This document shows positions 1-60,762 of a DNA stretch of 60,762 nucleotides, piece by piece. The DNA is from Candidatus Hadarchaeales archaeon (GTDB taxonomy: Archaea; Hadarchaeota; Hadarchaeia; Hadarchaeales; JAWBSP01). Location of the stretch: positions 1 through 60,762 of the forward strand of contig JAWBSP010000002.1 in assembly GCA_038842485.1 (NCBI GenBank). The letters are read 5' to 3'. Numbering within the stretch: position 1 is the first letter of the stretch; each line of letters opens with the position of its first letter. The position numbers were made by a program, and so were the translations under genes. The notes beneath the pieces were generated by a model. That model did not search any database. It was not told the DNA's origin and saw only the letters and a program-made list of their open reading frames with translations.

Positions 1-224
1 TAAGGAGGCTACCCGTGGTCAACGAGGGGAAGCTGGTGGGGATCGTAACGGCAAGCGACCTGGCCTCCGTCGTTCCGGACGTGACAGAACTAGCCGACGT
101 TCCCGTCCCACGCATGAGCGAGATGGAAACCAGCGTCTGCGAGGTATGCGGTGAGTTCTCCACTCACCTCTTTGAGGTCAACGGGAAGTGGGTCTGCGAG
201 AACTGCAAGGACTCGATGGAATGA
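1..224 (+). CDS. CBS-domain protein, C-terminal part with Zn-ribbon tail (5' end outside window)
   Basis: Frame is open to the window edge. '[20 protein letters not shown]' is a CBS-type motif. It is followed by CEVCGE..x15..CENC (CxxC-CxxC). Confidence 0.7.
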
Positions 225-230
225 TCTGGG

Positions 231-998
231 GTGCCGAGCCGGGGTCCCACCCTAGCTAGGGAGATAATGGTTCCGTGTCAGGCGACCGTGGAGCCGAGGG
301 ATCTTGTCACCCGCGCCAAGTCCCTCATGCGCTCGACGGGGTCAAGGGTTCTTCCGGTGGTTCAGGGGGGTAGGGTCGAGGGCATTCTGACGGATCGAGA
401 GGTTTTGAGGGTGGGGTCCTCCAAGTCTGGGGTTCTCGTGATGGGCCTCATGCGTCCCGCTCAGGATCTGCTGTTACCTCACGACCCTGTTAGGATGGCT
501 GTCCAGCGCATGGTGGCCTCGGAGCTTCTCGAGATTCCCGTAATCCAGAGCTGGGTGGACAGGAGTTTGCTGGGGATGGCCAGCGCCACCTCCCTTCTAT
601 CCTCCATTTCTCTCTCCGGTGTGGTGGAGGATTGGGCGGAGCAGGCTGAGGTGACCGACCCAGATGAGAGCCTGCGCGTGGTTTGGGAAAGGATGGAGAA
701 GGCCGGATGCTCGGGAATGCCCGTGGTTCGGAGGAGGGGGGGCAAGACTGAGGTTATGGGGATGATTACTAGGTATGATCTCATATGTTCTGGAAGGTTG
801 GAGGAGGCGGCGGCGAGGGTCAGGAGCTGTATGCACTCCCCCGCTCTTTCTGTTCCTTCATCCGCACCCATCGGAGAGGCCGTGTCTCTCATGCTCAAGC
901 GTGGTATAAGTCATCTCCCCGTTCTAAGGGATGGGAGCTTGGTGGGCATGATCACGAAGCTCTCCATCTTGAGGAGGTGGATGGCTGAGGGTTGTTAG
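231..998 (+). CDS. CBS-domain repeat protein
   Basis: 255-aa ORF (GTG start) with repeated CBS-like segments: 'RVLPVVQGGRVEGILTDREV', 'GMPVVRRRGG..VMGMITRYDL', 'ISHLPVLRDGSLVGMITKLSI'. Confidence 0.7.
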   Translation: MPSRGPTLAREIMVPCQATVEPRDLVTRAKSLMRSTGSRVLPVVQGGRVEGILTDREVLRVGSSKSGVLVMGLMRPAQDLLLPHDPVRMAVQRMVASELLEIPVIQSWVDRSLLGMASATSLLSSISLSGVVEDWAEQAEVTDPDESLRVVWERMEKAGCSGMPVVRRRGGKTEVMGMITRYDLICSGRLEEAAARVRSCMHSPALSVPSSAPIGEAVSLMLKRGISHLPVLRDGSLVGMITKLSILRRWMAEGC

Positions 999-1080
999 AC
1001 CCCCGGACTTGAGGTACAAGGCGGGGGAGCGGGGGCCTAGGGAGTTCAAGTCCAGACCCCCTCAGAGGGAGGGAACCATC

Positions 1081-1896
1081 ATGACCATCTGTAAGCGCGA
1101 GGTGGTGACCATTCCGCCGACCACACGGATCAAGGATGCCTCCGAGCTCATGCTCAAGCACAGGGTGAGGAGGCTCCCCGTGGTTCAGCCTGGTACGGGT
1201 AGGCTGAGGGGGATTCTGATAACGAGGGACATCATAAACTTCCTCGGTGGGGGGGAGAAATATAGAATCGTGGAGGAGAAGTTCAGGGGGAACTTCGCCG
1301 CCGCCGTTAACCAGCCCGTCAGTCTCATCATGTCGGAAGAGCCCATCTACGCGACCAACCAAATGTCCATCGACGATGTGGCGAGGCTTCTCCTCAGGAC
1401 GGGAGTGGGAGGGGTGCCCATTCTGGACGAGGAAGAGCGCGTGGTGGGGATTGTTTCCGAGCGGGATTTCATGAGGTACCTGCCGAGCACCACCGGAACC
1501 CCCGTGAGCTACTACATGACCCGCCATCTCTTCACGCTCAGGCCCAAGGATAGCATTCTCGACGCCTGCAGGGAGATGATTTCGCGCGGAGTGAGGAGGC
1601 TCCCAGTGGTGGAGGGCAGGAAACCCGTGGGAATAGTCACCAGCGTGGATTTGCTGCGCTACTTCGGCACGAGCAGGATTTTCCAGGAGATGCCCTCCGG
1701 AAGGGTGGAGGAGGCGCTGAAAAGACCCGTGGAAAATATCATGACCAGAGAAGTAGTAACCATAACCCCCGAGAAGGACCTGGGGGAGGCCGCGTCCCTC
1801 ATGGTCGAAAAGGGATTTGGGGGACTCCCCGTGGTTGAGGAGCAAACGTTGGAGGGTATCATTACCGAGCACGACCTTCTGAAGCTGCTTGTTTGA
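1081..1896 (+). CDS. CBS-domain protein (four CBS repeats)
   Basis: Four 'RRLPVV/GGVPILD/GGLPVV ... GI(V/I)(T/S)..D' CBS motifs. ATG at 1081 chosen; the longer ORF starts at 1009 but has no domain content before 1081. Confidence 0.8.
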   Translation: MTICKREVVTIPPTTRIKDASELMLKHRVRRLPVVQPGTGRLRGILITRDIINFLGGGEKYRIVEEKFRGNFAAAVNQPVSLIMSEEPIYATNQMSIDDVARLLLRTGVGGVPILDEEERVVGIVSERDFMRYLPSTTGTPVSYYMTRHLFTLRPKDSILDACREMISRGVRRLPVVEGRKPVGIVTSVDLLRYFGTSRIFQEMPSGRVEEALKRPVENIMTREVVTITPEKDLGEAASLMVEKGFGGLPVVEEQTLEGIITEHDLLKLLV

Positions 1897-1900
1897 TCGG

Positions 1901-2470
1901 CTAGGCCGACCAGAGAGATTTTATTCCCGTAGTTATCAGCCTCACAGCTATGGCTGTGAGCAGAAGGCCCATTATCTTGGAAAGTATTTCGAGACCCTCG
2001 TCCTTCAAAACCCGCTGGATGCTGGTAGAGAGGTAGAGGAGGATCCAGCAGGTAACGAGCGAGAGGGTTCCGCCCAAACCGACGACCAGATGACCGTACT
2101 CCTGCACGAAGAGCATGGTTGAGACGATCGTTCCTGGTCCCGTAAGCATGGGGGTTCCTATGAGGGCGAGGAAAGCCCGGAGTTCCCTCGGTTTTGAGGG
2201 CGGCAACCCGAGGCTCAGCTGAAGCGCGAGGGCACCCAAGATTATTCCCCCGGCAACCTGCAGAGAGGGCAGGTCTATTTTGAGAAGCTCTAGAAGGGCG
2301 CCCCCTAGGAAAAGGAAGAGAAAGAAGACAAGGGAGGCCACCCCCACGGAGTAGCTCGCCGCCCAGCGTTTCTCGATCTCCTTCGAGCTGCTGAGGAAAA
2401 TGGGAATGCTACCGAAGGGATCCATGATAACCAGAAGCGAGAGAAAGACCCGCAGTACAGCCGTCACCAT
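1901..2470 (-). CDS. MarC-family (UPF0056) integral membrane protein
   Basis: N-terminus 'FLSLLVIMDPFGSIPIFL' is the typical MarC motif. Multi-TM protein of 189 aa. Confidence 0.8.
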   Translation of the reverse strand: MVTAVLRVFLSLLVIMDPFGSIPIFLSSSKEIEKRWAASYSVGVASLVFFLFLFLGGALLELLKIDLPSLQVAGGIILGALALQLSLGLPPSKPRELRAFLALIGTPMLTGPGTIVSTMLFVQEYGHLVVGLGGTLSLVTCWILLYLSTSIQRVLKDEGLEILSKIMGLLLTAIAVRLITTGIKSLWSA

Positions 2471-2498
2471 TCATAGCTAGGGAAGAATCAATATGGGC

Positions 2499-2771
2499 TC
2501 AGTATTTTATCTCAAAATCCCGATATTCTCCCACAGGGGTTTCCCACTTGACCTCAACTTTTTCCACGAAGGCTCCAGCCGGTCCTCTCCTGAAGAATTC
2601 CAGCATCTGGTTTATTGCCTTCTCCTCACCCTCCACCACGGCTTCAACCCTCCCATCGGGTAGGTTCCTCACCCAGCCCCGCACGCCGAGCCTGCGCGCG
2701 AGCTTCTGGGTGTGGTATCTGAAGAAAACCCCCTGCACGTACCCTTCCACGAATACGTGAGCCCTTTTCAC
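2499..2771 (-). CDS. acyP: Acylphosphatase
   Basis: 'VKRAHVFVEGYVQGVFFRYHT...GVRGWVRNLPDGRVEAVVEG' matches the acylphosphatase signatures. GTG start overlaps the rpoN stop (GTGA) and gives the usual ~90 aa. Confidence 0.85.
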   Translation of the reverse strand: MKRAHVFVEGYVQGVFFRYHTQKLARRLGVRGWVRNLPDGRVEAVVEGEEKAINQMLEFFRRGPAGAFVEKVEVKWETPVGEYRDFEIKY

Positions 2772-2956
2772 TTGTACTTGGCGAGCTCTTCCGTGAGATC
2801 TACGCTTGTGAGCATGGTGGACCTGCAACAGTATCTCTTGAGTCCCAGCTCGTCCAGAATTTTCTTTGGGTCCTCCCCACTCTTCATCCTCTGGTCAAAC
2901 TCCTCAAACTTGTCCCCAAGCAGCGTTCCACAGGTCATGCAGCGGATGGGTCTCAT
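2768..2956 (-). CDS. rpoN: DNA-directed RNA polymerase subunit N (Rpo10)
   Basis: 'MRPIRCMTCG...LGLKRYCCR' is the classic RpoN/Rpb10 zinc motif. 62 aa, and sits downstream of S9 as in most archaea. Confidence 0.95.
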   Translation of the reverse strand: MRPIRCMTCGTLLGDKFEEFDQRMKSGEDPKKILDELGLKRYCCRSTMLTSVDLTEELAKYK

Positions 2957-2958
2957 GT

Positions 2959-3351
2959 TTATCGGTAGCTTTTCTGGAATTTAGCCCTAGCCCCGGGTCC
3001 TCCCGGCTTCTTCCTTTCTTTTTTCCTGACATCACTCTTGATGAGCGTCCAGTCGAATTTCTTGAAGATCTCTCTAACCGAGGGATCATGCTGAACCAGC
3101 GCCCTCGCCACCGCCGTTCTTACCGCATCTGCTTGACCCGCCCAGCCACCCCCCCTCACCCGCACCCAGATGTCAACTTTTTTGGCGAGTTCTGGAACCA
3201 GCATGAGGGGCTCCGAAATCCTCAGCCTCGCCAGTTCGGGCTCCCAGCACTCCAGCGGGATTCCGTTGATGTAGACCCTTCCCTTCCCGCTCTTAACGAC
3301 GGCCCTAGCGATGGCCGTTTTCCTCCTTCCAGCGACGGGCACCGCCTTCAA
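2959..3351 (-). CDS. rps9: 30S ribosomal protein S9 (uS9)
   Basis: 130 aa ending in '...KFQKSYR' with 'GGGWAGQADAVRTAVARAL'. Conserved L13-S9 order. Confidence 0.95.
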   Translation of the reverse strand: MKAVPVAGRRKTAIARAVVKSGKGRVYINGIPLECWEPELARLRISEPLMLVPELAKKVDIWVRVRGGGWAGQADAVRTAVARALVQHDPSVREIFKKFDWTLIKSDVRKKERKKPGGPGARAKFQKSYR

Positions 3352-3773
3352 AACTTCGCCCCCAGGTAACGGCTAAGCTCGCCGACGCTCATCCTGCTCC
3401 CCCTCAATCGATCTGAACTCGCCTCGGGGAAGCTGACGGCTTGGACACCTGAAAACTCAGGGGGAATGCCCACATATACCCTCAGCCTCCTGAAAGCCTC
3501 TCTCCCCTTGGTTTTTTTCATGGGCAGCATTCCACCGATGACCTGTCTCACCAAGTCGTCCGGTCTTCTGAAGTGTTTGGGTCCCTTTCTGGGATTGGTT
3601 CTCCCGCGCACCCTGAACCACTCGTTGTACTCTCTCAGAATTCTACTTCTACGACCAGAGATCACGATTTTTTCCGCGTTTATCACCACCACTCTCTCTC
3701 CCTGCAACAGGCGCTTGGCCACCAAGCTTGCCAGCCTCCCGAGTATCTGTCCGCTTCCATCCACCACTATCAT
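3348..3773 (-). CDS. rpl13: 50S ribosomal protein L13 (uL13)
   Basis: 'IVVDGSGQILGRLASLVAKRLLQGERVVVINAEKIVISG' is the uL13 N-terminal signature. Confidence 0.95.
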   Translation of the reverse strand: MIVVDGSGQILGRLASLVAKRLLQGERVVVINAEKIVISGRRSRILREYNEWFRVRGRTNPRKGPKHFRRPDDLVRQVIGGMLPMKKTKGREAFRRLRVYVGIPPEFSGVQAVSFPEASSDRLRGSRMSVGELSRYLGAKF

Positions 3774-4132
3774 GTGAGGAGAATCACCCCCTTACCCTCT
3801 GGATTCTCCTGCAGAAGCTGTTTTATATGGATGGCTCTCCCGCCAGCCCGAATTATCTTTTCCCTTGCCGCCGCCGAGAAGCGGAAGGCGGAGACCGTCA
3901 GCGGCCTGTCGATGGAACCCGATGCCAAGACCACCCCAGGCACGAGAACTGTACCGTTCCCGCCGTATCGGTTGATCTTGCTGAGGTTAACTTCCACCCT
4001 TCTTCTAGTGGGGTTGGAGAGAATTTCGGCTGCTCTCTGCCAAATTCGTACCTTTCTCTTTCTGCCTTCCTTTCTCAGCTCTTGGATGAGGGATTTGAGC
4101 ACCGGATTGGTTGGCCCAGTAGGTTTCGGCAT
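3770..4132 (-). CDS. rpl18e: 50S ribosomal protein L18e (eL18)
   Basis: 'TNPVLKSLIQELRK...RIWQRAAEILSNPTRRRVEVNLSKINRY' is eL18-like. Sits upstream of L13/S9/RpoN. Confidence 0.9.
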   Translation of the reverse strand: MPKPTGPTNPVLKSLIQELRKEGRKRKVRIWQRAAEILSNPTRRRVEVNLSKINRYGGNGTVLVPGVVLASGSIDRPLTVSAFRFSAAAREKIIRAGGRAIHIKQLLQENPEGKGVILLT

Positions 4133-4162
4133 TTACTTTTTCCTTCTTTGACTTTATTTCTG

Positions 4163-4477
4163 CTAGATTTGTGGTGTTTTAGACTTGCGGGCTCGCAGCT
4201 CCCTCTTTCGCAGGTCCTCGAGCTTGGAGGCAATGGTAAAGAGGGAGATGGCAATGAGGAGATACCCGGAGCCCTTCACGATGCCGTTGAACGTGACCGG
4301 CTGGGGAGGTGCCAGCCTCCAGAGGAGCAAGCCAGCCAGCAACATGGGCAGGATGAAGATTCCCCTCAGCTCAATCCCTCCTCCTTGGGAGCCCGAGATG
4401 CGAGCACGTTTTCGTGGCTTCCATCTAATAGTTTCGCCGGTTATAGTTAGTTGGCTGGGGGGTCTCAAATCTCGCAC
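4163..4477 (-). CDS. Hypothetical small membrane protein (start uncertain; may begin at internal Met, 4348)
   Basis: The only ORF filling the gap between the phosphoesterase gene and rpl18e on the transcribed strand. Has two hydrophobic helices and a basic tail. No recognisable family. Confidence 0.3.
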   Translation of the reverse strand: MRDLRPPSQLTITGETIRWKPRKRARISGSQGGGIELRGIFILPMLLAGLLLWRLAPPQPVTFNGIVKGSGYLLIAISLFTIASKLEDLRKRELRARKSKTPQI

Positions 4478-5220
4478 AGCTCTGTCACCCTTCCCAAGTA
4501 GGTGCCGTCCAGTAGGTAGACCTCAGCCTTCTCCATTGAGAGAGCACCGCTTCTGAACAGGGGGCCTATGAGCTCCTCCGGGACCTCTCTGTTGACGGGC
4601 GAACCCTTGATGAGCCTGCTGAAGGAGGGCATGACCAGAACCTCGGGAGGGTTCTCCGTCCTGAGCGCGGGGGGTAGATGTGAGGGGTCCATCCTCAGCC
4701 TTAACCATGCGGGCTCCAACATCTTCCCACCCACTCTCTCCCTGAGTTCAACGGCAGGATGGTTATGTCCCATCACCAGCACCTCCCCTCCCAGCACCTC
4801 CTTGGAAGGCCAGGCGTGGCCGTGCACGAACCCGACCTTCCCTAGTCTGATACCGCTGACGGGGTGGATCTTTACACCCCGGGGGATCATCCCCTCTAGG
4901 TCCCCGTCGTGATTTCCCGGGATTATCTCCACCTCAACTGCTTTCAGAAGCTCCTCGAAGAAGCCCGGCAGCTCCCTCCACTCCAACCAAGTGGAACGAG
5001 GAACGTTGTGCTTGACATCACCCAGCAGGAGCAATTTTTCGGCCTTGTGGATCTTGATCAGTTGAAGTACTCTTTGCTTGATTTCTGGAATTTGGCTGGG
5101 AAGACAAACACCTTTGGCTGAAAGCTCGCTTTCTAGACCCAAATGCAGGTCGGCAAGCACGAGGGTTTTCTCCCTTCTCAGGAGCAGGGCAGGTTCCGAG
5201 GGGATTGGTGAAACCTCCAC
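4465..5220 (-). CDS. Metallophosphoesterase (calcineurin-like, archaeal ICC/MJ0037-like)
   Basis: Motifs 'LADLHLG', 'LGDVKHN', 'IPGNHDG', 'GHNHP' and 'VHGH' are the phosphoesterase metal-binding set. Confidence 0.8.
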   Translation of the reverse strand: MEVSPIPSEPALLLRREKTLVLADLHLGLESELSAKGVCLPSQIPEIKQRVLQLIKIHKAEKLLLLGDVKHNVPRSTWLEWRELPGFFEELLKAVEVEIIPGNHDGDLEGMIPRGVKIHPVSGIRLGKVGFVHGHAWPSKEVLGGEVLVMGHNHPAVELRERVGGKMLEPAWLRLRMDPSHLPPALRTENPPEVLVMPSFSRLIKGSPVNREVPEELIGPLFRSGALSMEKAEVYLLDGTYLGRVTELCEI

Positions 5221-5266
5221 AACAAATTAGGTGGGGCGAACTTACTCTTGACGCATTTGGGGCAGT

Positions 5267-7075
5267 TTACTCTACGGTGACGGATTTTGCGAGCGCTCTC
5301 GGACGGTCGGGATCATGGCCGCGCTCGACGCTCATGTAGTAGGCAAGCAGCTGGAGGGGGAGGATGTATGGAAGTGGGCTCAGAATTTCCCTGACGGGCT
5401 GCATCGGGATGAGCTCGTCGACGTGCTCCTTCACCTCGTCACCCTCCTCCGCCAGAGCCAGAATGGTTGCCCCGCGGGCCTTGATTTCCTCAATGTTGCC
5501 AACCATTCTTGATCTCGCCTCCCCCCTCGGTACTATTGCAATCACTGGGGTGCCCTTTTCGATGAGTGCCAACGTTCCATGTTTTAACTCGCCCCCCGGC
5601 ATGGCTTCAGCATGAATGTACGATATTTCCTTTATTTTGAGCGCCCCCTCCATGGCGACCGGATATCCTATCCCCCGCCCTATTAGGTAGAAGTGCTGGG
5701 ACTGACAGTACTTTTTAGCAAGCCTTTTGACGACGGGTTCTACTCGGGGGAACGATTTCCTCAAAATATCCGGAATTCTAAAGAGTTCGCTCCTGAGCGA
5801 GGCAGTTTCTTTTCTGGACAATCTTCCCTCGTTTTGCGCGAGATGAATCGAAAGGAGCGAGAGATACGTCACTTGGGCGGAAAAAGTCTTTGTTGCTACC
5901 ACGCTCACTTCCGGGCCGGCGTGAGTGTAACAGACAAGATCGCTCTCTCTTGTTATCGAGCTTCCCACCACATTGGTCAGGCATGCCACCCTTGCGCCCG
6001 CGGCCTTGGCTATTCTCACCGCCTTTAGGGTATCGGCGGTTTCACCGGACTGGGTAATCGCGAAGATTAGGGAGCCCTCGTCCGCTCTGCAGCTCTCCTG
6101 AAATTCGGAAGAGATCACCGCCTCAACCGAAATCCCCGCTAACCTGCTCAGCACATACTTCCCAACCAGACCAGCATGGTAGGAGGTCCCGCAGCCGACG
6201 AGGTAAATGTGCTTGGCTCTGGAGATCAACCGGCCTAGCCTTTCGAGTTCCCTTGCCTTCGCCCGCAGGGTCTCCCGAACGGCATCGGGCTGCTCGTAAA
6301 TTTCCTTAAGAGTGAAGTGCGGGTATCCCCCCTTCTCCGCCATGGAGGGTGTCCAAGTCACCCTCATGACCTTTTTCTTCACGGGCGCACCCGAGGGAAG
6401 CCGCCTCACGGCAAACCCCTCGCCCGTGAGCACCACCATCTCATCGTCCTCCAGCACAATCACGCGCTTGGTGAAGGGCAGAAGGGCAGGGATATCGGAG
6501 GCGAGAAAGTTTTCCCCTTTCCCCAGACCTATGATGAGGGGGCTCTCTTTCCTAACACCTATAAGTTTATCCGGCTCGTCCGCGCATATAATTCCCAGTG
6601 CATAACTTCCCCTCAGCTGCTTGACCGCTTTCCTCACGGCCTCCTCAAAATCCCAACCTGAACGCATGTGATAGGAGATTAGGTTTGGGATTACTTCCGT
6701 ATCCGTTTCCGAGCTGAAGGTGTATCCCCTGCTTTGGAGAAGGCGTCGGAGGTCTAGGTAATTTTCTATTATCCCGTTGTGAACCACCGCTATCCTCCCC
6801 GAGTTGTCCAGATGTGGATGGGCGTTGGCTCGGGATGGTGCCCCGTGGGTTGCCCACCTCGTGTGGTAGATGCCAACGTTACCGGGCAGGTCCGCCAGTT
6901 TGAGTTTGGAGTCTACCTCCTCGATTTTACCCTTGTCCTTCTTGATGTAGATTTTGCCATCACTTATGGTTGCTCCGCCCACCGAATCGTATCCTCTGTA
7001 TTCCAGACGGCGGATGCCCTCCAGCAGTAGTGGAGCGGCTTGCCTCTCTCCTATATATCCAATTATGCCGCACAT
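5267..7075 (-). CDS. glmS: Glutamine--fructose-6-phosphate aminotransferase (isomerizing)
   Basis: N-terminal 'MCGIIGYIG' places the catalytic Cys at position 2, so the second ATG was chosen. Two SIS domains and C-terminal '...AKSVTVE'. Confidence 0.95.
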   Translation of the reverse strand: MCGIIGYIGERQAAPLLLEGIRRLEYRGYDSVGGATISDGKIYIKKDKGKIEEVDSKLKLADLPGNVGIYHTRWATHGAPSRANAHPHLDNSGRIAVVHNGIIENYLDLRRLLQSRGYTFSSETDTEVIPNLISYHMRSGWDFEEAVRKAVKQLRGSYALGIICADEPDKLIGVRKESPLIIGLGKGENFLASDIPALLPFTKRVIVLEDDEMVVLTGEGFAVRRLPSGAPVKKKVMRVTWTPSMAEKGGYPHFTLKEIYEQPDAVRETLRAKARELERLGRLISRAKHIYLVGCGTSYHAGLVGKYVLSRLAGISVEAVISSEFQESCRADEGSLIFAITQSGETADTLKAVRIAKAAGARVACLTNVVGSSITRESDLVCYTHAGPEVSVVATKTFSAQVTYLSLLSIHLAQNEGRLSRKETASLRSELFRIPDILRKSFPRVEPVVKRLAKKYCQSQHFYLIGRGIGYPVAMEGALKIKEISYIHAEAMPGGELKHGTLALIEKGTPVIAIVPRGEARSRMVGNIEEIKARGATILALAEEGDEVKEHVDELIPMQPVREILSPLPYILPLQLLAYYMSVERGHDPDRPRALAKSVTVE

Positions 7076-7089
7076 CAATACTCACCGGC

Positions 7090-8118
7090 TCATTTTTCAC
7101 CCACGATTGGAATCTCTCTACCGCACTTCGGGCACCGCTTCCCCTCGAGCCTGTACTCGGTGACCTCAAAGCCGAATCTCCTTATAAGAAGCTCGCCGCA
7201 GGAGGGGCAGTAGGTATTCTCGTAACGGTGGCCGGGGATGTTTCCTATGTATACAAAATCTAGACCCTCCTCCACCGCGAGGTCATGTGCCCTCTCGAGG
7301 GTTTTGACGGGGGTTGGAGGAGCAGAGAATTTGTAAGCGGGATAATAGGCAGTGAAGTGAAGCGGAATCTCGGGTCCTGCCTCCTTGAGATGTCTCCTTG
7401 CTATCGCCCTAAGCTGCTCCTCTTGGTCATTAACGCCGGGAATCACAAGGTTTACGACCTCCACGTGCATCCCCATTCGCCTCGCCTCCCGTATGTTTCT
7501 CCACACCACTTCCACATCGGCTCCGCAGTACTTCTTTACAGCCTCCGCATCTCCTTTTACATCAAAATTAATGGCATCCAGCCCAGCTTCCCTGAGCATC
7601 TCAAGGGCCTGGAGCGTCATGTATCCGTTTGAGACGTAGGTGTTAACAAGCCCACTTTTCCTCGCTAGAGGGAAGAGATCTAGAGCGTATTCAAAGAGAA
7701 GGGTTGGTTCATTGAAGCTCAGACTCGTCCCAATGCATCCCTCAGCTAGGCACATTTTAACGAACCGCTGCGGATCTATATACGCTGGTGAGTTTGTTTC
7801 CGGCTCAGACTTGCTTATATCAAAGTTCTGGCACCAGGGACAGGTGAAGTTGCAGCTGTAAGTTCCGGCCGTTAGGAAGAGCCTGCCCGGGAAGAAATGG
7901 AAGAAGGGTTTCTTCTCGGCTGGATTTGCCGAAAGGGAGCTAATGTTCCCGTAAACGAGCGTGTAGAGTTGGCCGCCAAGGTTCAAGCGGGTCTTGCAGA
8001 ACCCCCTTGAATCGGGCTGGATTTTACATCTGCGCTCGCATAGACCGCACTCGACCTTCCCGCCCTCGAGCGTTCTCCAGAGAAGGGCTCTCCGCATACA
8101 GGGGTTTGCTTTCTCCAT
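7090..8118 (-). CDS. Radical SAM enzyme, AmmeMemoRadiSam-system type (PflA-like activase fold)
   Basis: N-terminal 'CGLCERRCKI..GFCKTR' cluster plus radical-SAM 'CNFTCPWCQN' and a C-terminal CPSCG..CPKCG motif. Confidence 0.8.
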   Translation of the reverse strand: MEKANPCMRRALLWRTLEGGKVECGLCERRCKIQPDSRGFCKTRLNLGGQLYTLVYGNISSLSANPAEKKPFFHFFPGRLFLTAGTYSCNFTCPWCQNFDISKSEPETNSPAYIDPQRFVKMCLAEGCIGTSLSFNEPTLLFEYALDLFPLARKSGLVNTYVSNGYMTLQALEMLREAGLDAINFDVKGDAEAVKKYCGADVEVVWRNIREARRMGMHVEVVNLVIPGVNDQEEQLRAIARRHLKEAGPEIPLHFTAYYPAYKFSAPPTPVKTLERAHDLAVEEGLDFVYIGNIPGHRYENTYCPSCGELLIRRFGFEVTEYRLEGKRCPKCGREIPIVGEK

Positions 8119-8252
8119 TCAATTTTGTTCTGACGAGCAGAAGTAGGAGCAGCAATCCTGCTTTTGGAAAAGAAGCTCCAAAAGTCGACGTAGCCAGATT
8201 CCACATAAACGGCGGAATTGTCAAAAATAATTTATCTGGATTTCCACATAGC

Positions 8253-9197
8253 ATGGAGATGCCTCCATGCATGCATTGCAAAGCAGCTGACGGAGAAATA
8301 TTCATCCCATATGCGAGGGGAAGACTTTGTCCCTCATGCTATATAAACTTTTTTGAAAGGAAGGTGAAGAGGACCGTTTCGAAGTATCGAATGATTCAAG
8401 AGGGAGATAGAGTAGCCGTTGCTGTTTCGGGTGGGAAAGACAGCTCGAGCTTAATGCATGCGCTGAAGAAAACATTCCCGAACGTGGAATTCACGGGGAT
8501 TTACATAAACTTGGGAATAGGGGGTTACTCAGACGAATGCGAAACCATTCTAACAGACTTCTTAAAGAAGCTTGAAGTCGATTTCATTGTTTACGATGTC
8601 AGGAAGGAGCTCGGGATTTCCGTTGAGGATTTCAAGCGCACCTACTTTAAGGGCAGGTTGTGCAGCCCCTGCGGGACGATTAAGCGATACTTGTTGAACA
8701 AAATCGCTTACGAGGAGGGGTTTACAAAATTGGCGACAGGTCACAACTTGGACGATTTGGTCGAAGTCCTGTTCAATGCATATATTCACGGAGATGTCTC
8801 ACAGCTTGCCCGTATAAAGCCGGTACTTCCCTCGAGTCATGAAAAGTTCGTGGTTAAAATCAAGCCGCTATGCGAATTAACCGAAAGGGAGAATCTACTT
8901 TACGCAGAATGTTCTAAAATTCCCTACAGAACCATAGCGTGCCCTCTTTCTGCAAGAGCGAGAAGTCGCAGAGGGAAAAAAGTTATCGATAAGATCGCGG
9001 AAAGCATCCCCTACTTCAAGCATGCCTTCTTTAAATCGCACCTAAAGAAACTTTCGCGGTTTTTCGAGCCAGAAGCAAGCATACATCCAATAGTTGAGTG
9101 TAAAGTATGTGGAATGCCTTCATCAACTTCTCCTTGTGCTTTCTGCAAGAGACTTCAACTGGTAAAGGAGGTCAACAACCGAGGGAGGGATGATTGA
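8253..9197 (+). CDS. tRNA 2-thiolation PP-loop ATPase (TtuA/Ncs6-like)
   Basis: PP-loop 'AVAVSGGKDSSSL', N-terminal CxxC..CxxC and C-terminal 'CKVCG..CAFC' zinc fingers, and central 'CSPCG'. ATG at 8253 chosen because upstream ORF sequence overlaps the divergent radical SAM gene. Confidence 0.8.
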   Translation: MEMPPCMHCKAADGEIFIPYARGRLCPSCYINFFERKVKRTVSKYRMIQEGDRVAVAVSGGKDSSSLMHALKKTFPNVEFTGIYINLGIGGYSDECETILTDFLKKLEVDFIVYDVRKELGISVEDFKRTYFKGRLCSPCGTIKRYLLNKIAYEEGFTKLATGHNLDDLVEVLFNAYIHGDVSQLARIKPVLPSSHEKFVVKIKPLCELTERENLLYAECSKIPYRTIACPLSARARSRRGKKVIDKIAESIPYFKHAFFKSHLKKLSRFFEPEASIHPIVECKVCGMPSSTSPCAFCKRLQLVKEVNNRGRDD

Positions 9198-9344
9198 CTT
9201 CTACTATGCCCCGCTTGCCGTGCATCCGTCACCCTTGACACCCTCTCGGGAACAACGGACTCGACCGGAACGGTAACCTTCGAGGCCCCTGCAGGCTCTT
9301 ATACTCTCTCCGTCTCTGCGACCAATTTTCTCCCTGATTCCTAG
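9198..9344 (+). pseudogene. Start-less fragment of a beta-sandwich (CarboxypepD_reg/PEGA-like) domain
   Basis: 'ASVTLDTLSGTTDSTGTVTFEAPAGSYTLSVSATNFLPDS*' has the ..tD.tG.f.f..l.pG.Ytl.vs..gf.. pattern. No start codon. It is in frame with, and immediately after, the TGA of the preceding gene. Confidence 0.3.
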
Positions 9345-9623
9345 TCGGTCTCGGGCAGGAGGTCGATATTTACTTCGTCCTGAGCAGAGACATCCCGATA
9401 AAGGGGGAAAGCTTCCAGAGGCAGTGCTAGAGAGAGTCGGTGGTTTCCTCTTCAGCACGCTTCAACTTTGTAGAATTGGCGTGGGACGAATGGGAAATAA
9501 TATGGTTACATGGAAAGGCTGAGAGGGCCCGTGGATTTTATTCCATATACTCCGAAAGAGTTTCAAAGGCGAAAGTTTCACCCTTTTGAGGCACTTAGGG
9601 AAGGAATCGAGATTGAAGTATAA
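9338..9623 (+). pseudogene. Degraded MNT-type nucleotidyltransferase (pieces in two frames)
   Basis: One frame reads '..GQEVDIYFVLSRDIP..' (DxD-strand-like) and ends in a stop. Another frame reads 'MERLRGPVDFIPYTPKEFQRRKFHPFEALREGIEIEV*' (C-terminal vDl.vyTpeEf.. helix pattern). No intact ORF. Confidence 0.35.
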
Positions 9624-9819
9624 AAAGTTGGTAGGTATTTGCGACTCAGAACGTACCCGTTGAATTTAAATTCCCGCTCAAATCCTCGGAAGTAACTTTA
9701 ACTTCCGGGGAGCGAGAATTTAAGCTGTACAAACGGTTGGTAATCCGAAGGAACGTGTTTATGTCCCCAAAATTTCCCCACGACAACTAGACTACCGAGC
9801 TGTCCGCTCTTCGGGAGCT

Positions 9820-11013
9820 TCAAATCCCCATGATGATTACGGGTAGCATTAGCACCCCCATGCAATGCACCCTCTTCACACCCGCCTTTGGCGGGAGCAA
9901 CCCAATGGCTGTGGCAGTTGAGAGGAGGGGAAGCCCAACCGGGCCGCAGAAATAGATTGTCAATCCGACCACCCAACAGGATATGAGGAGAATCAGCAGG
10001 CGATAAGGGATCTTTGGGATGAAGCTAGAGGCGGATCTTCCCAGCCTCAGCACGATCAGGGTGGTCAAGCCCCCGGCCAGAATGGAGGCTCCAATCATCA
10101 GCACGAGAACCGTGGAGTTCACCTGAACCAAATCCTGTATTGCCGCAGCTATGCCCGTCCTCGCCCTCCCTATGAGATATAGGAGGATGAAGGAATAGAA
10201 GACCTTCAGCAGGTTTACCTCGCTAACACAAAATAGGAACTCATCGGTCCCCTTTGATTGGGTGGCGAGCTGGGCAACGACGGTGCTCTGGGCCGGCCCA
10301 ACAGCGGGAAGCATCCCCATGAAGGCCCCTATCGATCCCCCTATGCCCATGATCTTCGGGTTCAGCCTCACCGGTTGGTCGTCAATCTCCTGTTTGGGTA
10401 GTTTGCAGGTCCCCTCGAGGCTGACGAGAAGGGTGCTTAGGCCGAAGAGGCCGGTGAAGAGGGGAATAAGGGCGGAGTCGCTCGAACATACCCTTCCGCT
10501 GAGCGAGACCAGTCCCAAGAGCCCGGAGAGGATGAAGACCAAAATTGCCCAGCCCATCCGCCTTGGCGAGTGTTCCGTTAGAATCATGAGGGCGGCAATC
10601 AGGATGAGAATCAGGGGAACCCATCCCTTCAGCAACCTGTAGGTGGGACCGGCCAGAAAGTAGAAGGGAACCAGCAGTAGCAGACCAAAGAGAAGGCCAA
10701 AAAGGCAGCCGGCGGTGGAGATCTTGAGGGCGTGGTATCCCCTCCCTTCCCTGGTTAGCCGATGGGCCGGAAGGACGGAGAGTGCTGTCCCCTCCTCAGG
10801 TACGCCCAGAAAGGTTGAGGGGAGGTAGGAGACAAAGGTGTTGGAGATGGCGGCGGAAACGAGGAAGGCAACCGTGCAGAGCGGGTCAAGAGAGAGGAAC
10901 GCGGTCAGCCCCACCGCCACCGGGATTACGTTGTTGGGATGGATCCCGGGCAGGAGGCCGCAGAAGGTACCACAACCTATGCCAAGGAGGCAGTAGAGTA
11001 GGAGGTCAAGCAT
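9820..11013 (-). CDS. TctA-like (DUF112) multi-pass membrane protein
   Basis: 'LLGIGCGTFCGLLPGIHPNN' N-terminus and about 10 TM segments are typical of the archaeal DUF112/TctA family. Confidence 0.75.
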   Translation of the reverse strand: MLDLLLYCLLGIGCGTFCGLLPGIHPNNVIPVAVGLTAFLSLDPLCTVAFLVSAAISNTFVSYLPSTFLGVPEEGTALSVLPAHRLTREGRGYHALKISTAGCLFGLLFGLLLLVPFYFLAGPTYRLLKGWVPLILILIAALMILTEHSPRRMGWAILVFILSGLLGLVSLSGRVCSSDSALIPLFTGLFGLSTLLVSLEGTCKLPKQEIDDQPVRLNPKIMGIGGSIGAFMGMLPAVGPAQSTVVAQLATQSKGTDEFLFCVSEVNLLKVFYSFILLYLIGRARTGIAAAIQDLVQVNSTVLVLMIGASILAGGLTTLIVLRLGRSASSFIPKIPYRLLILLISCWVVGLTIYFCGPVGLPLLSTATAIGLLPPKAGVKRVHCMGVLMLPVIIMGI

Positions 11014-11638
11014 GAAGCTTGAGTCCTTCCCCGCACCTCACCACCACTTCCAAGCTCCCCCTGTATTCCTGAACCAACCCGCAGGCCCTCACCACCTCCC
11101 CTTCCCGGGGTAGCACCTCGGGCGTGAAGGGGATGAAGACCTTCACTCTCCCCCGGTTCTCTAGGGTCAGGATGACCACCCCTTTGCTTTGCACCACCTC
11201 TCGAACTATCCCTTGGACCTTGACGTGCCTGCCCAAGAACTCTTCCAGACGCTCCAGGCGGATTGGGGGGACGGGATAGACCCTGACGTCGGAGGAATTG
11301 GAGGGAATGATCTGCGGGGTCCCATTATAGGTCCTCGCCTTTCCCCTGACCCTGAGGCGGTCGCCGATTTCAAAGTTTTCCAGACCGGAGAGAACCCTAG
11401 AGAAGAGGGGGATATCGACAGTTTGACCGCTCTCATCCGCCAGTTTCACAAAGGCATTCCCCTTGGAGAATCTCACTTCTGCCACCGTCCCGTAAACCTC
11501 CACCATCCTTCCCAGTTCCTGTGTAACGGTGCTGAGCTCAACCTCCTTTGGTTTAGCATAGGTTGCGGCCAAGCAGAGAACGGCAACCCCCACGACCGAG
11601 CAGACCACTGCTAGCCTGATTAGTGTTTTCTCCCTCAT
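11006..11638 (-). CDS. Membrane-anchored OB-fold (tRNA_anti-like) protein
   Basis: N-terminal TM, then two OB-like segments ('VEVYGTVAEVRFSKGNAFVKLADESG', 'VKVQGIVREVVQSKGVVILTLEN'). Its 3' end overlaps the start of the DUF112 gene by 8 nt. Confidence 0.6.
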   Translation of the reverse strand: MREKTLIRLAVVCSVVGVAVLCLAATYAKPKEVELSTVTQELGRMVEVYGTVAEVRFSKGNAFVKLADESGQTVDIPLFSRVLSGLENFEIGDRLRVRGKARTYNGTPQIIPSNSSDVRVYPVPPIRLERLEEFLGRHVKVQGIVREVVQSKGVVILTLENRGRVKVFIPFTPEVLPREGEVVRACGLVQEYRGSLEVVVRCGEGLKLHA

Positions 11639-11775
11639 CCGGCGGTTTGGGCCGGGGTTCCTTTTAAAGTGGAAAAAATGGTTTGTCGATCGCAGCCAGC
11701 CTTTAACTTTTCAGGGAATCAAACCTGCGTAAGAAATCACTCGGTGAAACCAAAAGTGCTTGAGGGGAATAAAAT

Positions 11776-12336
11776 ATGAGGTGCTTCGTTGCGATTCAGG
11801 TAGACGAGGAAGTCAGGAGGAAAATTGTTCCCCTTCAAGAAAGGCTCTCCCCCCTGTTGGTTTGGAAGCCTGTGGAGTTCGAGAACATGCATGTCACGCT
11901 GAAATTCTTGGGGGAGATTGAGGATTCGAAGGGAGGGGAAGTGATGACTCTCCTGCGTTCCGCCTGCACAGGCTTCAAATCCTTTGAGCTCTCCTTCAAG
12001 GGGGTTGGAGCCTTCCCGAGCCTAGAAGGTATGAGGGTCTTGTGGGTGGGTGTGGAAGAAGGGCGGGAATCTCTGGTTTCTCTCGCCAAGACCATAGACT
12101 CGAAACTCGCCACCTTGGGTTTCCCCAGAGAAAAGGATTTTGTGCCGCATCTCACCATCGGGAGGGTGAAGTCCGTGATCAGGAAGAGGGAACTCCTTTC
12201 GGTGATGGAGGGATTGAGGACCGAGGAATTTGGTAAGACGAAGGTTGAATCCGTGGAACTCATGAGAAGCACCCTTACTACCCGAGGGCCGATTTACAGC
12301 AGCCTAGGGAGGGTTTCGCTCTTGGGACCGGCATGA
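11776..12336 (+). CDS. thpR: RNA 2',3'-cyclic phosphodiesterase (2H phosphoesterase, ThpR/LigT)
   Basis: 'MRCFVAI' start and the two HxT motifs 'HVTLKFLGE' and 'PHLTIGRV'. Confidence 0.85.
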   Translation: MRCFVAIQVDEEVRRKIVPLQERLSPLLVWKPVEFENMHVTLKFLGEIEDSKGGEVMTLLRSACTGFKSFELSFKGVGAFPSLEGMRVLWVGVEEGRESLVSLAKTIDSKLATLGFPREKDFVPHLTIGRVKSVIRKRELLSVMEGLRTEEFGKTKVESVELMRSTLTTRGPIYSSLGRVSLLGPA

Positions 12337-12370
12337 GACTTTATACATACGAGGTGAGGATGTGAGAAAG

Positions 12371-14071
<1,701 letters not shown>

Positions 14072-14096
14072 AAAACCCCCCTTCAGCTAAAATTTG

Positions 14097-15131
14097 ATGA
14101 TTGAGGTCGATGGTTCCCAGCTCGAGGGAGGGGGAAGCATTGTCAGAATAGCCGTTGGGCTGGCAGCCCTCACGGGAGTTCCTGTAAGAGTGTACAACAT
14201 AAGGGCAAAGAGGAAGGTTCCAGGTTTACGCGAGCAGCATCTCGAAGGGGTGAGGGCGGTTGCCAAGCTTTGCGGGGGAAGACTGAAGGGGGATGAGCTG
14301 GGGTCGCAGGAACTCGAATTCCATCCCGGAACACGCGGGGAGACGAGGCTCCGTGTTCAGATCAGAACGGCGGGAAACATAACGCTGGTTCTCCAGCCAC
14401 TCATGCTTGCTGCCCTCAAGTTCGAGTATCCAGTGGAAATCGAGTTTGAAGGGGGTGCAACCGATGCCCCCATGGCCCCGCCCATCGATTACATGAAGAA
14501 CGTCACTCTGCCCACTCTGGCTAGGATGGGTTACAGGTGTGAGTTGACCTGCCACAGGAGGGGGCACTATCCAAAAGGTGGTGCTAGGGTGACTGCTAGA
14601 CTCTTCCCATCCAAACTCCGGCCGCTGACACTCTTGGAGAGGGGAAGGGTTTTGGAGGTTCGCGGGATTTCTCACTGCGTTAGGCTTCCGAGATCCATCG
14701 CCGAAAGACAGGCGGCGGAGGCGAAGAAAAGGCTCTTGAAGGCAGGCCATGATGCCAAGATTGAGGTTGAGGCGTACGAGCCCTCCAAGGATCCCCACTT
14801 GGCCCCCGGTACGGGGATTGTGTTGTGGGCGGAGTGCGAGGGTGGGATCATAGGGGCAAGTTCCTTGGGAGAGCCCGGGAAGCCGGCCGAGCGAGTGGGT
14901 GCGGAAGCGGCCGAGGATCTGATTTCACAGCTTTCGGTTGGGGGAGCCGTGGACAAGTACCTCACGGATCAGCTCATACCCTATCTAGCCCTCGCCAGGA
15001 ACTCGGAAATAGGAAGTTGCGAGATCTCCCTCCACACCCTAACCAACCTGACCCTCGTGCGGAGATTTCTGGGAGTCGAGTTTGAGACGGATGGAGAACT
15101 CGGGAGGCCTGGCAGAATTCGCGTTCTGTAG
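14097..15131 (+). CDS. rtcA: RNA 3'-terminal phosphate cyclase
   Basis: 'IEVDGSQLEGGGSIVRIAVGLAALTGVPVRVYNIRAKRKVPGLREQHL' is the RtcA N-terminal signature. Also contains 'ISHCVRLP' (RtcA carries a catalytic His, which I did not map). Confidence 0.9.
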   Translation: MIEVDGSQLEGGGSIVRIAVGLAALTGVPVRVYNIRAKRKVPGLREQHLEGVRAVAKLCGGRLKGDELGSQELEFHPGTRGETRLRVQIRTAGNITLVLQPLMLAALKFEYPVEIEFEGGATDAPMAPPIDYMKNVTLPTLARMGYRCELTCHRRGHYPKGGARVTARLFPSKLRPLTLLERGRVLEVRGISHCVRLPRSIAERQAAEAKKRLLKAGHDAKIEVEAYEPSKDPHLAPGTGIVLWAECEGGIIGASSLGEPGKPAERVGAEAAEDLISQLSVGGAVDKYLTDQLIPYLALARNSEIGSCEISLHTLTNLTLVRRFLGVEFETDGELGRPGRIRVL

Positions 15132-15132
15132 C

Positions 15133-15795
15133 TCAGACGAAACCTAGGGCGCTCTCTATTCTACCAAGTTCCGCCCCGGTTGTGGGTTCCCCGACCACCA
15201 CGCCCTTCGAGTTCCCCAGCATGCACAGCCCCACGTAGCCCACTCCTCCGCAAGCCGTTCCGATGCTCACGGGCACCTGCAGCACCCTCTCGATTTGGCG
15301 CGCCTCCTTCTCCGAAAGGTTGGGATGGGCGAGAACCCCCTTATTGGTTGCCACCGCCAGGGAGCCCACCGTTGGTTCCCCGGCCACTCTTCCCTTCTCA
15401 ATCCTGACCCCAAGCGCCTTCTCGAGCTGGGCCAACTCCTTCCGCGTGAACTCCGGGCTGGCTATCCCTCCGTAATCGTTGACCAGCAGGAGATTTCCTA
15501 GGGCCGTGAGTTTTGACTCAAGTCTGAAGATTCTCAGCCCCGCCTCTACCAGGACTCTTTCCTCCTCCTCCCCCAGCAGGTATGGCGCCACCAGCCCGTT
15601 TGAATTTCCTGCCAAGAAGATACCGAGCAGGGGGGAGCCCAAGACATCAGCCCTGACCACCTTGGTACCCAAGCTTAGGGCCACGAGCTCCTCCTTAAGC
15701 TCCAACCGGGGGAGAAGGGTGAATTCCTCGGTGCAAACACCCAAGACCCCCAGAAATGGCGAATTTCCGAAATGCATTCTCGTGATGGGCATCAC
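15133..15795 (-). CDS. eif6: Translation initiation factor 6 (aIF6)
   Basis: Pentein-repeat sequence 'FGNSPFLGVLGVCTEEFTLLP', 220 aa. Sits in the conserved S19e-L39e-L31e-aIF6 cluster. Confidence 0.9.
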   Translation of the reverse strand: MMPITRMHFGNSPFLGVLGVCTEEFTLLPRLELKEELVALSLGTKVVRADVLGSPLLGIFLAGNSNGLVAPYLLGEEEERVLVEAGLRIFRLESKLTALGNLLLVNDYGGIASPEFTRKELAQLEKALGVRIEKGRVAGEPTVGSLAVATNKGVLAHPNLSEKEARQIERVLQVPVSIGTACGGVGYVGLCMLGNSKGVVVGEPTTGAELGRIESALGFV

Positions 15796-16040
15796 TCTAC
15801 TGGATATGCCTCCACTACTCCGTCATCCCTCTTGACCGCCCTTACTCTGACCCTGGGGGGAGGCTTTTCCCTTCCCCTCGACCACAGGAGGTGATTCAGT
15901 TCCTGTGTTATGAGAACCTCTTTGGTCTTCATGTGCTTCTGCAGGAACTCCCTCACCCTCCTGACGGCTCTGGGGGCCCTCTTCTTTCTTCCCGACTCGG
16001 GGCATCTGAGCGGGATGGTGAAAATCCTCTCCTCGGGCAT
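15792..16040 (-). CDS. rpl31e: 50S ribosomal protein L31e (eL31)
   Basis: 'ERIFTIPLR....RAPRAVRRVREFLQKHMK' is the eL31 pattern. Confidence 0.9.
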   Translation of the reverse strand: MPEERIFTIPLRCPESGRKKRAPRAVRRVREFLQKHMKTKEVLITQELNHLLWSRGREKPPPRVRVRAVKRDDGVVEAYPVE

Positions 16041-16196
16041 TCAGGGCTTGATCCGCTGGGTCCTCCAGCTCCGGTGCTTCACGCTGGTTCTTATCCTTCC
16101 CTTACTCTTCACTATCACCCACACTGGGGCTCTCCGGGTTCGTTTCCAAGCCCTCCCCAGCCTACGCTTCAGGGCAGGATGCTTGTGCTTGGCCAT
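16041..16196 (-). CDS. rpl39e: 50S ribosomal protein L39e (eL39), not in the ORF track (<60 aa)
   Basis: Hand translation of the minus strand gives 'MAKHKHPALKRRLGRAWKRTRRAPVWVIVKSKGRIRTSVKHRSWRTQRIKP*' (51 aa). It exactly fills the gap between the PDCD5-like gene and rpl31e, which is the expected synteny. Confidence 0.85.
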   Translation of the reverse strand: MAKHKHPALKRRLGRAWKRTRRAPVWVIVKSKGRIRTSVKHRSWRTQRIKP

Positions 16197-16197
16197 C

Positions 16198-16539
16198 TCA
16201 TAACCTCCTTATTTTTATCTCCCTCTTCCTGACAAAGAGTCTGGAGAGGGCCTCCTTCAGCTCCTCGTCCGTCACGGGCCTCGTTATCCTCCCAGCTTGG
16301 GCCAGCTGTATCAGCTGGAGTTCGAGCTGTTCTGCTATCTCCGGTCTGGTCATTTTTAGGTTGGTGAGTCTTGCCCTTGCCTCTGGGGTGAGGATCTGTC
16401 TCAGGATGGCCACTTTCTGGGCTTCCAGCTGTTGCCTAAGCTCCTCCTGCCTGGCCTGCTCCGCCATTCTCGCCTGCATCTCCAGCAGTTTCCTCTGTCT
16501 TATTTGCTCCAGCTCCTCGTCGGTGTACTCCTCGCTCAT
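16198..16539 (-). CDS. DNA-binding protein, PDCD5/TFAR19 family
   Basis: 'QRKLLEMQ...ILRQILTPEARARLTNLKMTRPEIAEQLELQLIQLAQAGRI' is the dsDNA-bind (PDCD5) motif. Confidence 0.85.
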   Translation of the reverse strand: MSEEYTDEELEQIRQRKLLEMQARMAEQARQEELRQQLEAQKVAILRQILTPEARARLTNLKMTRPEIAEQLELQLIQLAQAGRITRPVTDEELKEALSRLFVRKREIKIRRL

Positions 16540-16988
16540 TTTTCTGCCATCACCTCCTTAGCGAGTGCGTGGAGGAGTTCCACCCCTTTCTTGCTTGGTC
16601 TCCTCCCCACCTTGGTTTCCACTAAACCCGCTTTTTCCAATTGCTGTAAGATGGTCCTGATGATTTTTCCACTACCCTTCCTGAAATGCTCCGGTGCTTG
16701 GCCACGGTTTTTCCTCCCCCCGTAGTACGTTCTCAGCCTGGAAACACCAACTGGCCCATCTAGATAAAGCCTTCGCAGGATGGAGGCGGCTCTCATATAC
16801 CACCAGTCTGGCTGCTCTGGTCTCCTCTCCCGGTGCACGCCCGTCTTGACGAAGTGGCTCCAGGGAGGAGGTGTTAGTTCAGGGTACTGCTTCAACCTTT
16901 CTTTAAGTTTCTCCAGAAGAGCCTGAGCCCGCACCTGCAGGACGGGTGATGTCATACTATTTTTAAGGGACGGCTTGAAAAGTACCAT
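16536..16988 (-). CDS. rps19e: 30S ribosomal protein S19e (eS19); true start may be the internal Met at 16955
   Basis: 'PPWSHFVKTGVHRERRPEQPDWWYMRAASILRRLYLDGPVGVSRLRTYYGGRKNRG' is the eS19 core. Confidence 0.9.
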   Translation of the reverse strand: MVLFKPSLKNSMTSPVLQVRAQALLEKLKERLKQYPELTPPPWSHFVKTGVHRERRPEQPDWWYMRAASILRRLYLDGPVGVSRLRTYYGGRKNRGQAPEHFRKGSGKIIRTILQQLEKAGLVETKVGRRPSKKGVELLHALAKEVMAEK

Positions 16989-16991
16989 ACT

Positions 16992-17795
16992 TCAAGGTTT
17001 CACCACCCTTATGGTAGCTAGAAGTAGGACAATCCCGAGCAGAAATCTGAGGAGGGATTCATGCATCCTAGGTAGGAGAGAGGCACCGAGGCAGGCCCCG
17101 ACCGCCGAGGATATCCCAAGGGCTAGCGAGATGCGAAGAACCGCTCCTCCCAAGTGTCCCATCTCTCGATGCCTTGCCGCCCCAGCAAGGATGGTGGGAA
17201 GCGAAACCGCTAGACTAAACGTCCCCGCTTCTTTCAGCGACATGCCGAAAAAGTAGACGAGTGCGGGGATCCTGTACTCTCCACCCGCAACCCCCAGCAG
17301 ACCGCAAATGATCCCTATGAGCAGCCCCAAAACCGCCGCCAGCCCCAAATCAAGCGGGTGGGCTACCACCAATCCTCCATGAATCTCTCCCCCGAGGGCC
17401 TCATGGATGAACTTGAGCCCCACCAGAACGAGAATAATTCCCACCCCCCACCTCAAATATTTCTCCTTGATTTTCCTAGTTAGACTCGCCCCCAAGAGTG
17501 CCCCAGCTATAGAGCCGGCAGTCATGCTTACCAGCACTCCAAAGGCAGGAATAGAAATTCCTATTGTTAGTCGCCCAGCAAGCCCCACACCAGCGGTGAG
17601 GATTCCCACCAACAGGTTTGAGGAGGCGGCCACGGGTACCGGGAAACCTAGTAGGCAGATCAGGAGGGGCAACCTGAACTCACCGCCACCCACTCCAAGA
17701 AGCCCGGCCGCCACCCCTATCACAAACCCCAGCGACAGGCCGCAGATGAACCTCCATCCGCAAGCTAGGCCGGACGAGCCGTTCCGTGGCCTCAT
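16992..17795 (-). CDS. TauE/SafE (TSUP) family anion exporter-like membrane protein
   Basis: Two internally repeated 4-TM halves with 'GLLGVGGGEFRLP' and 'GLLGVAGGEYRIP' motifs. Confidence 0.8.
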   Translation of the reverse strand: MRPRNGSSGLACGWRFICGLSLGFVIGVAAGLLGVGGGEFRLPLLICLLGFPVPVAASSNLLVGILTAGVGLAGRLTIGISIPAFGVLVSMTAGSIAGALLGASLTRKIKEKYLRWGVGIILVLVGLKFIHEALGGEIHGGLVVAHPLDLGLAAVLGLLIGIICGLLGVAGGEYRIPALVYFFGMSLKEAGTFSLAVSLPTILAGAARHREMGHLGGAVLRISLALGISSAVGACLGASLLPRMHESLLRFLLGIVLLLATIRVVKP

Positions 17796-18076
17796 TTAAA
17801 GGGGATTCTGAAAACCCTCCCGCAGTTTAGGCAGGTTATGACGCGGGTCCCCCTCTTCAGCCTAACCCTGCAGGTGACGCCGGGTTTCCAGAACACGAGG
17901 CACTTCCTGCAGAACTTCCGCTTCAGATGGGGGGGAAACCTCACCCTGCAATGGGTGGCTATTCTCCAGGCGAGCTCCACATATCTTTTGGATCTCTCCC
18001 GGTTCGTGTCAAAGTTTTTCCCCGCCAGGTCCAGAAGGATCTCTATCCTCTCCAGTGCAATCTGTTTGGTGCTCAA
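17792..18076 (-). CDS. rnp4: RNase P protein component 4 (Rpp21/Rpr2)
   Basis: 'RYVELAWRIA....KRKFCRKCLVFWKPG...CLNCG' is an Rpr2 zinc ribbon. 94 aa. Confidence 0.8.
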   Translation of the reverse strand: MSTKQIALERIEILLDLAGKNFDTNRERSKRYVELAWRIATHCRVRFPPHLKRKFCRKCLVFWKPGVTCRVRLKRGTRVITCLNCGRVFRIPFK

Positions 18077-18756
18077 CGTTTCAACCTCAGCTCTTGGATT
18101 TTCAGAGCCTGTTCATAGAAGGAGAGAATTCTTGAGACCACGGTGCAGGCGTTCAGCGGTTCTGGATCCACACAAACGAGCTGACATGGGATTTCCCGCC
18201 AATCCTGGTGGAAGTCTCCATGGGGGAAGGCCCCCACGACCGCGGTGGCGCTCTCCACCCCCTCGAAGATTTCGGACCAAGTTTTCTTCTCACCCCTCTC
18301 GCTGAAGACGAACCTAGGGGGCTCGGTTTCCTCCAGCAGTTGGGGGAGGGTCTTTCTCTCAAGTGTGAGGAGTGGACTCTCTGGAGGGACCGCTCCTTTC
18401 TCGAAGAGCTCCTCCACCAGTCCCACAAACCTGTGATAGGAGGGAGGAATTCTGGTTCTGGGATCCACCCGGATCAGCAGGTCGTTTCGGGTGTGTATGT
18501 ACACCCTGAGCTTTCCCTCCCGGTTCAGGGGGGAGTCAAGGGAGAGGAGTAAGCAAATGTGCACAATGTCGGGTCTTCCCCTCCTCTCCGCCTCGGGAAG
18601 TTTGCGCATCGCTCTGTGGTGGAAACTTGAGTCCAGAAGGAGCTGGGTGGGTTTCTTGCCGCGTCTCCAGGCCTGTGCCCTAACGGAGGGATGCGACGCG
18701 ATTTGTGGCGGCACCAGCTCGAGCTCCGCCCCCGCCAAGACAAGATGAAGCATCAA
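18073..18756 (-). CDS. nep1: rRNA small-subunit pseudouridine methyltransferase Nep1 (EMG1)
   Basis: 'GRPDIVHICLLLSLDSPLNREGKLRVYIHT...RIPPSYHRFVGLVEELF' matches the Nep1 SPOUT signature. Confidence 0.88.
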   Translation of the reverse strand: MMLHLVLAGAELELVPPQIASHPSVRAQAWRRGKKPTQLLLDSSFHHRAMRKLPEAERRGRPDIVHICLLLSLDSPLNREGKLRVYIHTRNDLLIRVDPRTRIPPSYHRFVGLVEELFEKGAVPPESPLLTLERKTLPQLLEETEPPRFVFSERGEKKTWSEIFEGVESATAVVGAFPHGDFHQDWREIPCQLVCVDPEPLNACTVVSRILSFYEQALKIQELRLKR

Positions 18757-18800
18757 ATTTCAACTCCCGCTTCTTTTCAGGGTGGGCATTCCAGATTTTG

Positions 18801-19457
18801 ATGCTTCCACTTCAGGATGAGAACCCCCGGAGGAGAAAACCCCTTCTCACTCTACTTTTAATAGCTCTCAACTGTGGAATCTTCGCTTGGTCCTTCTATG
18901 AGGGGACACTCCCAGAGCTGGTGGACAGGTTTGGCTGCAGGCCCGTGGACCTCCTCTCTGGCAGGCATCTGGAAACCGCTCTCACGAGTATGTTCCTCCA
19001 TGGCAGCTGGCTTCACCTCCTTGGGAACATGCTTTTTCTCTGGATCTTCGGGGACAACATTGAGGATGCTTTTGGAAGGTCGAGATTTCTCTTGTTGTAT
19101 TTGAGTGCGGGCGTGGTGGCCCTTCTGCTCCACGCCTTCTTCTATCCTACCTCAAACGTTCCCCTTGTTGGGGCCTCGGGGGCCATCTCAGGAATCTTGG
19201 GTGCGTACCTTGTTCTCTTCCCACGTGCCAGGGTCCTGACTCTTGTGACAGCCTTCTACTTCTGGAGTGTTGCTAGGGTCCCGGCCGCAGTTTACCTAGG
19301 TTTCTGGATTCTCCTCCAGTTTCTGTACGGTACTCTCTTCTGGGTGGCGGGGGAATCCTCCACGGTCGCCTACTGGGCTCATGTGGGTGGTTTTTTGGTT
19401 GGTGCAGCCGTGGCGCTCTCCAACCGAAGAGCCTTTATAGAGAGGTGGTATTTTTGA
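18801..19457 (+). CDS. Rhomboid-family intramembrane serine protease
   Basis: 'FLHGSWLHLLGNMLFLWIFGDN' and catalytic 'GASGAISGILGAY', plus a downstream His ('AHVGGFLVG'). ATG at 18801 avoids overlap with nep1. Confidence 0.85.
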   Translation: MLPLQDENPRRRKPLLTLLLIALNCGIFAWSFYEGTLPELVDRFGCRPVDLLSGRHLETALTSMFLHGSWLHLLGNMLFLWIFGDNIEDAFGRSRFLLLYLSAGVVALLLHAFFYPTSNVPLVGASGAISGILGAYLVLFPRARVLTLVTAFYFWSVARVPAAVYLGFWILLQFLYGTLFWVAGESSTVAYWAHVGGFLVGAAVALSNRRAFIERWYF

Positions 19458-19460
19458 AGC

Positions 19461-20348
19461 ATGGAAGAAAAGGCAAGCCTCCTGCTTGAGGCTCTTCCCT
19501 ACATCCAACGCTTTCACGGGAAGAGCATGGTTATCAAAATAGGAGGGGAGATCATCGACCATGAGAGGCTTCTGAAGAGTATGCTCAGGGATATCGTCCT
19601 TTTGAGCTACGTGGGCATGAAACCAGTCGTAGTTCACGGGGGCGGGAAGGAGATAAGCAGGGAACTCCGCAAGCTGGGTAGAACTCCGAAGTTCGTTGAG
19701 GGTCTGAGGGTAACGGATGAGGCCACCATAGAGATTCTTCATGAGCAGCTAGCGGGGAAGCTGAACAAGGAGCTGGTCTCCATCATCGCCTCCAACGGGG
19801 GGAGGGCGGTGGGACTATCTGGTCTGGACGGCAACCTCGTCAAGGCCAGAAAGCTCATCCTCAAGACCAACCGGGAGGGAAAGGAGGTGGAGGTGGATCT
19901 GGGTTACGTCGGGGAGGTGGAGGAGGTGAATGCGGCGCTGGTGGAGTACCTGCTCAACACCGGCTACATTCCCGTCATAGCCCCAATGGGGATAGACTCG
20001 GAGGGGCATCCGCTCAACATCAACTCAGATCCGCTGGCTGCGGAGCTGGCGAAAGCTCTTAAGGCTGCCAAGCTCATCTTGGTTACGGATGTTCCAGGGG
20101 TTCTGAGGGATATCAAGGATTTCTCCACCCTGATTCCTCGGCTCACGGTTGCCGAGGCTCGCAAACTGCTGGAGGAGAAGGTTGTGAAGGGGGGGATGAT
20201 CCCCAAACTCGAGGCCTCCATCAGGGCGGTGGAGGGCGGGGTGGGGGCAGCCCACATCGTGAGTGGCCACATCCCTCACGTTCTTCTTCTTGAGCTCCTC
20301 ACCGAGAAAGGTGTGGGAACCATGATCGAGCTTGGAGCGAATCCTTGA
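19461..20348 (+). CDS. argB: Acetylglutamate kinase
   Basis: 'ALPYIQRFHGKSMVIKIGGE' and 'VVVHGGG' amino-acid-kinase motifs. Followed by argD-argF. Confidence 0.9.
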   Translation: MEEKASLLLEALPYIQRFHGKSMVIKIGGEIIDHERLLKSMLRDIVLLSYVGMKPVVVHGGGKEISRELRKLGRTPKFVEGLRVTDEATIEILHEQLAGKLNKELVSIIASNGGRAVGLSGLDGNLVKARKLILKTNREGKEVEVDLGYVGEVEEVNAALVEYLLNTGYIPVIAPMGIDSEGHPLNINSDPLAAELAKALKAAKLILVTDVPGVLRDIKDFSTLIPRLTVAEARKLLEEKVVKGGMIPKLEASIRAVEGGVGAAHIVSGHIPHVLLLELLTEKGVGTMIELGANP

Positions 20349-21516
20349 ACTCTACTCCAAACATATAGCCCAGACCTACCGCCGGCAGCCAATCTCCTTC
20401 TCGCGCGGGAGAGGTGTTTATCTCTGGGATTTGAAGGGGAAGAGGTACGTGGATTTTGTGGGTGGGATAGCGGTGTGTGCTCTAGGACATTGTCACCCTT
20501 CAGTGGTGAAATCCATCAGGGAGCAGGCTGGAAAGCTCCTGCATGTTTCAAATCTTTACTACATCCGGGAGCAGGCCGAGCTTTCCTCCCTTCTTTCAGA
20601 AGTTTGTCCGAGGGGAATACAAAAATTCTTCTTCTGCAACTCGGGAACGGAGGCGGTGGAGGCCTCGCTGAAGCTCGCCATCAGGCACTCCAAGAGGGAG
20701 AAGATAATTGCCATGCAGGGAGCCTTCCACGGCAGGACGGCCGCATCCCTCGCAGCGACCTGGAAGCCCTCTTTCCGCGAGCCCTTTGCGCCGCTTCTCC
20801 CCAAAAACGTGGAGTTTGTTCCGTTTGACGATTTGGGTGCGCTGGAGAAGGTAGCCGACGAGAAAACGGCCGCGGTTATTTTGGAACCCATCCAGGCGGA
20901 GGAGGGTGTGAGAGTTCCCTCCCCAAGGTTCCTCCCAGGGGTCAGGAAGCTCTGTTCGGAGCGCGGAATTCTGCTAATCTTGGATGAGGTTCAGACAGGT
21001 TTCTGCAGGACTGGGCGATGGTTTGCCTGCGAGCACTGGGGGGTCACACCGGATGAGCTCACCATGGCTAAGGCACTTGGTGGGGGCTTCCCCATCGGTT
21101 GCTTGGGGGCGAGGAAGGAGGTGATGGATTCCTTCCAGCCTGGGGATCACGCCTCGACCTTCGGTGGCAACCCCCTAGCATGTGAGGTGGCGCGGGCTGT
21201 TATCAGAACCATGAGGAGGCTGGATCTACCCAGGAAGGTGACCAAGACGGGCAGGTATTTCAAGCGCAGGCTGGAAGAGCTGGCGGAGCATTTCAAGATA
21301 GTCTCGGAGGTGAGGGGAATGGGGCTACTCTTGGGGATGGAGTTGAGTTCCAAGGAGTACGCGGAAAAGGCAGTGGAGGGATGCTTGAAGCGCGGCTACC
21401 TGATCAACTGCACCGCCGAAAGGGTGCTCAGGTTCGTTCCCCCGCTAGTGGTTCAGGAGGAGCATATAGATGGATTAATTTCAGCCCTCGAGGAAGTCCT
21501 GAGGGAGATGGCATGA
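20332..21516 (+). CDS. argD: Acetylornithine aminotransferase (class III PLP)
   Basis: 'NSGTEAVEASLKLA', 'LDEVQTGFCRTG' and 'MAKALGGGFPIG' (PLP lysine). TTG start. Confidence 0.9.
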   Translation: MERILELYSKHIAQTYRRQPISFSRGRGVYLWDLKGKRYVDFVGGIAVCALGHCHPSVVKSIREQAGKLLHVSNLYYIREQAELSSLLSEVCPRGIQKFFFCNSGTEAVEASLKLAIRHSKREKIIAMQGAFHGRTAASLAATWKPSFREPFAPLLPKNVEFVPFDDLGALEKVADEKTAAVILEPIQAEEGVRVPSPRFLPGVRKLCSERGILLILDEVQTGFCRTGRWFACEHWGVTPDELTMAKALGGGFPIGCLGARKEVMDSFQPGDHASTFGGNPLACEVARAVIRTMRRLDLPRKVTKTGRYFKRRLEELAEHFKIVSEVRGMGLLLGMELSSKEYAEKAVEGCLKRGYLINCTAERVLRFVPPLVVQEEHIDGLISALEEVLREMA

Positions 21517-22433
21517 GGAATCTTCTATCCATTTTGGATCTGAGCAGGGAGGAGCTCCTCGGACTCATCGACCGAACCATAGAATTCAAGGCTGGGAGGA
21601 GCGTCAGGCCGCTGGAGGGGAAGAGCGTGGCGCTCGTCTTCCAGAAGCCCTCCACGAGGACACGGGTGAGCTTCGAGGTTGCCGTAACCCAGCTCGGCGG
21701 GCACCCCATTTACTTGGGCTGGGGTGACCTGCAGCTGGGGAGGGGGGAGACCATCGCCGACACGGCAAGGGTTCTTTCTAGGTACGTGGATGTGGTGGTC
21801 ATGAGGCTCTTCAAGCATGCCGACCTGCTGGAGTTCTCAAGGCACTCGACGGTTCCCGTCATCAATGCCCTCACGGACGTGGAGCATCCCTGTCAGATAA
21901 TCGCGGACCTGGTGACGCTGAAGGAGAGGTTTGGGAGGCTGGAGGGTCTGAAGATCTCTTGGGTGGGGGACGGAAACAACGTCTGTAACTCCCTCGCACT
22001 CGCCTGTTCCCTGCTCGGTCTGCACCTCACGCTGGCTATCCCTGAGGGATTCGAGCCGAACCTTCTCGGAAGGGCCCTGGAGGTGGCCAAGCGTAGCGGC
22101 TCCAAGGTCGAGCTCCTGCACGAACCTGAGAAAGCAGTTAGGGGGGCCGATGCGATTTACACGGATGTATTTGTCAGCATGGGTCAGGAGGCGGAGGCGG
22201 AGCGGAGGAGGGCCATCTTCTACCCCAAGTATCAGGTCAACCGGGCTCTCCTCTCCCTCGCCAAGCCAGAGGCGGTGGTCATGCATTGCCAGCCATGGAG
22301 AATAGGGGAAGAAATCTCTGAGGAAGTGGCCTACTCTGAAAGGTGTGTGGCTTTCCAGCAGGCTGAAAACAGGCTGCACTCCTCCAAGAGCATTCTGGAG
22401 TTCTGCCTCACTCCTTCCCGGCCCTCCGCCTGA
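21513..22433 (+). CDS. argF: Ornithine carbamoyltransferase
   Basis: 'FQKPSTRTRVSFE', 'HPCQIIADL' and 'DVFVSMG' are present; the HCLP-type motif is present as 'HCQPW'. ATG at 21513 overlaps the argD stop (ATGA) and gives ~306 aa. Confidence 0.9.
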   Translation: MRNLLSILDLSREELLGLIDRTIEFKAGRSVRPLEGKSVALVFQKPSTRTRVSFEVAVTQLGGHPIYLGWGDLQLGRGETIADTARVLSRYVDVVVMRLFKHADLLEFSRHSTVPVINALTDVEHPCQIIADLVTLKERFGRLEGLKISWVGDGNNVCNSLALACSLLGLHLTLAIPEGFEPNLLGRALEVAKRSGSKVELLHEPEKAVRGADAIYTDVFVSMGQEAEAERRRAIFYPKYQVNRALLSLAKPEAVVMHCQPWRIGEEISEEVAYSERCVAFQQAENRLHSSKSILEFCLTPSRPSA

Positions 22434-22532
22434 GTCTCCTCAGCTTCCTGCGCATCCGTTTTCTGACCCACTTCCAGCGCATCCTTCTGCGCTTCTTCCA
22501 CTTTCTTGGTCTCTTCCCCATCCAACCACCTA

Positions 22533-23609
22533 CTAGAGGACTGGTATCAGAATGATGTCCTTGGAGGTCTCGTGGAGCTCGCACTGGACGATGATTCTCC
22601 CAGCCTCCTCCGGCACCTCAACCCTGTAAATGACCGGGAGCTGGTACATGCCCAGCGCGGCATTCAGCCCTGAGTCTATCACCTTGTTGGCGAAATTGTC
22701 AATCGAGACCACAGCTGCCTGGGTGGAGCCAGCCATCCTAGCCTTGATGGTTTCCCAGACATCTGTGGCGTAGGAATAACTGGTGGTATCGGTGCTGTAG
22801 GACCAGCTGATGGAGGAGAGGACCTCTTGTGGGTAGACCGCCCCTAGGATCCTCGCATTCCCCACCAGCAGGGTGATCTGTTTGCTCGAGGGATCATAGA
22901 GGTATATGTTCACCAGCTTTCCGGGCCTAACATTTGGGGTGCGGGAGAAAGTGTCCTGGACAGGAACCTCCACCAGAGTGGTGCTCGTGATGTCCAGCTT
23001 CCTCAAATCCGTCCAGCTCTTCGATTGGATGTACTCTGCGGCGTTCTCGGGGCTCATGCTGAGCCAGCTCTTTCCCTCCACAACCAGCCAGACTCTCTTG
23101 TAGTTCTCGAGCTCCTCCAATCTGCGTGAGAAGTAGTTCCTCCACGCCGAGGTCATCTCCTGGTTGATGGTGGGCTCAAGTGCTTGTAGTTCAGCCAAGG
23201 TGGTCTTTGAATTGATCTGGTTCTTCAGGATCGAAGCCGTGTAGAAGAGTTCTGGTGTATCTTGGGAGGAGTGATACATGCCATTTGCAGCCTCATCCAC
23301 CCTCGCCAGCAGTTCCTGCCGCTTCCTCTCTCGGGAGGCAACCGACCGGGCGTCTGCGAGGATCTGCTGGATTTCTCCTGCCGTCTTGGCTGAGGCTATG
23401 CGCGAGGAGTATTCTTGGCGGGCGCTAATAGCTTGCGGGGTGTTCAGGTTGGTGTAGAGGGCTCCGACCTCGCGGAGGGCTGAGGTTTTCTCCGTTTCAA
23501 GCTTCTCGGTCCTTGGTTTTACGAGAAGGAAGTGATAGGCGAAAAACCCCACGATTCCAATGATGAGGAAAAATACCGCGGCTCCTATCACAGGACGTAT
23601 ATCAGGCAT
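22533..23609 (-). CDS. N-terminally anchored pilus-locus protein, possibly CpaB/RcpC-like
   Basis: Clear ORF with one N-terminal TM ('IGAAVFFLIIGIVGFFAYHFLLV') and a long helical region. The C-terminal pattern ('GKLVNIYLYD..ITLLVGNARILGAV' ... 'PVIYRVEVPEEAGRIIVQCEL') loosely resembles CpaB. The function is inferred only from this pattern and from being divergent to a MinD/TadZ-like gene. Confidence 0.45.
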   Translation of the reverse strand: MPDIRPVIGAAVFFLIIGIVGFFAYHFLLVKPRTEKLETEKTSALREVGALYTNLNTPQAISARQEYSSRIASAKTAGEIQQILADARSVASRERKRQELLARVDEAANGMYHSSQDTPELFYTASILKNQINSKTTLAELQALEPTINQEMTSAWRNYFSRRLEELENYKRVWLVVEGKSWLSMSPENAAEYIQSKSWTDLRKLDITSTTLVEVPVQDTFSRTPNVRPGKLVNIYLYDPSSKQITLLVGNARILGAVYPQEVLSSISWSYSTDTTSYSYATDVWETIKARMAGSTQAAVVSIDNFANKVIDSGLNAALGMYQLPVIYRVEVPEEAGRIIVQCELHETSKDIILIPVL

Positions 23610-23662
23610 TACCCTCTCACGAAGGGGATAAAAATCGCTTTTCGTCTGAGCCTGAGAATAGG

Positions 23663-24355
23663 ATGCGGAGGATTGCCATCGCCTCGGGGAAGGGGGGAGT
23701 GGGTAGAACCGTTTTGACGGCGAACTTGGGCGTGGCTCTGGCCACGGTGGGTAAGAAAGTTCTCCTCATGGACGCGGGGTTCACCACCCCCGATTTAGCT
23801 CTTTTCTTCAAGCTGGAGAGGGCCCTCTACACCCTGAACGATGTGCTGGCCGGGGAACTTTCACCCCAAGATGCGATGTATGAGGGTCCGCGGGGAGTCA
23901 AGGTCATGCCTCTCGGCACCACACCCGAGCACATGAAGAAAGCCTTTCCAGCTAGGTACCCCGCCCTGGTGAAAAAAATCGAGGGTTTTGATTTTATTCT
24001 AATCGACACGCCGGCTGGGGTGAAGAGGGAGAGCATGGCCGGTCTGCGTTCTGCTGAGGAGGTCCTCTTCGTCACGCCTCCAGATGTGGTTTCCCTTTCG
24101 GATACCCTCAAGTCCGTGGCAGTGGCCGACCTGCTGGGTCTGAAGAAGCTTGGAGTCATCGTGAATCGAAAGAGGGGAGAGGATTTTGAGGTGCCCTCAA
24201 AGGAAATCGAAAGGTTCTTGGACATGCGAGTCTTGGCAGAAATCCCGGAAGACAAAAAGGTCGCCAAGGCCACGGCAACGGGGAAGCTCTTTCTGCTTGA
24301 GGCCCCAAGCGCGCGGGCTTCTAGGGTTCTCCTCCAGTTGGCCAAAAATCTTTAG
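23663..24355 (+). CDS. MinD/ParA-family (TadZ/CpaE-like) ATPase with atypical Walker A
   Basis: 'IAIASGKGGVGRTVLTANLG' keeps the signature Lys, but the P-loop GK(T/S) Lys is Arg (codon AGA). 'FILIDTPAG' is the Walker B. Confidence 0.8.
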   Translation: MRRIAIASGKGGVGRTVLTANLGVALATVGKKVLLMDAGFTTPDLALFFKLERALYTLNDVLAGELSPQDAMYEGPRGVKVMPLGTTPEHMKKAFPARYPALVKKIEGFDFILIDTPAGVKRESMAGLRSAEEVLFVTPPDVVSLSDTLKSVAVADLLGLKKLGVIVNRKRGEDFEVPSKEIERFLDMRVLAEIPEDKKVAKATATGKLFLLEAPSARASRVLLQLAKNL

Positions 24356-24729
24356 AGAGTGGGCAGCCTTCCCCGGATGGTCGCCTTAACGTAACTGAGC
24401 ATGAGTTTTTGATACTCCAGCAGGAGCTTCCTCCTGGCGCTTTCCAGTTTTCTGAGTCCTTGGTCATAACGTCTGACTCTCAGGGCTATGATAAGGAGGG
24501 CCACCGCCTCGCCAAAAATGAGGAGACCGAAGGAACTTGAGTAGGTCATTCCCTGCTCCACGATTTGTGGTCGAAAAACCAGCAGGGTGGAGAAGAAGCA
24601 GGCGAAGCCGAAGATCCAGCTCGAGAGACTGAACCTCAGCATCTCGTTGAGATAGTTCCACCTCGCCCGTGTTAACTCCCTCATCTCAGCGGAGAGACCG
24701 TCAAGTTCTTTTTTTATCTCACTTACCAT
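24352..24729 (-). CDS. Small two-TM membrane protein (pilus-locus associated, unknown family)
   Basis: ATG at 24729 overlaps the stop of the upstream MinD gene by 11 nt. Layout is a coiled N-terminus, two hydrophobic helices and a basic coiled C-terminus. Confidence 0.5.
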   Translation of the reverse strand: MVSEIKKELDGLSAEMRELTRARWNYLNEMLRFSLSSWIFGFACFFSTLLVFRPQIVEQGMTYSSSFGLLIFGEAVALLIIALRVRRYDQGLRKLESARRKLLLEYQKLMLSYVKATIRGRLPTL

Positions 24730-25426
24730 GCTCGACCAGCACCCGCGCCAGTTTTCTGAAGGCCTTGGATGCGGAGGAGCGGGGGGAAAAGATGAGAACG
24801 GGCTCGCCAACCGAGGAGGCCCTGGCTACCTGTGGATCATCCGGGATTTCCCCCAAGATTGTTGCCCCGACGGTGAGACCGACCTTTCTAGAGGAAATCC
24901 CCCATCTACCCACTCTGTTGAGAATCAGTCCGGTCAGCCTGAGGCCTGCCCGTTCCACCATACTTTTGGCATTCATGGCATTGGTGATGGAGGCGAAGTC
25001 CGGATTAAGGACGATGGCAGCCTCCTGGGCCGAACTGAGTGGTGCGAGGGTGTCCTCCCCAAACCCCGAGGGGCAGTCGAGCAGGAGGAAGTCGGCATCC
25101 CTCGACAGGCTCTGTACGGCTGGTTTTATCCGCTCCAGCCTCATGGACTCGACACCCTCAAGCGAGAGTCCGCAGGGGACCACCGCAAGGTTGTGGAAGC
25201 TCCTGTAGACGGCTCTCTCCACCTTGGCCTTCCCAGCCAGAACCTCGTGGAGGGTTATTTTTTTGTCATGCAGTCCCAGCATCAGCCCGACGTTTGCCAT
25301 GGTGAGATCCGCATCCACCACCACGGTTTTCTTTCCAAGCTCCGCCAAAGCCGTTCCTAGGTTACATGCCACGGTGCTCTTTCCCGTCCCCCCCTTCCCC
25401 GAAACCAGAGCTATGACCCTTCCCAC
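24719..25426 (-). CDS. MinD/ParA-family ATPase (canonical Walker A)
   Basis: 'VIALVSGKGGTGKSTVACNLGTALAELGKKTVVVDADL' and 'DFLLLDCPSG'. GTG start. Confidence 0.85.
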   Translation of the reverse strand: MGRVIALVSGKGGTGKSTVACNLGTALAELGKKTVVVDADLTMANVGLMLGLHDKKITLHEVLAGKAKVERAVYRSFHNLAVVPCGLSLEGVESMRLERIKPAVQSLSRDADFLLLDCPSGFGEDTLAPLSSAQEAAIVLNPDFASITNAMNAKSMVERAGLRLTGLILNRVGRWGISSRKVGLTVGATILGEIPDDPQVARASSVGEPVLIFSPRSSASKAFRKLARVLVEHGK

Positions 25427-25434
25427 TTATATTT
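25427..25434. promoter_or_regulatory. TATA-like box (TTATATTT) in the 40-bp divergent gap between the MinD gene and the pilin operon
   Basis: AT-rich octamer about 33 nt upstream of ATG 25467. A GGTGA Shine-Dalgarno-like element lies at 25453-25457. Confidence 0.3.
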
Positions 25435-25466
25435 CAGCGCATTTGCTTAAAGTGGTGAAAATTTTG

Positions 25467-25895
25467 ATGCGCGGTCAAGTGAGTATAGAGTTCCTCTTCA
25501 TCTTTTCCGCCCTCCTCATGGTTTTCGCTGGTATTTCGATGAGCACCTATCAGAGGGGGAGGGGAGACCTAGAGGAGGTGCTGGGGTTGATGGAGGCGAG
25601 GGGGGCGGCAACAACCTTGGTCAACGCTCTAAATTCCGTTTACTGCGACGGGCCTGGGGCGAGGCAGACGGTATATTACTGTGTGCCCGAGGGTGCCTCC
25701 ATCCTTCTCTATCCCAAGGAAAACGTGTGGGTGCTGGCAGTGGTACTTGGCTCGGAGAACGTGGAACTTCCGACGCTCCTGAACAAAAAGTTACCGATTT
25801 CTGGGGGCTGGGTTAGCGGACGAAGGCACCGAACCTCCTTCAGGTTCGAGAACGTGGGGAACGGCATTCTCATCAGCGATAATGTGTTACCATGA
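25467..25895 (+). CDS. Class III signal peptide (prepilin-like) protein 1
   Basis: N-terminus 'MRGQVSIEFLFIFSALLMVFAGI' has a short basic leader, G/Q, then x-S-x-E-F-L and a hydrophobic helix (DUF361/Flp-like). Confidence 0.7.
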   Translation: MRGQVSIEFLFIFSALLMVFAGISMSTYQRGRGDLEEVLGLMEARGAATTLVNALNSVYCDGPGARQTVYYCVPEGASILLYPKENVWVLAVVLGSENVELPTLLNKKLPISGGWVSGRRHRTSFRFENVGNGILISDNVLP

Positions 25896-26332
25896 GGGGC
25901 CAAGTTGCCGTTGAGTACCTAGTAATTTTCGCTGCTTTCCTAGCAATCTTCGGCGGGGTGATTTGGCCCAGAGTCATTTCCCCAGCCCAGCAAACAGCGA
26001 TTGATGTTTTTCACCTCTCGCGCGCGAGGGAGCTGGCGGACAGGCTGGCCGAAATGATGAACTCGGTCTGCGCCTCCGGCGAGGGGGCGGTGAGATCGTG
26101 CTGGATCGAGCTTGGGGCTGGTTGCAGGGTGATTTTTGAGAACTCTGGAAGGGCACGGGTGGTGGTGGAGGCGATGGGGGAAAGCTTCGAGGTTCCCGTT
26201 AGGTTTGGGGTTTCAGGGGAGAATTACCTCGCCCCCGGAACCTACTGGATTTGTGTTAGGTGGCCTCCGCGCGGGGAACCAGCTGGAATTTCCTGGGGTG
26301 AGAACCTTGTGGTGTCGGTCAGGCCGGGATAG
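25892..26332 (+). CDS. Class III signal peptide (prepilin-like) protein 2
   Basis: 'MRGQVAVEYLVIFAAFLAIFGGVIW'. ATGA overlap with the previous gene. Confidence 0.7.
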   Translation: MRGQVAVEYLVIFAAFLAIFGGVIWPRVISPAQQTAIDVFHLSRARELADRLAEMMNSVCASGEGAVRSCWIELGAGCRVIFENSGRARVVVEAMGESFEVPVRFGVSGENYLAPGTYWICVRWPPRGEPAGISWGENLVVSVRPG

Positions 26333-26735
26333 GGGCTTCTTCTCCTTGGACTTCATTCTGGCTTTAACCGTAATCCTCACGACTTTTTCCTCGGTTTTCA
26401 TGATCTACCAGAACTGGAAGGGTCTGGCAAGGGGGCTGGGTGCACAGGTGGGGGCGAGGGCGGTCTGCCAGAAACTTGCCACGGCCGTTAACATGGTGTA
26501 CTCAAACCACCCTAGGGAGAACGAGAACTTCCTGCTGAGGTTTTTCCTCCCCCCGACGCTGTCTGGCATGGATTATGAAGTCTCCTTCTCAGACAACAGG
26601 ATTTGGGTTTCTGGAGAGTTCGGCTCGGTCTGTGTGTTGGTGTGCTATGACAACGTCTTGGTTCAGATCGACAACTATCTTAAGCCGGTGGTAGCGAAGT
26701 GGACCGCTGGGCGAGTAGAGGTGAGGAACGAATGA
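26298..26735 (+). CDS. Prepilin-like protein 3 (FxFSLD-type N-terminus; GTG/TTG start uncertain)
   Basis: '..RSGRDRG FFSLDFILALTVILTTFSSVF'. Candidate starts are GTG 26298 or TTG 26307, overlapping the end of the previous gene. Confidence 0.55.
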   Translation: MRTLWCRSGRDRGFFSLDFILALTVILTTFSSVFMIYQNWKGLARGLGAQVGARAVCQKLATAVNMVYSNHPRENENFLLRFFLPPTLSGMDYEVSFSDNRIWVSGEFGSVCVLVCYDNVLVQIDNYLKPVVAKWTAGRVEVRNE

Positions 26736-27112
26736 GGGGGCAGACCAGTCTGGAGTTCCTGATTTTCCTCGCTGCGGTTCTCACCGTGGCAACTTTTCTC
26801 GTGCATTCCTCCACGGGGAGATCGAGGAAGGAGCCGGTGCTGTCGGGTGCAAGAGCGGGGCTGGAGAACGCCATCGCTTTCCTGCGGGAGCAAGGTGGTG
26901 GGGAATTTGCCGTTGAACGCGCCCAGCTCTCGGGGAGGGAGCTCTATTTTAGGGTTAGGGTGAGGGGGGCTTCCTGGACCGAGAGCGAGATGGAGAACCT
27001 GCTCCGGGCCGAAGCTCTGAGATTCCTATGCTATACCTTGACCGGTTCTTTTCCGGAGGAGCCCAAGCCGGTGGGAGGTTACGATGTCAGGGTGGAAGTT
27101 GAGAGACTGTAA
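26732..27112 (+). CDS. Class III signal peptide (prepilin-like) protein 4
   Basis: 'MRGQTSLEFLIFLAAVLTVATFLV'. ATGA overlap with the previous gene. Confidence 0.7.
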   Translation: MRGQTSLEFLIFLAAVLTVATFLVHSSTGRSRKEPVLSGARAGLENAIAFLREQGGGEFAVERAQLSGRELYFRVRVRGASWTESEMENLLRAEALRFLCYTLTGSFPEEPKPVGGYDVRVEVERL

Positions 27113-28103
27113 GGGGCAGATCTTTACCTTAGATACCTTTTTTGCCATTGGGGTCTTCGCACTTGCGGTAGCTCAGCTGGGGGTGGTTTTTAGCGAGGTA
27201 TACGGTAGATCCCATCAGCAGTGGATGACGCACTCGCTGGAGAGGATTGCCAACGATGCGGCGGACATTCTCGTGTACACTGCTGGCACCCCTCTCGACT
27301 GGGCCGACAACCTAGCCACTTTAAGGGTTCCCGGACTGACCGAGAATTCAGGGAGCGAGGCTAACCGGTGCGTGCTTGATCCTTGGAGAATTAGTAGGTT
27401 CAAGCAACTGATCGAGAACGATTTTTACTCGGGCTTCGTCAGAGAGAGGCTGTTTGGAAACCACCGCTTTCTGGTGAGGATCGGGTTCCGGAAGGCCGTC
27501 TATCAGAATGGGAGCTATGCCGTCACCGAGAACTTCCTCCTGTGCGGGGAGATGCCGGAAAACGCTGTTCAGGCAGCGAAGGCACGGCGCCCTGTCCTCC
27601 TGCGGGGTGGAGGAGCCAAGCTCTTTGCGTCGGTCGATGCGCTGCTCGATAATGTCACTGAAAACCAGGATAATTTGAGCTTTTCCCTCACCGAAAGTGA
27701 GCTGTCCGCTCTCGATCTTTACATAAGAGTGTCCACGGATGAAGCCTCTCCAGTTGATAATGTCCGTTTGGGGGTCAATGGGGATCCTCCCTCTAATCTG
27801 GGCGAGATAAGCAAAGGCTATATCTATCTGTTCACCATGGGAGCGGTAGAAGGATTTCCCAATCCCTCAGCGGCGGGTCACTGGGTTTCGAGTGGCGGTA
27901 TAGAAAACGATGTATGGCTGAACCCTTTCCGATTGCCTCATGCTGGGGTCAACCAAATTCAGTGGGTTGTGCGTGGGGAGGACGGGGACTGGGCATCCAT
28001 CCAGGTTATAGGGGTACCTTCCGGTCTACCAGCTACACTCGTTCGGGAGCTCGATCCAGAGGGTCTAATGATAGGGTTTGTGGAGGTCATCGTATGGAGA
28101 TAG
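27084..28103 (+). CDS. Large prepilin-like protein 5 (339 aa)
   Basis: 'MSGWKLRDCKGQ IFTLDTFFAIGVFALAVAQLGVVF', then about 300 aa of extracellular-looking sequence. Confidence 0.6.
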   Translation: MSGWKLRDCKGQIFTLDTFFAIGVFALAVAQLGVVFSEVYGRSHQQWMTHSLERIANDAADILVYTAGTPLDWADNLATLRVPGLTENSGSEANRCVLDPWRISRFKQLIENDFYSGFVRERLFGNHRFLVRIGFRKAVYQNGSYAVTENFLLCGEMPENAVQAAKARRPVLLRGGGAKLFASVDALLDNVTENQDNLSFSLTESELSALDLYIRVSTDEASPVDNVRLGVNGDPPSNLGEISKGYIYLFTMGAVEGFPNPSAAGHWVSSGGIENDVWLNPFRLPHAGVNQIQWVVRGEDGDWASIQVIGVPSGLPATLVRELDPEGLMIGFVEVIVWR

Positions 28104-29308
28104 GGGAGAGGGGGTTCGTTTTCAGCCTAGATGCCGTTTTTGCCATCCTGCTTACAGCCTTGGTGGTGGCGGGAACGGTCAAGCTCGAGCTCCCAGGGCT
28201 GGGTTATGAGCAGCACGGATACCAGAGGCTCTCTAGGAGCGCCTCCGATGCCCTTCTTTGCCTTGAGAAGAGCGGAATCCTGGCCCAGGTGGCGACCCTG
28301 CTGATGAACGGTGAGAATGAGAATGCTGCTAGACTCGCCCGGGAGGCCCTGAGATCCCTGCTGTCGGAGGAGCTGCAGTTTAGGCTGGATGTTGCGGAAA
28401 ATGGGTTCTACATCACAAGGACGCAGTGGCGTAGAGTAGGCTGGAGGTGGGTTCCGTACACCGTGCAGGTCAACTGTCACCTTACAGTCTACCCCGACAA
28501 CCTTCGGGCGTGGGACAACGCTTTCTCCTCCCAGGGCGAGATGGCGGTAGCCTACAGGGTGACCACCGATTTTCTCATCCTAGAAAACTTCAGGGTACTG
28601 GCCTGGGTTGATGACAACAAGGAGAATGCCTTCGTGCATGAGGTTTGCCAGGGCTGGCTTCTCCCTTGGACAACTAACAACGAAGCGGAGTTCAGGAACT
28701 TGCTGGCGAGCGGGCCGGATGTGGTTTTCCTCCCCGATGTGAGCGTCCAGTGGAGTTCCACCACGGTCTGGGCTCTCTATGCAGGCAACAGCCAGGGCTC
28801 ATTTGGAGTGGTGGGAGGGGGGGAAACTGTGGCGGGGCAATCTATTTTCAATCGAATCACCTTGGGACGGATTTTTGGCGTGAGCTACCGCCGTACCGAA
28901 ACCAATTATGAAAATGTGAGAATAACTGACAACACCCATTACATCACCAGCGATTTCTCGGTGGGCGATGACGTGCCGTACGAACGCACCCTAAATCAGT
29001 ATAGGTACCGGCTCAGCAGGTGGGCTGCATCGAGGGTTCTAGCTCAGTCCTACTGGTCCGGTGGAAGGCGCCAGGAAAATGCAGCCATAATAGCGAGGGC
29101 AGAAAGTGCGAGGTGGTGGTGGAGGCAGCAGGGGAGGGCGGTTCTCTTCAACACGCGTTTGGCTCAGAGTGCCATGTACGACAACCTAGAGGTTCGGCAT
29201 CAGGAGTGGGTGATACTGGCAAGGAAGGCCATCGAGTGGGCGTCGAAAAAAGTTCCGCGGCTTCAGCCCGTTAGACTTTATGTGTGGAGGGGTGGTGAAC
29301 CTGACTGA
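28094..29308 (+). CDS. Large prepilin-like protein 6 (404 aa)
   Basis: 'MEIGERG FVFSLDAVFAILLTALVVAGTV', then a Trp/Asn/Arg-rich globular region. 10-nt overlap with the previous gene. Confidence 0.6.
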   Translation: MEIGERGFVFSLDAVFAILLTALVVAGTVKLELPGLGYEQHGYQRLSRSASDALLCLEKSGILAQVATLLMNGENENAARLAREALRSLLSEELQFRLDVAENGFYITRTQWRRVGWRWVPYTVQVNCHLTVYPDNLRAWDNAFSSQGEMAVAYRVTTDFLILENFRVLAWVDDNKENAFVHEVCQGWLLPWTTNNEAEFRNLLASGPDVVFLPDVSVQWSSTTVWALYAGNSQGSFGVVGGGETVAGQSIFNRITLGRIFGVSYRRTETNYENVRITDNTHYITSDFSVGDDVPYERTLNQYRYRLSRWAASRVLAQSYWSGGRRQENAAIIARAESARWWWRQQGRAVLFNTRLAQSAMYDNLEVRHQEWVILARKAIEWASKKVPRLQPVRLYVWRGGEPD

Positions 29309-29642
29309 CCAGAGGGGCTTCATCTTCAGCGGGCTCTCTCTGCTGCTCATCTTCAGCGTCATGATTTTGGTCTCGGCCTTCCTCGCCTCGCTGAAGGAGG
29401 GGAGCGAAGCGGCGGGGTTGCAGGTTCTGGGGAGAGAGGTGGTCTTTATTGGGGAGGACATAAAGTACAATCTGACCAGGCTCCAAGAAGCCGGGTATGC
29501 GGTCAGTGAGCTGCTTGAGAATATAGAGGAAAACTACCGGGCGAGCGGGCTACTGGTGTCACTGGAAAACGTGGGAGGTATCGTTCGAATATGCGTGAAA
29601 GATCTAAACTCCTCGGCGGTGTATGAGGGGCGGTGGCCATGA
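29280..29642 (+). CDS. Prepilin-like protein 7 (start uncertain)
   Basis: '..NLTDQRG FIFSGLSLLLIFSVMILVSAFL'. Overlaps the end of the previous gene. Confidence 0.5.
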   Translation: MCGGVVNLTDQRGFIFSGLSLLLIFSVMILVSAFLASLKEGSEAAGLQVLGREVVFIGEDIKYNLTRLQEAGYAVSELLENIEENYRASGLLVSLENVGGIVRICVKDLNSSAVYEGRWP

Positions 29643-30334
29643 GACTCTCCGAGTTCTTCAGGAGGATAGGGGAGGCAGTGTTGCATCCGAGGCTTCCGCG
29701 CGTCAGGCTCAGGCTCCCGCGATTCAAGTTGGAGAGAAAGGGGAGGAAGGAGGTCCCGAGGGTGCTCAGGGGTTTCTTTGAGGCCAGGCACGCCTGCTGG
29801 CCCGAGTACTTGGTCCTGAAGGCCCAGCTGGCTCTCCTCACCGCCTTCCTGCTTGCGATTGGAGGGGTCATTTACTCTGGCTGGCTCCTCCCCCTCTTGC
29901 TGGCCCTCCTTTCCGCCTACCTTCTCCACCTTCTCCCAGATTTCAGGGAGGCCTTCGGCAGCGACTACCAGGCCTACAGGGCTTTTATCCTCCTCTCCGT
30001 GGCTCTTCCTTGGACACTGCTCGTGCTCTTAAGGGCAAGGTTCTACTACTCCCCCTTCTTAGCTCTCTGTTTTCTGCTGGTCTCCTTCACTCTCTTCAGG
30101 GTAAAGTACGGGAGGGACTGGACTTACGGGACGGTGGAGTCGGTTCAGGGGAGGACGGTTTCCGTGAGGGTCGGGTACGATATAAGGAGCAATGTGGGGG
30201 CCGGGCTCCACGTGCTGCAGGCCCCCTTCAAGGTGAGGAGGGGCGAAAGGGTAAAGCTGAAAGTGGAAAGGCCTCTTTTAGGGTTAAGGGGTTCAAAGGT
30301 GGTCTCGATACTACAGAAAGCAGGTACTCGCTAA
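29639..30334 (+). CDS. Polytopic membrane protein with C-terminal beta-rich soluble domain (unknown family), last gene of the pilin operon
   Basis: ATGA overlap with the previous gene. Arg-rich N-terminus, about 4 TM segments, then 'YGTVESVQGRTVSVRVGYDIRSNVGAGLHVLQAPFKVRRGERVKLKVE'. Confidence 0.55.
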   Translation: MRLSEFFRRIGEAVLHPRLPRVRLRLPRFKLERKGRKEVPRVLRGFFEARHACWPEYLVLKAQLALLTAFLLAIGGVIYSGWLLPLLLALLSAYLLHLLPDFREAFGSDYQAYRAFILLSVALPWTLLVLLRARFYYSPFLALCFLLVSFTLFRVKYGRDWTYGTVESVQGRTVSVRVGYDIRSNVGAGLHVLQAPFKVRRGERVKLKVERPLLGLRGSKVVSILQKAGTR

Positions 30335-30544
30335 GCCCACCCGGTCGGCCGAAGGCCACTTAGACTTAAGAATCTGGACCGCCTGCTCTTTTGTATTCTC
30401 GATCTCTCCCGAAACGCCCGAACTCATGGAAGAGGAGGAGACAAGGAAGTTTGCAATTATACCTGCCAAAACTACTAGAAGTGCGGCAACGATAAGTAAA
30501 AACTCGATCGCGGTCTGTCCCCTACTTGGTTTAGGCTTTTTCAT
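30311..30544 (-). CDS. Flp-like small pilin (77 aa; candidate major pilin)
   Basis: 'MKKPKPSRGQ TAIEFLLIVAALLVVLAGIIANFLV' is very close to the bacterial Flp G/xTAIEYxLI motif. Short Ser-rich C-terminal part. Confidence 0.75.
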   Translation of the reverse strand: MKKPKPSRGQTAIEFLLIVAALLVVLAGIIANFLVSSSSMSSGVSGEIENTKEQAVQILKSKWPSADRVGLASTCFL

Positions 30545-30602
30545 TCTAATCAAAATAAAACAAACTAATCCAAAAGCCTGATCCTCTCCGGTAGCTAGGT
30601 GT

Positions 30603-30974
30603 CTAGGTTGTTACAGGGATGTCGGTATATACGTGTCCGGTGGGCTTGTGCCTTATCTGTACGACGTCCCCCGCTTGGTATCCGCCACCAGTAGTAAGTG
30701 TCAGCTTCTCACCCTCTGCAATTCTTCCAACACCCGCGGTCCAGCCAAGCAGCACCGTAGTACCCCTCATCACCCGGAATTCCCAATCTGCTTGGTTAAT
30801 CACTCCCGTCACCGAGGTTATGTCGAGCCGGATGTTGTTCTCATTGTCCAGTCTGGCGACAGCCGCTAGGGTAGGTGCTCCAGTAGTTCTAGTAACGTAG
30901 TAAACCGCCACTGCAACCACTACCAGCACTGCAGCCAAGATCAGGAGGTATTCGGTCGCCCCTTGAGCCCTCAT
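30603..30974 (-). CDS. Class III signal peptide pilin (123 aa)
   Basis: 'MRAQG ATEYLLILAAVLVVVAVAVYYV'. A strong GGAGGTGAT Shine-Dalgarno element 8 nt upstream of this ATG argues against the longer ORF start at 30992. Confidence 0.75.
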   Translation of the reverse strand: MRAQGATEYLLILAAVLVVVAVAVYYVTRTTGAPTLAAVARLDNENNIRLDITSVTGVINQADWEFRVMRGTTVLLGWTAGVGRIAEGEKLTLTTGGGYQAGDVVQIRHKPTGHVYTDIPVTT

Positions 30975-31012
30975 CTTTTTATCACCTCCCATTTTTGCTT
31001 AAATTGGTCTTT

Positions 31013-31930
31013 TTAAAAGCCTGTTGGTGCTATAAACCTGAGCACAAAGCCAGATCCCTTCAGGATGCCGATTGACATGAGCATAAACAAGGGTGCGAAC
31101 CTTAAGCCTTTCGTGGCGCTTCCGTACCTCACTATCCCCACCGCCACGGCGCAAATGAAGGCCTGAATCCCAGTGTAAACAGTCACCGGTAGGGCAAGTT
31201 CACCGATGGCTCCCCCCTCCCCTCCCATGCTTGTGATGGTGAAGCTCAGACCTATGACGAAGGGTGCGGCCATCACGGAGACCACCACCAAGAACAGAAC
31301 CTGCTGGGTGGTGACGGCTATGCGCTCCCTCTGGATGCTCCTGACCTCAATGGCGTCCGTGGCCACTGCCTCTAGGACATCCGCCAGCCCAGCGCCTCTC
31401 TCGATTCCCTCCACGAGCAGGCGGGAGGTTCGCTCGCAGAGCGGGGAGAAGGATCTCTTTCCGAAGGCGAGCAGGGCACTGGACAGGCTCCTCCCCTTCC
31501 TGACCTCGGCAACCACTCTCCCAAACTCCTGGGAAAGGGCCCCGTATTTTGACTTGGAAATTTCCTCTAGGGCCTCCTCCACTCCGACCCCAGCCCTCAG
31601 AACGCTCGCCATATGCCTTAAAGCGTCCGGCAGCTCTCTTTCAAGCTCGGTGGCACGCCTCCGGGCGAGCTGGTAGGGGATGAGTTGAACCAGGGTGATG
31701 AAGAGAACTGAGAAGAGCACTGGAATTAGGAGGAGAAGGCGCGGTGAAAGGAGAAGCGCCCCACCCACTCCCGCCGCAAAGGAGAGGAGGAGGGAGAGGA
31801 GGAGGGAGAGACCAGCAAACTCCTCCGCGGTGAAGGCCAGCCTGGTGGAGGCGAGCCTGCGGTCCAGATTGGCTAAGAAGTTCTCCGGAAGGAGTTTTTT
31901 GGCCACTGAGGCTATCCCCTTGGCCGCCAT
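31013..31930 (-). CDS. Type IV filament platform protein, TadC-like (single T2SSF domain)
   Basis: 'ELPDALRHMASVLRAGVGVEEALEEISKS..GALSQEFGRVVAEVRKGRSLSSAL' is the T2SSF (GspF/TadB/C/FlaJ) domain. TM segments flank it. Confidence 0.8.
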   Translation of the reverse strand: MAAKGIASVAKKLLPENFLANLDRRLASTRLAFTAEEFAGLSLLLSLLLSFAAGVGGALLLSPRLLLLIPVLFSVLFITLVQLIPYQLARRRATELERELPDALRHMASVLRAGVGVEEALEEISKSKYGALSQEFGRVVAEVRKGRSLSSALLAFGKRSFSPLCERTSRLLVEGIERGAGLADVLEAVATDAIEVRSIQRERIAVTTQQVLFLVVVSVMAAPFVIGLSFTITSMGGEGGAIGELALPVTVYTGIQAFICAVAVGIVRYGSATKGLRFAPLFMLMSIGILKGSGFVLRFIAPTGF

Positions 31931-31931
31931 C

Positions 31932-32987
31932 TCAGAGCCTCGGCTCCATCCTCCTTATGGTCATGACGAAGAGCAAGAGGAGGAGCGGCAGGAGGAAGAG
32001 CAGCATCATGGAGATCAGGGCTGGTGGCAGCATTGCGGCTCCAATCCTGCTCATGACGGTGAAGGCGATGATGAGCATGGCCGGCAGGACGGCAGAGGCG
32101 AACATGTAGAGGAGGCTGAAGAGGTTGAGCGACTGGGTGAAGTCCCGGAGCTTCATCCTGAGCTCGAAGGAGGTCTCGTTGGCCATGGAGGTTAGAATCT
32201 TTGCCAGATCACCCCCCGTTCTGAGCGTCCGCCTTATTTGCCTAAGGCTCCTCCGCAGGGGCATGGATTCGATTCTTTCCTCCAAGTTGCCCAAAGCCTC
32301 CTCAAGACTCATTCCCGCCTTCACGTCCTGGACCACCCTTCCGAACTCCTCCGAGAGCGCCCCGTAGTCCGCCTGGGAGATGGAGACGATGGCTTCAGGG
32401 AGTCCCACTCCGGAGTTGAGGCTGGTTGAGAGGTGCCTGAGGACGTAAGGGAGCTTCCGGTTGATGTCCACCACCCTCCCGAGGGCCTTCTTCTTGGGAT
32501 AGTTTCTGGCGTACATGAAAACGAAAATGAAGCCGAACATTCCGATGGGCAGGTTTAGGGGGAAGGGCAGGAAGAGGGAGCAGAGGAGGAAAATGGGGAT
32601 TCCCACCAGCATCGTCAGGGCCAGAACCAGCGCCAGGAAGACCTCGGGGGAGAGCTTGATGTTCGCCCGGTAGAGATCCCTCTCCAGCCCCTTGAACGAT
32701 CCGAGCATCCGCTGGGCTGGCTTTCTGAAGGGTGAGGTTAGGAAGTTTGTGAGGCGCTCGGAGAAGGGTTTTCTGAGTTCTGGTCTCCTTCTCAGCCACA
32801 TCTTCTCCTCCTCGGGCACCGGGGTGGGAGCGAGGATAGGGGCGGAGGCCCTTTTTATCTCCTCCAGCCTCTCCACCGCCTCCTCCTCGCTGGGTTTTCC
32901 ACCAACCGCTTCCCCCACCCTGAAGATTCCCGAGCCGAGAGTGGAGAAAAAGGAGAGGAGGACTCCCCTCTTCTTTCTCTTCGGCAT
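31932..32987 (-). CDS. Type IV filament platform protein, TadB-like (single T2SSF domain)
   Basis: 'KLPYVLRHLSTSLNSGVGLPEAIVSISQADYGALSEEFGRVVQDVKAGMSLEEAL' is a T2SSF domain. Its start shares one nt with the ATPase stop. Confidence 0.8.
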   Translation of the reverse strand: MPKRKKRGVLLSFFSTLGSGIFRVGEAVGGKPSEEEAVERLEEIKRASAPILAPTPVPEEEKMWLRRRPELRKPFSERLTNFLTSPFRKPAQRMLGSFKGLERDLYRANIKLSPEVFLALVLALTMLVGIPIFLLCSLFLPFPLNLPIGMFGFIFVFMYARNYPKKKALGRVVDINRKLPYVLRHLSTSLNSGVGLPEAIVSISQADYGALSEEFGRVVQDVKAGMSLEEALGNLEERIESMPLRRSLRQIRRTLRTGGDLAKILTSMANETSFELRMKLRDFTQSLNLFSLLYMFASAVLPAMLIIAFTVMSRIGAAMLPPALISMMLLFLLPLLLLLFVMTIRRMEPRL

Positions 32988-34573
32988 CAGTCGACTTCCT
33001 TCAGGACGCTCTTGGGCTCGAGGTAGTACCTCTGGATGATCTCTCCCACCTGCTGGATGTTACGAATGTTTTTCTTGAGGAGCCAGCCCAGAATCTTCTG
33101 CCTCTGCTTCATCTCTTGCTGCAGTTCCCTCAAGCTCATGCCCGAGAACTCAGAGATTATGCGCAGGGTCCGGCTTGGGACATTGGTGGGGCGGAGCTCG
33201 TCCGTTCTGGCATCCCAGACGTAGATCCTGCTCAGCTGAGGTCTCCCCGCCTCAAGCCCAGTAACCTCGGCTACTTCAGTTATCCTCCTGACTACCCCCT
33301 TCGTCTTGTGGTGGAGACGTTGTTGCATGATGATCAGATCTAGGGCCGGGATCATGATGGGGGGCACACTCATGGGGGGTTCGGTGAGGCGGGTGATGGT
33401 CTCGGCGGCTGAGTTGGCGTGCAGGGTGCCCATGCAGCCCTCATGGCCCGTATTCATAGCGGTGAACATAGTGAGGGCCTCCGGACCTCTAACCTCTCCA
33501 ACGATCAGCCTGTCGGGCCTCATCCGTAGGGCATTTTTCACCAAATCGTCCATGGTGATTTCCCCTCGGCCCTCAATGTTAGGGGGCCTTGTTTCAAGCC
33601 TAACCCAGTGCTTGTGTGGAAGCTGGAGCTCTGCCGTGTCCTCTATCGATATGATTCTCTCTCGCTCGGGGCAGAAGTTCACCAACGTGTTGAGGGTGGT
33701 GGTCTTTCCCGAACCGGTCCCACCCGAAATCAGGATGTTCGCTGGTTTCACCCCGAAGCCGTCCACCACCGACCAGAGGAAGGAGGCAACCTCAAGGTTA
33801 AGGGTTCCAAAGCTCAACAAGTCGACAACTGTCAGGGGGTCGGATCTGAACTTTCTGATGGAGATAGTTGGGCCGGCCAGCGAAACAGGAGGAATGGTAG
33901 CGTTCACCCTACTTCCATCTGGGAGTCTGGCATCGAGAAGGGGCACTTGTTGGTCTATCCTCCGTCCCACGACCCTCGCCATCTTCTCGATTAGGTAAAG
34001 GATCGAGTCATCGTCCTCGAAGACCACGTTGGTCTGGCACATCCCGTACTTGCGGTGGAAGACGTACACGGGCTTCCCTGTGCCTATCACTAGGATATCC
34101 TCGAGCTTGTCATCGGCAATCAGGGGATCCAGCGCTCCGTAGCCGAGCATGTCCCTAACCGCCAGCTCAGAGATTACCTTGACCCTTCCGGAGGGAACGT
34201 GAAGTTTTCTGGCCTCCTCCCCCGCTATCCTCAGTGTTTCCTTGAGGAAGACCTGTCTGAGTGCGGAGGGATCTGTGAGGTCGGGGTTTACCTTGATTTC
34301 TTCTGCGGCCCGTTCCTTTGTGACCTTCAGGAGTTTTTTCTCCGCATCGGTTAGCTGGGGGATGTGTAGTCTGTAAAGGGGTAGCACTTCTCCCTGTAAG
34401 GACAGGATTTCGCACTCCCCGTACTTCTCCAAGAGTTTAGCCCCGCGGGGAATCTCTGGTGCCTCCCAACCAGTGGGTTTCGTCTCAGCAGGTGCCTTGG
34501 CTTCTGAGGGGGCACCCTCTGCTGGAATTTCGGCAAGAATTTTGGATATATATCCCTCCCCTTTCTTGGCCAT
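32987..34573 (-). CDS. Type IV filament secretion ATPase (CpaF/TadA/VirB11-FlaI superfamily)
   Basis: Walker A 'ISGGTGSGKTTTLNTL', Asp box 'ISIEDTAELQL', Walker B 'DRLIVGEVRGPEA' and His box 'GHEGCMGTLHANSA'. Confidence 0.9.
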   Translation of the reverse strand: MAKKGEGYISKILAEIPAEGAPSEAKAPAETKPTGWEAPEIPRGAKLLEKYGECEILSLQGEVLPLYRLHIPQLTDAEKKLLKVTKERAAEEIKVNPDLTDPSALRQVFLKETLRIAGEEARKLHVPSGRVKVISELAVRDMLGYGALDPLIADDKLEDILVIGTGKPVYVFHRKYGMCQTNVVFEDDDSILYLIEKMARVVGRRIDQQVPLLDARLPDGSRVNATIPPVSLAGPTISIRKFRSDPLTVVDLLSFGTLNLEVASFLWSVVDGFGVKPANILISGGTGSGKTTTLNTLVNFCPERERIISIEDTAELQLPHKHWVRLETRPPNIEGRGEITMDDLVKNALRMRPDRLIVGEVRGPEALTMFTAMNTGHEGCMGTLHANSAAETITRLTEPPMSVPPIMIPALDLIIMQQRLHHKTKGVVRRITEVAEVTGLEAGRPQLSRIYVWDARTDELRPTNVPSRTLRIISEFSGMSLRELQQEMKQRQKILGWLLKKNIRNIQQVGEIIQRYYLEPKSVLKEVD

Positions 34574-34630
34574 CAAATTTTATTTCTCCCAAGGAAATAA
34601 ACCCAAAATTCTGGCAGGCAAAGTTTCTTA

Positions 34631-34717
34631 GCGGGGGTGCCTGAGCCTGGTCGAAAGGGCAGGACTTAAGATCCTGTAGCTGTAGAGCTCTCAGGGGTTC
34701 GAATCCCCTCCCCCGCA
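34631..34717 (+). tRNA. tRNA-Leu (anticodon UAA), no intron, CCA not encoded
   Basis: Acceptor GCGGGGG/CCCCCGC + A73. Anticodon arm CAGGA-CUUAAGA-UCCUG. Long variable arm. T-arm AGGGG-TTCGAAT-CCCCT. Confidence 0.9.
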
Positions 34718-34804
34718 CAAATCAAACTTTCGAGGTCCCCAAAAAATGATCTGGGGAAAAGTGTTTCCCGGGCATGTTTTTAGAAATTTCCTCCGAGGAA
34801 AGTG

Positions 34805-35551
34805 ATGATCAAGCTGGGATGTTGTGGTTGGGGATTTTACAAAGGGGGGCTGAAAGCTTACTCCCGCGAGTTTCAACTGGTTGAGGTTCAACAGACTTTT
34901 TATAAACTGCCCATGCTGAGAACGGCTCTCAAGTGGAGGGAAGAGGTTCCTGAGAGCTTCGAGTTCACCGTCAAGGCTTTCCAAGCCATCACCCACTCAC
35001 CCACCAGCCCAACATGGAAGAGGAGCGGGATAAAAGTGGAAGAAGGCAAGGAGAACGAGTACGGATTTCTTCGCCCAACATCCCAGAACCTGAGGGCTTG
35101 GGACCAGACTAGGGAGATTTGTGAGGCCCTCAAGGCCAAGATATGTGTCATCCAGTGTCCCCCCACCTTCAACTGCACGGCCGAAAACATCCGGAACATG
35201 AGGAAGTTCTTCTCCGAAATCGATCGTGGAGGACTCTTCCTAGCTTGGGAGCCCAGAGGCGACTGGAAAGATCACCCGAAAGAGATTAGAACCCTCTGCA
35301 GGGAGCTCGATCTGATTCATGTGGTAGATGTCATGAGGAGGGACTCCCTTTCGGAACATCCAGTTTTCTATACTAGACTTCACGGTCTGAATCCCCGAGA
35401 GTATGACTACAACTACAGGTACAAGGACGCGGAACTCCGCCAGCTGGCAAAGAAACTCCGGAGCCTTGAGGGATCCCACAGGGAGGTTTACTGCATGTTC
35501 AACAACTTCAACATGTACCAGGATACAAAAAGACTGATGAAACTACTGTAG
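34805..35551 (+). CDS. DUF72 (UPF0759) family protein
   Basis: 'MIKLGCCGW..Y..FQLVEVQQTFYKLP' and overall TIM-like pattern typical of DUF72. Confidence 0.8.
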   Translation: MIKLGCCGWGFYKGGLKAYSREFQLVEVQQTFYKLPMLRTALKWREEVPESFEFTVKAFQAITHSPTSPTWKRSGIKVEEGKENEYGFLRPTSQNLRAWDQTREICEALKAKICVIQCPPTFNCTAENIRNMRKFFSEIDRGGLFLAWEPRGDWKDHPKEIRTLCRELDLIHVVDVMRRDSLSEHPVFYTRLHGLNPREYDYNYRYKDAELRQLAKKLRSLEGSHREVYCMFNNFNMYQDTKRLMKLL

Positions 35552-35679
35552 GCATTGCTCCAACGAGGTTAGCGAGAAATTGATAGTGGACTGCTGTCGG
35601 GCATGCAAGCGTATATTACTCGTATTCACCTGCAACAAAAAACTCAAGCCCCTAGACGGGGGATGACGAAGAGAGCAGG

Positions 35680-35697
35680 GTGGCGAACGTTCGCCAC
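35680..35697. promoter_or_regulatory. 18-bp perfect palindrome GTGGCGAACGTTCGCCAC
   Basis: Read directly. The core GCGAACGTTCGC recurs at 35873-35884. Confidence 0.6.
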
Positions 35698-35871
35698 TTA
35701 AAGATTTCGGGAAAAGGCCCCCCGCGCCTCTATCATCTTCTAGAGCACCTAAAATCGGGGTCTGGTGGAGTGGGCTCACTACAGCGTTGTGGAACCAAGA
35801 GACTGGATGTCCTGTAGATAGCCGCTCCCGTCGAGAACTATGGCCAAGGTGGGTATCCACCCAACGTTAAA

Positions 35872-35885
35872 TGCGAACGTTCGCA
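35872..35885. promoter_or_regulatory. 14-bp perfect palindrome TGCGAACGTTCGCA, ~70 nt upstream of the SMC-like gene
   Basis: Read directly. Second copy of the GCGAACGTTCGC core. Confidence 0.6.
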
Positions 35886-35952
35886 AGCCCCGCTCTGGGG
35901 AGGGTAAAATGCCTGCGCCGAGAGCGATTTTTCCCCGTTCGTCTATAATCGG

Positions 35953-37821
35953 ATGGCGCTCCTGAAGGAAATCATCTTGGAGAATTTCATGAGCTACAAG
36001 TATGCTCGGATACCCCTACGACCGGGTCTGAACATCATCTGCGGGCCGAACGGGGCGGGAAAGTCCTCCATCCTTCTGGGACTAGCAGTGGCCCTCGGTC
36101 AGTCTTACACGGAGCGTTCTAGAAGGTTGGGGGAGCTGGTCAGAAGGGGGGAGAGTATTGGGAGGGTGACGGTGGTTTTCGACAACTCGCCCAGAAATGG
36201 TTCGAGACCCCTCCCAGATTTCAAATCCGATCAGATCGTTCTCTCTAGGTATCTAAGGAGGGACGGGACTTACTGGCAGGAACTCAACAACCGCAGCGTG
36301 CTGAAGGGGGAAGTTGAGCGCCTGCTTCAGCGTCTCCATCTGAACCCCGACAACATGCTTATCATCATGCACCAGAACATGATCGACCTCTTCGGGGCTC
36401 TCGATCCTCCGCAGCGCCTGCAGTTGGTGGAGGAGGCGGTGGGGATGAAGAACTACCGGGAGATGATCCTCCAAGCCCGTGAGAAGCTCTCCCACACCCT
36501 AAGCGAGGAGCAGGCCATCAAGAGCATGCTTGAGCGAGCGCAGGAAACGCTGAAGCACTGGGAGGCTGAGTACCAGAGGCTTCTGAGAAAGCGGGAACTC
36601 CAAGAAAGCAAGCGAAGGCTCGAGCTGGAACATGCCTGGGCGAAGTACCAGCGGAGGGAGGAGGAGGCAGCGGAACTGAAGAGGAAGATCTCGGATCTGA
36701 AGCGGGAGCTAGCCGAAATACTTCAGGGGCTGGAGGCAGGAACGAGGGAGGAGGCAGATTTAAAGGAGGAGCTCGGGAGGCTGGAGTTTGAACTGGATTC
36801 CGCTTATCAGGCCCTCATTCTCCTCGAGCGGAGGAGGGTGGAGGCCGAAACAAGGGCCAAACTTCTGGAAGGGCTGAAGCTGCAGGGAGTGGAGCGGGAG
36901 CTTGAGAGAGCCAAGGCCACCCTGCCTGAGGTGGACGGAGAAATAGAGGAGAAGAGGTCCGAGGTCTCAAGGGTCAAACAGCTACTCTCGAAGCGAAGGG
37001 AGGAATACGTGAACTGCAGGGTTAGACTGGCAGTTCTGGAGTTCAGGAAGGGCTTGGTGGAGGGAGAAGTCTCCACCCTTCAGTCCGATCTCAGAAGGGT
37101 TCAGGAGGAACTGGCGGAACTGCGGGTTGAAGCCGAGAAGGTTGGACCGCGAGTGAAGACCAGCAGGAAGCCGGCGGAGGTTCTGGATGAACTCAGGCTG
37201 GTGAACGCTCAGCTCGCCAGTCTCGCGGATGTCTCAGAGGACGCGGAGAAAATGTACATGAGCTACCAAGAAACCCTAAAGGAGCTCGAGGAGAAGAGCA
37301 GGATAGCCGCCAAGAACCGAGAGAGGGCACTCCAGGAATTGGAGCTCAGGAAGCGGAGGTGGCAAACGGAGTTGGAAAAGCTCCTCAAGGAGGTGAGGGT
37401 GAGCTTCAACCGTTTACTGGAGCGGGTAGGGGGGAGGGGTGATCTGGTTCTCTCTCACCCGGAAGACATAGAGGAGTCGGGGCTGGAGATATACGTGGGG
37501 TTTGGGGGGGCCGAGCCACATCTTCTGGATGCCTACACGCAGAGCGGGGGGGAGAGAACGACTGCCATCATGTGTTTCATGCTCGCTCTGCAGAACCGTA
37601 TCAAGTCTCCCCTCAGGGCGGTGGACGAGTTCGAGGCCCATTTGGATCCACATAAGAGGGAGGAGCTGATGAGGGGAATAATGGAGGTCTGTGGGGAGGG
37701 GGAGAATCAGTACCTCCTCATCACTCCAGGCTGGCTCAGTGGTCTGCAGAAGGTTTCGAACGTGGTGGTGGTTCAGAACGTCGGCGGGGTTTCCGAGGTG
37801 AAAATAGTTGAAGCCGACTGA
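35953..37821 (+). CDS. Short hinge-less SMC-family ATPase with Smc5/6-like head (622 aa)
   Basis: 'ILENFMSYKY..LNIICGPNGAGKSSILLGLAVALG' (Walker A), 'IIMHQNMIDLF' (Q-loop) and about 300 aa of E/L/R/K heptad-rich coiled coil without a globular hinge. C-terminal 'QSGGERTTAIMCFMLALQ....LRAVDEFEAHLD' gives the signature and Walker B. Confidence 0.8.
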   Translation: MALLKEIILENFMSYKYARIPLRPGLNIICGPNGAGKSSILLGLAVALGQSYTERSRRLGELVRRGESIGRVTVVFDNSPRNGSRPLPDFKSDQIVLSRYLRRDGTYWQELNNRSVLKGEVERLLQRLHLNPDNMLIIMHQNMIDLFGALDPPQRLQLVEEAVGMKNYREMILQAREKLSHTLSEEQAIKSMLERAQETLKHWEAEYQRLLRKRELQESKRRLELEHAWAKYQRREEEAAELKRKISDLKRELAEILQGLEAGTREEADLKEELGRLEFELDSAYQALILLERRRVEAETRAKLLEGLKLQGVERELERAKATLPEVDGEIEEKRSEVSRVKQLLSKRREEYVNCRVRLAVLEFRKGLVEGEVSTLQSDLRRVQEELAELRVEAEKVGPRVKTSRKPAEVLDELRLVNAQLASLADVSEDAEKMYMSYQETLKELEEKSRIAAKNRERALQELELRKRRWQTELEKLLKEVRVSFNRLLERVGGRGDLVLSHPEDIEESGLEIYVGFGGAEPHLLDAYTQSGGERTTAIMCFMLALQNRIKSPLRAVDEFEAHLDPHKREELMRGIMEVCGEGENQYLLITPGWLSGLQKVSNVVVVQNVGGVSEVKIVEAD

Positions 37822-38557
37822 GCGCAGGGATTTGATCCTGAGGATCATAGATCTTTGCGAATCGGTCAGCAAGAAGGGGCTGAACCCTTTTGATGTGAAG
37901 GTAAGGGAACTCTTTGACAGGTTGAGGGAGCTGCTTCCCCTGCTCAAGAAGCATGAGGAGCTTTACCTGGATCTTCAAGCCGTTTTGGGGCTCTCCGAGG
38001 TGGTCTACCAGCAAGGGGAGTGGATTAAACATCGCTCCTCCCTCCTTTACCTCGACCCCTTCCTAGTTCTCCTCAAGCTGCAGGCTCTTTCGCCAGAGGA
38101 GCTTGCAGAGATTTTTGTGAGGTCTTGGCATCCGGTGCTTGAGCTGGAGTGCCTCACGACGAACGGGCTGAGGGAGGGACACGACTACTGGAGGCTCCTT
38201 CCCAGTCTGGAGGAGAGACTGAGGGGACCCGTGGTTGCGGAAATCCGACCTGGCATGATGGAGAGGGAGGAGCTTGAGCGGATGGGTTTCCTGCCCAAGG
38301 AGCTCTTTGAGGAAATGCTCGAGCAGCTTTGGATGGAGTTGAGGAAGAAGGGCAAAGTTTCCTATTGGCAGTTCGTGAAGGGAAGAGACTACACGGAGAC
38401 GGTTAGAAGAGCGTATCTGCTCAGCTTCTTGATTACTTACGGGAGGGCCGCGGTGGAGGTGGATCCCATCAAGGAGGAGATAAAGGTGGAGGCTAGGGAG
38501 GAGCCGGAGCGGAGAAGGGAAACGTGCTCCCTGCCCATCTCCATTTCACCCCCATAG
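37808..38557 (+). CDS. Kleisin-like (ScpA/Nse4-like) protein; TTG start (37808 or 37832) uncertain
   Basis: Translationally coupled to the SMC-like gene. C-terminal 'VSYWQFVKGRDYTETVRRAYLLSFLITYGRAAVEVDP' resembles the kleisin C-terminal winged helix. N-terminal helical segment 'FDVKVRELFDRLRELL'. Assignment is by pattern and context only. Confidence 0.45.
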   Translation: MKPTERRDLILRIIDLCESVSKKGLNPFDVKVRELFDRLRELLPLLKKHEELYLDLQAVLGLSEVVYQQGEWIKHRSSLLYLDPFLVLLKLQALSPEELAEIFVRSWHPVLELECLTTNGLREGHDYWRLLPSLEERLRGPVVAEIRPGMMEREELERMGFLPKELFEEMLEQLWMELRKKGKVSYWQFVKGRDYTETVRRAYLLSFLITYGRAAVEVDPIKEEIKVEAREEPERRRETCSLPISISPP

Positions 38558-39112
38558 ATGGAGGAGACGGAAGCAGAACTCAGGGAGAAGATGGCGAGGG
38601 CCATGCAGCTTCTCTGTTTCAAGCATCACATGGAGCCTGGAGCTAAGGCTTGGGAGCTGAGACATGCGCTGGGCAAGAATTACGAGCAAGTTCTGAAGGC
38701 CCTTCAGGTGGAGCTTGAGAGGCTGGGGCTTACCATAAAAAAAGTTCCCTCTGGAGGGGAGACGGAGTCCGACCGGTACTTTGTGACTCTTCGTGGATCT
38801 CCCCCGCTCGCGGCGGCCAGGACCTATGGATGGAGGGTGGATGAGATGGGGATGCTGACGGCCATCCTTGCGCAGCTTCTGGTGAAGGGCGGGAAGATTC
38901 CCCTGAAGGAGGTCGTGCAGCTGCTTGAAGAGAAGTTCCCGAAGTTTAGGGTGGACATGGCGGTTGAGAAATTCATAAGGAGGGGATATCTGGAGGAGGA
39001 CGAGGAAGGGATGTTGTACTTGGGCTGGCGGACGAGAGCAGAGGTGGATGAAAAGACCCTGATGGGGCTGCTGCTGGGGAAGACGCCCTCGGGGGAGAAA
39101 AAGAGCGAGTGA
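38558..39112 (+). CDS. Tandem winged-helix 'kite' protein, MAGE/Nse3-like (alternatively ScpB-like)
   Basis: WH-A-like 'AMQLLCFKHHMEPGAKAWELRHALGKNYEQVLKALQVELERLGLTIKKV...DRYFVTL'. WH-B-like 'GMLTAILAQLLVKGGKIPLKEVVQLLEE...FIRRGYLEEDEEGMLYLGWRTRAEVDEKTLMGLL', compared with the MAGE '..YLEY...YEFLWGPRA.aE..K..vL.F'. Starts 1 nt after the kleisin-like stop. Confidence 0.5.
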   Translation: MEETEAELREKMARAMQLLCFKHHMEPGAKAWELRHALGKNYEQVLKALQVELERLGLTIKKVPSGGETESDRYFVTLRGSPPLAAARTYGWRVDEMGMLTAILAQLLVKGGKIPLKEVVQLLEEKFPKFRVDMAVEKFIRRGYLEEDEEGMLYLGWRTRAEVDEKTLMGLLLGKTPSGEKKSE

Positions 39113-39114
39113 GT

Positions 39115-39333
39115 TCAGACGAATACGGATTTGCCCACCAGCTCCTTCAGCTGGATGCCCTTGGCGGGCTTGATTTTCACATACGGATGCTTGACCGGCC
39201 CGAAAATATCCGTGACATTTCCTATTCTCCTACCCTCCCTGTCTAGGACTGGTTGCCCCATCCGTGGCTCAATCTCAAACTTACAGATCCCTCCCGTTGG
39301 CGTGACATGCAGGAGCTTACCAGCCGCTTTCAC
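39115..39333 (-). CDS. gar1: H/ACA RNP protein Gar1
   Basis: 'GKLLHVTPTGGICKFE...VLDREGRRIGNVTDIFGPVKHPYVKIKP' is the Gar1 barrel signature. Confidence 0.85.
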   Translation of the reverse strand: MKAAGKLLHVTPTGGICKFEIEPRMGQPVLDREGRRIGNVTDIFGPVKHPYVKIKPAKGIQLKELVGKSVFV

Positions 39334-39713
39334 TTCTCTTCCAACAGCACCGCGTTGAGCACAGGCTCCTGACCGGGCCTGCTGGTTACCCTTGCCTTCC
39401 CCACTTCCGTCAGAATGATGGCTCCCTTGGTAATGGTCTCCGTTCTCACAAAGTCTCTGTTGGCGGGATTCTCTAGGACCGAGAGGATTTTTGCCCTCCT
39501 TGTTCTTCCATGCGAATCTGAGACGTTGGCGAACTCCACCGAGAGCAGGCGTATTTTCCTCCTCCCGCCTTTCCCCTTTTCCACAACCCTTTTCGTCGGA
39601 CCCGGATGGGTGGGGATGAAATCCCTTCCCATTTCTCTCCTCCTCTTGCCCCTGCTGATCCGCCTTCGGCCGCCAGTAGGCTTCTTAAGTGATCTGCCAT
39701 GCCAGAGAGACAT
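39330..39713 (-). CDS. rps8e: 30S ribosomal protein S8e (eS8)
   Basis: 'MSLWHGRSLKKPTGGRRRISRGKRRREMGRD' is the eS8 N-terminus. The internal Met at 39713 gives the normal ~127 aa. Confidence 0.9.
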   Translation of the reverse strand: MSLWHGRSLKKPTGGRRRISRGKRRREMGRDFIPTHPGPTKRVVEKGKGGRRKIRLLSVEFANVSDSHGRTRRAKILSVLENPANRDFVRTETITKGAIILTEVGKARVTSRPGQEPVLNAVLLEEK

Positions 39714-39763
39714 TATTCCTCTTATGCTATTCAGTAAAAAGGGAGCCACTCTGTCTCACCGAA

Positions 39764-40255
39764 TCAAGTGGAGAAGGAGAAAACGATTGAGTTTGAGGGT
39801 TTGTGTATCAGGGTCAGTCCCCCGATGTCTGTAAGTCTCACGTTTTCCCTCCCCTCCAGTCTGAGGAGGAATTTGCCGAGCCTGATCTGCTCGCCAGAGG
39901 ACCAAATGGTCAGAACTCCCCATTCCGGGCCCTCACCCGTTGCCATTGCCAGTCCGCCGGTCGAGAGGTTTTCTGCCCGTAACCTAACTCTCTGCCTAAC
40001 CGCCCCGTTCTCTAAGGTTCCTTCCAAAATCATCGACAGGTCACTAGCTCGCAGGAATTCTCCCCCTTGGTGCAGGAAGGTGAGCTCGGTCACGTTCTCC
40101 CACACTTGGAGGCCTACTAACTGCACGGGGACACAAGGAGCGGGGCTGGGCCAAATCCCCGTTGCACCCCTCACCACCAGCATGAAAAGGGCTGTCATGA
40201 CCATAACCACCGCGAGCAGCAGGGAGACCGCGACTACTGGGGAGACCCCTCTCAT
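39764..40255 (-). CDS. Archaeal type IV pilin N-terminal domain (DUF1628/Pilin_N-like) protein
   Basis: 'MRGVSPVVAVSLLLAVVMVMTALFMLVV' is the typical R-G-V-S-P-V-(I/V) prepilin-like N-terminus. ATGA overlap with the upstream gene. Confidence 0.65.
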   Translation of the reverse strand: MRGVSPVVAVSLLLAVVMVMTALFMLVVRGATGIWPSPAPCVPVQLVGLQVWENVTELTFLHQGGEFLRASDLSMILEGTLENGAVRQRVRLRAENLSTGGLAMATGEGPEWGVLTIWSSGEQIRLGKFLLRLEGRENVRLTDIGGLTLIHKPSNSIVFSFST

Positions 40256-41007
40256 GATCCCACCCTCACCCTCATCCGATAGACCCGTTTGAAGTAGTGT
40301 AGCGGGCCAGGAAGGATGAGTTTCAGGTTTTCCAAGGTCGGTGAATATCCCCGTGCCGCCAGCCAAGAATTCTCCACCAGCAGGTACTCGGTCCAAGCAT
40401 CCTCAGCGGGGCTGTGAAATTCTATGGTGAGGTTTTCACCGCTCTGCACCAAGTTTTCAGACACGAGCAGGTTCTCGCAGATGAGGGTGAGGCTTAGAAC
40501 CCCGGTGCCGGAGATTCGAAAGTTCTCCCCTTCCAGCTCGAAAACTTGATGATATACCTCGTTTTCTCTCACAGCTAGGGCGGCGGGGGGGGAGAGCATG
40601 AGTGCTTCCCCTTCCTGCACCAGCAGGATCGCCCCGTTTTCATAGATGATTTCCATATCCGGGTACCGGTAGTTCTGGGAGCGGAAGAGCAACCTCCCCC
40701 ACGAGTTGTCGAACTGGATGGTCCCCCCCGCGGTTCTCCCCACGACGAAAGGGAGGAAGGGAATGATGCTTGGAACGGGCTCCCCGCCTAGGGAAAGAGG
40801 CACCGTGGCCGTCCCGCCTGGTTGAAGCCTTTCCGCGGCGGTCTGTAGCTGGAGAAAAGCCGTCTTGACCTCTTCCAAGTGTTTGGCCTCCATCTCATGC
40901 AGCGCGTGATTCTGGTAGGTCAAGGAGGTATAGAGGATGGCAGGTATCACAACAGCCAGGACCAGAACTGCCTCGACCACCACCGAAACCCCCTTCTCCT
41001 CTAGCAT
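40252..41007 (-). CDS. Pilin_N-like protein 2
   Basis: 'MLEEKGVSVVVEAVLVLAVVIPAILYTSL' with the internal Met chosen. 7-nt overlap with the upstream gene. Confidence 0.55.
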   Translation of the reverse strand: MLEEKGVSVVVEAVLVLAVVIPAILYTSLTYQNHALHEMEAKHLEEVKTAFLQLQTAAERLQPGGTATVPLSLGGEPVPSIIPFLPFVVGRTAGGTIQFDNSWGRLLFRSQNYRYPDMEIIYENGAILLVQEGEALMLSPPAALAVRENEVYHQVFELEGENFRISGTGVLSLTLICENLLVSENLVQSGENLTIEFHSPAEDAWTEYLLVENSWLAARGYSPTLENLKLILPGPLHYFKRVYRMRVRVGS

Positions 41008-41723
41008 CCCCTCCTCGCCGAGAGCAGGAGGATCCTGTGGATGTAGTTTTCTCCAATTCCCAGCCTCCACCCGTTCTCGAGGTTATCGAGCGAGGCGCCT
41101 CCACCCAGCAGGTTATCCCTCACCCCTTTCAGGTACCTCTCCCAAGCCCAAGGGTATCGGGACCAGATGTAAACATTCTCGCTTTCCTCCGATTCAAGAT
41201 AGTTCTCGACGAAGAGGATGATGGTTGCCCTCCCAGTCCCCGCCAGTTTCTGAAGGGAGTCGGCAATTCTTATCTCCTTGTAAATCAGTCTCCCGTTCTC
41301 AATCGTAAAGATTGAAGGTTCCGACTTCATGATAACGGCCGAGCCCTGTTTCAGAAGAATGGCTCCTCCCTCATAAATCCAAGTTTGCCTTGGATAGATT
41401 GAGCTTCCGGATTCGAAACAGATAGAGCCTGGTAGGTTCTCGTTCTCCGCCCAGAGGGTGCTCGCTCTTTTGGGGGCCGAAACCATAACAGGAAAAGTGG
41501 GGGACATCCTGAAGCTGGCTGTCCTTATTTCCCCGTTTTCCGCCAGCTTGGAGAGAGTGAACTGGAGGTTCCTGAAGTCTTCGTAGACAAGTTGCATGTG
41601 TGCGACCTCCGCCTCCTTTATCAAGTTATAGACGAGGTTTCGATACCAGAGGGCAAAAACCATGAGGAGGACCATGGTGACCATGATGGCAAAGATGATG
41701 ACGGAAACACCCGCTCGCTCCAT
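41001..41723 (-). CDS. Pilin_N-like protein 3
   Basis: 'MERAGVSVIIFAIMVTMVLLMVFALWY'. Met at 41723 avoids overlap with the ileS stop at 41746. Confidence 0.55.
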   Translation of the reverse strand: MERAGVSVIIFAIMVTMVLLMVFALWYRNLVYNLIKEAEVAHMQLVYEDFRNLQFTLSKLAENGEIRTASFRMSPTFPVMVSAPKRASTLWAENENLPGSICFESGSSIYPRQTWIYEGGAILLKQGSAVIMKSEPSIFTIENGRLIYKEIRIADSLQKLAGTGRATIILFVENYLESEESENVYIWSRYPWAWERYLKGVRDNLLGGGASLDNLENGWRLGIGENYIHRILLLSARRGC

Positions 41724-41745
41724 CAAGTAACACAGGCGAGATTTG

Positions 41746-44682
41746 CTATGCCCTACTCTGTTGGTGCGGTATGATGGTGAGGATCCACTTTTCCCCCTCC
41801 ACCTCAAACTCCCTCCGGACTCCGGTCCACTGGGGGGAGGTGGAGAGCCTGAGATTCCGGATTCTGACCTCCTGTTTGATGTAGTCCTCCATCAGGCTTA
41901 TGAGCTTGAGACTTTCCTCCCCCATGCAAGCCTCAGCATCCACTCTCTCCTCCATTTTGAGGGAGAGTTCCCTTCTCATGAGCTGGAGCCTCCTCACCAG
42001 TTCCCTTGCCAGAGCCTCGGCTTTCAGCTCATCGCTCAACTCACAGTCCACGACGACTCTACCCTCCGGACATTCACAAGCAGAAGCTTTTGAGGGGAGG
42101 GGCTTTTCGCCAGGCCTGCATAGCGCAACTTCTTTGCAGTTGAGCATAGTTTTGAGCACATCCTCCAACGGACGGATCTTGTCTAGGATGGCAGGTTCAC
42201 TCTCGATGATGACCGTCCTCACAGGCCACCTCAGCTTCACGCCCGCATTCTGTCGGGCGGAAATCCCCGCTTCCACCAGTTTTCTAACGAGTTCCATGGC
42301 TTCTTCTAACTCTCGATGAATGAGACCCTTGTCGGGTGCTGGCCAGTCGCACATGTGAACACTCTCTCCCCCTTCTAGGTCCCGGTAGATTAGCTCTGTG
42401 AGATGTGGGGTGAAGGGTGCGAGAAGTTTGGAGAGCGTCAGCAGGATTTTGTATAGTGTGAAGTAGGCGGCAGTTTTGGTGGGATCCTCTGTTTCTATCC
42501 AGGTCCTCCTGCGGATGAGCTTGATGTACCACCTGCTGAGATCCTCCTGAATGAAGTCCCTCAGCGCTCTGGTGGCAAGGTGCAGTTCATACCTCTCGAG
42601 CGCGGAGGTCACCTCCTCTATCAGGTTTTGGAGTCTGGAGAGAATCCAGAGATCCTCCTTTCTGAGGTGTCGCTGAATCTCCTCTCCTACGGTTTCTGGG
42701 TCAAAGGAGTCGAGGGACATGTAGGTGGTAGCGAAGACATGCACATTCCAGAAAGTGTTGAGAAGTCTGCGAGCCTCCATCACTCCCCTCATGCTAAACT
42801 TCAGATCCTCCCAAGGAGGATTGGAGGAGAGCACGTAAAACCTGAGGGCATCGGCACCGTACTTCTCGGCAACCTCCAACGGCTCTATTACGTTCCCCAG
42901 CGATTTGGACATTTTCCTTCCATGCTCGTCAAGCGCGAACCCGTGCATGAGTACGGATCGGTAGGGCACCTCTCCAAACGCCGCTATCGAAGAGACCTGC
43001 TGGGCGTAGAACCACTTGGTTACTTGGTCCTCCCCCTCTGTGATGAATTCGCTCGGCCACGGCCAGAGTTGGGAAGTTCCAGCAGGGTAGTTTAGAGAAG
43101 CCCAAGCAGCGATGCTGGAGTCAAACCAGACATCCAGCACATCCGGTACTCTCCGCATCTCACCACCACACTCGCACCTCAGCACGATGCTGTCCACATC
43201 CGGGCGGTGCAGGCTCTTGGGCTCAGCACCTCTCTCCCTCAGCTCCCGTCTGCTCTCGATAAATAACTCCCTTCCACACCTTTCGCAGACCCAGAGGGGA
43301 ATGGGGATACCCCAGTATCTCTGTCTCGAGAGGCACCAGTCCCCCACCGACTCCACCCCGTTGACGTACCTCTCCTTCACCCAAGCGGGGAACCAGTTCA
43401 CCTCCTCGTTCTTCTGGAGCAGGAGCGGTTTGAGAAGCGAACTACAGAGGAACCACTGTTCGGTGGCCCTGAAGAGGAGGGGAGTGTGGCACCGCCAGCA
43501 GTGTGGGTAGGAGTGAACGATGGTTCCCCTCTTTACCAAAACTCCTTTACGCTGGAGGTCGGAGAGAATCATCTCGTCTGCATCTTTGACGTACAATCCT
43601 GCGTATTTGCCAGCCTCCTCCGTGAATCTCCCCCTCCCGTCCACCGGACAAAAGGGGGGCAAATTGTATCTGATTCCAACCTCGAAGTCCTCCTCACCGT
43701 GTCCTGGGGCGGTGTGTACGCATCCCGTTCCCTCCTCAAGCGTGACATGATCTCCAAGGATGACCATGTGTTTGAACTCCCGCTGTTTGGGAACCTCCTC
43801 CACCATGGGGTGCTCATACTCCAACCCCTCCAGCTCGGCACCCTTCTTTCTGTCCACCACTCTATACTCCCAGCCCAACTCGGTGGTCACCTTCTCCAGT
43901 AGCCCCTCGGCCAAAATGTAACGCTCGCCCGCAACCTCGATTTCAACGTATACAAACTCTGGGTGCACACAGACGGCGAGGTCGGCTGGGAGGGTCCAAG
44001 GAGTGGTGGTCCAAACTAGAAGGTATCGATTTTTCTCCCCCTTGAGTTTGAATCTCAGGTAGACAGAGGGGTCGCTTCGGTCTTGGTACTCACCTCTAAC
44101 CTCGTGCTCCGCCAGGGCTGTTTCGCATCTGGGGCACCAGTGGATGACTCTGAGCGCTTTCCTTAGTAGATTTTTCTCATGAGCCCTTTTGAGCGTCCAC
44201 CAAGCACACTCGATGTAATCGTCCGTCAGGGTGAGGTACGGCTTGTCCCAGTCCATCCAAATTCCAAGTCTCTTGAACTCCTCGCTCATGGTTTTGACAT
44301 GTTTCAGTGCCCAAGATCTGCACTCCTCCACGAACCTCCCGATTCCAATTTTCTCCTCGATCTCCTTCTTCGAGCCGATTCCCAGGAGTTCCTCAACCTT
44401 CACCTCGATGGGCAGCCCGTGACAGTCCCATCCCGGTTGTCTCCTGACGTTGTAACCCCTCATGGTTCTGTACCTGAGGACGGTGTCCTTGATGATCTTG
44501 TTCCAGGCCGTCCCGAGGTGGATGGAACCACTTGCGTAGGGGGGACCGTCCAAAAAGTACCAGAGGGGTCCCTTCGAGCGCATCCTTTTTACCTTCTCAT
44601 AGATGTTCTCCTCCTCCCACCTCCGCTGGATTTCTCTTTCTTCCTCCGGTCCACTGTATTTTCCCGCAGGTTTGATCTTCAT
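41746..44682 (-). CDS. ileS: Isoleucine--tRNA ligase
   Basis: 978 aa with 'PPYASGSIHLGTAWNK' (HIGH region), 'KMSKSLGN' (KMSKS), a CP1 editing domain and zinc-binding CxxC pairs. Confidence 0.97.
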   Translation of the reverse strand: MKIKPAGKYSGPEEEREIQRRWEEENIYEKVKRMRSKGPLWYFLDGPPYASGSIHLGTAWNKIIKDTVLRYRTMRGYNVRRQPGWDCHGLPIEVKVEELLGIGSKKEIEEKIGIGRFVEECRSWALKHVKTMSEEFKRLGIWMDWDKPYLTLTDDYIECAWWTLKRAHEKNLLRKALRVIHWCPRCETALAEHEVRGEYQDRSDPSVYLRFKLKGEKNRYLLVWTTTPWTLPADLAVCVHPEFVYVEIEVAGERYILAEGLLEKVTTELGWEYRVVDRKKGAELEGLEYEHPMVEEVPKQREFKHMVILGDHVTLEEGTGCVHTAPGHGEEDFEVGIRYNLPPFCPVDGRGRFTEEAGKYAGLYVKDADEMILSDLQRKGVLVKRGTIVHSYPHCWRCHTPLLFRATEQWFLCSSLLKPLLLQKNEEVNWFPAWVKERYVNGVESVGDWCLSRQRYWGIPIPLWVCERCGRELFIESRRELRERGAEPKSLHRPDVDSIVLRCECGGEMRRVPDVLDVWFDSSIAAWASLNYPAGTSQLWPWPSEFITEGEDQVTKWFYAQQVSSIAAFGEVPYRSVLMHGFALDEHGRKMSKSLGNVIEPLEVAEKYGADALRFYVLSSNPPWEDLKFSMRGVMEARRLLNTFWNVHVFATTYMSLDSFDPETVGEEIQRHLRKEDLWILSRLQNLIEEVTSALERYELHLATRALRDFIQEDLSRWYIKLIRRRTWIETEDPTKTAAYFTLYKILLTLSKLLAPFTPHLTELIYRDLEGGESVHMCDWPAPDKGLIHRELEEAMELVRKLVEAGISARQNAGVKLRWPVRTVIIESEPAILDKIRPLEDVLKTMLNCKEVALCRPGEKPLPSKASACECPEGRVVVDCELSDELKAEALARELVRRLQLMRRELSLKMEERVDAEACMGEESLKLISLMEDYIKQEVRIRNLRLSTSPQWTGVRREFEVEGEKWILTIIPHQQSRA

Positions 44683-44779
44683 TTGACTGTTATGCGTCTG
44701 GGCTTATTTTTGGATGTCTCCGAACCATTTCCCAGAAGTATCCGATTAAGCGAGGAGAATTCTTGAGAGAGTAGACCGG

Positions 44780-45059
44780 CCTACCTATTTCCCTTTCCTG
44801 CGTCCTCCCTAAAACCCCCCGGATTTGATAGGTAGGACATTCTGGCAAGAATTTTCCGACTTTGCCAAAAAATGCAAAATTTTAAAATCAGATTAAAAAA
44901 TAGGCTAAAAATGTCCTTTTTCTCGGGAAAAAACGGGCCGAAATGGGGAAAGTTTCCCCCCCTTTTGGGGAGGGGTGAAGAAAGAAAGAGAGTTTAGGTA
45001 GGACGCCCAACTCTCCCTCTCTCTTAGGGAGGACATAATTTAGAGTGTCCTACCTATTT
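44780..45059. repeat. Array of six TAGGKAGGAC-type 10-mers (both orientations) flanking an AT-rich core
   Basis: Copies at 44780-87 (CCTACCTA, partial, reverse), 44802-11 (GTCCTCCCTA), 44829-38 (TAGGTAGGAC), 44995-45004 (TAGGTAGGAC), 45025-34 (TAGGGAGGAC) and 45047-56 (GTCCTACCTA). CCTACCTATTT also occurs as an 11-nt direct repeat at 44780 and 45049. The A/T-rich stretch spans about 44848-44935. Confidence 0.6.
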
Positions 45060-45076
45060 ACTTCAGGCCTCGAGTT

Positions 45077-45550
45077 TTACTCCTTGGAGAGGTAGACCTG
45101 CCCTGATCTAGCCACTTCTCTCAAGTAGGGAGAGAGTTCACGAACAGCCTCCTCCACTTTGAAGTGCTCACCGCTGAGTTCGGCCGTCGCCACGCCATCC
45201 TTGATCTCTATCATCTTACCTCCGGTACGCTCCAACTTTTCCACAAACTCCATGAGCTCCCTTTCCTCCATCCTCCTAGTTTTGAGGAGGGCGACCTCCC
45301 TGACTACGGCACGGCTTGGATCGATAATTTCAACTTGTATGATCGGGATCAGTCTTTCCAGTACTTTCCTCATGTGTTCGGCCGTCTGATCCTCTGCCTG
45401 AAAGCTAAGGATGATGCGTGCGAGGCCGGAAGGTTCGATTCCCACGGTGATCGAGTCAATGTTTATCTGCCTGCGCGTGAAGCATCTGGAGACTCTCATC
45501 ATCACTCCCGGGACGTTGTCGCACAGTATGGAAAAGATGTGTGTCTTCAT
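45077..45550 (-). CDS. ilvN: Acetolactate synthase small (regulatory, ACT-domain) subunit
   Basis: 'HIFSILCDNVPGVMMRVSRCFTRRQINIDSITVG' is an ACT domain. ATGA overlap with ilvB. Confidence 0.9.
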   Translation of the reverse strand: MKTHIFSILCDNVPGVMMRVSRCFTRRQINIDSITVGIEPSGLARIILSFQAEDQTAEHMRKVLERLIPIIQVEIIDPSRAVVREVALLKTRRMEERELMEFVEKLERTGGKMIEIKDGVATAELSGEHFKVEEAVRELSPYLREVARSGQVYLSKE

Positions 45551-47223
45551 GTCAGCATCTGGTCGAGCCTTCCCCCAGCCGGAACCATGGGGAGCACATG
45601 TTCATCTGGATCTATGGGAATATCCAGTACCGCTGGTTTCCCGCTGTCGATTGCCTCTTTTAGCTTTTCCCCGACCTCTCCAGGTCTCTCCGCCCTGTCA
45701 CCCCAGGCTCCGTAGGCCTCGGCTAGCCTTACAAAGTCCGGGGATTCGCCCAGATAGGTCTGCGATCTGCGCTTGCCGAAGAACAGATCCTGCCATTGCT
45801 TCACCATTCCCAGATATCGGTTGTTGAAGATGCAGTTGACCACCGCAATCTTGTTCACCACGCAGGTTGCGAGCTCCTGTGAGTTCATCAGGAAGCTCCC
45901 GTCGCCTGCAATGTTCACCACGGTGCACTCCGGTCTCGCGACTTTCGCCCCCATGGAAGCGGGGAACCCGAAGCCCATGGTTCCGAGCCCGCCGGAGGCT
46001 ATGAAGTGTCTGGGCTTCCTTACACAGTAAAAGTGTCCCGCCCACATCTCGCACTGCCCGACCTCGGTGACCACGATGCCATCGGGTCCCAGCGTTTCCC
46101 CTATCTCCTTTATAACCCGCTGGGGTTTGAGGGGGACGTTATCATAATCCATCTTCGGCGCAAGCTCTCGCTTCATCTGCTGAATCCTTTTCCCCCACTC
46201 CTCAACCTTCCCCTTCTGCCATCTGGAAACCAAGGCCTCGATGAGCTTACGGAGGGCCCGCTTGGCATCCGCCCTTATGGCAACCTCCGGCTTCACTATT
46301 TTCCCCAGCTCCACGGGATCCACATCAATGTGAATGATCTTCGCCCTCGGAGCAAAGAATCTTACATCACCGGTTGAGCGGTCGCTGAACCTTGTCCCCA
46401 CCGCAAGCAGGAGGTCGCACTCGGTCACAGCCAAGTTCGCTGCCATCCTCCCATGCATCCCCAGCATTCCAAGGGAGAGCGGGTGATCCTCTGGAATGCT
46501 CCCCTTTCCCTGTAAGGTGGTGACTACTGGAGCCCCAAGCAGTTCGGCCAGCTCTACCAGCTCCTGCGAAGCATTTGAGAGAATGACTCCTCCACCAGCC
46601 ATGATGAGGGGACGCTCCGCCTTCACGAGTAGGTTGACGGCCTGCAGGATCTCGTAGGGTTTGGGTTCGAGGCGGATGTACTTGTTTATCTCCACCTTTG
46701 CCGGTATTTCTACCTCCGCCTTGGCCGTCTGGACGTTCCTTGGAAGATCGATGTGCACGGGTCCTGGTCTCCCACTGGTGGCGATGAGGAAGGCCTGTCG
46801 GACAATCTTGGGCAGATCCTCCACTCGCTGGACGATGAAGTTGTGCTTGGTGATGGGGAGCATCACGCTCAGCATGTCGGCCTCTTGGAAGGCATCCAAG
46901 CCTAGAAGGCTTGTACTCACTTGACCTGAGATGGCGATTACGGGGGAGGAGTCCATGTAAGCATTTAAAATTCCAGTCACCAGATTGGTCGCTCCGGGTC
47001 CGGAGGTAGTCACGCAAACTCCCGGCTTTCCCGAGGCCCGAGCATAACCATCGGCGGCGTGGGCGGCGGCCTGCTCATGTCTCACCAGAATGTGTTGGAG
47101 TTCCGTTTCCGAGTAAAGGACATCGTAGGCGTGGATGATGGCTCCGCCGGGGATTCCGAACATGTGTTTCACACCCTCAGCCTTCAGACACTTCCACAGG
47201 ATTTCGGAACCGGTGAGCTCCAT
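45547..47223 (-). CDS. ilvB: Acetolactate synthase large subunit (ThDP-dependent)
   Basis: 'GSEILWKCLKAEGVKHMFGIPGGAI', the ThDP motif 'GDGSFLMNSQELAT...NN' and 558 aa length. Confidence 0.95.
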   Translation of the reverse strand: MELTGSEILWKCLKAEGVKHMFGIPGGAIIHAYDVLYSETELQHILVRHEQAAAHAADGYARASGKPGVCVTTSGPGATNLVTGILNAYMDSSPVIAISGQVSTSLLGLDAFQEADMLSVMLPITKHNFIVQRVEDLPKIVRQAFLIATSGRPGPVHIDLPRNVQTAKAEVEIPAKVEINKYIRLEPKPYEILQAVNLLVKAERPLIMAGGGVILSNASQELVELAELLGAPVVTTLQGKGSIPEDHPLSLGMLGMHGRMAANLAVTECDLLLAVGTRFSDRSTGDVRFFAPRAKIIHIDVDPVELGKIVKPEVAIRADAKRALRKLIEALVSRWQKGKVEEWGKRIQQMKRELAPKMDYDNVPLKPQRVIKEIGETLGPDGIVVTEVGQCEMWAGHFYCVRKPRHFIASGGLGTMGFGFPASMGAKVARPECTVVNIAGDGSFLMNSQELATCVVNKIAVVNCIFNNRYLGMVKQWQDLFFGKRRSQTYLGESPDFVRLAEAYGAWGDRAERPGEVGEKLKEAIDSGKPAVLDIPIDPDEHVLPMVPAGGRLDQMLT

Positions 47224-47267
47224 TCTGGATTACACCCTCTCCTTCATTATAACCACCCCAAGAAGAC

Positions 47268-47284
47268 CACCGTTTCAAACGGTG
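47268..47284. promoter_or_regulatory. Palindrome CACCGTTT-C-AAACGGTG upstream of ilvB
   Basis: 8+8 perfect inverted repeat, 45-61 nt upstream of the ilvB ATG. It lies just distal to a TTATAA (TATA-like) element at about 47245-47250. Confidence 0.3.
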
Positions 47285-47446
47285 ATGAATTGAGGTTTTC
47301 CTGATATACTCCTGAATCGTTTCCGCCGAGACGTGGCCTTGGGGCAGGTCTCCAAGGTGGGGCTGTCGTGAGCCAGCCTTAACTGGGGCAGTGCCACTCA
47401 GCGGACCTGGCAACGTAGTTCAATATCGACCCCAGAAGCCACCTAA

Positions 47447-48157
47447 CTAGTTGTGGTGGTTCACTCTTGCTAGGACCGAGACCCGGTATCTCCTTCTTCC
47501 TCCCCTCGAGCCCACCAGCTTGGCGGTTTCGGAGAGTTGGGCCCCATGTTTGGTCCTCAATAGCCTGCCAAGCCTTCTGGCCAGTTCCACCGAACTGAGG
47601 TAATAGTCTAGACCGCCCTCGACCTCCTCCACTCTGGTTATGAAGAGCCTACCGTCCTCCTTGCTGGTTTTCGAGACCTCCTCTTCCAGCAGCTTCCTCA
47701 CATTCTCGAGATTTTTTCCCCGCACCTGCAGGATGGCCTCGTAATAGCCGCCGGATTTCAGTCTACAGATTCTGCACGTCTCTTTCTTTATGGGAAGGCT
47801 GGTTTGGAGGAATCCCACCTCAGGCTGGAGGGATCTCACCTGTATTCTCACCTCCCCCCTTCTTTTTTCAGCCTCCACCTTCACTTGGGCCCCAATCTCC
47901 CCCGCCTTCACGAACTCCATAGCACCACTCTCAAAGCTCGCTACCTCTAGGTGAGAGAAAACGATCTGCCTCACTCCCTCTTGGAACTCGAGCCAATGTC
48001 CCCCAACTTTAACTGCACCGCACCTAGGGCATTCCACCAGCTCGAGCTTAGGGAGTCGCAGGGATGGCTGGGCAGAGAGGCAGGAGCGGCAGAGTCCGCC
48101 GATTAGCGGGTTTTCTTCTGACTCAGTTGATCCGCACTTGTAGCAGAACCTCCTCAC
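47447..48157 (-). CDS. NMD3-family protein (archaeal homologue of the 60S export adaptor)
   Basis: 'FCYKCGS......GLCRSC....CPRCG' N-terminal zinc clusters, plus 'CRIC' and a C-terminal OB-like region. Confidence 0.8.
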   Translation of the reverse strand: MRRFCYKCGSTESEENPLIGGLCRSCLSAQPSLRLPKLELVECPRCGAVKVGGHWLEFQEGVRQIVFSHLEVASFESGAMEFVKAGEIGAQVKVEAEKRRGEVRIQVRSLQPEVGFLQTSLPIKKETCRICRLKSGGYYEAILQVRGKNLENVRKLLEEEVSKTSKEDGRLFITRVEEVEGGLDYYLSSVELARRLGRLLRTKHGAQLSETAKLVGSRGGRRRYRVSVLARVNHHN

Positions 48158-48447
48158 TTCATCTTCACCATCATGGCGTGTGGAACACCCTGAACTCGCA
48201 CGACCTTCTTGGGATCTATAAGTCCCTCACTTATAGCCCGCTCTACGACCGACCCCACCAAGTTTGCGATGGTTGCCTCCCTTATCATCCTCATACACTC
48301 CTCCAAGCTGGCCTCCCTACCCTGATAGAATTTCTCGTCCACCTTCAGGACCAGCTTCCCTTCCCTGAACTCCCTGCCCAGCAGCTCAGCATCGCAGACA
48401 ATCACCAAAACCTCCTCACCCACTTGGAGCACCCTGAGTCTTGGCAT
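48154..48447 (-). CDS. DUF424 family protein
   Basis: 'VIVCDAELLGREFREGKLVLKVDEKFYQG....ANLVGSVVERAISEGLI....VQGVPHA' matches the DUF424 pattern. Confidence 0.7.
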   Translation of the reverse strand: MPRLRVLQVGEEVLVIVCDAELLGREFREGKLVLKVDEKFYQGREASLEECMRMIREATIANLVGSVVERAISEGLIDPKKVVRVQGVPHAMMVKMK

Positions 48448-48854
48448 CAGATGTTCCTCACGACCGTCCTCGCCCCGCAGGCCTCACACTGAAGGAGGGT
48501 CACCCCCTCCCGCTTTATTAGCTTCGTATCGGGCCTCTTACACTCCCTGCAGAAGATAAATTCCTCTAGGTAGGAGTCCAGTTTCTGCTTGATGGTCGGC
48601 AGGGCGAACCTCCCCTGTACGACGAGCTGTTCCCCGCTTTGGCTCCCAGCCGCCCCAAGCTCCCTAAGCAAGTACTTTTCCAGATGCTTCTCCTCTCTGT
48701 TTAGGGCGGTACAGAGGTTCCTGAAGTTTCTCAGGATTGTTCTCCCCCCAACCTGGATGACCTCGGGCTCGGGAACTTGGAACCTGCTCCGGTCGAAGGC
48801 TATCTTGGGAACCTGTTCGAGGGCGCGTTTTAGGAGCTGCTCGTAGGGCTCCAT
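48447..48854 (-). CDS. eif2b: Translation initiation factor 2 subunit beta (aIF2-beta)
   Basis: 'YEQLLKRALEQVP....RFQVPEPEV...GRTILRNF' and C-terminal zinc ribbon 'CRECKRPDT...CEACGA'. Confidence 0.9.
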   Translation of the reverse strand: MEPYEQLLKRALEQVPKIAFDRSRFQVPEPEVIQVGGRTILRNFRNLCTALNREEKHLEKYLLRELGAAGSQSGEQLVVQGRFALPTIKQKLDSYLEEFIFCRECKRPDTKLIKREGVTLLQCEACGARTVVRNI

Positions 48855-49492
48855 CAGATCCTCCTGAACCTTCCGGGCTGGACCTCGTAGATGCTTCCCA
48901 GCGCTAGCAATCTCCTTATTCCCTCCTCAACCTCCGGCCGGGAAAGTTTCAGTTCCCTGGCGATCTCCTCGGCGGATACCCCACTCCCCCGGTCCAGCCT
49001 CACGATGGTCTCCTCCACCCTGCTTTCAACTCCTACCTCCAGCACCTCCACTGGCGGTACCTCCTTTTTGGGTCTTGGGAGCAAACCCGTGTTTAGCAGC
49101 TTCTTTCTGGCTCTCACCAGCTCCAGCAACCGGAGAGTTTCTAGGTTTGGATCCTCCACTCTCATCACCAGCTCAGGTTGCAGATAGATCTCGCCCGAAA
49201 ATTCCTTGACCTTACCTATCACATCTAGGAGGCTCCCTATCTCATACTTCTCCAACTTCTTCATGTCTTCCCCCCACGCTCTGAGACTGATCACCCCCGT
49301 TCCGTCATCCAGATAAAGAAAACAGTAGCGCTCCTCCTCCAGCGTCTTGTCCACCACCGTCCCCAGAACCCTGACTCTCGAGGCCTTCTCACCCCAAAGG
49401 GTGACGATATGTGCTGGCTCCTCCTCTGTAGCTTCCCTGTACTCACCCTGTTGCAGGTCTTCAATCAGCACTTTTCTGGCAGGGGTCCACAT
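48854..49492 (-). CDS. OB-fold protein with C-terminal winged-helix (RPA32/Stn1-like architecture)
   Basis: 'VRVLGTVVDKT..ERYCFLYLDDGTGVISLRAWGED....GSLLDVIGKVKEFSGEIYLQPE' is OB-fold-like. The C-terminal 'VSAEEIARELKLSRPEVEEGIRRLLALGSIYE' is wHTH-like. Functional name is an inference. Confidence 0.55.
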   Translation of the reverse strand: MWTPARKVLIEDLQQGEYREATEEEPAHIVTLWGEKASRVRVLGTVVDKTLEEERYCFLYLDDGTGVISLRAWGEDMKKLEKYEIGSLLDVIGKVKEFSGEIYLQPELVMRVEDPNLETLRLLELVRARKKLLNTGLLPRPKKEVPPVEVLEVGVESRVEETIVRLDRGSGVSAEEIARELKLSRPEVEEGIRRLLALGSIYEVQPGRFRRI

Positions 49493-49594
49493 CCGGTTTT
49501 TTCACCGAGTTGCATAAATCGAGTTTGTAACCATATCCCCCGAGCCGTTTCAAATTTGTCCTCTCAATCATAGACTAACTCTATCGCATGAATT

Positions 49595-49610
49595 GTGCAC
49601 ACGTGTGCAC
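49595..49610. promoter_or_regulatory. 16-bp perfect palindrome GTGCACACGTGTGCAC in divergent promoter region
   Basis: Read directly. Lies between the OB-fold gene (start 49492, minus strand) and cgi121 (ATG 49659, plus strand). Confidence 0.4.
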
Positions 49611-49658
49611 TCGGGCAACCTGTTGTTACGGTTTTTGACGGCAATTCCACAGGTTGAT

Positions 49659-50174
49659 ATGGAATTCTTTCGTTTCCGGGGTGCGGTGGTCGCGGTTGTA
49701 GGGGGAAGGGCGAAAGGGATGAGCGCCCAAGAGGTCCTTGAGAGGTTCTCGGCCACGAGGGAGGGGACGGTAGTTCAGCTTTTCGATGCCAAGAGGGTAG
49801 CTGGGAAGGAGCATCTTCTGCATGCCACCAACCTCGCCCTGCTATCCTGGGAGAGGGGGGAGAGATTTGCTGAAGATCCCTCCCTAGACCTACTCTGCTG
49901 GGTGGCGGCCGACAGGCAAATCGGGACGGCCCTTAAGCGGGTGGGCATAACCCCAGAAACTACGGCCTTAGCTGTGTTGGTGGTGGGGAGAGACCAAGCC
50001 TCGGTGGAGTCCGTGGTTAGGGAAGTGGAGCGGTACTTGGAAAGGGATGATGAGGTGATAGGGGGAGAAAGAGAGGAACTCGTGGGGGCTTTCGACCTGC
50101 CCGCCGGAACCCGTGCCGAGGAGGTGGAGAAGCTGGTGAAGGAGAAGATTGCTCTCCTCGAGCTGGCTAAATGA
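49659..50174 (+). CDS. cgi121: KEOPS complex subunit Cgi121
   Basis: 'VQLFDAKRVAGKEHLLHATNLALLSWERGERFAEDPSLDLLCWVAADRQIGTALKRVGI' is the archaeal Cgi121 pattern. ATG at 49659 chosen. Confidence 0.7.
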   Translation: MEFFRFRGAVVAVVGGRAKGMSAQEVLERFSATREGTVVQLFDAKRVAGKEHLLHATNLALLSWERGERFAEDPSLDLLCWVAADRQIGTALKRVGITPETTALAVLVVGRDQASVESVVREVERYLERDDEVIGGEREELVGAFDLPAGTRAEEVEKLVKEKIALLELAK

Positions 50175-50695
50175 GGCTGTTGGTGACCTGTAAGAACTTC
50201 CTCAGCTCCAAACAAACTTACCTCGCCATTAAGCGGGTGCTCCCAAGGGCAGAAGTGCGCGGTAGCGGTTTTAAGGGAGTCTTCTTGGTGGAGGTGGAAG
50301 GGGATCCCTTCGAGGCCGCTAAGGCACTCAACCGTTGCTCCGCGGTTGGGAGGGCCGTTCCGCTCTTGGTGGAGGTGGCGAGCGATGTGGAGAGCGTGAA
50401 ACAGGCGGCCCTGCGGGTGAGCGAGCTCCTCTCTCCCGCTGAGAGCTTTTGCTTCAGGTTGTACAAGAGGGGGGCCCATAAACTGGATAAACCCACACCA
50501 GAGATAGAGCGCGAGGTGGGAGCGGCGATCCAGATGGAGGTGGAGCGGAGGAAGGGGAGGAGACCGGAGGTGGATCTAGAAAACCCAGATGTGGAGATTT
50601 CGGCTGAAGTTCTCGGGCCAGTGACTCACGTGGGGATTCTTAGGGAAAGCTGGAGGATCAAGCCTCGGGGACCCCCGCCTCGGCCAGCCTCCTGA
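50171..50695 (+). CDS. THUMP-domain RNA-binding protein
   Basis: Ferredoxin-like N-terminal half, then 'FCFRLYKRGAHKLDKPTPEIEREVGAAI....VDLENPDVEISAEVLG' (THUMP pattern). Overlaps the cgi121 stop. Confidence 0.65.
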   Translation: MRLLVTCKNFLSSKQTYLAIKRVLPRAEVRGSGFKGVFLVEVEGDPFEAAKALNRCSAVGRAVPLLVEVASDVESVKQAALRVSELLSPAESFCFRLYKRGAHKLDKPTPEIEREVGAAIQMEVERRKGRRPEVDLENPDVEISAEVLGPVTHVGILRESWRIKPRGPPPRPAS

Positions 50696-51839
50696 CCTTT
50701 TCGATTCCCGCGTAGGAGCCACGTAGTACGAGCCGGTCTCCAACCAGAATCTTGGTCCTCGCGCTTGGGGTGTAGATGAACTCTTCCCCTCTCTCGAGGA
50801 AGAGAATGTAGGTTCCGGTGGTGGCCCAGAGATTCAGCTCCCCTACCGTTCGGTTCTCCAGGACGGAACCGGGCTTCACCTGGATTCTGGAGATTTTTTC
50901 GTCCGTTTCTTCCACCACCTCCGCGAGCACGGGATGGGGCTCGATTCCCCTCACCATGAGGTCGGCGATGAGGTCTGCCGAGTCGGTGATTCGCTCAAGA
51001 TACCTCACGGTCTCCAGCATGCTCGCCAGTTCCTTCTCCCCTTTCTTGGCCAGCTTGAGGGTTTCGGCCCAGAGTTTATAGCTCAGTCTGTCAAACTTCT
51101 CCTCTATCTCCCCCACCAGTTGCGCCGGTTCTGGCAGGTTGAGCAGGACGGAAGAGTAGGCCAAGTCGACGGAGAGGAGGGCAGCATCTCTCATCTTAGC
51201 AAGGGTTTTCCTGATGGTCCTGAATTTAGCCGAGGGTGAGGGTGGTTTGAAGGTTTCCCCGCACATTTTGCAGACTTTCCGGAGACCCTCCAAGGGGCCC
51301 TTCACCACCAGCAGGTCGTTCGGCTCGGGGATGGTATCCTTGTTGGGGATTTCATAGCTCTCCCCCCTCTTGATGGCCAGCACCCAGACCCCCAGCGTGG
51401 AGGGAAGCTTCGAATCTCCAAGTCTTTGGTTGGCTAGGTGGGAGCCCTCCCTTATCTTTATCTTGGCCAGTTTCTCGCTCGCCGAGGCCAGTGCGTCCTT
51501 GAGCAGTGGGTGCACCCCCATCCGCTTGAGCACAGGGGTTATCAGGTCGCCGCAGGCGTTGGAAATGTTTTCCGCACTGACGGCGATCTGCAGGAGCCCA
51601 ACCAGCCGCTTTGCCTCCTCCCGGCTCCGGGAAACCACCGCCGCGCACTGGAAGAACTGATAGCTGAGCTCGTCCATCCTCTCCTCCAGCCTTCGTACGA
51701 GGTTGGCGAGCTCCTCATCCTCAAAGTAAAGGGAGGCGAGCGCGAGGTCAACCATCCGATCCGAGTTGTCCTTTATTTCAACGAGGAGCTCCCGGATGGA
51801 TTTGGGACCTTCCGCCATCCAAAAGTTTTGGGGTTTCAA
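50658..51839 (-). CDS. PhoU-like / TrkA-C (RCK_C) tandem-domain regulatory protein
   Basis: Two repeats of a PhoU-like helical segment followed by a TrkA_C-like segment ('IREGSHLANQRLGDSKLPSTLGVWVLAIKRGE', 'VKPGSVLENRTVGELNLWATTGTYILFLERGE'). The start may be the Met at 51818. Confidence 0.7.
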   Translation of the reverse strand: MKPQNFWMAEGPKSIRELLVEIKDNSDRMVDLALASLYFEDEELANLVRRLEERMDELSYQFFQCAAVVSRSREEAKRLVGLLQIAVSAENISNACGDLITPVLKRMGVHPLLKDALASASEKLAKIKIREGSHLANQRLGDSKLPSTLGVWVLAIKRGESYEIPNKDTIPEPNDLLVVKGPLEGLRKVCKMCGETFKPPSPSAKFRTIRKTLAKMRDAALLSVDLAYSSVLLNLPEPAQLVGEIEEKFDRLSYKLWAETLKLAKKGEKELASMLETVRYLERITDSADLIADLMVRGIEPHPVLAEVVEETDEKISRIQVKPGSVLENRTVGELNLWATTGTYILFLERGEEFIYTPSARTKILVGDRLVLRGSYAGIEKVRRLAEAGVPEA

Positions 51840-51855
51840 CTTTATTAGGGTCGGA

Positions 51856-52581
51856 TTGGGGATCAGATTGGTCGTGGCGGAGGACTACGAGGAGCTGAGT
51901 AGGAGGGCCTCTCAATACCTTGCCGACTTCATCCGGAGACCCAGAGTGGTTCTGGGTCTGGCCACGGGAGCCACGCCCATCGGCACCTATCGGGAGCTGG
52001 TGAGAATGTATAGAGAGGGGCTAGATTTTGGAGGGGTGGTGACCTTCAATCTCGACGAATTCGCCCTTCCGCCGGATCACCCTGCAAGCTGTCGTCGCTT
52101 CATGGAGGAGCACCTCTTCCGGTGGGTGAACATAAAAAGGGAGAACATTCACTTCTTGGACGGCATGGCGGAGGATCCGAGGGGGGAGTGCGAGAGGTAT
52201 GAGGAGGAGATAAGAAGAGAGGGCGGGATAGACCTTCAGTTGCTTGGGATAGGGCGCGACGGTCACATAGCCCTCAACGGTCCGGGAACACCCTTCGACT
52301 CTAGGACGCGCCCCGTGAGCCTTCCCGATCGAATGAGGAGCGAACTCGCACGATCTCTCGGCTCCCCCGACGAGGTACCGCACTGGGGCCTGACCGTTGG
52401 GATAGCCACCATCATGGAAGCTAAGGAAATTCTCTTGCTGGCTAGCGGGGAGGAGAAGGCGGAGGCCGTTGCGAAGGCCTTGGAGGGTCCCGTTACCCCT
52501 GAGTTGCCGGCATCCGTCCTCCAGCTTCACCCCCGCTGCACTTTCATTGTCGATAGGGCCTGCGCCTCTGGGTTTAGATGA
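51856..52581 (+). CDS. nagB: Glucosamine-6-phosphate deaminase/isomerase (NagB family); TTG/GTG start uncertain
   Basis: 'VVLGLATGATPIGTYRELV', 'VVTFNLDEF' and 'DLQLLGIGRDGHIALN' are NagB/6-PGL family motifs. Confidence 0.8.
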   Translation: MGIRLVVAEDYEELSRRASQYLADFIRRPRVVLGLATGATPIGTYRELVRMYREGLDFGGVVTFNLDEFALPPDHPASCRRFMEEHLFRWVNIKRENIHFLDGMAEDPRGECERYEEEIRREGGIDLQLLGIGRDGHIALNGPGTPFDSRTRPVSLPDRMRSELARSLGSPDEVPHWGLTVGIATIMEAKEILLLASGEEKAEAVAKALEGPVTPELPASVLQLHPRCTFIVDRACASGFR

Positions 52582-52720
52582 TTTCCACGAGCTCCTCCGG
52601 AAGCGAAATCTCGATGGGCTTTCCGCAGCTCTTACACCTTGGCCGGTTCTCCACCGCCACTCTCACGGGAACCAGTGTGGAGAAGCAGGATGGGCACCGG
52701 AGTCCCTCGAGGGAGAGCAT
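52574..52720 (-). CDS. 48-aa zinc-ribbon protein (not in ORF track)
   Basis: Hand translation gives 'MLSLEGLRCPSCFSTLVPVRVAVENRPRCKSCGKPIEISLPEELVEII*' with a CPxC-x16-CxxC pattern. Its 3' end overlaps nagB convergently by 8 nt. No family assigned. Confidence 0.4.
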   Translation of the reverse strand: MLSLEGLRCPSCFSTLVPVRVAVENRPRCKSCGKPIEISLPEELVEII

Positions 52721-52958
52721 CCTCACGTTAGGTTCCTCCTCTTGGAAGAGACACGGATGACAAAGTTGCGAAAGGATGTCGGTGGCATTCTCCTCCTTTT
52801 CCTATGGTTCCCACTTCTCCCCGATTTGTGAACACCCATCGAGGGATTTCTAGCAGGCCTCCCTTTTAAAGCGGAAAAAGGTTACACCCTTCGGAACCGG
52901 CGCAACTGTAAGGGGTCTACGGTGATCATTTAACCAGTGAGCGGGAAATCTTGAGTCC

Positions 52959-53525
52959 TCACTCAGCCAAAAGTTTAAAAATGTCAAGAGCCGATGCTCC
53001 CTGAAGGCTAAGGGATAGAGATGCAAAGTGCAGAAGCAACACTCCCACTACAAGCGGTAGGAGAAAGAGAACCAAAAATCTTCCTCTACCCATGTGGAGA
53101 ACTGAGCAAATCCTGTGAACGACCATGCCCGTCGTGAAAAGGAAGAAACCAAGACATAAAAGCAGGTAAAATCCTTTAAAGCCCGAAAAGTCCACACCGT
53201 AAACGTGGAGGAGAGGGGATAGGAGAAGCATGGTGAGTAAGTGGGGGACTAGCAGGGAAGAGGAGGATTTGAGTATCCATCCGAGCCGTCCCCTAAAACC
53301 TGTCCAAATCCAGATCCAGAGCGAATAAAAAATCCAGTAGACCAGAAAGAAGGCTGGGACGAACGGACAGAGTTCGGGCGAGCCTGAAAGGGAGTAGGAA
53401 AGTAGAGGTCCGTAAAGTAGTGAAGTGGAGAGCAAAAGAACCAGCGAATCCAAAAATCCCAGCACTGGGGCCCTGAGGAGAAAGGCCTGCCCTAATTTTC
53501 CGAGAGTCTCTTTAGCGTCTCGCAT
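52959..53525 (-). CDS. Hypothetical polytopic membrane protein
   Basis: 188 aa with about 6 hydrophobic helices. Overlaps the end of the upstream GH-like gene. No recognisable motif. Confidence 0.5.
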   Translation of the reverse strand: MRDAKETLGKLGQAFLLRAPVLGFLDSLVLLLSTSLLYGPLLSYSLSGSPELCPFVPAFFLVYWIFYSLWIWIWTGFRGRLGWILKSSSSLLVPHLLTMLLLSPLLHVYGVDFSGFKGFYLLLCLGFFLFTTGMVVHRICSVLHMGRGRFLVLFLLPLVVGVLLLHFASLSLSLQGASALDIFKLLAE

Positions 53526-54643
53526 AGCTCGATGGAGTCCTCATAGAGTTCGCCCCTTCTGGGGTCGTAAACCGAATAGATTGGACCACCCACCTCAAAC
53601 TCGAAGAAATTCCAATACAAAATTCCCTCAACACCCTTTCTGGAGGATCTCCGTATGAACTCCCTGGTAAATTCCAGTGAGGGAAGCTTCCTCACACCAG
53701 TTCTCCAGGCCAAGGCATCGTACCCCCATTCCGTTATCCAAAGGGGCTTTCCGAGCGAGAGTCCCCTTTTCAGAACCAACTCAAGAGAAAACCAAGGGAT
53801 TGGTTCGTAATTTCCAGGATACGGATCGACACCGAGTACATCCGCCTCCTTTGCAAGCCTTACATATTCGACCCAGGCGGGGGGCCAAACAAAAGCCATG
53901 GTATCCATGACCAGCATGATGTCAACGTCCCAATGCTTCCTCACGATCCCGCGCAATTCCCTGAAGAAGAGCGCCAGATTTTCGACCTGAACTCCGAAGT
54001 CCTGTTCTATATGATTTGGGTCCTCGTCGATCAGATAGTTGAGCGGAAGACTTGATCCCTCAAGGCAGAGGCCGATGCTCGGCTGAGTGTAAAAATATGG
54101 TTCGCAGAAGAGAACGAAGGCTCTTATACATTGCGAGATGTCCTGCCTCTCCTTACCGTAGTGAACCGCAATCGCCTCACATGCCTCCCTCATGAACTGC
54201 CTCACTCTTGGATGGAAAACGGAAGGGATCTTTGTACCTTTCCACTCTCTTTTCCCGTTCATCATTACCAACATGTCTTCTGTTAGGTCTGGTGGGCAGA
54301 ACTCCCTTGTGGTTCTAAACCAAGGATCTAAGATAATCACCAAGTTCTCCTTGACCAGCAATTCAAGGACGGAATCCCAGAAACCGAAGTCCCATCCCCC
54401 GTACGAACCATTCTCAAGAACCCTTGCATGTAGGGAGTTTACCGGTAGCCATACCTTCACGGCTCGGGCCATGCGTCCGAGCCTACTGGCCAGAACCTGA
54501 AGATTCTCAAAGGTAAGCACGTTTTCCTTGAGTACCAAGTTGTAGCCCAGAAGCGGCTTGCCTGCTTCGGTTCTAGGCAGATAGGCAAAGATCTCGAAGC
54601 AAGCGAGGAGAAAGATGATTAAGGGAACAAGGACGATCCTCAT
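53492..54643 (-). CDS. Secreted/anchored TIM-barrel glycoside-hydrolase-like protein (clan GH-A-like)
   Basis: N-terminal signal/anchor 'MRIVLVPLIIFLLACF'. 'FVLFCEPYF' occupies the position of the NEP acid/base motif, and 'LWITEWGYDA' is nucleophile-like. Family assignment is an inference. Confidence 0.55.
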   Translation of the reverse strand: MRIVLVPLIIFLLACFEIFAYLPRTEAGKPLLGYNLVLKENVLTFENLQVLASRLGRMARAVKVWLPVNSLHARVLENGSYGGWDFGFWDSVLELLVKENLVIILDPWFRTTREFCPPDLTEDMLVMMNGKREWKGTKIPSVFHPRVRQFMREACEAIAVHYGKERQDISQCIRAFVLFCEPYFYTQPSIGLCLEGSSLPLNYLIDEDPNHIEQDFGVQVENLALFFRELRGIVRKHWDVDIMLVMDTMAFVWPPAWVEYVRLAKEADVLGVDPYPGNYEPIPWFSLELVLKRGLSLGKPLWITEWGYDALAWRTGVRKLPSLEFTREFIRRSSRKGVEGILYWNFFEFEVGGPIYSVYDPRRGELYEDSIELCETLKRLSEN

Positions 54644-54677
54644 TCAATTTTAGAAATCGTGGGGTAAAGTAGAGATA

Positions 54678-55667
54678 ATGACGCAAATGAAAGTGTATCC
54701 CATTTCATTCGACTCCATGGGTGTTCGGAGTATGTGTACCTACCTACAGATGGGAAACCTTAAGATGCTCATTGATCCCGGTGTTGCTCTCGGCCCAACC
54801 AGGTACGGTCTGGGTCCCACAGAGGCAGAGTTTGAGGCGCTGGAGTATTCTAGGGCCCTGATAATGGAGGTTGCCAAGGAGGGTGAGTTCGTCGTGGTTA
54901 CTCACTACCATTACGATCACCACCCCTTCCCCGACGATTCTGAAATGTATGAGAGATGTTTCGGTGGGAAAGTCGCCTTTGCGAAGGACAGGAAGAACAA
55001 CATCAACCTCTCGGGGAAGCAGAGGGGTAGGATTTTCGAGGAGAATGCCTCACCTCTCCTCAAGAAGCTAGAGTGGGCGGACGGCGAGGAATGCGAGGTT
55101 AGAGGCGTGAAGCTCTCCTTTTCTCCAGCTGTTTGGCATGGGGATGTTGGAAGCAGGGTCGGAACGGTCGTTATGGTTTGTGCGGAGGCTGGCGGGGAAT
55201 CCTTTTTATTTGGAAGCGATGCCCAGAGCCTGGCTGATCCTGCTGCTCTCGAGTGGGTGCTGAAGAAGAATCCAAAATTTATGATCTTGGACGGCTATCC
55301 GACCATCTTTGTGGGCTGGAGGATGAGCCAGAAAGCCTTCGAGGCCTCGAAGGAGAACCTGAAGAGGGCGATTGCGGAAACCTCGGTGGAGCAGGTGATT
55401 CTAGACCACCACCTCCTGAGGGATGTGAACTATGCGCAGAAGATGGGGGATGTATTTCAACTAGCTGAGCGGAAAGGGAAGCGGCTCACGAGCGCGGCTG
55501 GATTCCTCGGTTTAGAGGATTTCTTCCTCGAGGCTTGGCGGAAGGAAATCCACGAGGGGAAGAGGGAGGTGGATGTGAAAGGGTATTACACCCGTCTCTG
55601 CAAGCGGCTTGGGGTTTCTCCCTCGATTCTGAAGCCCTCGGGAGTGAGGAGAGAGTTGACTGAGTGA
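54678..55667 (+). CDS. Metallo-beta-lactamase-fold protein, archaeal UPF0282 family
   Basis: 'MKVYPISFDSMGVRSMCTYL' and 'VVVTHYHYDHH' (HxHxDH). Confidence 0.75.
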   Translation: MTQMKVYPISFDSMGVRSMCTYLQMGNLKMLIDPGVALGPTRYGLGPTEAEFEALEYSRALIMEVAKEGEFVVVTHYHYDHHPFPDDSEMYERCFGGKVAFAKDRKNNINLSGKQRGRIFEENASPLLKKLEWADGEECEVRGVKLSFSPAVWHGDVGSRVGTVVMVCAEAGGESFLFGSDAQSLADPAALEWVLKKNPKFMILDGYPTIFVGWRMSQKAFEASKENLKRAIAETSVEQVILDHHLLRDVNYAQKMGDVFQLAERKGKRLTSAAGFLGLEDFFLEAWRKEIHEGKREVDVKGYYTRLCKRLGVSPSILKPSGVRRELTE

Positions 55668-55692
55668 GTTATAAAAAGAACCCGAATCGGGA

Positions 55693-56043
55693 ATGAGAAC
55701 GGGTTGGGCGGCTCTCGGTTTCCTGCTGGTGGTTGTTGGAATAATAGTGATGCTGTCCGAGATTGAGACGTTTGGAGAGTTCCAGATACTGGGTTACACA
55801 CTTCATTTGAGCAGCTTCGGTGCAGCAGTCTTGGGTTTGGTCATCCTTGCGCTGGGATTGGCGTTGCCCGGTCCCCATCGGCTCGTGGTGGTCCGGCAGC
55901 GCGTGAGGGAGATAAGAACGGTGGTTGCCTGCCCCTCCTGCGGAAAATTCGTCTCACGTAAGGCCAGACACTGCCCCAACTGCGGGTACAGGCTCAAGCG
56001 CTACTCTTCTTCCAGACGCACTCGCCGTCTACCTCGATTTTGA
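55693..56043 (+). CDS. Membrane protein with C-terminal zinc ribbon
   Basis: Two TM segments, then 'CPSCGKFVSRKARHCPNCGYRL'. Confidence 0.6.
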   Translation: MRTGWAALGFLLVVVGIIVMLSEIETFGEFQILGYTLHLSSFGAAVLGLVILALGLALPGPHRLVVVRQRVREIRTVVACPSCGKFVSRKARHCPNCGYRLKRYSSSRRTRRLPRF

Positions 56044-56239
56044 CGATGCGGTGATAGGGAATGGCAACGGGCTCTGGGGCAGAGCGAACGTACATGAAGC
56101 TCCTGTTCATCGAAACTATGTCTGAGCCCCTGATCTCCCTCACGTTTCCCGGTGCCCCCCTGTGAACTATAAGGATGCGGGCCGACCCAAGCTTTCCCTC
56201 CGCCCACTTCAATTTATCCAGAACTTCTTTTGGTTTCAA
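55994..56239 (-). CDS. UPF0248 (DUF504) family protein
   Basis: 'EVLDKLKWAEG....ILIVHRGAPGNVREI.G.DI......F.......IPYHRIVKIEVDGECVWKK' is the DUF504 pattern. The TTG start forms a TTGA overlap with the argJ stop. Confidence 0.65.
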   Translation of the reverse strand: MKPKEVLDKLKWAEGKLGSARILIVHRGAPGNVREIRGSDIVSMNRSFMYVRSAPEPVAIPYHRIVKIEVDGECVWKKSSA

Positions 56240-57456
56240 GTCCTGTATTTTGCGTTGATTCTCACGTAGTCGAAGGTGAGATCGCACCCCCAAGCCCTAG
56301 CCTCACTCGTGCCGCTGGCCAGATCTATCTTGATGGTAAACTCTCTCTCTTTCATTACCTCAGCCGCGCTTTCTAGGTTCTTGACTGGCTGTCCCTTCAG
56401 CACCAGATTAGCTACTCTGCGTTTGCCTATGAACCAGAGGGAAACTTTAGAGGGCTCGAACACCGCCCCCGAGGCGCCCAAGGAGGCTAGGATCCGGCCC
56501 CAGTTCGGATCCTCCCCAAATACGGCAGCTTTTACGAGGTTAGAGCCGGCCACGGCCAGAGCGGCCAGCTTTGCCTCGTAAGGATTTCTGGCTCCCTCCA
56601 CTTTGACTTCAAAGAAATGCTTGGCCCCCTCCCCATCTCTTACCATCGCCTTGGCGAGTTCGGTGGTCACGAAATCCAGCGCTTCTTGGAAGTTGGGGTC
56701 TATGCTGTTGGCCGTCATTTCCTTTCCCCCCGCTAGTCCGCTTGCCAGAGCTATCACAGAGTCGTTGGTGCTTGTTTCATTGTCGACCGTTATCATGTTG
56801 AAGCTCTTCTCGATTGAGTTTCTGAGAGAAAGCCTGAGCCCGCCAGGTGTTATCCTCGCGTCGGTGAGCAAAACCGCCAGCATGGTCGCCAGCTTGGGCC
56901 TTATCATCCCTGCTCCCTTCGCCACGCCGGCTATCCGAACCTCCGTCCCGTCCTGAAGTTGGGTGGAAACGGCCATCTCCTTGGGTTTGGTGTCGGTGGT
57001 CATCATGGCCTGCGCGACCTTGAGGCTCTCCATCCTATCTCTCGAGAGGTTGCGGGCGGCTTTCAGGATCCCTCTTCTTATCTTTCCCATGGGTAGAGGA
57101 ACACCGATCAATCCGGTGGAGAGCACCCCGACCTCGTCTGGCCGGATACCACACACCTTGCCCACCAGCCTCGCGATTTCCTCCGCGTCCCTCTCCCCCC
57201 TAGGTCCCGTGAAGCAGTTTGCCCTTCCGCTGTTGATGAACACTGCCCCCAGTCTGCCTTCCCGCAGGTTCCTGGCGGTTACAAGAACGGATGCCGCTTT
57301 GACCAAGTTGGAGGTAAAGAAACCGGCCGCCGGAACAGGTCCCACCTCGCTTTTTATCAGGGCGAGGTCGAGTCCCTTTCTTTTTATGCCCGCTCTAACT
57401 GCCGCGAACGAAAACCCTCTAACTTCGCTTAGGCCTCCTTTCAGGACGGTTATCAT
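56236..57456 (-). CDS. argJ: Bifunctional ornithine acetyltransferase / N-acetylglutamate synthase
   Basis: 'AQAMMTTDTKPKE' and the autoproteolysis region 'PKLATMLAVLLTDA' (..ATML..). 406 aa. Confidence 0.9.
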   Translation of the reverse strand: MITVLKGGLSEVRGFSFAAVRAGIKRKGLDLALIKSEVGPVPAAGFFTSNLVKAASVLVTARNLREGRLGAVFINSGRANCFTGPRGERDAEEIARLVGKVCGIRPDEVGVLSTGLIGVPLPMGKIRRGILKAARNLSRDRMESLKVAQAMMTTDTKPKEMAVSTQLQDGTEVRIAGVAKGAGMIRPKLATMLAVLLTDARITPGGLRLSLRNSIEKSFNMITVDNETSTNDSVIALASGLAGGKEMTANSIDPNFQEALDFVTTELAKAMVRDGEGAKHFFEVKVEGARNPYEAKLAALAVAGSNLVKAAVFGEDPNWGRILASLGASGAVFEPSKVSLWFIGKRRVANLVLKGQPVKNLESAAEVMKEREFTIKIDLASGTSEARAWGCDLTFDYVRINAKYRT

Positions 57457-58472
57457 GGTCGGAGAGGAACCAAGTCAAGCCCCTGCTCCTCTGGGAGGCC
57501 GAGCATCAGATTAGCGTTCTGGATGGCTTGCCCGGCTGCTCCCTTCACCAAGTTGTCCACCACTGAAACCACCACGACCCACCGCCCCAGCGTTTCCAGC
57601 CCGATGTCGCAGAAGTTAGATCCCGTCACATAGTTCACTTGGGGCAACCCCTCTCTTATCCTGACGAATTTCTCCCCCCTGTAGAACTTGCGGTAGAGCC
57701 CGAGCAGCTCCTCCTTCCCTCTTTCCTCCTTAAGGAAGATTGAGGCGGTTGCTAGGATTCCCCTCACAATGGGGACAAGATGTGGGACGAAGTGCACTTC
57801 CACTTCCCGTCCAGCCAGTCTCCCCAGTTCTTGGTTGATCTCTGGGACATGTCTGTGGGTGGTGGCCGAGTAAACCTGGAGGTTTGAGCCACAGATGGGG
57901 TGGTGGGTTCTCTCTTGGGGCTGGTGGCCCGCTCCCGAGGTCCCGCTTAGGGCGGTGATGACGATGTGCTCAAGATCCACGATTCCCTCACTCACCAGCG
58001 GAGCGAGGGCTAGAATGACTGGGGTGGGGTAGCAGCCCGGGTTGGCTACCAACCTAGCCTTTTTTATCTCTTGGCGGTGGAGCTCGGTCAATCCATACAC
58101 CCCCCTTAGTTCCGGGCACTCATGTTTTACACCATAGACCTTCTCAAACACCGCCGGGTTCAGCCTGAAATCCGCACTCATGTCTACCACTTTTGCTCCA
58201 CCTTCGAGGATGGCGGGAACGTACTTCATGGAGGTTCCATGGGGTAGAGCCGTGAAGACTAGGTCAACTCTCCTCCCAACGCCCACGTCCAACTCCTTTA
58301 TCTGGAGGGATAGGTCGAGGTTGGGATAAACGGTTTGAAGACTCTGACCCACACCGCTCCTTCCCTGAATCTCCACCAGCTCCAATCCTGGGTGCCTGCA
58401 GAGAATCCTTGCCAGCTCTGCGGCCACGTAGCCAGTTCCCAGGATAGCCGCCTTCATTTTCTTTCCCGCCAC
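57453..58472 (-). CDS. argC: N-acetyl-gamma-glutamyl-phosphate reductase
   Basis: 'AAILGTGYVAAELARIL' (NAD-binding) and the active-site region 'LVANPGCYPTPV'. Confidence 0.9.
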   Translation of the reverse strand: MAGKKMKAAILGTGYVAAELARILCRHPGLELVEIQGRSGVGQSLQTVYPNLDLSLQIKELDVGVGRRVDLVFTALPHGTSMKYVPAILEGGAKVVDMSADFRLNPAVFEKVYGVKHECPELRGVYGLTELHRQEIKKARLVANPGCYPTPVILALAPLVSEGIVDLEHIVITALSGTSGAGHQPQERTHHPICGSNLQVYSATTHRHVPEINQELGRLAGREVEVHFVPHLVPIVRGILATASIFLKEERGKEELLGLYRKFYRGEKFVRIREGLPQVNYVTGSNFCDIGLETLGRWVVVVSVVDNLVKGAAGQAIQNANLMLGLPEEQGLDLVPLRP

Positions 58473-59608
58473 AGTCTAGCTTGTAGTCCTTGGAACTTGG
58501 TGACTGCAGACGATTCCCTCTGATCGAAGCCCAACGTTTCGAAGGAGACGAGCTCCTTTTCGTAAAGGGCATAGGGAGAACTCCTACTCACCACTCTGAA
58601 CCACCCCGCTCCAAGTTCTACCGTGACCTCCCCCGTCACTCTTCGCTGGGTTGAGTCTATGAAGGCATCCAGATCCTCCCTCAAAGGATCGAACCAGAGT
58701 CCCGCGTAAACGAGTTCTGACCACCTTTTCTCGAGGGTGTCCTTGATTGAGAGCTGATTTCTAGTTAGGACGAGCTGCTCAAGTGCGCGGTGGGCCTCCA
58801 AGAGAACGGTTGCGGCTGGAGCCTCGTATATCTCCCTAGCCTTCAGCCCCAGAATCCTATCTTCCACAATATCCAGCCTTCCCACCCCATGGCTCCCGGC
58901 CAGCTGGTTCAGACTGGAGATTAGACGAACTCCATCCATCCGCTCACCGTCCAGGGAGATGGGAACGCCCTTCTCGAAGCCGATGGTGATTCTCTCTGGC
59001 GAAGTTCGTGTGAGCCTGGTCCAAGAGAAGATCTCCTCGGGAGGGGGGATTGAGGGGTCTTCCAAAATTCCCCCTTCTATGGTCCTCCCCCAAAGGTTTT
59101 CGTCCACGCTGTACACGGCCGCCGGAGGTAACGGGAAGTTATTCTTCTTCGCGTATTCTAGCTCTCTCTTTCGGTCCAAGTTCAGCTCTCTGATGGGCGC
59201 GATGATTTTCAGTTCGGGGGCGAGGGTGGAAAAGGTGATGTCAAACCTGAACTGATCGTTTCCTTTCCCTGTGCAACCATGGGCCACCGCCTCCGCCCCC
59301 ACTCGCTTGGCTACTTCCACCACCTTGCTTGCGATCAGGTATCTTGCCAGCGAGGCGGAGAGGTGATAGCCCTCGTAGGTACCGTTTGCCTTTATACACC
59401 TGAAGATGTACTCCTCCACGAACTCCTTTTTCGCCTCCACGTTGAAGTGCTGGACGGCCCCCAGCTGTTCTGGTACCCCCGGGTCAACCTTCTTTTCCTG
59501 TCCAACATCCACAGTAACCGTAACCACTTCCGCTCCATATTTCTCCTGCAAAAGCCTCAGACAAACCATGGTGTCCAGCCCGCCGCTGAAAGAGAGCACC
59601 ACCTTCAC
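58454..59608 (-). CDS. argG: Argininosuccinate synthase
   Basis: 'KVVLSFSGGLDTMVCL', 'AVAHGCTGKGNDQFRF' and 'YSVDENLWGRTIEGG'. Confidence 0.95.
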   Translation of the reverse strand: MKVVLSFSGGLDTMVCLRLLQEKYGAEVVTVTVDVGQEKKVDPGVPEQLGAVQHFNVEAKKEFVEEYIFRCIKANGTYEGYHLSASLARYLIASKVVEVAKRVGAEAVAHGCTGKGNDQFRFDITFSTLAPELKIIAPIRELNLDRKRELEYAKKNNFPLPPAAVYSVDENLWGRTIEGGILEDPSIPPPEEIFSWTRLTRTSPERITIGFEKGVPISLDGERMDGVRLISSLNQLAGSHGVGRLDIVEDRILGLKAREIYEAPAATVLLEAHRALEQLVLTRNQLSIKDTLEKRWSELVYAGLWFDPLREDLDAFIDSTQRRVTGEVTVELGAGWFRVVSRSSPYALYEKELVSFETLGFDQRESSAVTKFQGLQARLWRERK

Positions 59609-59675
59609 GTTAATTAAAGTCCTAGTGTCACTGTTTTAAGTTTTGCGTACAAAGATAGGTGAGGAGTTAGAAGGG

Positions 59676-59948
59676 ATGCAAATAACTGTGAAGTTCTCGG
59701 GTGAACTCGAGCGGATGGCAGGGACAAGGGAGGTCAAGATCAACATGGAGGAGAACGAAACCGTCGATACCCTTTTCCTCAAGCTAAGCAGGAGGTACTC
59801 AAAGGTGGTGGAGGCCCTCTTGGATCCCATAACTGGCGAGATTACGGACAAATATGAGGTCCTGCTCAACGGAAGGCATCTCAGGGATGGGCTCTACACC
59901 AAACTCAAGAATGGGGACGAGCTCACCCTCTCCCCCCGAGCGATTTAA
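59676..59948 (+). CDS. MoaD/ThiS-family beta-grasp (ubiquitin-like) protein lacking a C-terminal Gly-Gly
   Basis: 'MQITVKFSGELERMAG.....ETVDTLFLKL.......VLLNGRHL....KLKNGDELTLSPRAI*' has the beta-grasp pattern but ends in PRAI instead of ..GG. Confidence 0.6.
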   Translation: MQITVKFSGELERMAGTREVKINMEENETVDTLFLKLSRRYSKVVEALLDPITGEITDKYEVLLNGRHLRDGLYTKLKNGDELTLSPRAI

Positions 59949-59968
59949 AAAAGGGGCGTGAAGATTGG

Positions 59969-60202
59969 ATGGTGAAGGCTTACTGCCTCATTTCCACGGA
60001 TCCCGGGCAGACCAACGCCGTCTTCCAGAAACTGAAGCAGGTGGAGGGGATAAAATCGGCGGAGGCGGTTGCAGGGCCTTTCGACATCATCACTAGGATT
60101 GAGGTTGACTCCTTGGAGAAGCTGACAAAGATCGTTTTCGGGGAAATCCGGTCTCTACCAGGCGTAACCAACACTGCTACTCTGATTGTCTTCGAGCTCT
60201 GA
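59969..60202 (+). CDS. Stand-alone Lrp/AsnC ligand-binding (RAM) domain protein
   Basis: 'KAYCLISTDPGQTNAVFQKLKQVEGIKSAEAVAGPFDIITRIEVDSLEKLTKIV..IRSLPGVTNTATLIV' is the AsnC_trans_reg pattern. No HTH. Confidence 0.75.
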   Translation: MVKAYCLISTDPGQTNAVFQKLKQVEGIKSAEAVAGPFDIITRIEVDSLEKLTKIVFGEIRSLPGVTNTATLIVFEL

Positions 60203-60747
60203 TGTCTAAGCTCGTGGTGGGAATTGCTGGCCCTCCCGGAGCCGGGAAGACCGAGGTAGCAAAGGTTGCCGTCAGGCTGGGGTTCTCCTATTTGAGGATG
60301 GGGGATGTGGTAGTGGAGGAGGTGCGAAGAAGGGGGCTTGAAATCTCTGAGGAATCAGTGGGGAGGGTTGCCTCGGAGCTGAGGAAGCTGGGTGAGGCCG
60401 AGGTGGCGAGGCGCTGCATTCCATCCATCAGGCAGGCCGAGGGCCCCGTGGTGGTGGACGGGATAAGGAGTCCTGCTGAGGTGAGGGAATTCAGGAGGGA
60501 GTTCAACGGCTTCAGGCTTATTTCGGTGTGGTCGAGCCAAGCGACGAGGTATCAGAGGATTTCGAAGAGGAGGAGGGAGGACGACGCAGCGGGTTGGGAG
60601 GAGTTCCTAAGGAAGGACGAGAGGGAGATGAGCTGGGGTCTGGGGGAGGTGATAGTCCTCTCGGATTACCTTCTCGTGAATGAGGGGACGGTGGAAGAAC
60701 TCAGGGGGGAGGCGGAGAGATGCCTGAGGAGGCTTCTGGCCGGGTGA
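60202..60747 (+). CDS. P-loop nucleotide/nucleoside kinase-like protein (archaeal UPF0200 / dephospho-CoA-kinase-like)
   Basis: 'VVGIAGPPGAGKTEVAKVA' Walker A, followed by 'VVDGIRSPAEVREFRREF'. Confidence 0.7.
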   Translation: MSKLVVGIAGPPGAGKTEVAKVAVRLGFSYLRMGDVVVEEVRRRGLEISEESVGRVASELRKLGEAEVARRCIPSIRQAEGPVVVDGIRSPAEVREFRREFNGFRLISVWSSQATRYQRISKRRREDDAAGWEEFLRKDEREMSWGLGEVIVLSDYLLVNEGTVEELRGEAERCLRRLLAG

Positions 60748-60762
60748 GGGTGGAGGCGGAGG

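Follow-up and report, generated by a model that had tools for sequence, protein, structure and literature searches.

Which type IV filament is encoded at 22533-34576 of the window, the 60,762-nt stretch of DNA analysed here, which derives from an uncultured Hadarchaeota-like archaeon? The first-pass annotation had read the region as a Tad/Epd-like locus, and all 17 of its genes were found where it had placed them, with four start codons slightly corrected. Sequence comparisons indicate with good confidence that this is a complete archaeal Epd-like type IV pilus gene cluster of Makarova clade 1, or Albers "system 1". The kind of locus is already known, Epd-like systems being the archaeal cousins of bacterial Tad pili. 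Clade 1 is described as combining an ATPase and two TadC genes with short major pilins, five or more minor pilins, MinD, EppA and at least two membrane proteins (PMC4858521). The split platform defines system 1 (10.64898/2026.04.22.720090); Epd-like and Tad systems have it in common, along with short pilins and a TadZ-like ATPase (PMC6668835). The background given earlier on the split platform, Tad and Epd agrees with these accounts (Denise et al. 2019, PMC6668835; Makarova et al. 2016, PMC4858521). The presence of nine pilins, MinD and accessory membrane proteins falls within the existing clade 1 / system 1 descriptions (PMC4858521).

The assembly machinery is encoded by the following genes.

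32987-34573, minus strand: CpaF/TadA-type (clade 1, EpdL-like) hexameric assembly ATPase, 528 aa, without intein (T2SSE, E 2.6e-55)
31932-32987, minus strand: platform protein 1, 351 aa, one T2SSF domain (PF00482, 76 bits)
31013-31930, minus strand: platform protein 2, 305 aa, one T2SSF domain (PF00482, 76.7 bits)

The ATPase is of CpaF/TadA type, as first proposed, and lies outside the FlaI clade. Its best PDB match is CpaF (289 bits), ahead of Archaeoglobus GspE2 (269 bits) and FlaI (217 bits). In a 338-column alignment it is 70% identical to the ATPase of a Thermococcus MAG, 63% to that of Methanobacterium, 49% to Caulobacter CpaF and 37-39% to FlaI and afGspE (FlaI 37%), and it shares 61% and 51% identity with the two exteins of the Thermococcus paralvinellae ATPase. 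In a neighbour-joining tree rooted on FlaI, with only two outgroup sequences, it is placed among archaeal relatives next to bacterial CpaF, with weak support for the deep nodes. A two-residue insertion (RLETRPPNxEG) is present in the window ATPase and CpaF, and absent from FlaI and afGspE. Genome matches are best to archaea (Thermococcus MAG, Hydrothermarchaeota, Methanobacterium, MGII), then to bacterial CpaF. Against NCBIfam, the protein scores under the cutoffs of both the FlaI and TadA models.

The platform genes, 1 nt apart, had been described as two separate single-T2SSF genes, which is borne out by the PF00482 matches and by a split in every relative. Platform protein 1 best matches the N-terminal half of FlaJ (ArlJ/FlaJ profile positions 7-248 of 555) and platform protein 2 the C-terminal half of UpsF/FlaJ (UpsF profile positions 277-459 of 484), and they are 42% and 35% identical to the first and second T. 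paralvinellae platform genes, respectively. Separate ORFs with varying junctions are found in Hadarchaeota, Hydrothermarchaeota, MGII, Thermococcus and Pyrococcus, and a single FlaJ frameshifted into two ORFs was thus rejected.

Nine prepilin-like genes accompany the machinery (/ marks the predicted cleavage site).

30603-30992, minus strand: pilM, DUF361 prepilin, MGGDKKMRA/QGATEYLL, about 120 aa mature (PF04021, 27.2 bits)
30311-30553, minus strand: pilS, short Flp/EpdE-like prepilin, …KPSRG/QTAIEFLL (PF04021, 25.8 bits)
25467-25895, plus strand: minor pilin 1, DUF361 type, MRG/QVSIEF (PF04021, 24.4 bits)
25892-26332, plus strand: minor pilin 2, DUF361 type, MRG/QVAVEY (PF04021, 25.2 bits)
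26298-26735, plus strand: minor pilin 3, second flavour, …DRG/FFSLD (no Pfam match)
26732-27112, plus strand: minor pilin 4, DUF361 type, MRG/QTSLEF (PF04021, 23.0 bits)
27084-28103, plus strand: minor pilin 5, second flavour, 339 aa, …CKG/QIFTLD (no Pfam match)
28094-29308, plus strand: minor pilin 6, second flavour and largest, 404 aa, MEIGERG/FVFSLD (no Pfam match)
29280-29642, plus strand: minor pilin 7, second flavour without acidic residue, …DQRG/FIFSGL (no Pfam match)

In all nine, a short basic leader and the residues [KR]-[GA] precede a hydrophobic helix. The two N-terminal flavours pointed out in the first-pass annotation were seen across the set and are conserved gene by gene in orthologues on four other contigs, so the pattern is not due to chance. 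Their reading as class III signals was upheld in part. The PF04021 (Class_IIIsignal, DUF361) gathering score of 23.7 is exceeded by pilM, pilS and minor pilins 1 and 2, with minor pilin 4 just under it, which gives Pfam support for five of nine. A FlaFind-style pattern accepts four of nine, rejecting pilM and the four second-flavour genes (RGF-x-FSLD / KGQIFTLD / RGFIFSG), which also match no Pfam model. The locus pilins match DUF361 and not Flp_Fap.

With about 65 mature residues and no globular domain, pilS is a candidate major pilin. Its gene overlaps that of the DUF2101 protein at their 3' ends, and was not called by the gene finder in an identical contig (L001); orthologues called in relatives have 65-81 aa. 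pilM, with one or two orthologous copies and a nearly invariant N-terminus, is a candidate major or alternative pilin. Minor pilin 1 orthologues keep both position and motif. The second-flavour motifs are likewise conserved: RGFFS[IL]D in four orthologues of minor pilin 3, RGQ[IVA]FTLD in minor pilin 5, RGFIFSLDA in minor pilin 6 and QRGF[IV][FL]SG[IL] in minor pilin 7. Minor pilin 3 most likely starts at GTG 26298 or TTG 26307, as the automatic start at 26346 would remove its signal peptide. Starts were corrected to ATG 26732 for minor pilin 4 and to ATG 28094 for minor pilin 6, the latter also called as 404 aa in L001. Their large size makes minor pilins 5 and 6 candidate tip or adhesin subunits.

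The remaining genes encode putative accessory and positioning proteins.

22533-23609, minus strand: DUF515 protein, 358 aa (PF04415, 39.3 bits, cutoff 29)
23663-24355, plus strand: MinD1, archaeal MinD-type ATPase (TIGR01969, 235 bits, cutoff 201.75)
24352-24729 (probable extent), minus strand: small protein with a cytoplasmic helix and two predicted TM segments, between the MinD genes (no Pfam match)
24719-25426, minus strand: MinD2, archaeal MinD/FleN-type ATPase (TIGR01969 minD_arch, 258 bits, cutoff 201.75)
29639-30334, plus strand: DUF2101 membrane protein with a C-terminal soluble domain (PF09874, 86.6 bits)

The arrangement of two MinD/ParA genes bracketing a small 2-TM protein was recovered as described. 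MinD2, whose gene is transcribed away from the pilin operon with 40 bp between them, has the canonical deviant Walker A (KGGTGKS). In MinD1 the P-loop Lys is replaced by Arg (KGGVGRT), a substitution kept in the relatives L090 and L091, and a model for a KGGVGR-motif variant is weakly matched. L005, L090 and L091 each carry an orthologue of the small protein (127-130 aa) at this place. The DUF2101 gene closes the minor-pilin operon and has the same position in all relatives.

The DUF515 protein, earlier called possibly CpaB-like, has an N-terminal TM helix, a helical stalk and a C-terminal alpha/beta domain (AF2 model, pLDDT 81.8). Foldseek returned RcpC as top match twice, hhalign with broad profiles gave probabilities of 65-78% (controls at most 0.7%), and sub-threshold PF16976 matches are found in four of nine family members. 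Four independent, weak lines suggest that the C-terminal domain holds a CpaB/RcpC-like beta-clip core. Through DUF515, the locus suggests that the Tad ring protein CpaB/RcpC of bacteria likely has a counterpart in archaea; the support is not conclusive, and no SAF domain was matched.

The reference set for Epd and clade 1 comes from Methanococcales, Methanobacteriales and Thermococcales (EpdJ/K/L, EppA, EpdA-I, EpdE); the Hadarchaeota-like host phylum is not named in the cited accounts. Shared with this set are the CpaF-family ATPase, two single-T2SSF platform genes, a MinD/FleN ATPase, DUF361 pilins that carry Q at +1, five or more minor pilins, a short major-pilin candidate without globular domain, and the DUF515 and DUF2101 membrane proteins. 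In T. paralvinellae and P. furiosus, DUF515 heads an operon continuing with one unannotated gene (287 or 309 aa), the ATPase and two T2SSF genes, and this operon has clear orthologues in the window locus. However, Methanococcus spreads the system over at least three loci (PMC10133366), whereas here almost everything lies in one 12-kb locus. The Epd/clade 1 DUF515 protein is about 470 aa and encoded upstream of the ATPase, whereas that of the window is shorter and lies at the far end beside MinD1. The window also differs in lacking EppA and in having two MinD paralogues, one a KGGVGR variant, and DUF2341, the adhesin domain of clade 1, has no Pfam match in any locus gene.

Compared with bacterial Tad/Flp (type IVc) systems (CpaF/TadA, TadB, TadC, TadZ/CpaE, CpaB/RcpC, Flp, TadE/F, TadV), the locus shares an ATPase core 46-50% identical to CpaF with the common indel, two platform genes after the ATPase, a short pilin carrying E (+5) and F/Y (+6), a MinD-family partner and, tentatively, the beta-clip core. 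Unlike Tad, it lacks a secretin (RcpA/CpaC), TadD and RcpB, in keeping with a host cell that has no outer membrane. The window ATPase keeps an archaeal C-terminal domain, aligning with afGspE and FlaI to residue 525, that CpaF lacks; the pilins match DUF361 and did not match Flp_Fap, the MinD proteins lack the N-terminal receiver-like domain of TadZ, and DUF515 has a long helical stalk in place of a SAF match.

By homology with these systems, the genes identified here would act as follows. Nine prepilins would be inserted into the membrane and their short basic leaders cut after the conserved G/A by an A24 prepilin peptidase encoded outside the window. Cleavage would expose Q(+1)...E(+5)[F/Y] in five of the nine and F/Q(+1)...D(+5/+6) in three of the other four, the fourth being without an acidic residue. 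The CpaF-type ATPase hexamer would dock on the platform of two single-T2SSF-domain proteins and drive pilins from the membrane into the filament, whose body may consist of the short pilS, its larger paralogue pilM, or both. The seven operon-encoded minor pilins would prime assembly, located at the tip or base, with the 339- and 404-aa proteins the likeliest adhesive subunits. DUF515 would serve as a membrane-anchored protein with a CpaB/RcpC-like domain and DUF2101 as a membrane accessory part, while the two MinD proteins (canonical and KGGVGR-variant) and the small 2-TM protein may position or regulate the machine, a task of TadZ and FlhG in bacteria.

By analogy with the Methanococcus Epd pilus, the structure likely serves in surface attachment, DNA uptake or both. 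A pilus mainly for competence (DNA uptake), which would work with a membrane pair (OB-fold and TctA-like) encoded 11-13 kb from the locus and not in adhesion, is possible but doubtful. Essential to natural transformation in M. maripaludis are the epd genes, an operon of MinD plus a hypothetical gene, and an OB-fold (one TM) / TctA-like pair (PMC10133366); in the window, an OB-fold protein with one TM helix (11006-11638, minus strand) overlaps a TctA gene (9820-11013, minus strand). However, co-location within 60 kb is weak evidence and TctA-like genes are widespread in Euryarchaeota. The Epd pilus also mediates attachment (PMC6668835, 10.64898/2026.04.22.720090), and the roles are not mutually exclusive.

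That seven of the nine pilin genes are minor-pilin-like could reflect a short pseudopilus, bindosome-like or secretion-type, in place of a long external filament, which would account for minor pilins outnumbering the obvious major ones. Archaeal TFF machines for substrate binding have been proposed in the literature, and the BasE bindosome ATPase model is matched sub-threshold (179.8 bits). This score is however far under the cutoff of 1000 and also below those for FlaI and TadA, two conserved small Flp/EpdE-like pilins are encoded right after the platform genes, the locus has no substrate-binding proteins bearing class III signals, and the orthologous Methanococcus system makes pili (PMC4858521). 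A pseudopilus is therefore very unlikely.

The Epd-like cluster is conserved in other Hadarchaeota-like contigs. Gene content and order match one-to-one in L005, L090 and L091, including all seven minor pilins, and order is partly kept in L087-L089 and many metagenome contigs. Most sampled Hadarchaeota-like loci also carry an A24 prepilin peptidase between the small pilin and DUF2101. The earlier statement that the locus lacks a peptidase holds for this DNA by motif, TM prediction and tblastn, but not for the clade. No A24 peptidase was found in the whole 60-kb window: its ORFs with at least three predicted TM helices are locus genes, MarC, TctA, TauE, Rhomboid or one 188-aa ORF with neither a Pfam match nor a GxGD motif, and tblastn with peptidases of three relatives gave E of at least 0.8. 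The sole GxGD-type motif match in the window was spurious. Pilin processing would thus depend on a gene outside the window. As most relatives keep the gene in the locus, its absence here is a lineage-restricted loss or relocation.

A ~170-aa HTH-like regulator gene, present in most of the sampled Hadarchaeota-like loci, is also missing here, and losing it with the peptidase might have left a non-functional remnant. An IS66 transposase lies directly after the first pilin in a MAG with an identical ATPase (L002), suggesting that the locus is dispensable or decaying in at least one population, and the DUF2101 gene is split in the close relative L090. A remnant is nevertheless highly improbable, as 17 of 17 window ORFs are intact, prepilin peptidases are often encoded away from pilus genes (PMC6668835), and the peptidase-less layout, common to the window, L090 and L091 (DUF515 proteins 58-60% identical) and also L005, argues for purifying selection.

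Other archaeal filaments resemble the Epd-like cluster in part. The archaellum (FlaI/ArlI, FlaJ/ArlJ, archaellins) shares the ATPase and platform superfamilies, the class III signal logic and the archaeal C-terminal ATPase domain, but not the split platform, and the locus genes have no Pfam match to archaellin or FlaF/G/H/X/C/D/E. Euryarchaeal system 2 (Haloferax PilB3-PilC3, PilA pilins; adhesion pili) likewise has several pilins and an expected MinD partner, but its platform is one gene with two domains and its ATPases have extended termini (10.64898/2026.04.22.720090), and the in-locus window pilins are of DUF361 and not Pilin_N type. A PilA-type pilin cluster (Pilin_N, DUF7289), a further point of likeness to system 2, lies 5 kb from the locus at 39764-41807. 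An archaellum or other non-Epd pilus (system 2 PilB3/PilA type, or subsystems 4A/4B) is hardly tenable: the FlaI model is the top NCBIfam match of the ATPase (313.7 bits), many homologues are annotated "flagellar protein FlaI" by JGI, the PilA-type cluster is close by and 4A and 4B also have split platforms (10.64898/2026.04.22.720090), but the FlaI score is far under the cutoff of 550, the ATPase is closer to CpaF (49%) and to the Thermococcus and Methanobacterium ATPases (61-70%) than to FlaI (37% identity), archaellin and FlaF/G/H/X are unmatched, and DUF515 and DUF2101 occur with Thermococcales and EppA-type loci. DUF2101 also comes after eppA and a DUF361 pilin in contigs of low GC content that may be of methanogen origin.

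The window carries a tidy pilus locus that is complete apart from a prepilin peptidase. It belongs to a class of system already known: the archaeal type IV pilus described as clade 1, 'system 1' or the 'Epd-like' clade, the source of Tad (PMC4858521; 10.64898/2026.04.22.720090; PMC6668835). Every gene described in the first-pass annotation was recovered in the ORF list and domain scans, with small corrections to the coordinates at some of the start codons. The start of operon gene 3 was set at GTG 26298 or TTG 26307, because the signal peptide is not kept otherwise.

Genes of the pilus locus in the window.
32987-34573, minus strand: ATPase (T2SSE)
31932-32987 and 31013-31930, minus strand: platform proteins, one T2SSF domain each
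30603-30992 and 30311-30553, minus strand: small pilins with a Class_IIIsignal (DUF361) N-terminus
29639-30334, plus strand: DUF2101 membrane protein, after the seven-gene operon
25467-29642, plus strand: seven overlapping prepilin-like genes, with a short basic leader, [KR]-G and a hydrophobic helix
24719-25426, minus strand: canonical archaeal MinD (MinD2)
24352-24729, minus strand: small 2-TM protein
23663-24355, plus strand: second archaeal MinD (MinD1)
22533-23609, minus strand: DUF515 protein, N-terminally anchored

To one side of the locus lie argB/argD/argF, and to the other tRNA-Leu and a DUF72 gene. Its gene order recurs one-to-one on a 1.03-Mb contig (L005) and two long JGI contigs (L090 and L091), and in part in three further Hadarchaeota-like relatives (L087-L089) and dozens of metagenome contigs. 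For all seven operon genes, the best match in relatives is the positional counterpart. Hadarchaeota-like archaea are thereby added to the range of the Epd-like (system 1) pilus, which of the archaeal systems is most closely related to bacterial Tad pili. In Methanococcus the parts are scattered; here nearly all of them are gathered in a single locus that is compact and strongly conserved. Being so compact, the locus is a useful guide to which accessory genes are true members of the system: DUF515, DUF2101, the two MinD paralogues and the small 2-TM protein. The main added value is this clear parts list, together with the lead from DUF515 to CpaB/RcpC. Contigs from three NCBI assemblies and from one SRA run encode a protein identical to the window ATPase. 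In L002, another MAG with an identical ATPase, an IS66-family transposase (14034-15248, minus strand) follows the first pilin at the place of the window's short pilin and DUF2101, and the contig ends there.

In a 338-column alignment, the window ATPase is 75-78% identical to those of Hadarchaeota, 70% to that of a Thermococcus MAG and 63% to that of Methanobacterium, against 44-50% for bacterial CpaF and 37-39% for FlaI and Archaeoglobus GspE2 (afGspE). The relatives with names (60-68% identity) belong to Hadesarchaea, Hadarchaeum and Hadarchaeota, and from these best matches the window is taken to be Hadarchaeota-like. In a pattern-based scan of one genome per species, the Thermococcus MAG, Hydrothermarchaeota, Methanobacterium and MGII archaea were followed only by bacterial CpaF. 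A neighbor-joining (NJ) tree (26 sequences with two outgroups, deep nodes weak) places the window ATPase among archaeal relatives, beside the CpaF clade. Alignments show a two-residue insertion (RLETRPPNxEG) that is common to the window ATPase and CpaF and missing in afGspE and FlaI, and an archaeal C-terminal domain that the window ATPase has and CpaF lacks.

Orthologues of window genes form an operon in Thermococcales. In Thermococcus paralvinellae and Pyrococcus furiosus, DUF515 and an unannotated gene of 287 or 309 aa share this operon with an ATPase that bears an intein and with two T2SSF genes; identity to the window is 61/51% for the ATPase and 42% and 35% for the platform proteins. The only secretion ATPase in Methanothermobacteria is of clade 1, and Methanobacterium species have a single secretion ATPase (PMC4858521). 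The accessory genes fit as well: alongside the MinD/FleN-type ATPase, here two minD_arch genes, there are the extra membrane proteins DUF515 and DUF2101, of which clade 1 typically has two or more. The locus matches clade 1/system 1/Epd-like pili in its split platform, its DUF361 pilins, its minor pilins (at least five), its MinD and its extra membrane proteins, and the initial interpretation as a Tad/Epd-like type IV filament locus is therefore supported.

As for bacterial Tad/Flp pili (T4cP), the window pilins match PF04021 and not Flp_Fap, and no locus protein has a Pfam match to Flp_Fap or to a secretin (RcpA/CpaC). The ATPase scores below the cutoff of the NCBIfam TadA model as well as that of FlaI. 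An archaellum is rejected on the NJ tree, the NCBIfam FlaI model (313.7 bits against a cutoff of 550) and the PDB ranking, in which Caulobacter CpaF (289 bits) precedes afGspE (269) and FlaI (217). The ATPase belongs to the CpaF family (arCOG01819 clade), as first proposed; identity is 61-70% with the ATPases of Thermococcus, of the Pyrococcus type and of Methanobacterium, but 37% with FlaI. The platform is split in contrast to the two-domain FlaJ of the archaellum, and no locus gene has a Pfam match to archaellin. That the platform is a single FlaJ broken by a frameshift is dismissed, as the two adjacent genes, of one T2SSF domain each, are separate in all relatives examined. Their junction in the window was read in the sequence.

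Orthologous ATPases with inteins (Hom_end/LAGLIDADG/Intein_splicing) are found at L090:1-619, in a close relative of the window, where the gene is cut by the locus end, and in Thermococcus and Pyrococcus (L092:12234-15611 and L093:12353-15778). The T. paralvinellae intein is inserted after the NTGHxG motif. No intein is present in the window ATPase. The length of the top-ranking ATPase relatives, 790-900 aa, may be due to inteins.

Five of the window pilins have the DUF361/Class_IIIsignal N-terminus with Q at +1, and the motif is conserved; PF04021 recognises four genes above its cutoff and a fifth just below. EppA prefers Q at +1. The short pilin (30311-30553) is conserved, with a precursor of 77-80 aa and a mature form of about 65 aa, and is a candidate major subunit. 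In most relatives both small pilins carry QGATEY; the window's short pilin has QTAIEF. Two N-terminal flavours had been claimed among the prepilins, and the motifs are indeed conserved per orthologue: RGQxxxE[FY] in operon genes 1, 2 and 4, RGFFS[IL]D in gene 3, RGQ[IV]FTLD in gene 5, RGFIFSLDA in gene 6 and QRGF[IV][FL]SG in gene 7. If cleavage follows the conserved G/A, position +1 would be Q in the first flavour (the DUF361-type prepilins), with E following at +5 and F/Y at +6. In the second (genes 3, 5, 6 and 7), +1 would be F or Q and +5/+6 would be D, except in gene 7, which lacks an acidic residue. As class III signals, the first flavour is recognised by Pfam and the second is not, while conservation covers both. 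Permissive Pfam scans (E up to 1-10) of the four second-flavour pilins gave nothing useful, and a FlaFind-like pattern accepts four of the nine window prepilins. The four second-flavour pilins, one without an acidic residue and two of them large, presumably resemble in logic the four-minor-pilin tip complex of bacteria.

A second pilin-like cluster lies at 39764-41807 (minus strand), adjoining IleRS and about 5 kb from the ATPase. Its three genes, one Pilin_N (PF07790) and two DUF7289, have the N-termini RGVSPVVA, KGVSVVVE and AGVSVIIF. As the window has no second pilus ATPase, this machine, or else another encoded outside the window, may handle these pilins as substrates.

The first-pass annotation had found no prepilin peptidase in the locus, and this extends to the whole 60 kb window: no A24 peptidase (EppA) was found by motif scan, among ORFs with at least three predicted TM helices (those outside the locus being scanned with Pfam), or by tblastn with the peptidases of three relatives. 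Most sampled Hadarchaeota-like relatives do have one in the locus. This gene, of the Peptidase_A24 + Arc_PepC type, has the two Asp motifs needed for catalysis and lies between the short pilin and DUF2101 in L087, L088, L089 and many metagenome contigs, in a short form of 247-260 aa or a long form of 380 aa.

A24 prepilin peptidases of relatives
L087:15169-15912
L088:15591-16733
L089:15346-16128
also in the metagenome loci L094-L157

The window, L090, L091 and L005 have no peptidase at this place, and in the window the 3' ends of the short pilin and DUF2101 overlap. Since the gene is present in most relatives' loci and missing in these four, its absence is a loss or relocation in some lineages and not a feature of the system. 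It may be encoded elsewhere in the genome of the window; TFF models allow for the prepilin peptidase as a 'loner' gene (PMC6668835). A metagenome scan with the peptidase alignment returned 80 loci, none of them on the L090 or L091 contigs, and gave no new location for the gene.

Between the second platform gene and the first pilin, most peptidase-bearing loci also have a gene of about 170 aa whose C-terminus is HTH-like. It may be a regulator of the locus.

HTH-like gene (about 150-190 aa, no Pfam match, motif FGVSRDTIYxDL), all on the minus strand
L005:13750-14268
L087:13706-14278
L088:13745-14269
L089:13887-14330

No similarity to this gene was found in the window, where only a 20-bp gap occupies its place, and in L090 the second platform gene is directly followed by the first pilin (phmmer map).

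Among the accessory proteins, MinD2 has a canonical Walker A motif (KGGTGKS). In the P-loop of MinD1 the Lys is replaced by Arg (KGGVGRT), a change kept in L090 and L091, and MinD1 matches the NCBIfam 'KGGVGR-motif variant AAA ATPase' weakly (50.6 bits against a cutoff of 90). This atypical Walker A recalls that of TadZ (PMC6668835); however, MinD1 (230 aa) lacks a TadZ-like N-terminal receiver-like domain. The actinobacterial CpaE-homologue model TIGR03815 gives the two MinD proteins 53.7 and 63.1 bits against a cutoff of 154. A permissive Pfam scan (E up to 1-10) of the 2-TM protein gave nothing useful.

DUF2101, which we take to be arCOG05786/COG4025, is the last gene of the minor-pilin operon in all Hadarchaeota-like loci. 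It also recurs in a one-strand mini-operon, after a long-form EppA-like peptidase and a DUF361 pilin (L104-L141 and similar metagenome loci), which ties it to EppA-dependent systems. One example, L116:5986-8817, is of low GC and from a fermentation metagenome, possibly from a methanogen. DUF515 (presumably arCOG03421/COG1627) and DUF2101 both occur with Thermococcales or EppA-type loci. No DUF or Pfam names were found in the Makarova supplements. In L090 (3264-3966, minus strand) DUF2101 is split into two ORFs by a frameshift or sequencing error.

DUF515 is present in the window, Thermococcales, Methanobacteriales and Hydrothermarchaeota. A word-indexed search for homologues returned six relatives and an exhaustive profile search 63 clusters, and a further search gave Thermococcales, one match labelled Methanomassiliicoccales and many without names. 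The AlphaFold2 model (mean pLDDT 81.8) has a TM helix and a helical stalk (residues 4-165), with an alpha/beta domain at the C-terminus. Against the PDB, Foldseek ranks RcpC (9GZR) first with the full model, although the match is weak (E 0.15, probability 0.96). With the C-terminal domain modelled alone, RcpC is again first and again weak (E 0.07, probability 0.85, TM 0.31); this model is poorer (pLDDT 69.7) and the match no sharper.

DUF515 was also compared by profile-profile alignment (hhalign) with 51 CpaB sequences from bacterial Tad loci. A narrow profile of only the window's close relatives gave an insignificant match (0.4-10% probability). With broad DUF515 profiles the probability rose to 65-78% (P 2e-5 to 6e-5); the match spans just 34-53 columns and sets 'VPI...GGl.s.GD.VDIY' against 'vsv...aGGfIlPGDrVDVl'. 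The controls (reversed, column-shuffled and unrelated families) reached at most 0.7%. In the same region, PF16976 RcpC is a sub-threshold match in four of nine diverse DUF515 proteins (E 1e-4 to 0.06); the only other recurring secondary match is a GA module (two weak). Bacterial CpaB/RcpC have SAF + RcpC domains, whereas none of the nine DUF515 family members matches SAF, and a permissive Pfam scan (E up to 1-10) of the C-terminal domain gave nothing useful. Homology of the DUF515 C-terminal core to CpaB/RcpC is thus plausible rather than established, with a chance close to even.

It is possible, though we hold it tentatively and at somewhat under even chance, that DUF515 is the archaeal CpaB/RcpC homologue. 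A membrane-anchored, ring-forming sleeve around the filament would then already have been present in the Epd-like ancestor and passed to Bacteria with the ATPase, split platform, pilin, peptidase and TadZ, the secretin being coupled later, and its archaeal role would be to guide the pilus across the space under the S-layer. If the link is true, one more Tad component was inherited from Archaea, and a widespread archaeal domain of unknown function gains a testable role. No mention of an archaeal CpaB was found in the literature searched, and the mentions of 'DUF515' found are, by title and abstract, from soybean and mosquito work. In Methanococcus maripaludis JJ, a hypothetical gene adjoins the transformation-essential MinD (MMJJ_11080/11090; PMC10133366 Table 1). 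At 1.48 kb or more, MMJJ_11090 is similar in size to the DUF515 genes of Thermococcales and might be the Methanococcus orthologue.

By homology, the prepilins would be cleaved by an A24 peptidase encoded elsewhere, and a CpaF-type hexamer on the two-protein platform would polymerise the short pilin and/or its larger paralogue, with the seven minor pilins priming and capping the filament. DUF515 might form a sleeve around the filament, and the MinD pair and 2-TM protein may position or regulate the machine.

At 9820-11638 of the window (minus strand), the gene of a TctA-family transporter (9820-11013) overlaps that of an OB-fold protein (11006-11638), which binds nucleic acid by its fold class and has a single TM helix at the N-terminus. 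The OB-fold protein matches DUF4131 weakly, which we take to be the ComEC N-terminal domain family. A third MinD/ParA-type ATPase (12362-13228, plus strand; 288 aa), with a canonical KGGVGKT and a basic N-terminal extension, is separated from the pair by about 720 bases that include a LigT-like gene (11776-12336). The same OB-fold (one TM) and TctA pair is found in M. maripaludis (MMJJ_13020/13030), where it is essential for natural transformation and is the proposed archaeal DNA transporter (PMC10133366). The Epd pilus of Methanococcus mediates attachment (10.64898/2026.04.22.720090; PMC6668835), and natural transformation there needs this pilus, a MinD-plus-hypothetical operon and the OB-fold/TctA pair (PMC10133366). 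By analogy, the pair and third MinD in the window are suggestive of a link to competence but prove nothing; the pair hints at possible natural competence in these archaea, which are uncultured and live in the subsurface.

Three genes at 35953-38557 (plus strand) may together be an SMC-like or kleisin-like module: first an SMC_N/AAA_23-type ATPase (622 aa, coiled-coil), then a 249-aa protein that matches Nse4_C weakly, then a 184-aa protein without a match.

What the first reader, a model, noticed from the sequence alone, without database searches (positions are those of the whole stretch)
35953..39112. Compact SMC-kleisin-kite operon: hinge-less Smc5/6-like ATPase + kleisin-like protein + MAGE/Nse3-like tandem winged-helix protein
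Seen in sequence: three translationally coupled genes. Gene 2's candidate TTG start overlaps the gene 1 stop, and gene 3's ATG follows the gene 2 stop by 1 nt.

Gene 1 is 622 aa. It has an SMC-type N-terminal head ('ENFMSYKY..LNIICGPNGAGKSSILLGLAVALG') and a Q-loop ('IIMHQNMIDLF'). About 300 aa of heptad-rich Glu/Leu/Arg/Lys sequence follow, with only a short break near '..GLKLQGVEREL..LPEVDG..' and no room for a globular hinge. The C-terminal head reads 'QSGGERTTAIMCFMLALQNRIKSPLRAVDEFEAHLD'. From memory of the families, the SGGER signature and the DEF-xxx-D Walker B are Smc5/Smc6-like rather than Smc1-4 or bacterial-SMC-like.

Gene 2 is 249 aa and ends in a segment resembling the kleisin C-terminal winged helix.

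Gene 3 is 184 aa and reads as two winged helices. Their conserved positions parallel the MAGE homology domain: 'ELERLGLTIKKV' versus LE.vFGI.LKEV, 'GMLTAILAQLLVKGGKIPLKEV' versus GLL..IL..IF..G....EE, and 'RRGYLEEDEEGMLYLGWRTRAEVDEKTLMGLL' versus ..YLEY....YEFLWGPRA.aE..K..vL.F.

Canonical archaeal SMC is about 1150-1200 aa with a hinge and pairs with ScpA/ScpB. A roughly half-length, hinge-less SMC with its own kleisin and a MAGE-like kite is not a standard annotated system. It could be a minimal Smc5/6-like or Wadjet/MukBEF-analogous DNA-organising or DNA-restricting module. No nuclease (JetD-like) gene is adjacent.
Basis: partly seen in the sequence, partly recalled or inferred. Interest (0 to 1): 0.88.

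Follow-up and report, generated by a model that had tools for sequence, protein, structure and literature searches.

The report
Hinge-less archaeal Smc5/6-like operon
Three coupled genes of a Hadarchaeales archaeon encode a miniature relative of the eukaryotic Smc5/6 DNA-maintenance complex; this kind of archaeal operon was already reported in a 2024-25 preprint, but the fact that its ATPase has short arms and no hinge was not mentioned there.

Summary
Three co-directional ORFs of 622, 249 and 184 aa sit at 35953-39112 and are tightly coupled. Gene 1 is a true SMC whose best solved-structure matches are Smc5 (1e-33, against 8e-22 for archaeal Smc). Outside its own archaeal family, the first named relative among 1.84 billion representatives is a eukaryotic SMC5. 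The gene 2 family profile hits only Nse4-family chains in the PDB. The gene 3 model matches Nse3/MAGE and Nse1 best, and ScpB is absent from the top 50. The trio recurs in Hadarchaeota, Bathyarchaeia and Nitrososphaeria. It is not new as a kind: van Hooff et al. (bioRxiv 2024/25) list a Hadesarchaeon with this "SMC5/6-related" operon. What I found undescribed is the architecture. The model shows a ~140-residue coiled-coil hairpin closed by a 6-residue turn, with no hinge or zinc hook. Of 49 complete close representatives, 46 are this short. Relatives also include a 982-aa form with a hinge-like middle and the same partner genes, and ~1030-aa forms with a central CxxC, one of which stands alone. 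The likely function is an ATP-gated, kleisin-bridged DNA clamp for chromosome maintenance; this is inferred. Interest is moderate.

The parts
35953..37821 (+). Gene 1: Smc5/6-related SMC ATPase, 622 aa, short-armed and without a hinge
   Evidence: Pfam SMC_N 2.5e-28. Best PDB sequence matches are yeast Smc5 at 1.4e-33 and human Smc5 at 5e-26, against Pyrococcus Smc at 8e-22. AlphaFold2 model pLDDT 83.6. Foldseek finds SMC head, neck and joint structures.
35953..36447 (+). N-terminal head lobe (residues 1-165), with Walker A at 31-38, an invariant TERS motif at 53-56 (R-loop-like, my reading) and the Q-loop at 139-142
   Evidence: Motifs, invariant columns, model. Aligns to Smc5 20-259 together with the neck.
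36448..36873 (+). Ascending arm helix (residues 166-307)
   Evidence: One continuous helix in the model. The proximal part is conserved (0.79) and the distal part less so (0.58).
36874..36891 (+). Arm apex: a 6-residue turn (residues 308-313) in place of a hinge or zinc hook
   Evidence: Model. Least conserved region of the protein (0.44), with a ~14-residue indel within the family. No Cys nearby.
36892..37425 (+). Descending arm (residues 314-491), made of helices 314-397, 407-423 and 431-491
37144..37242 (+). Conserved coiled-coil break (residues 398-430), joint-like
   Evidence: Helix breaks at 398-406 and 424-430. Conservation is 0.80, as high as the heads. The top Foldseek hit is the Pyrococcus Smc head with coiled coil and joint, 5xei. 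Calling it a joint is my inference.
37426..37818 (+). C-terminal head lobe (residues 492-622), with signature QSGGER at 530-535 and Walker B/D-loop AVDEFEAHLD at 556-565
   Evidence: Aligns to Smc5 856-1032, including TQSGGER..LALQ..SP.R.VDE and QY.LITP..L.GL.
37795..37801 (+). Shine-Dalgarno-like GAGGTGA, 6 nt upstream of gene 2's TTG and inside the end of gene 1
   Evidence: Read from sequence. Function is inferred.
37808..38557 (+). Gene 2: Nse4-like kleisin, 249 aa
   Evidence: Pfam Nse4_C at E 8.7e-4, below threshold, for this protein; 21 of 24 family members hit it, best 9e-6. Family profile against the PDB: EID3/NSE4B 1.5e-5, yeast Nse4 2.3e-4. The profile also matches, at both ends, the ORF downstream of a canonical archaeal SMC in L003.
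37808..38137 (+). Kleisin N-terminal conserved domain (about residues 1-110), presumed SMC-neck binder
   Evidence: Strongly conserved block. Weak ScpA N-domain match, 6ivh_A at E 0.099. N-terminal match to a ScpA-position ORF in L003, i-E 0.0096 in a 374-ORF set. Binding role is inferred.
38360..38554 (+). Kleisin C-terminal winged helix (about residues 185-249), presumed SMC-cap binder
   Evidence: Nse4_C match over residues 185-232. Aligns to the C-terminal parts of EID3 and Nse4. Binding role is inferred.
38558..39112 (+). Gene 3: Nse1/Nse3 (MAGE)-like kite, 184 aa, tandem winged helices
   Evidence: Model pLDDT 79.8, with two helix-helix-helix-strand-strand units at about residues 5-78 and 94-172. 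Foldseek: 7dg2_C Nse3 at 1.5e-7 (TM 0.66), 7dg2_A Nse1 at TM 0.64, MAGE-G1, then JetB and MukE. Pfam MAGE is sub-threshold in 17 of 22 members.

Best explanation
Identity. The three genes form one operon for a member of the archaeal 'SMC5/6-related' SMC-kleisin-kite complexes, in a chromosomal, housekeeping context of a Hadarchaeales archaeon. Its parts are an SMC ATPase most similar to Smc5, an Nse4-like kleisin and an Nse1/3 (MAGE)-like kite. It is the short form of that family. Each ATPase folds back into a coiled-coil hairpin of about 140 residues (roughly 20 nm). The hairpin keeps a conserved neck and a joint-like break, but ends in a bare, poorly conserved turn instead of a hinge or zinc hook.

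Shown here: the ORFs and their coupling; an intact set of ATPase motifs; the family affinities of all three proteins; conserved synteny; and the hinge-less architecture, from a confident model, an alignment and composition.

Inferred, by analogy with solved Smc5/6 and Smc-ScpAB structures: two ATPase subunits engage head to head around two ATP molecules. One kleisin bridges them asymmetrically, with its N-domain on one neck and its C-terminal winged helix on the other cap. A kite homodimer sits on the middle of the kleisin. With no hinge, the kleisin and head engagement would be the only stable links between the two ATPases. The complex would then work as the head-proximal DNA clamp seen in DNA-bound Smc5/6, holding or tethering DNA in an ATP-gated way during replication or repair. 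It would not work as a closed-ring loop extruder, unless the arms zip together or the tips associate.

I put about 0.85 on the identity and architecture, and about 0.4 on the clamp mechanism.
For: ORFs and coupling.

SMC identity and Smc5 affinity: PDB phmmer gives Smc5 1.4e-33 against Pyrococcus Smc 8e-22, Smc6 1.6e-14 and Rad50 about 3e-6. In the search of 1.84 billion representatives, the archaeal family is followed by proteins of ~1000-1130 aa, of which the one with a source name is an insect SMC5.

Kleisin. Kite.

Synteny, with sizes in aa for SMC/kleisin/kite: Bathyarchaeota 640/275/184; Nitrososphaeria 668/252/186; Hadarchaeum 634/264/206; complete Bathyarchaeota genome 711/272/183; and a 982-aa long form with 251/180, whose homology was confirmed at 5.6e-35 and 1e-27.

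Hinge-less architecture: model; apex is the least conserved region and varies in length; 46 of 49 complete close representatives are 548-685 aa; no charge-poor, Gly/Pro-rich middle segment, unlike P0417, P0437 and P0440.

Housekeeping context with uniform GC.

Published classification of Hadarchaeota genes as SMC5/6-related and Nse1/3-related, with an operon example.

DNA clamp formed by heads, necks and Nse1/3/4 in yeast Smc5/6: abstract of PMC9191643.
Against: No complex model or experiment was possible, so the stoichiometry, kleisin bridging, kite dimerisation and DNA clamping are all inferred.

The Pfam hits for genes 2 and 3 of this window are below the gathering thresholds (19.9 against 26 bits, and 14.7 against 25 bits). 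The kite family profile has no significant PDB sequence hit, so the kite assignment rests on a predicted fold.

Foldseek with the ATPase model does not separate Smc5/6 from other SMCs.

My rough neighbour-joining head tree does not resolve the deep nodes. Head identity to the eukaryote-length group (30%) is only slightly above that to canonical SMC (27%).

The apex has lower model confidence (pLDDT 67-72), and a tip-to-tip contact cannot be excluded.

The function could instead be that of a loop-extruding condensin.
Confidence: 0.8

Rival explanations
1. It is a condensin-like loop extruder. The two short arms align as a rod and the tips associate, so the complex still forms a closed SMC compartment. 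It translocates on DNA like Smc-ScpAB or MukBEF, only with about 20-nm arms.
For: All core SMC-kleisin-kite parts are present, with an intact ATPase, neck and joint-like break. Vertical conservation in a housekeeping context fits a chromosome-organising role. A paper on hinge-less bacterial SMCs speculates about a comparable change of mechanism (PMC12153180).
Against: The apex is the least conserved part of the protein (0.44) and varies by about 14 residues within one phylum. That is not what a dedicated dimerisation interface would look like. At least one relative (WYZ-LMO6) also encodes a canonical SMC operon that could do this job.
Confidence: 0.2
2. It is an anti-plasmid or anti-virus defence module, analogous to Wadjet (JetABC) or Lamassu (LmuB/LmuC), that senses and restricts foreign DNA.
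For: PADLOC gives generic SMC-type hits for gene 1: mad3 at 2.3e-27, LmuB at 2.1e-20 and JetC at 5.7e-8. JetB is the sixth-best structural match of the kite. From my own knowledge, eukaryotic Smc5/6 also restricts viral DNA; the abstract of PMC9458440 says so.
Against: Genes 2 and 3 have no PADLOC hit at all, even at E<=1. No nuclease or other effector gene is adjacent. The neighbours are tRNA-Leu, DUF72, Gar1, S8e, pilins and IleRS, and GC content is uniform. The operon is present throughout Hadarchaeota and in TACK lineages with changing neighbours, which indicates vertical inheritance of a core function rather than a defence island. The gene 1 scores are higher for Smc5 (120 bits) than for any defence model (at most 94.5 bits).
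Confidence: 0.06
3. Gene 1 is a stand-alone Rad50/RecN/ASRP-type repair or compartment ATPase, and the two downstream genes are unrelated small wHTH proteins.
For: A short coiled coil without a hinge resembles RecN (my own knowledge). NCBIfam gives weak partial hits to Rad50 (3e-16), ASRP (1.5e-14) and RecN (1e-7). The close CxxC-bearing relative P0384 stands alone.
Against: All those scores are far below the family cutoffs and below the SMC and Smc5 scores. There is no zinc hook. The downstream genes have Nse4-like and Nse1/3-like signatures, and they stay adjacent to the SMC in five of the six orthologous loci examined (the exception, L084, keeps the kleisin-kite pair without an adjacent SMC); the genes overlap or abut with no or almost no spacer.
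Confidence: 0.03

Closest known systems
Archaeal 'SMC5/6-related' SMC-kleisin-kite operons (van Hooff, Raas, Tromer & Eme, bioRxiv 10.1101/2024.01.07.573240; 'SMC5/6-related aSMC' of Yoshinaga & Inagaki 2021, PMC8665677)
   Same: Same three components in the same order: an SMC5/6-related SMC, an Nse4-related kleisin and an Nse1/3-related kite. Hadarchaeota genomes are scored positive in their table, and Hadesarchaea archaeon WYZ-LMO6 is listed as an operon example.
   Different: Nothing in kind; this window is another member. The papers' texts and supplements that I could search do not mention the half length, the missing hinge or the CxxC variants. The coiled coils were trimmed before their phylogenies.
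Eukaryotic Smc5/6 with Nse1-Nse3-Nse4
   Same: The ATPase head motifs align residue by residue with Smc5. The kleisin C-terminal winged helix matches Nse4/EID3. The kite fold matches Nse3/MAGE and Nse1.
   Different: There is one SMC gene, so a homodimer is expected rather than Smc5-Smc6. There is one kite rather than Nse1 plus Nse3. No RING domain was detected in gene 3. No Nse2, Nse5 or Nse6 genes were found among the neighbours scanned. About 415 residues of distal arm and hinge are missing: the region between the head lobes is 181 aa against 596 aa in Smc5.
Canonical prokaryotic Smc-ScpAB
   Same: Same SMC-kleisin-kite logic and operon layout. The head, neck and joint fold matches Pyrococcus Smc. 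The kleisin profile weakly recognises a ScpA N-domain and a ScpA-position ORF next to a canonical archaeal SMC.
   Different: Canonical SMCs in the fetched loci are 1133-1197 aa. Gene 1 reaches only 178 bits against a cutoff of 729 for the archaeal SMC model. ScpB does not appear among the top 50 fold matches of the kite, and neither gene 2 nor gene 3 hit a Pfam ScpA or ScpB family.
Wadjet JetABCD and MukBEF
   Same: Kite-containing SMC complexes. JetB and MukE are lower-ranked structural matches of gene 3.
   Different: No JetD-type nuclease. No JetA or JetB sequence hits. Housekeeping context.
ASRP family (ClsN/coalescin, Sph1/2) and Rad50
   Same: Archaeal SMC-superfamily ATPases that lack an SMC hinge.
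   Different: Those proteins carry a zinc hook (PMC9389158), and gene 1 has none. Its ASRP score is 54 bits against a cutoff of 300. ASRPs are not reported with kleisin or kite partners; the word 'kleisin' does not occur in that paper.
Hinge-less SMC homologues of marine Actinobacteria (PMC12153180)
   Same: An SMC head plus a coiled-coil hairpin without a hinge domain.
   Different: A bacterial lineage described within canonical SMC diversity. That paper makes no mention of Smc5/6, kleisin or Nse proteins.

Membership tests
Archaeal SMC5/6-related SMC-kleisin-kite complex | The SMC ATPase is closer to Smc5/6 than to canonical SMC, Rad50 or ASRP | tested here: met
   PDB ranks: Smc5 1.4e-33, Pyrococcus Smc 8e-22, Smc6 1.6e-14, Rad50 about 3e-6. 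The first named relative outside the archaeal family among 1.84 billion representatives is a eukaryotic SMC5. Published trees place Hadarchaeota proteins in the SMC5/6-related clade. Caveat: my own neighbour-joining tree does not resolve the deep nodes.
Archaeal SMC5/6-related SMC-kleisin-kite complex | An adjacent Nse4-related kleisin | tested here: met
   21 of 24 family members hit Nse4_C. The family profile hits only Nse4-family chains in the PDB at E<=2.3e-4. This window's protein alone is below Pfam's threshold.
Archaeal SMC5/6-related SMC-kleisin-kite complex | An adjacent Nse1/3-related kite | tested here: met
   Foldseek top hits are Nse3, MAGE-G1 and Nse1. Sequence support is sub-threshold only.
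Archaeal SMC5/6-related SMC-kleisin-kite complex | The three genes are co-localised in one operon and conserved across genomes | tested here: met
   One exception is L084, where the kleisin and kite lack an adjacent SMC.
Eukaryotic Smc5/6 holocomplex | A heterodimer of two distinct SMC paralogues, each with a hinge | tested here: not met
   There is a single SMC gene and no hinge.
Eukaryotic Smc5/6 holocomplex | Nse1 with a RING domain, the Nse2 SUMO ligase and Nse5/6 | tested here: not met
   Gene 3 is 184 aa, consists of two winged helices only and has no RING hit. None of the neighbouring genes scanned encodes such a protein. The rest of the genome was not searched.
Canonical Smc-ScpAB | An SMC of about 1150-1200 aa with a hinge that reaches the SMC_prok equivalog cutoff | tested here: not met
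   178 bits against a cutoff of 729 for TIGR02169. The protein is 622 aa with no SMC_hinge hit.
Canonical Smc-ScpAB | A ScpA kleisin and a ScpB kite | tested here: not met
   No Pfam or NCBIfam ScpA or ScpB hit. There is only a weak ScpA N-domain similarity at E 0.099. ScpB is not in the top 50 fold matches.
Wadjet (JetABCD) | JetA, JetB and JetC profiles plus a JetD Toprim nuclease in the locus | tested here: not met
   PADLOC gives no hit for genes 2 and 3, and the JetC hits cover only coiled-coil stretches. No nuclease gene among the neighbours.
Lamassu (LmuABC) | An LmuB SMC-like ATPase with LmuC and an LmuA effector | tested here: not met
   The LmuB profile hits at 2.1e-20, a score that is generic for SMC-like ATPases and lower than the Smc5 score. 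There is no PADLOC hit of any kind for genes 2 and 3, and no effector gene.
ASRP (ClsN/Sph) and Rad50/SbcC | A CxxC zinc hook at the coiled-coil apex and a family-level score | tested here: not met
   No CxxC; the Cys residues are at 30, 355, 541 and 580 only. ASRP scores 54 against a cutoff of 300, and Rad50 scores 58 against 700.

The most novel reading that the evidence does not exclude
The prevalent form of the archaeal Smc5/6-related complex, in Hadarchaeota, Bathyarchaeia and Nitrososphaeria, is a natural minimal SMC machine totalling about 1,055 aa (622 + 249 + 184). It has lost the hinge and distal arms yet kept the kleisin and kite. The kleisin, not a hinge, would then be the constitutive link between the two ATPases, and the complex would act as a pure head-module DNA clamp. 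The same family also contains a form with a hinge-like middle and kleisin-kite partners, and CxxC (zinc-hook-like) forms, one of which stands alone. The arm apex has therefore been remodelled repeatedly within one clade, bridging the SMC-type and Rad50-type architectures among the closest prokaryotic relatives of eukaryotic Smc5/6.
Probability: 0.45. Interest if true: 0.75.

Novelty: new member of a known kind. Interest (0 to 1): 0.55.

Why it matters
Smc5/6 is the least understood eukaryotic SMC complex, and its prokaryotic roots were traced only recently, and only by phylogenetics. This operon confirms that picture from independent evidence: profile searches, fold comparison and synteny. It also adds a structural point that the phylogenetic papers passed over. 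Most archaeal members are half-length and have neither a hinge nor a hook. If that holds biochemically, the family offers two things. First, it is a small three-protein model of the Smc5/6 head, kleisin and kite DNA clamp, likely thermostable given the hosts' habitats (my inference), and suitable for cryo-EM and single-molecule work. Second, it is a natural test of whether an SMC-kleisin-kite machine needs a closed arm compartment at all. The coexistence of hairpin, CxxC and hinge-like apices in one clade is also relevant to how the SMC, Rad50 and ASRP architectures interconvert.

Tried and rejected
1. The scan of GTDB genomes with the gene 1 alignment was swamped by the generic Walker A pattern. 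Only 1 of the 80 loci (L001) was an orthologue, so synteny had to come from exact-protein look-ups instead.

2. Foldseek with the ATPase model confirmed an SMC head, neck and joint but could not discriminate between SMC subfamilies.

3. The kite family profile against PDB sequences gave no significant hit. The best were MarR at 0.12 and a MAGE chain at 0.21. The kite assignment therefore rests on fold comparison plus sub-threshold Pfam hits.

4. My first tree attempts failed or were flawed: a Biopython timeout and NaN distances. The corrected neighbour-joining tree is rough and leaves the deep nodes unresolved, so I use it only for the nesting of the CxxC forms.

5. Defence readings (Wadjet, Lamassu) were considered and rejected on context and on the absence of partner profiles.

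6. Rad50, RecN and ASRP readings were rejected on scores and the absence of a hook.

7. I considered whether the same-frame TAG|ATG junction between genes 2 and 3 could signal a read-through fusion. It recurs in L001, but the other orthologous loci use overlaps in different frames, so I treat it as ordinary coupling.

8. Whether this particular genome also encodes a canonical Smc-ScpAB could not be tested. The window holds no ORF above 978 aa, and no tool could scan the rest of the assembly.

9. Rfam searches of the window and of the upstream gap found only tRNA-Leu.

Full report
OBSERVATION

NCBI's gene calls for the source assembly (GCA_038861785.1, Candidatus Hadarchaeales) are identical.

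Read from the sequence, gene 2's TTG lies 14 nt inside the end of gene 1 and is preceded by GAGGTGA, which resembles a Shine-Dalgarno site. Gene 3's ATG follows gene 2's TAG with no spacer. Gene 3 ends 2 nt before the stop of a convergent Gar1 gene. Homologue N-termini support the TTG start.

WHAT THE THREE PROTEINS ARE

Gene 1 is a true SMC. It hits Pfam SMC_N at 2.5e-28. Among solved structures its best sequence matches are yeast Smc5 (1.4e-33) and human Smc5 (5e-26), ahead of Pyrococcus Smc (8e-22), Smc3, Smc6 (1.6e-14) and Rad50 (about 3e-6).

The alignment with Smc5 covers both head lobes: query 6-243 to Smc5 20-259, and query 425-599 to Smc5 856-1032. It includes TQSGGER..LALQ..SP.R.VDE and QY.LITP..L.GL. 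The segment between the lobes is 181 residues here and 596 in Smc5.

An exhaustive HMMER search of 1.84 billion representative proteins returned first an archaeal family. It then returned proteins of about 1000-1130 aa at 25-30% identity. The one that carries a source name is an insect SMC5, and another comes from a choanoflagellate. NCBIfam models for canonical SMC, Rad50, ASRP and RecN were all hit far below their cutoffs.

Gene 2 alone gives a sub-threshold Pfam Nse4_C hit (E 8.7e-4, 19.9 bits against a cutoff of 26). The signal becomes clear at family level. I aligned 24 homologues from Hadarchaeota, Bathyarchaeia, Nitrososphaeria and Geothermarchaeales. Of these, 21 hit Nse4_C. The family profile finds only Nse4-family chains in the PDB: human EID3/NSE4B at 1.5e-5 and yeast Nse4 at 2.3e-4. 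It also gives a weak match of its N-terminal block to a ScpA N-domain, at E 0.099. The same profile recognises, collinearly at both ends, the 250-aa ORF immediately downstream of a canonical archaeal SMC in L003 (20.6 bits). That is what a kleisin should do.

Gene 3 has only weak sequence signals. Pfam MAGE is sub-threshold in 17 of 22 family members and SMC_Nse1 in 2, and there is no significant PDB sequence hit. Its AlphaFold2 model (pLDDT 79.8) is a tandem winged helix. The five best PDB fold matches are Xenopus Nse3 (7dg2_C, E 1.5e-7, TM 0.66), MAGE-G1 (two entries) and Nse1 (two entries). After these come JetB, yeast Nse3 and Nse1, MAGE-A11 and MAGE-A3, and MukE. ScpB is not among the 50 rows shown.

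SYNTENY AND CONTEXT

The same SMC-kleisin-kite order recurs in the following loci.

| Source | Locus | SMC / kleisin / kite (aa) |
|---|---|---|
| Bathyarchaeota | L001 | 640 / 275 / 184 |
| Nitrososphaeria | L081 | 668 / 252 / 186 |
| Hadarchaeum | L082, L083 | 634 / 264 / 206 |
| Bathyarchaeota, complete genome | L085 | 711 / 272 / 183 |

More than 120 clusters of the ATPase at 55-81% identity come from Hadarchaeota.

In the window the neighbours are housekeeping genes: a type IV pilus ATPase and membrane proteins, tRNA-Leu, DUF72, Gar1, ribosomal protein S8e, pilins and IleRS. GC content is uniform. There is no nuclease, no defence gene, and no PADLOC hit for genes 2 or 3. This argues against a Wadjet-like or Lamassu-like defence role.

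PRIOR KNOWLEDGE

The concept is not new. Yoshinaga and Inagaki (2021, PMC8665677) defined "SMC5/6-related" archaeal SMCs. van Hooff et al. (bioRxiv 10.1101/2024.01.07.573240, version 2 of 2025) showed that many archaea encode a second complete operon: an SMC5/6-related SMC, an Nse4-related kleisin and an Nse1/3-related kite. These are mostly TACK and Asgard archaea, with "a few euryarchaeal species".

Their Supplementary Table 3 scores several Hadarchaeota as positive. It lists Hadesarchaea archaeon WYZ-LMO6 as an example with both a canonical operon and an SMC5/6-related operon.

The thing itself is a further member of a described kind. No experimental or structural study of the archaeal complex turned up in four literature searches.

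WHAT APPEARS UNDESCRIBED: THE ARCHITECTURE

The AlphaFold2 model of gene 1 (pLDDT 83.6) has these parts:
- an N-terminal head lobe (residues 1-165);
- one continuous helix (166-307);
- a 6-residue turn (308-313);
- return helices (314-397, 407-423 and 431-491);
- a C-terminal head lobe.

This makes a coiled-coil hairpin of about 140 residues, or roughly 20 nm by my estimate. There is no globular domain and no CxxC at the tip.

Conservation within Hadarchaeota is highest in the heads (0.77-0.84), the necks (0.72-0.79) and a break at residues 398-430 (0.80) that I read as a joint. It is lower in the distal arms (0.58-0.60). It is lowest at the apex (0.44), which also carries a ~14-residue indel. 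Of 49 complete representative clusters with E<=1e-97, 46 are 548-685 aa, with a median of 619. So the short form is the rule in this clade, not an assembly artefact.

The family also contains other apex types.
- P0417 (982 aa) and P0437 (928 aa) have a charge-poor, Gly/Pro-richer middle segment that looks like a hinge.
- The Asgard (Freyarchaeum) protein P0440 (835 aa) has a Pfam SMC_hinge at 4.6e-11.
- P0417 is followed by confirmed kleisin and kite homologues, at 5.6e-35 and 1e-27.
- Three Bathyarchaeota clusters of 1016-1047 aa carry a conserved central C-[DE]-[KR]-C-G-S motif, which looks like a zinc hook. They are monophyletic (98%) and nest with three short forms (83%) in a rough head tree. 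The one locus I examined stands alone, without kleisin or kite genes.

Neither the main texts nor the supplements of the two phylogenetic papers mention length, hinge loss or a hook for these proteins. Hinge-less SMCs have been described, but in marine Actinobacteria and without any link to Smc5/6 or kleisins (PMC12153180).

MECHANISM

Shown: an intact ABC-type ATPase head with an SMC neck and a joint-like break; a kleisin with conserved N-terminal and C-terminal domains; a tandem winged-helix kite; and tightly coupled genes.

Inferred from solved Smc5/6 and Smc-ScpAB structures: two ATPase subunits sandwich ATP between their heads. One kleisin bridges the neck of one subunit and the cap of the other. 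A kite homodimer binds the middle of the kleisin.

All the elements that form the DNA clamp of yeast Smc5/6 are retained: heads, necks and Nse1/3/4 (abstract of PMC9191643). The part that would close the arm compartment is missing. I therefore favour an ATP-gated, kleisin-bridged DNA clamp or tether over a closed-ring loop extruder. This is an inference, at about 0.4.

A replication or repair role is suggested, weakly, by Lhr-type helicase genes next to the operon in three other lineages. None is present among the neighbours I annotated in this window.

VERDICT

The operon is a new member of a known but purely bioinformatically described kind. The hinge-less, short-arm architecture and the variable apex within the family are, as far as I could search, unreported, and they give the finding moderate interest.

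Noticed in passing
window 35552-35952 (palindromes at 35683-35694 and 35873-35884; segment 35670-35895): The 400-nt gap upstream of gene 1 holds two perfect copies of the 12-nt palindrome GCGAACGTTCGC, 190 nt apart. These are the only two in the window, against 0.07 expected by chance. The segment they bracket folds with a long closing stem: on the minus strand z = -3.6 with 0 of 200 shuffles folding as well, and on the plus strand z = -1.9. There is no Rfam match, and the palindrome is absent upstream of the Hadarchaeum orthologues. It could be an unannotated structured RNA or a pair of operator sites.
   Followed up: partly
L081 1029-3872 and 7298-10165; L085 7027-9939; L088 10586-10949: Lhr-type helicase genes (DEAD_assoc and WHD_Lhr domains) lie next to the orthologous operon in Nitrososphaeria (two of them, flanking), in a complete Bathyarchaeota genome, and beside the 982-aa long form. 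This hints at a DNA-repair link. None is present among the neighbours annotated in this window.
   Followed up: no
P0375, P0384, P0387 (proteins); L087 4001-7087: Close Bathyarchaeota relatives of 1016-1047 aa carry a conserved central C-[DE]-[KR]-C-G-S motif, like a zinc hook, in an otherwise Smc5/6-related protein. In the one locus examined, the gene stands alone without kleisin or kite genes.
   Followed up: partly
L084 2723-6378: In a Geothermarchaeales contig, the kleisin and a full-length kite sit directly after a topoisomerase IA gene, with no SMC gene adjacent. The kite was called as only 136 aa by the source, but the profile matches a 189-aa ORF.
   Followed up: no
window 38555-38560; L001 8745-8750: Genes 2 and 3 are in the same reading frame, separated only by the TAG stop, and the same holds in Bathyarchaeota L001. 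Other orthologous loci use 1-, 4- or 8-nt overlaps in other frames, so this is probably ordinary termination-reinitiation coupling rather than programmed read-through.
   Followed up: yes
P0444 (628 aa) and P0450 (633 aa): Two further short SMC-like representatives group with the hinge-bearing Asgard protein P0440 and with canonical SMCs, not with the window's family, in the rough head tree (89% for the nine-member group). They may be a second, independent class of short SMCs.
   Followed up: no
window 31013-34576 and 39764-41807: The operon lies between parts of an archaeal type IV pilus or archaellum-like gene set. On one side are two T2SSF membrane proteins and a T2SSE ATPase. On the other are a Pilin_N protein, a DUF7289 protein and an unassigned 267-aa ORF. 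tRNA-Leu(TAA) is at 34631-34718.
   Followed up: no
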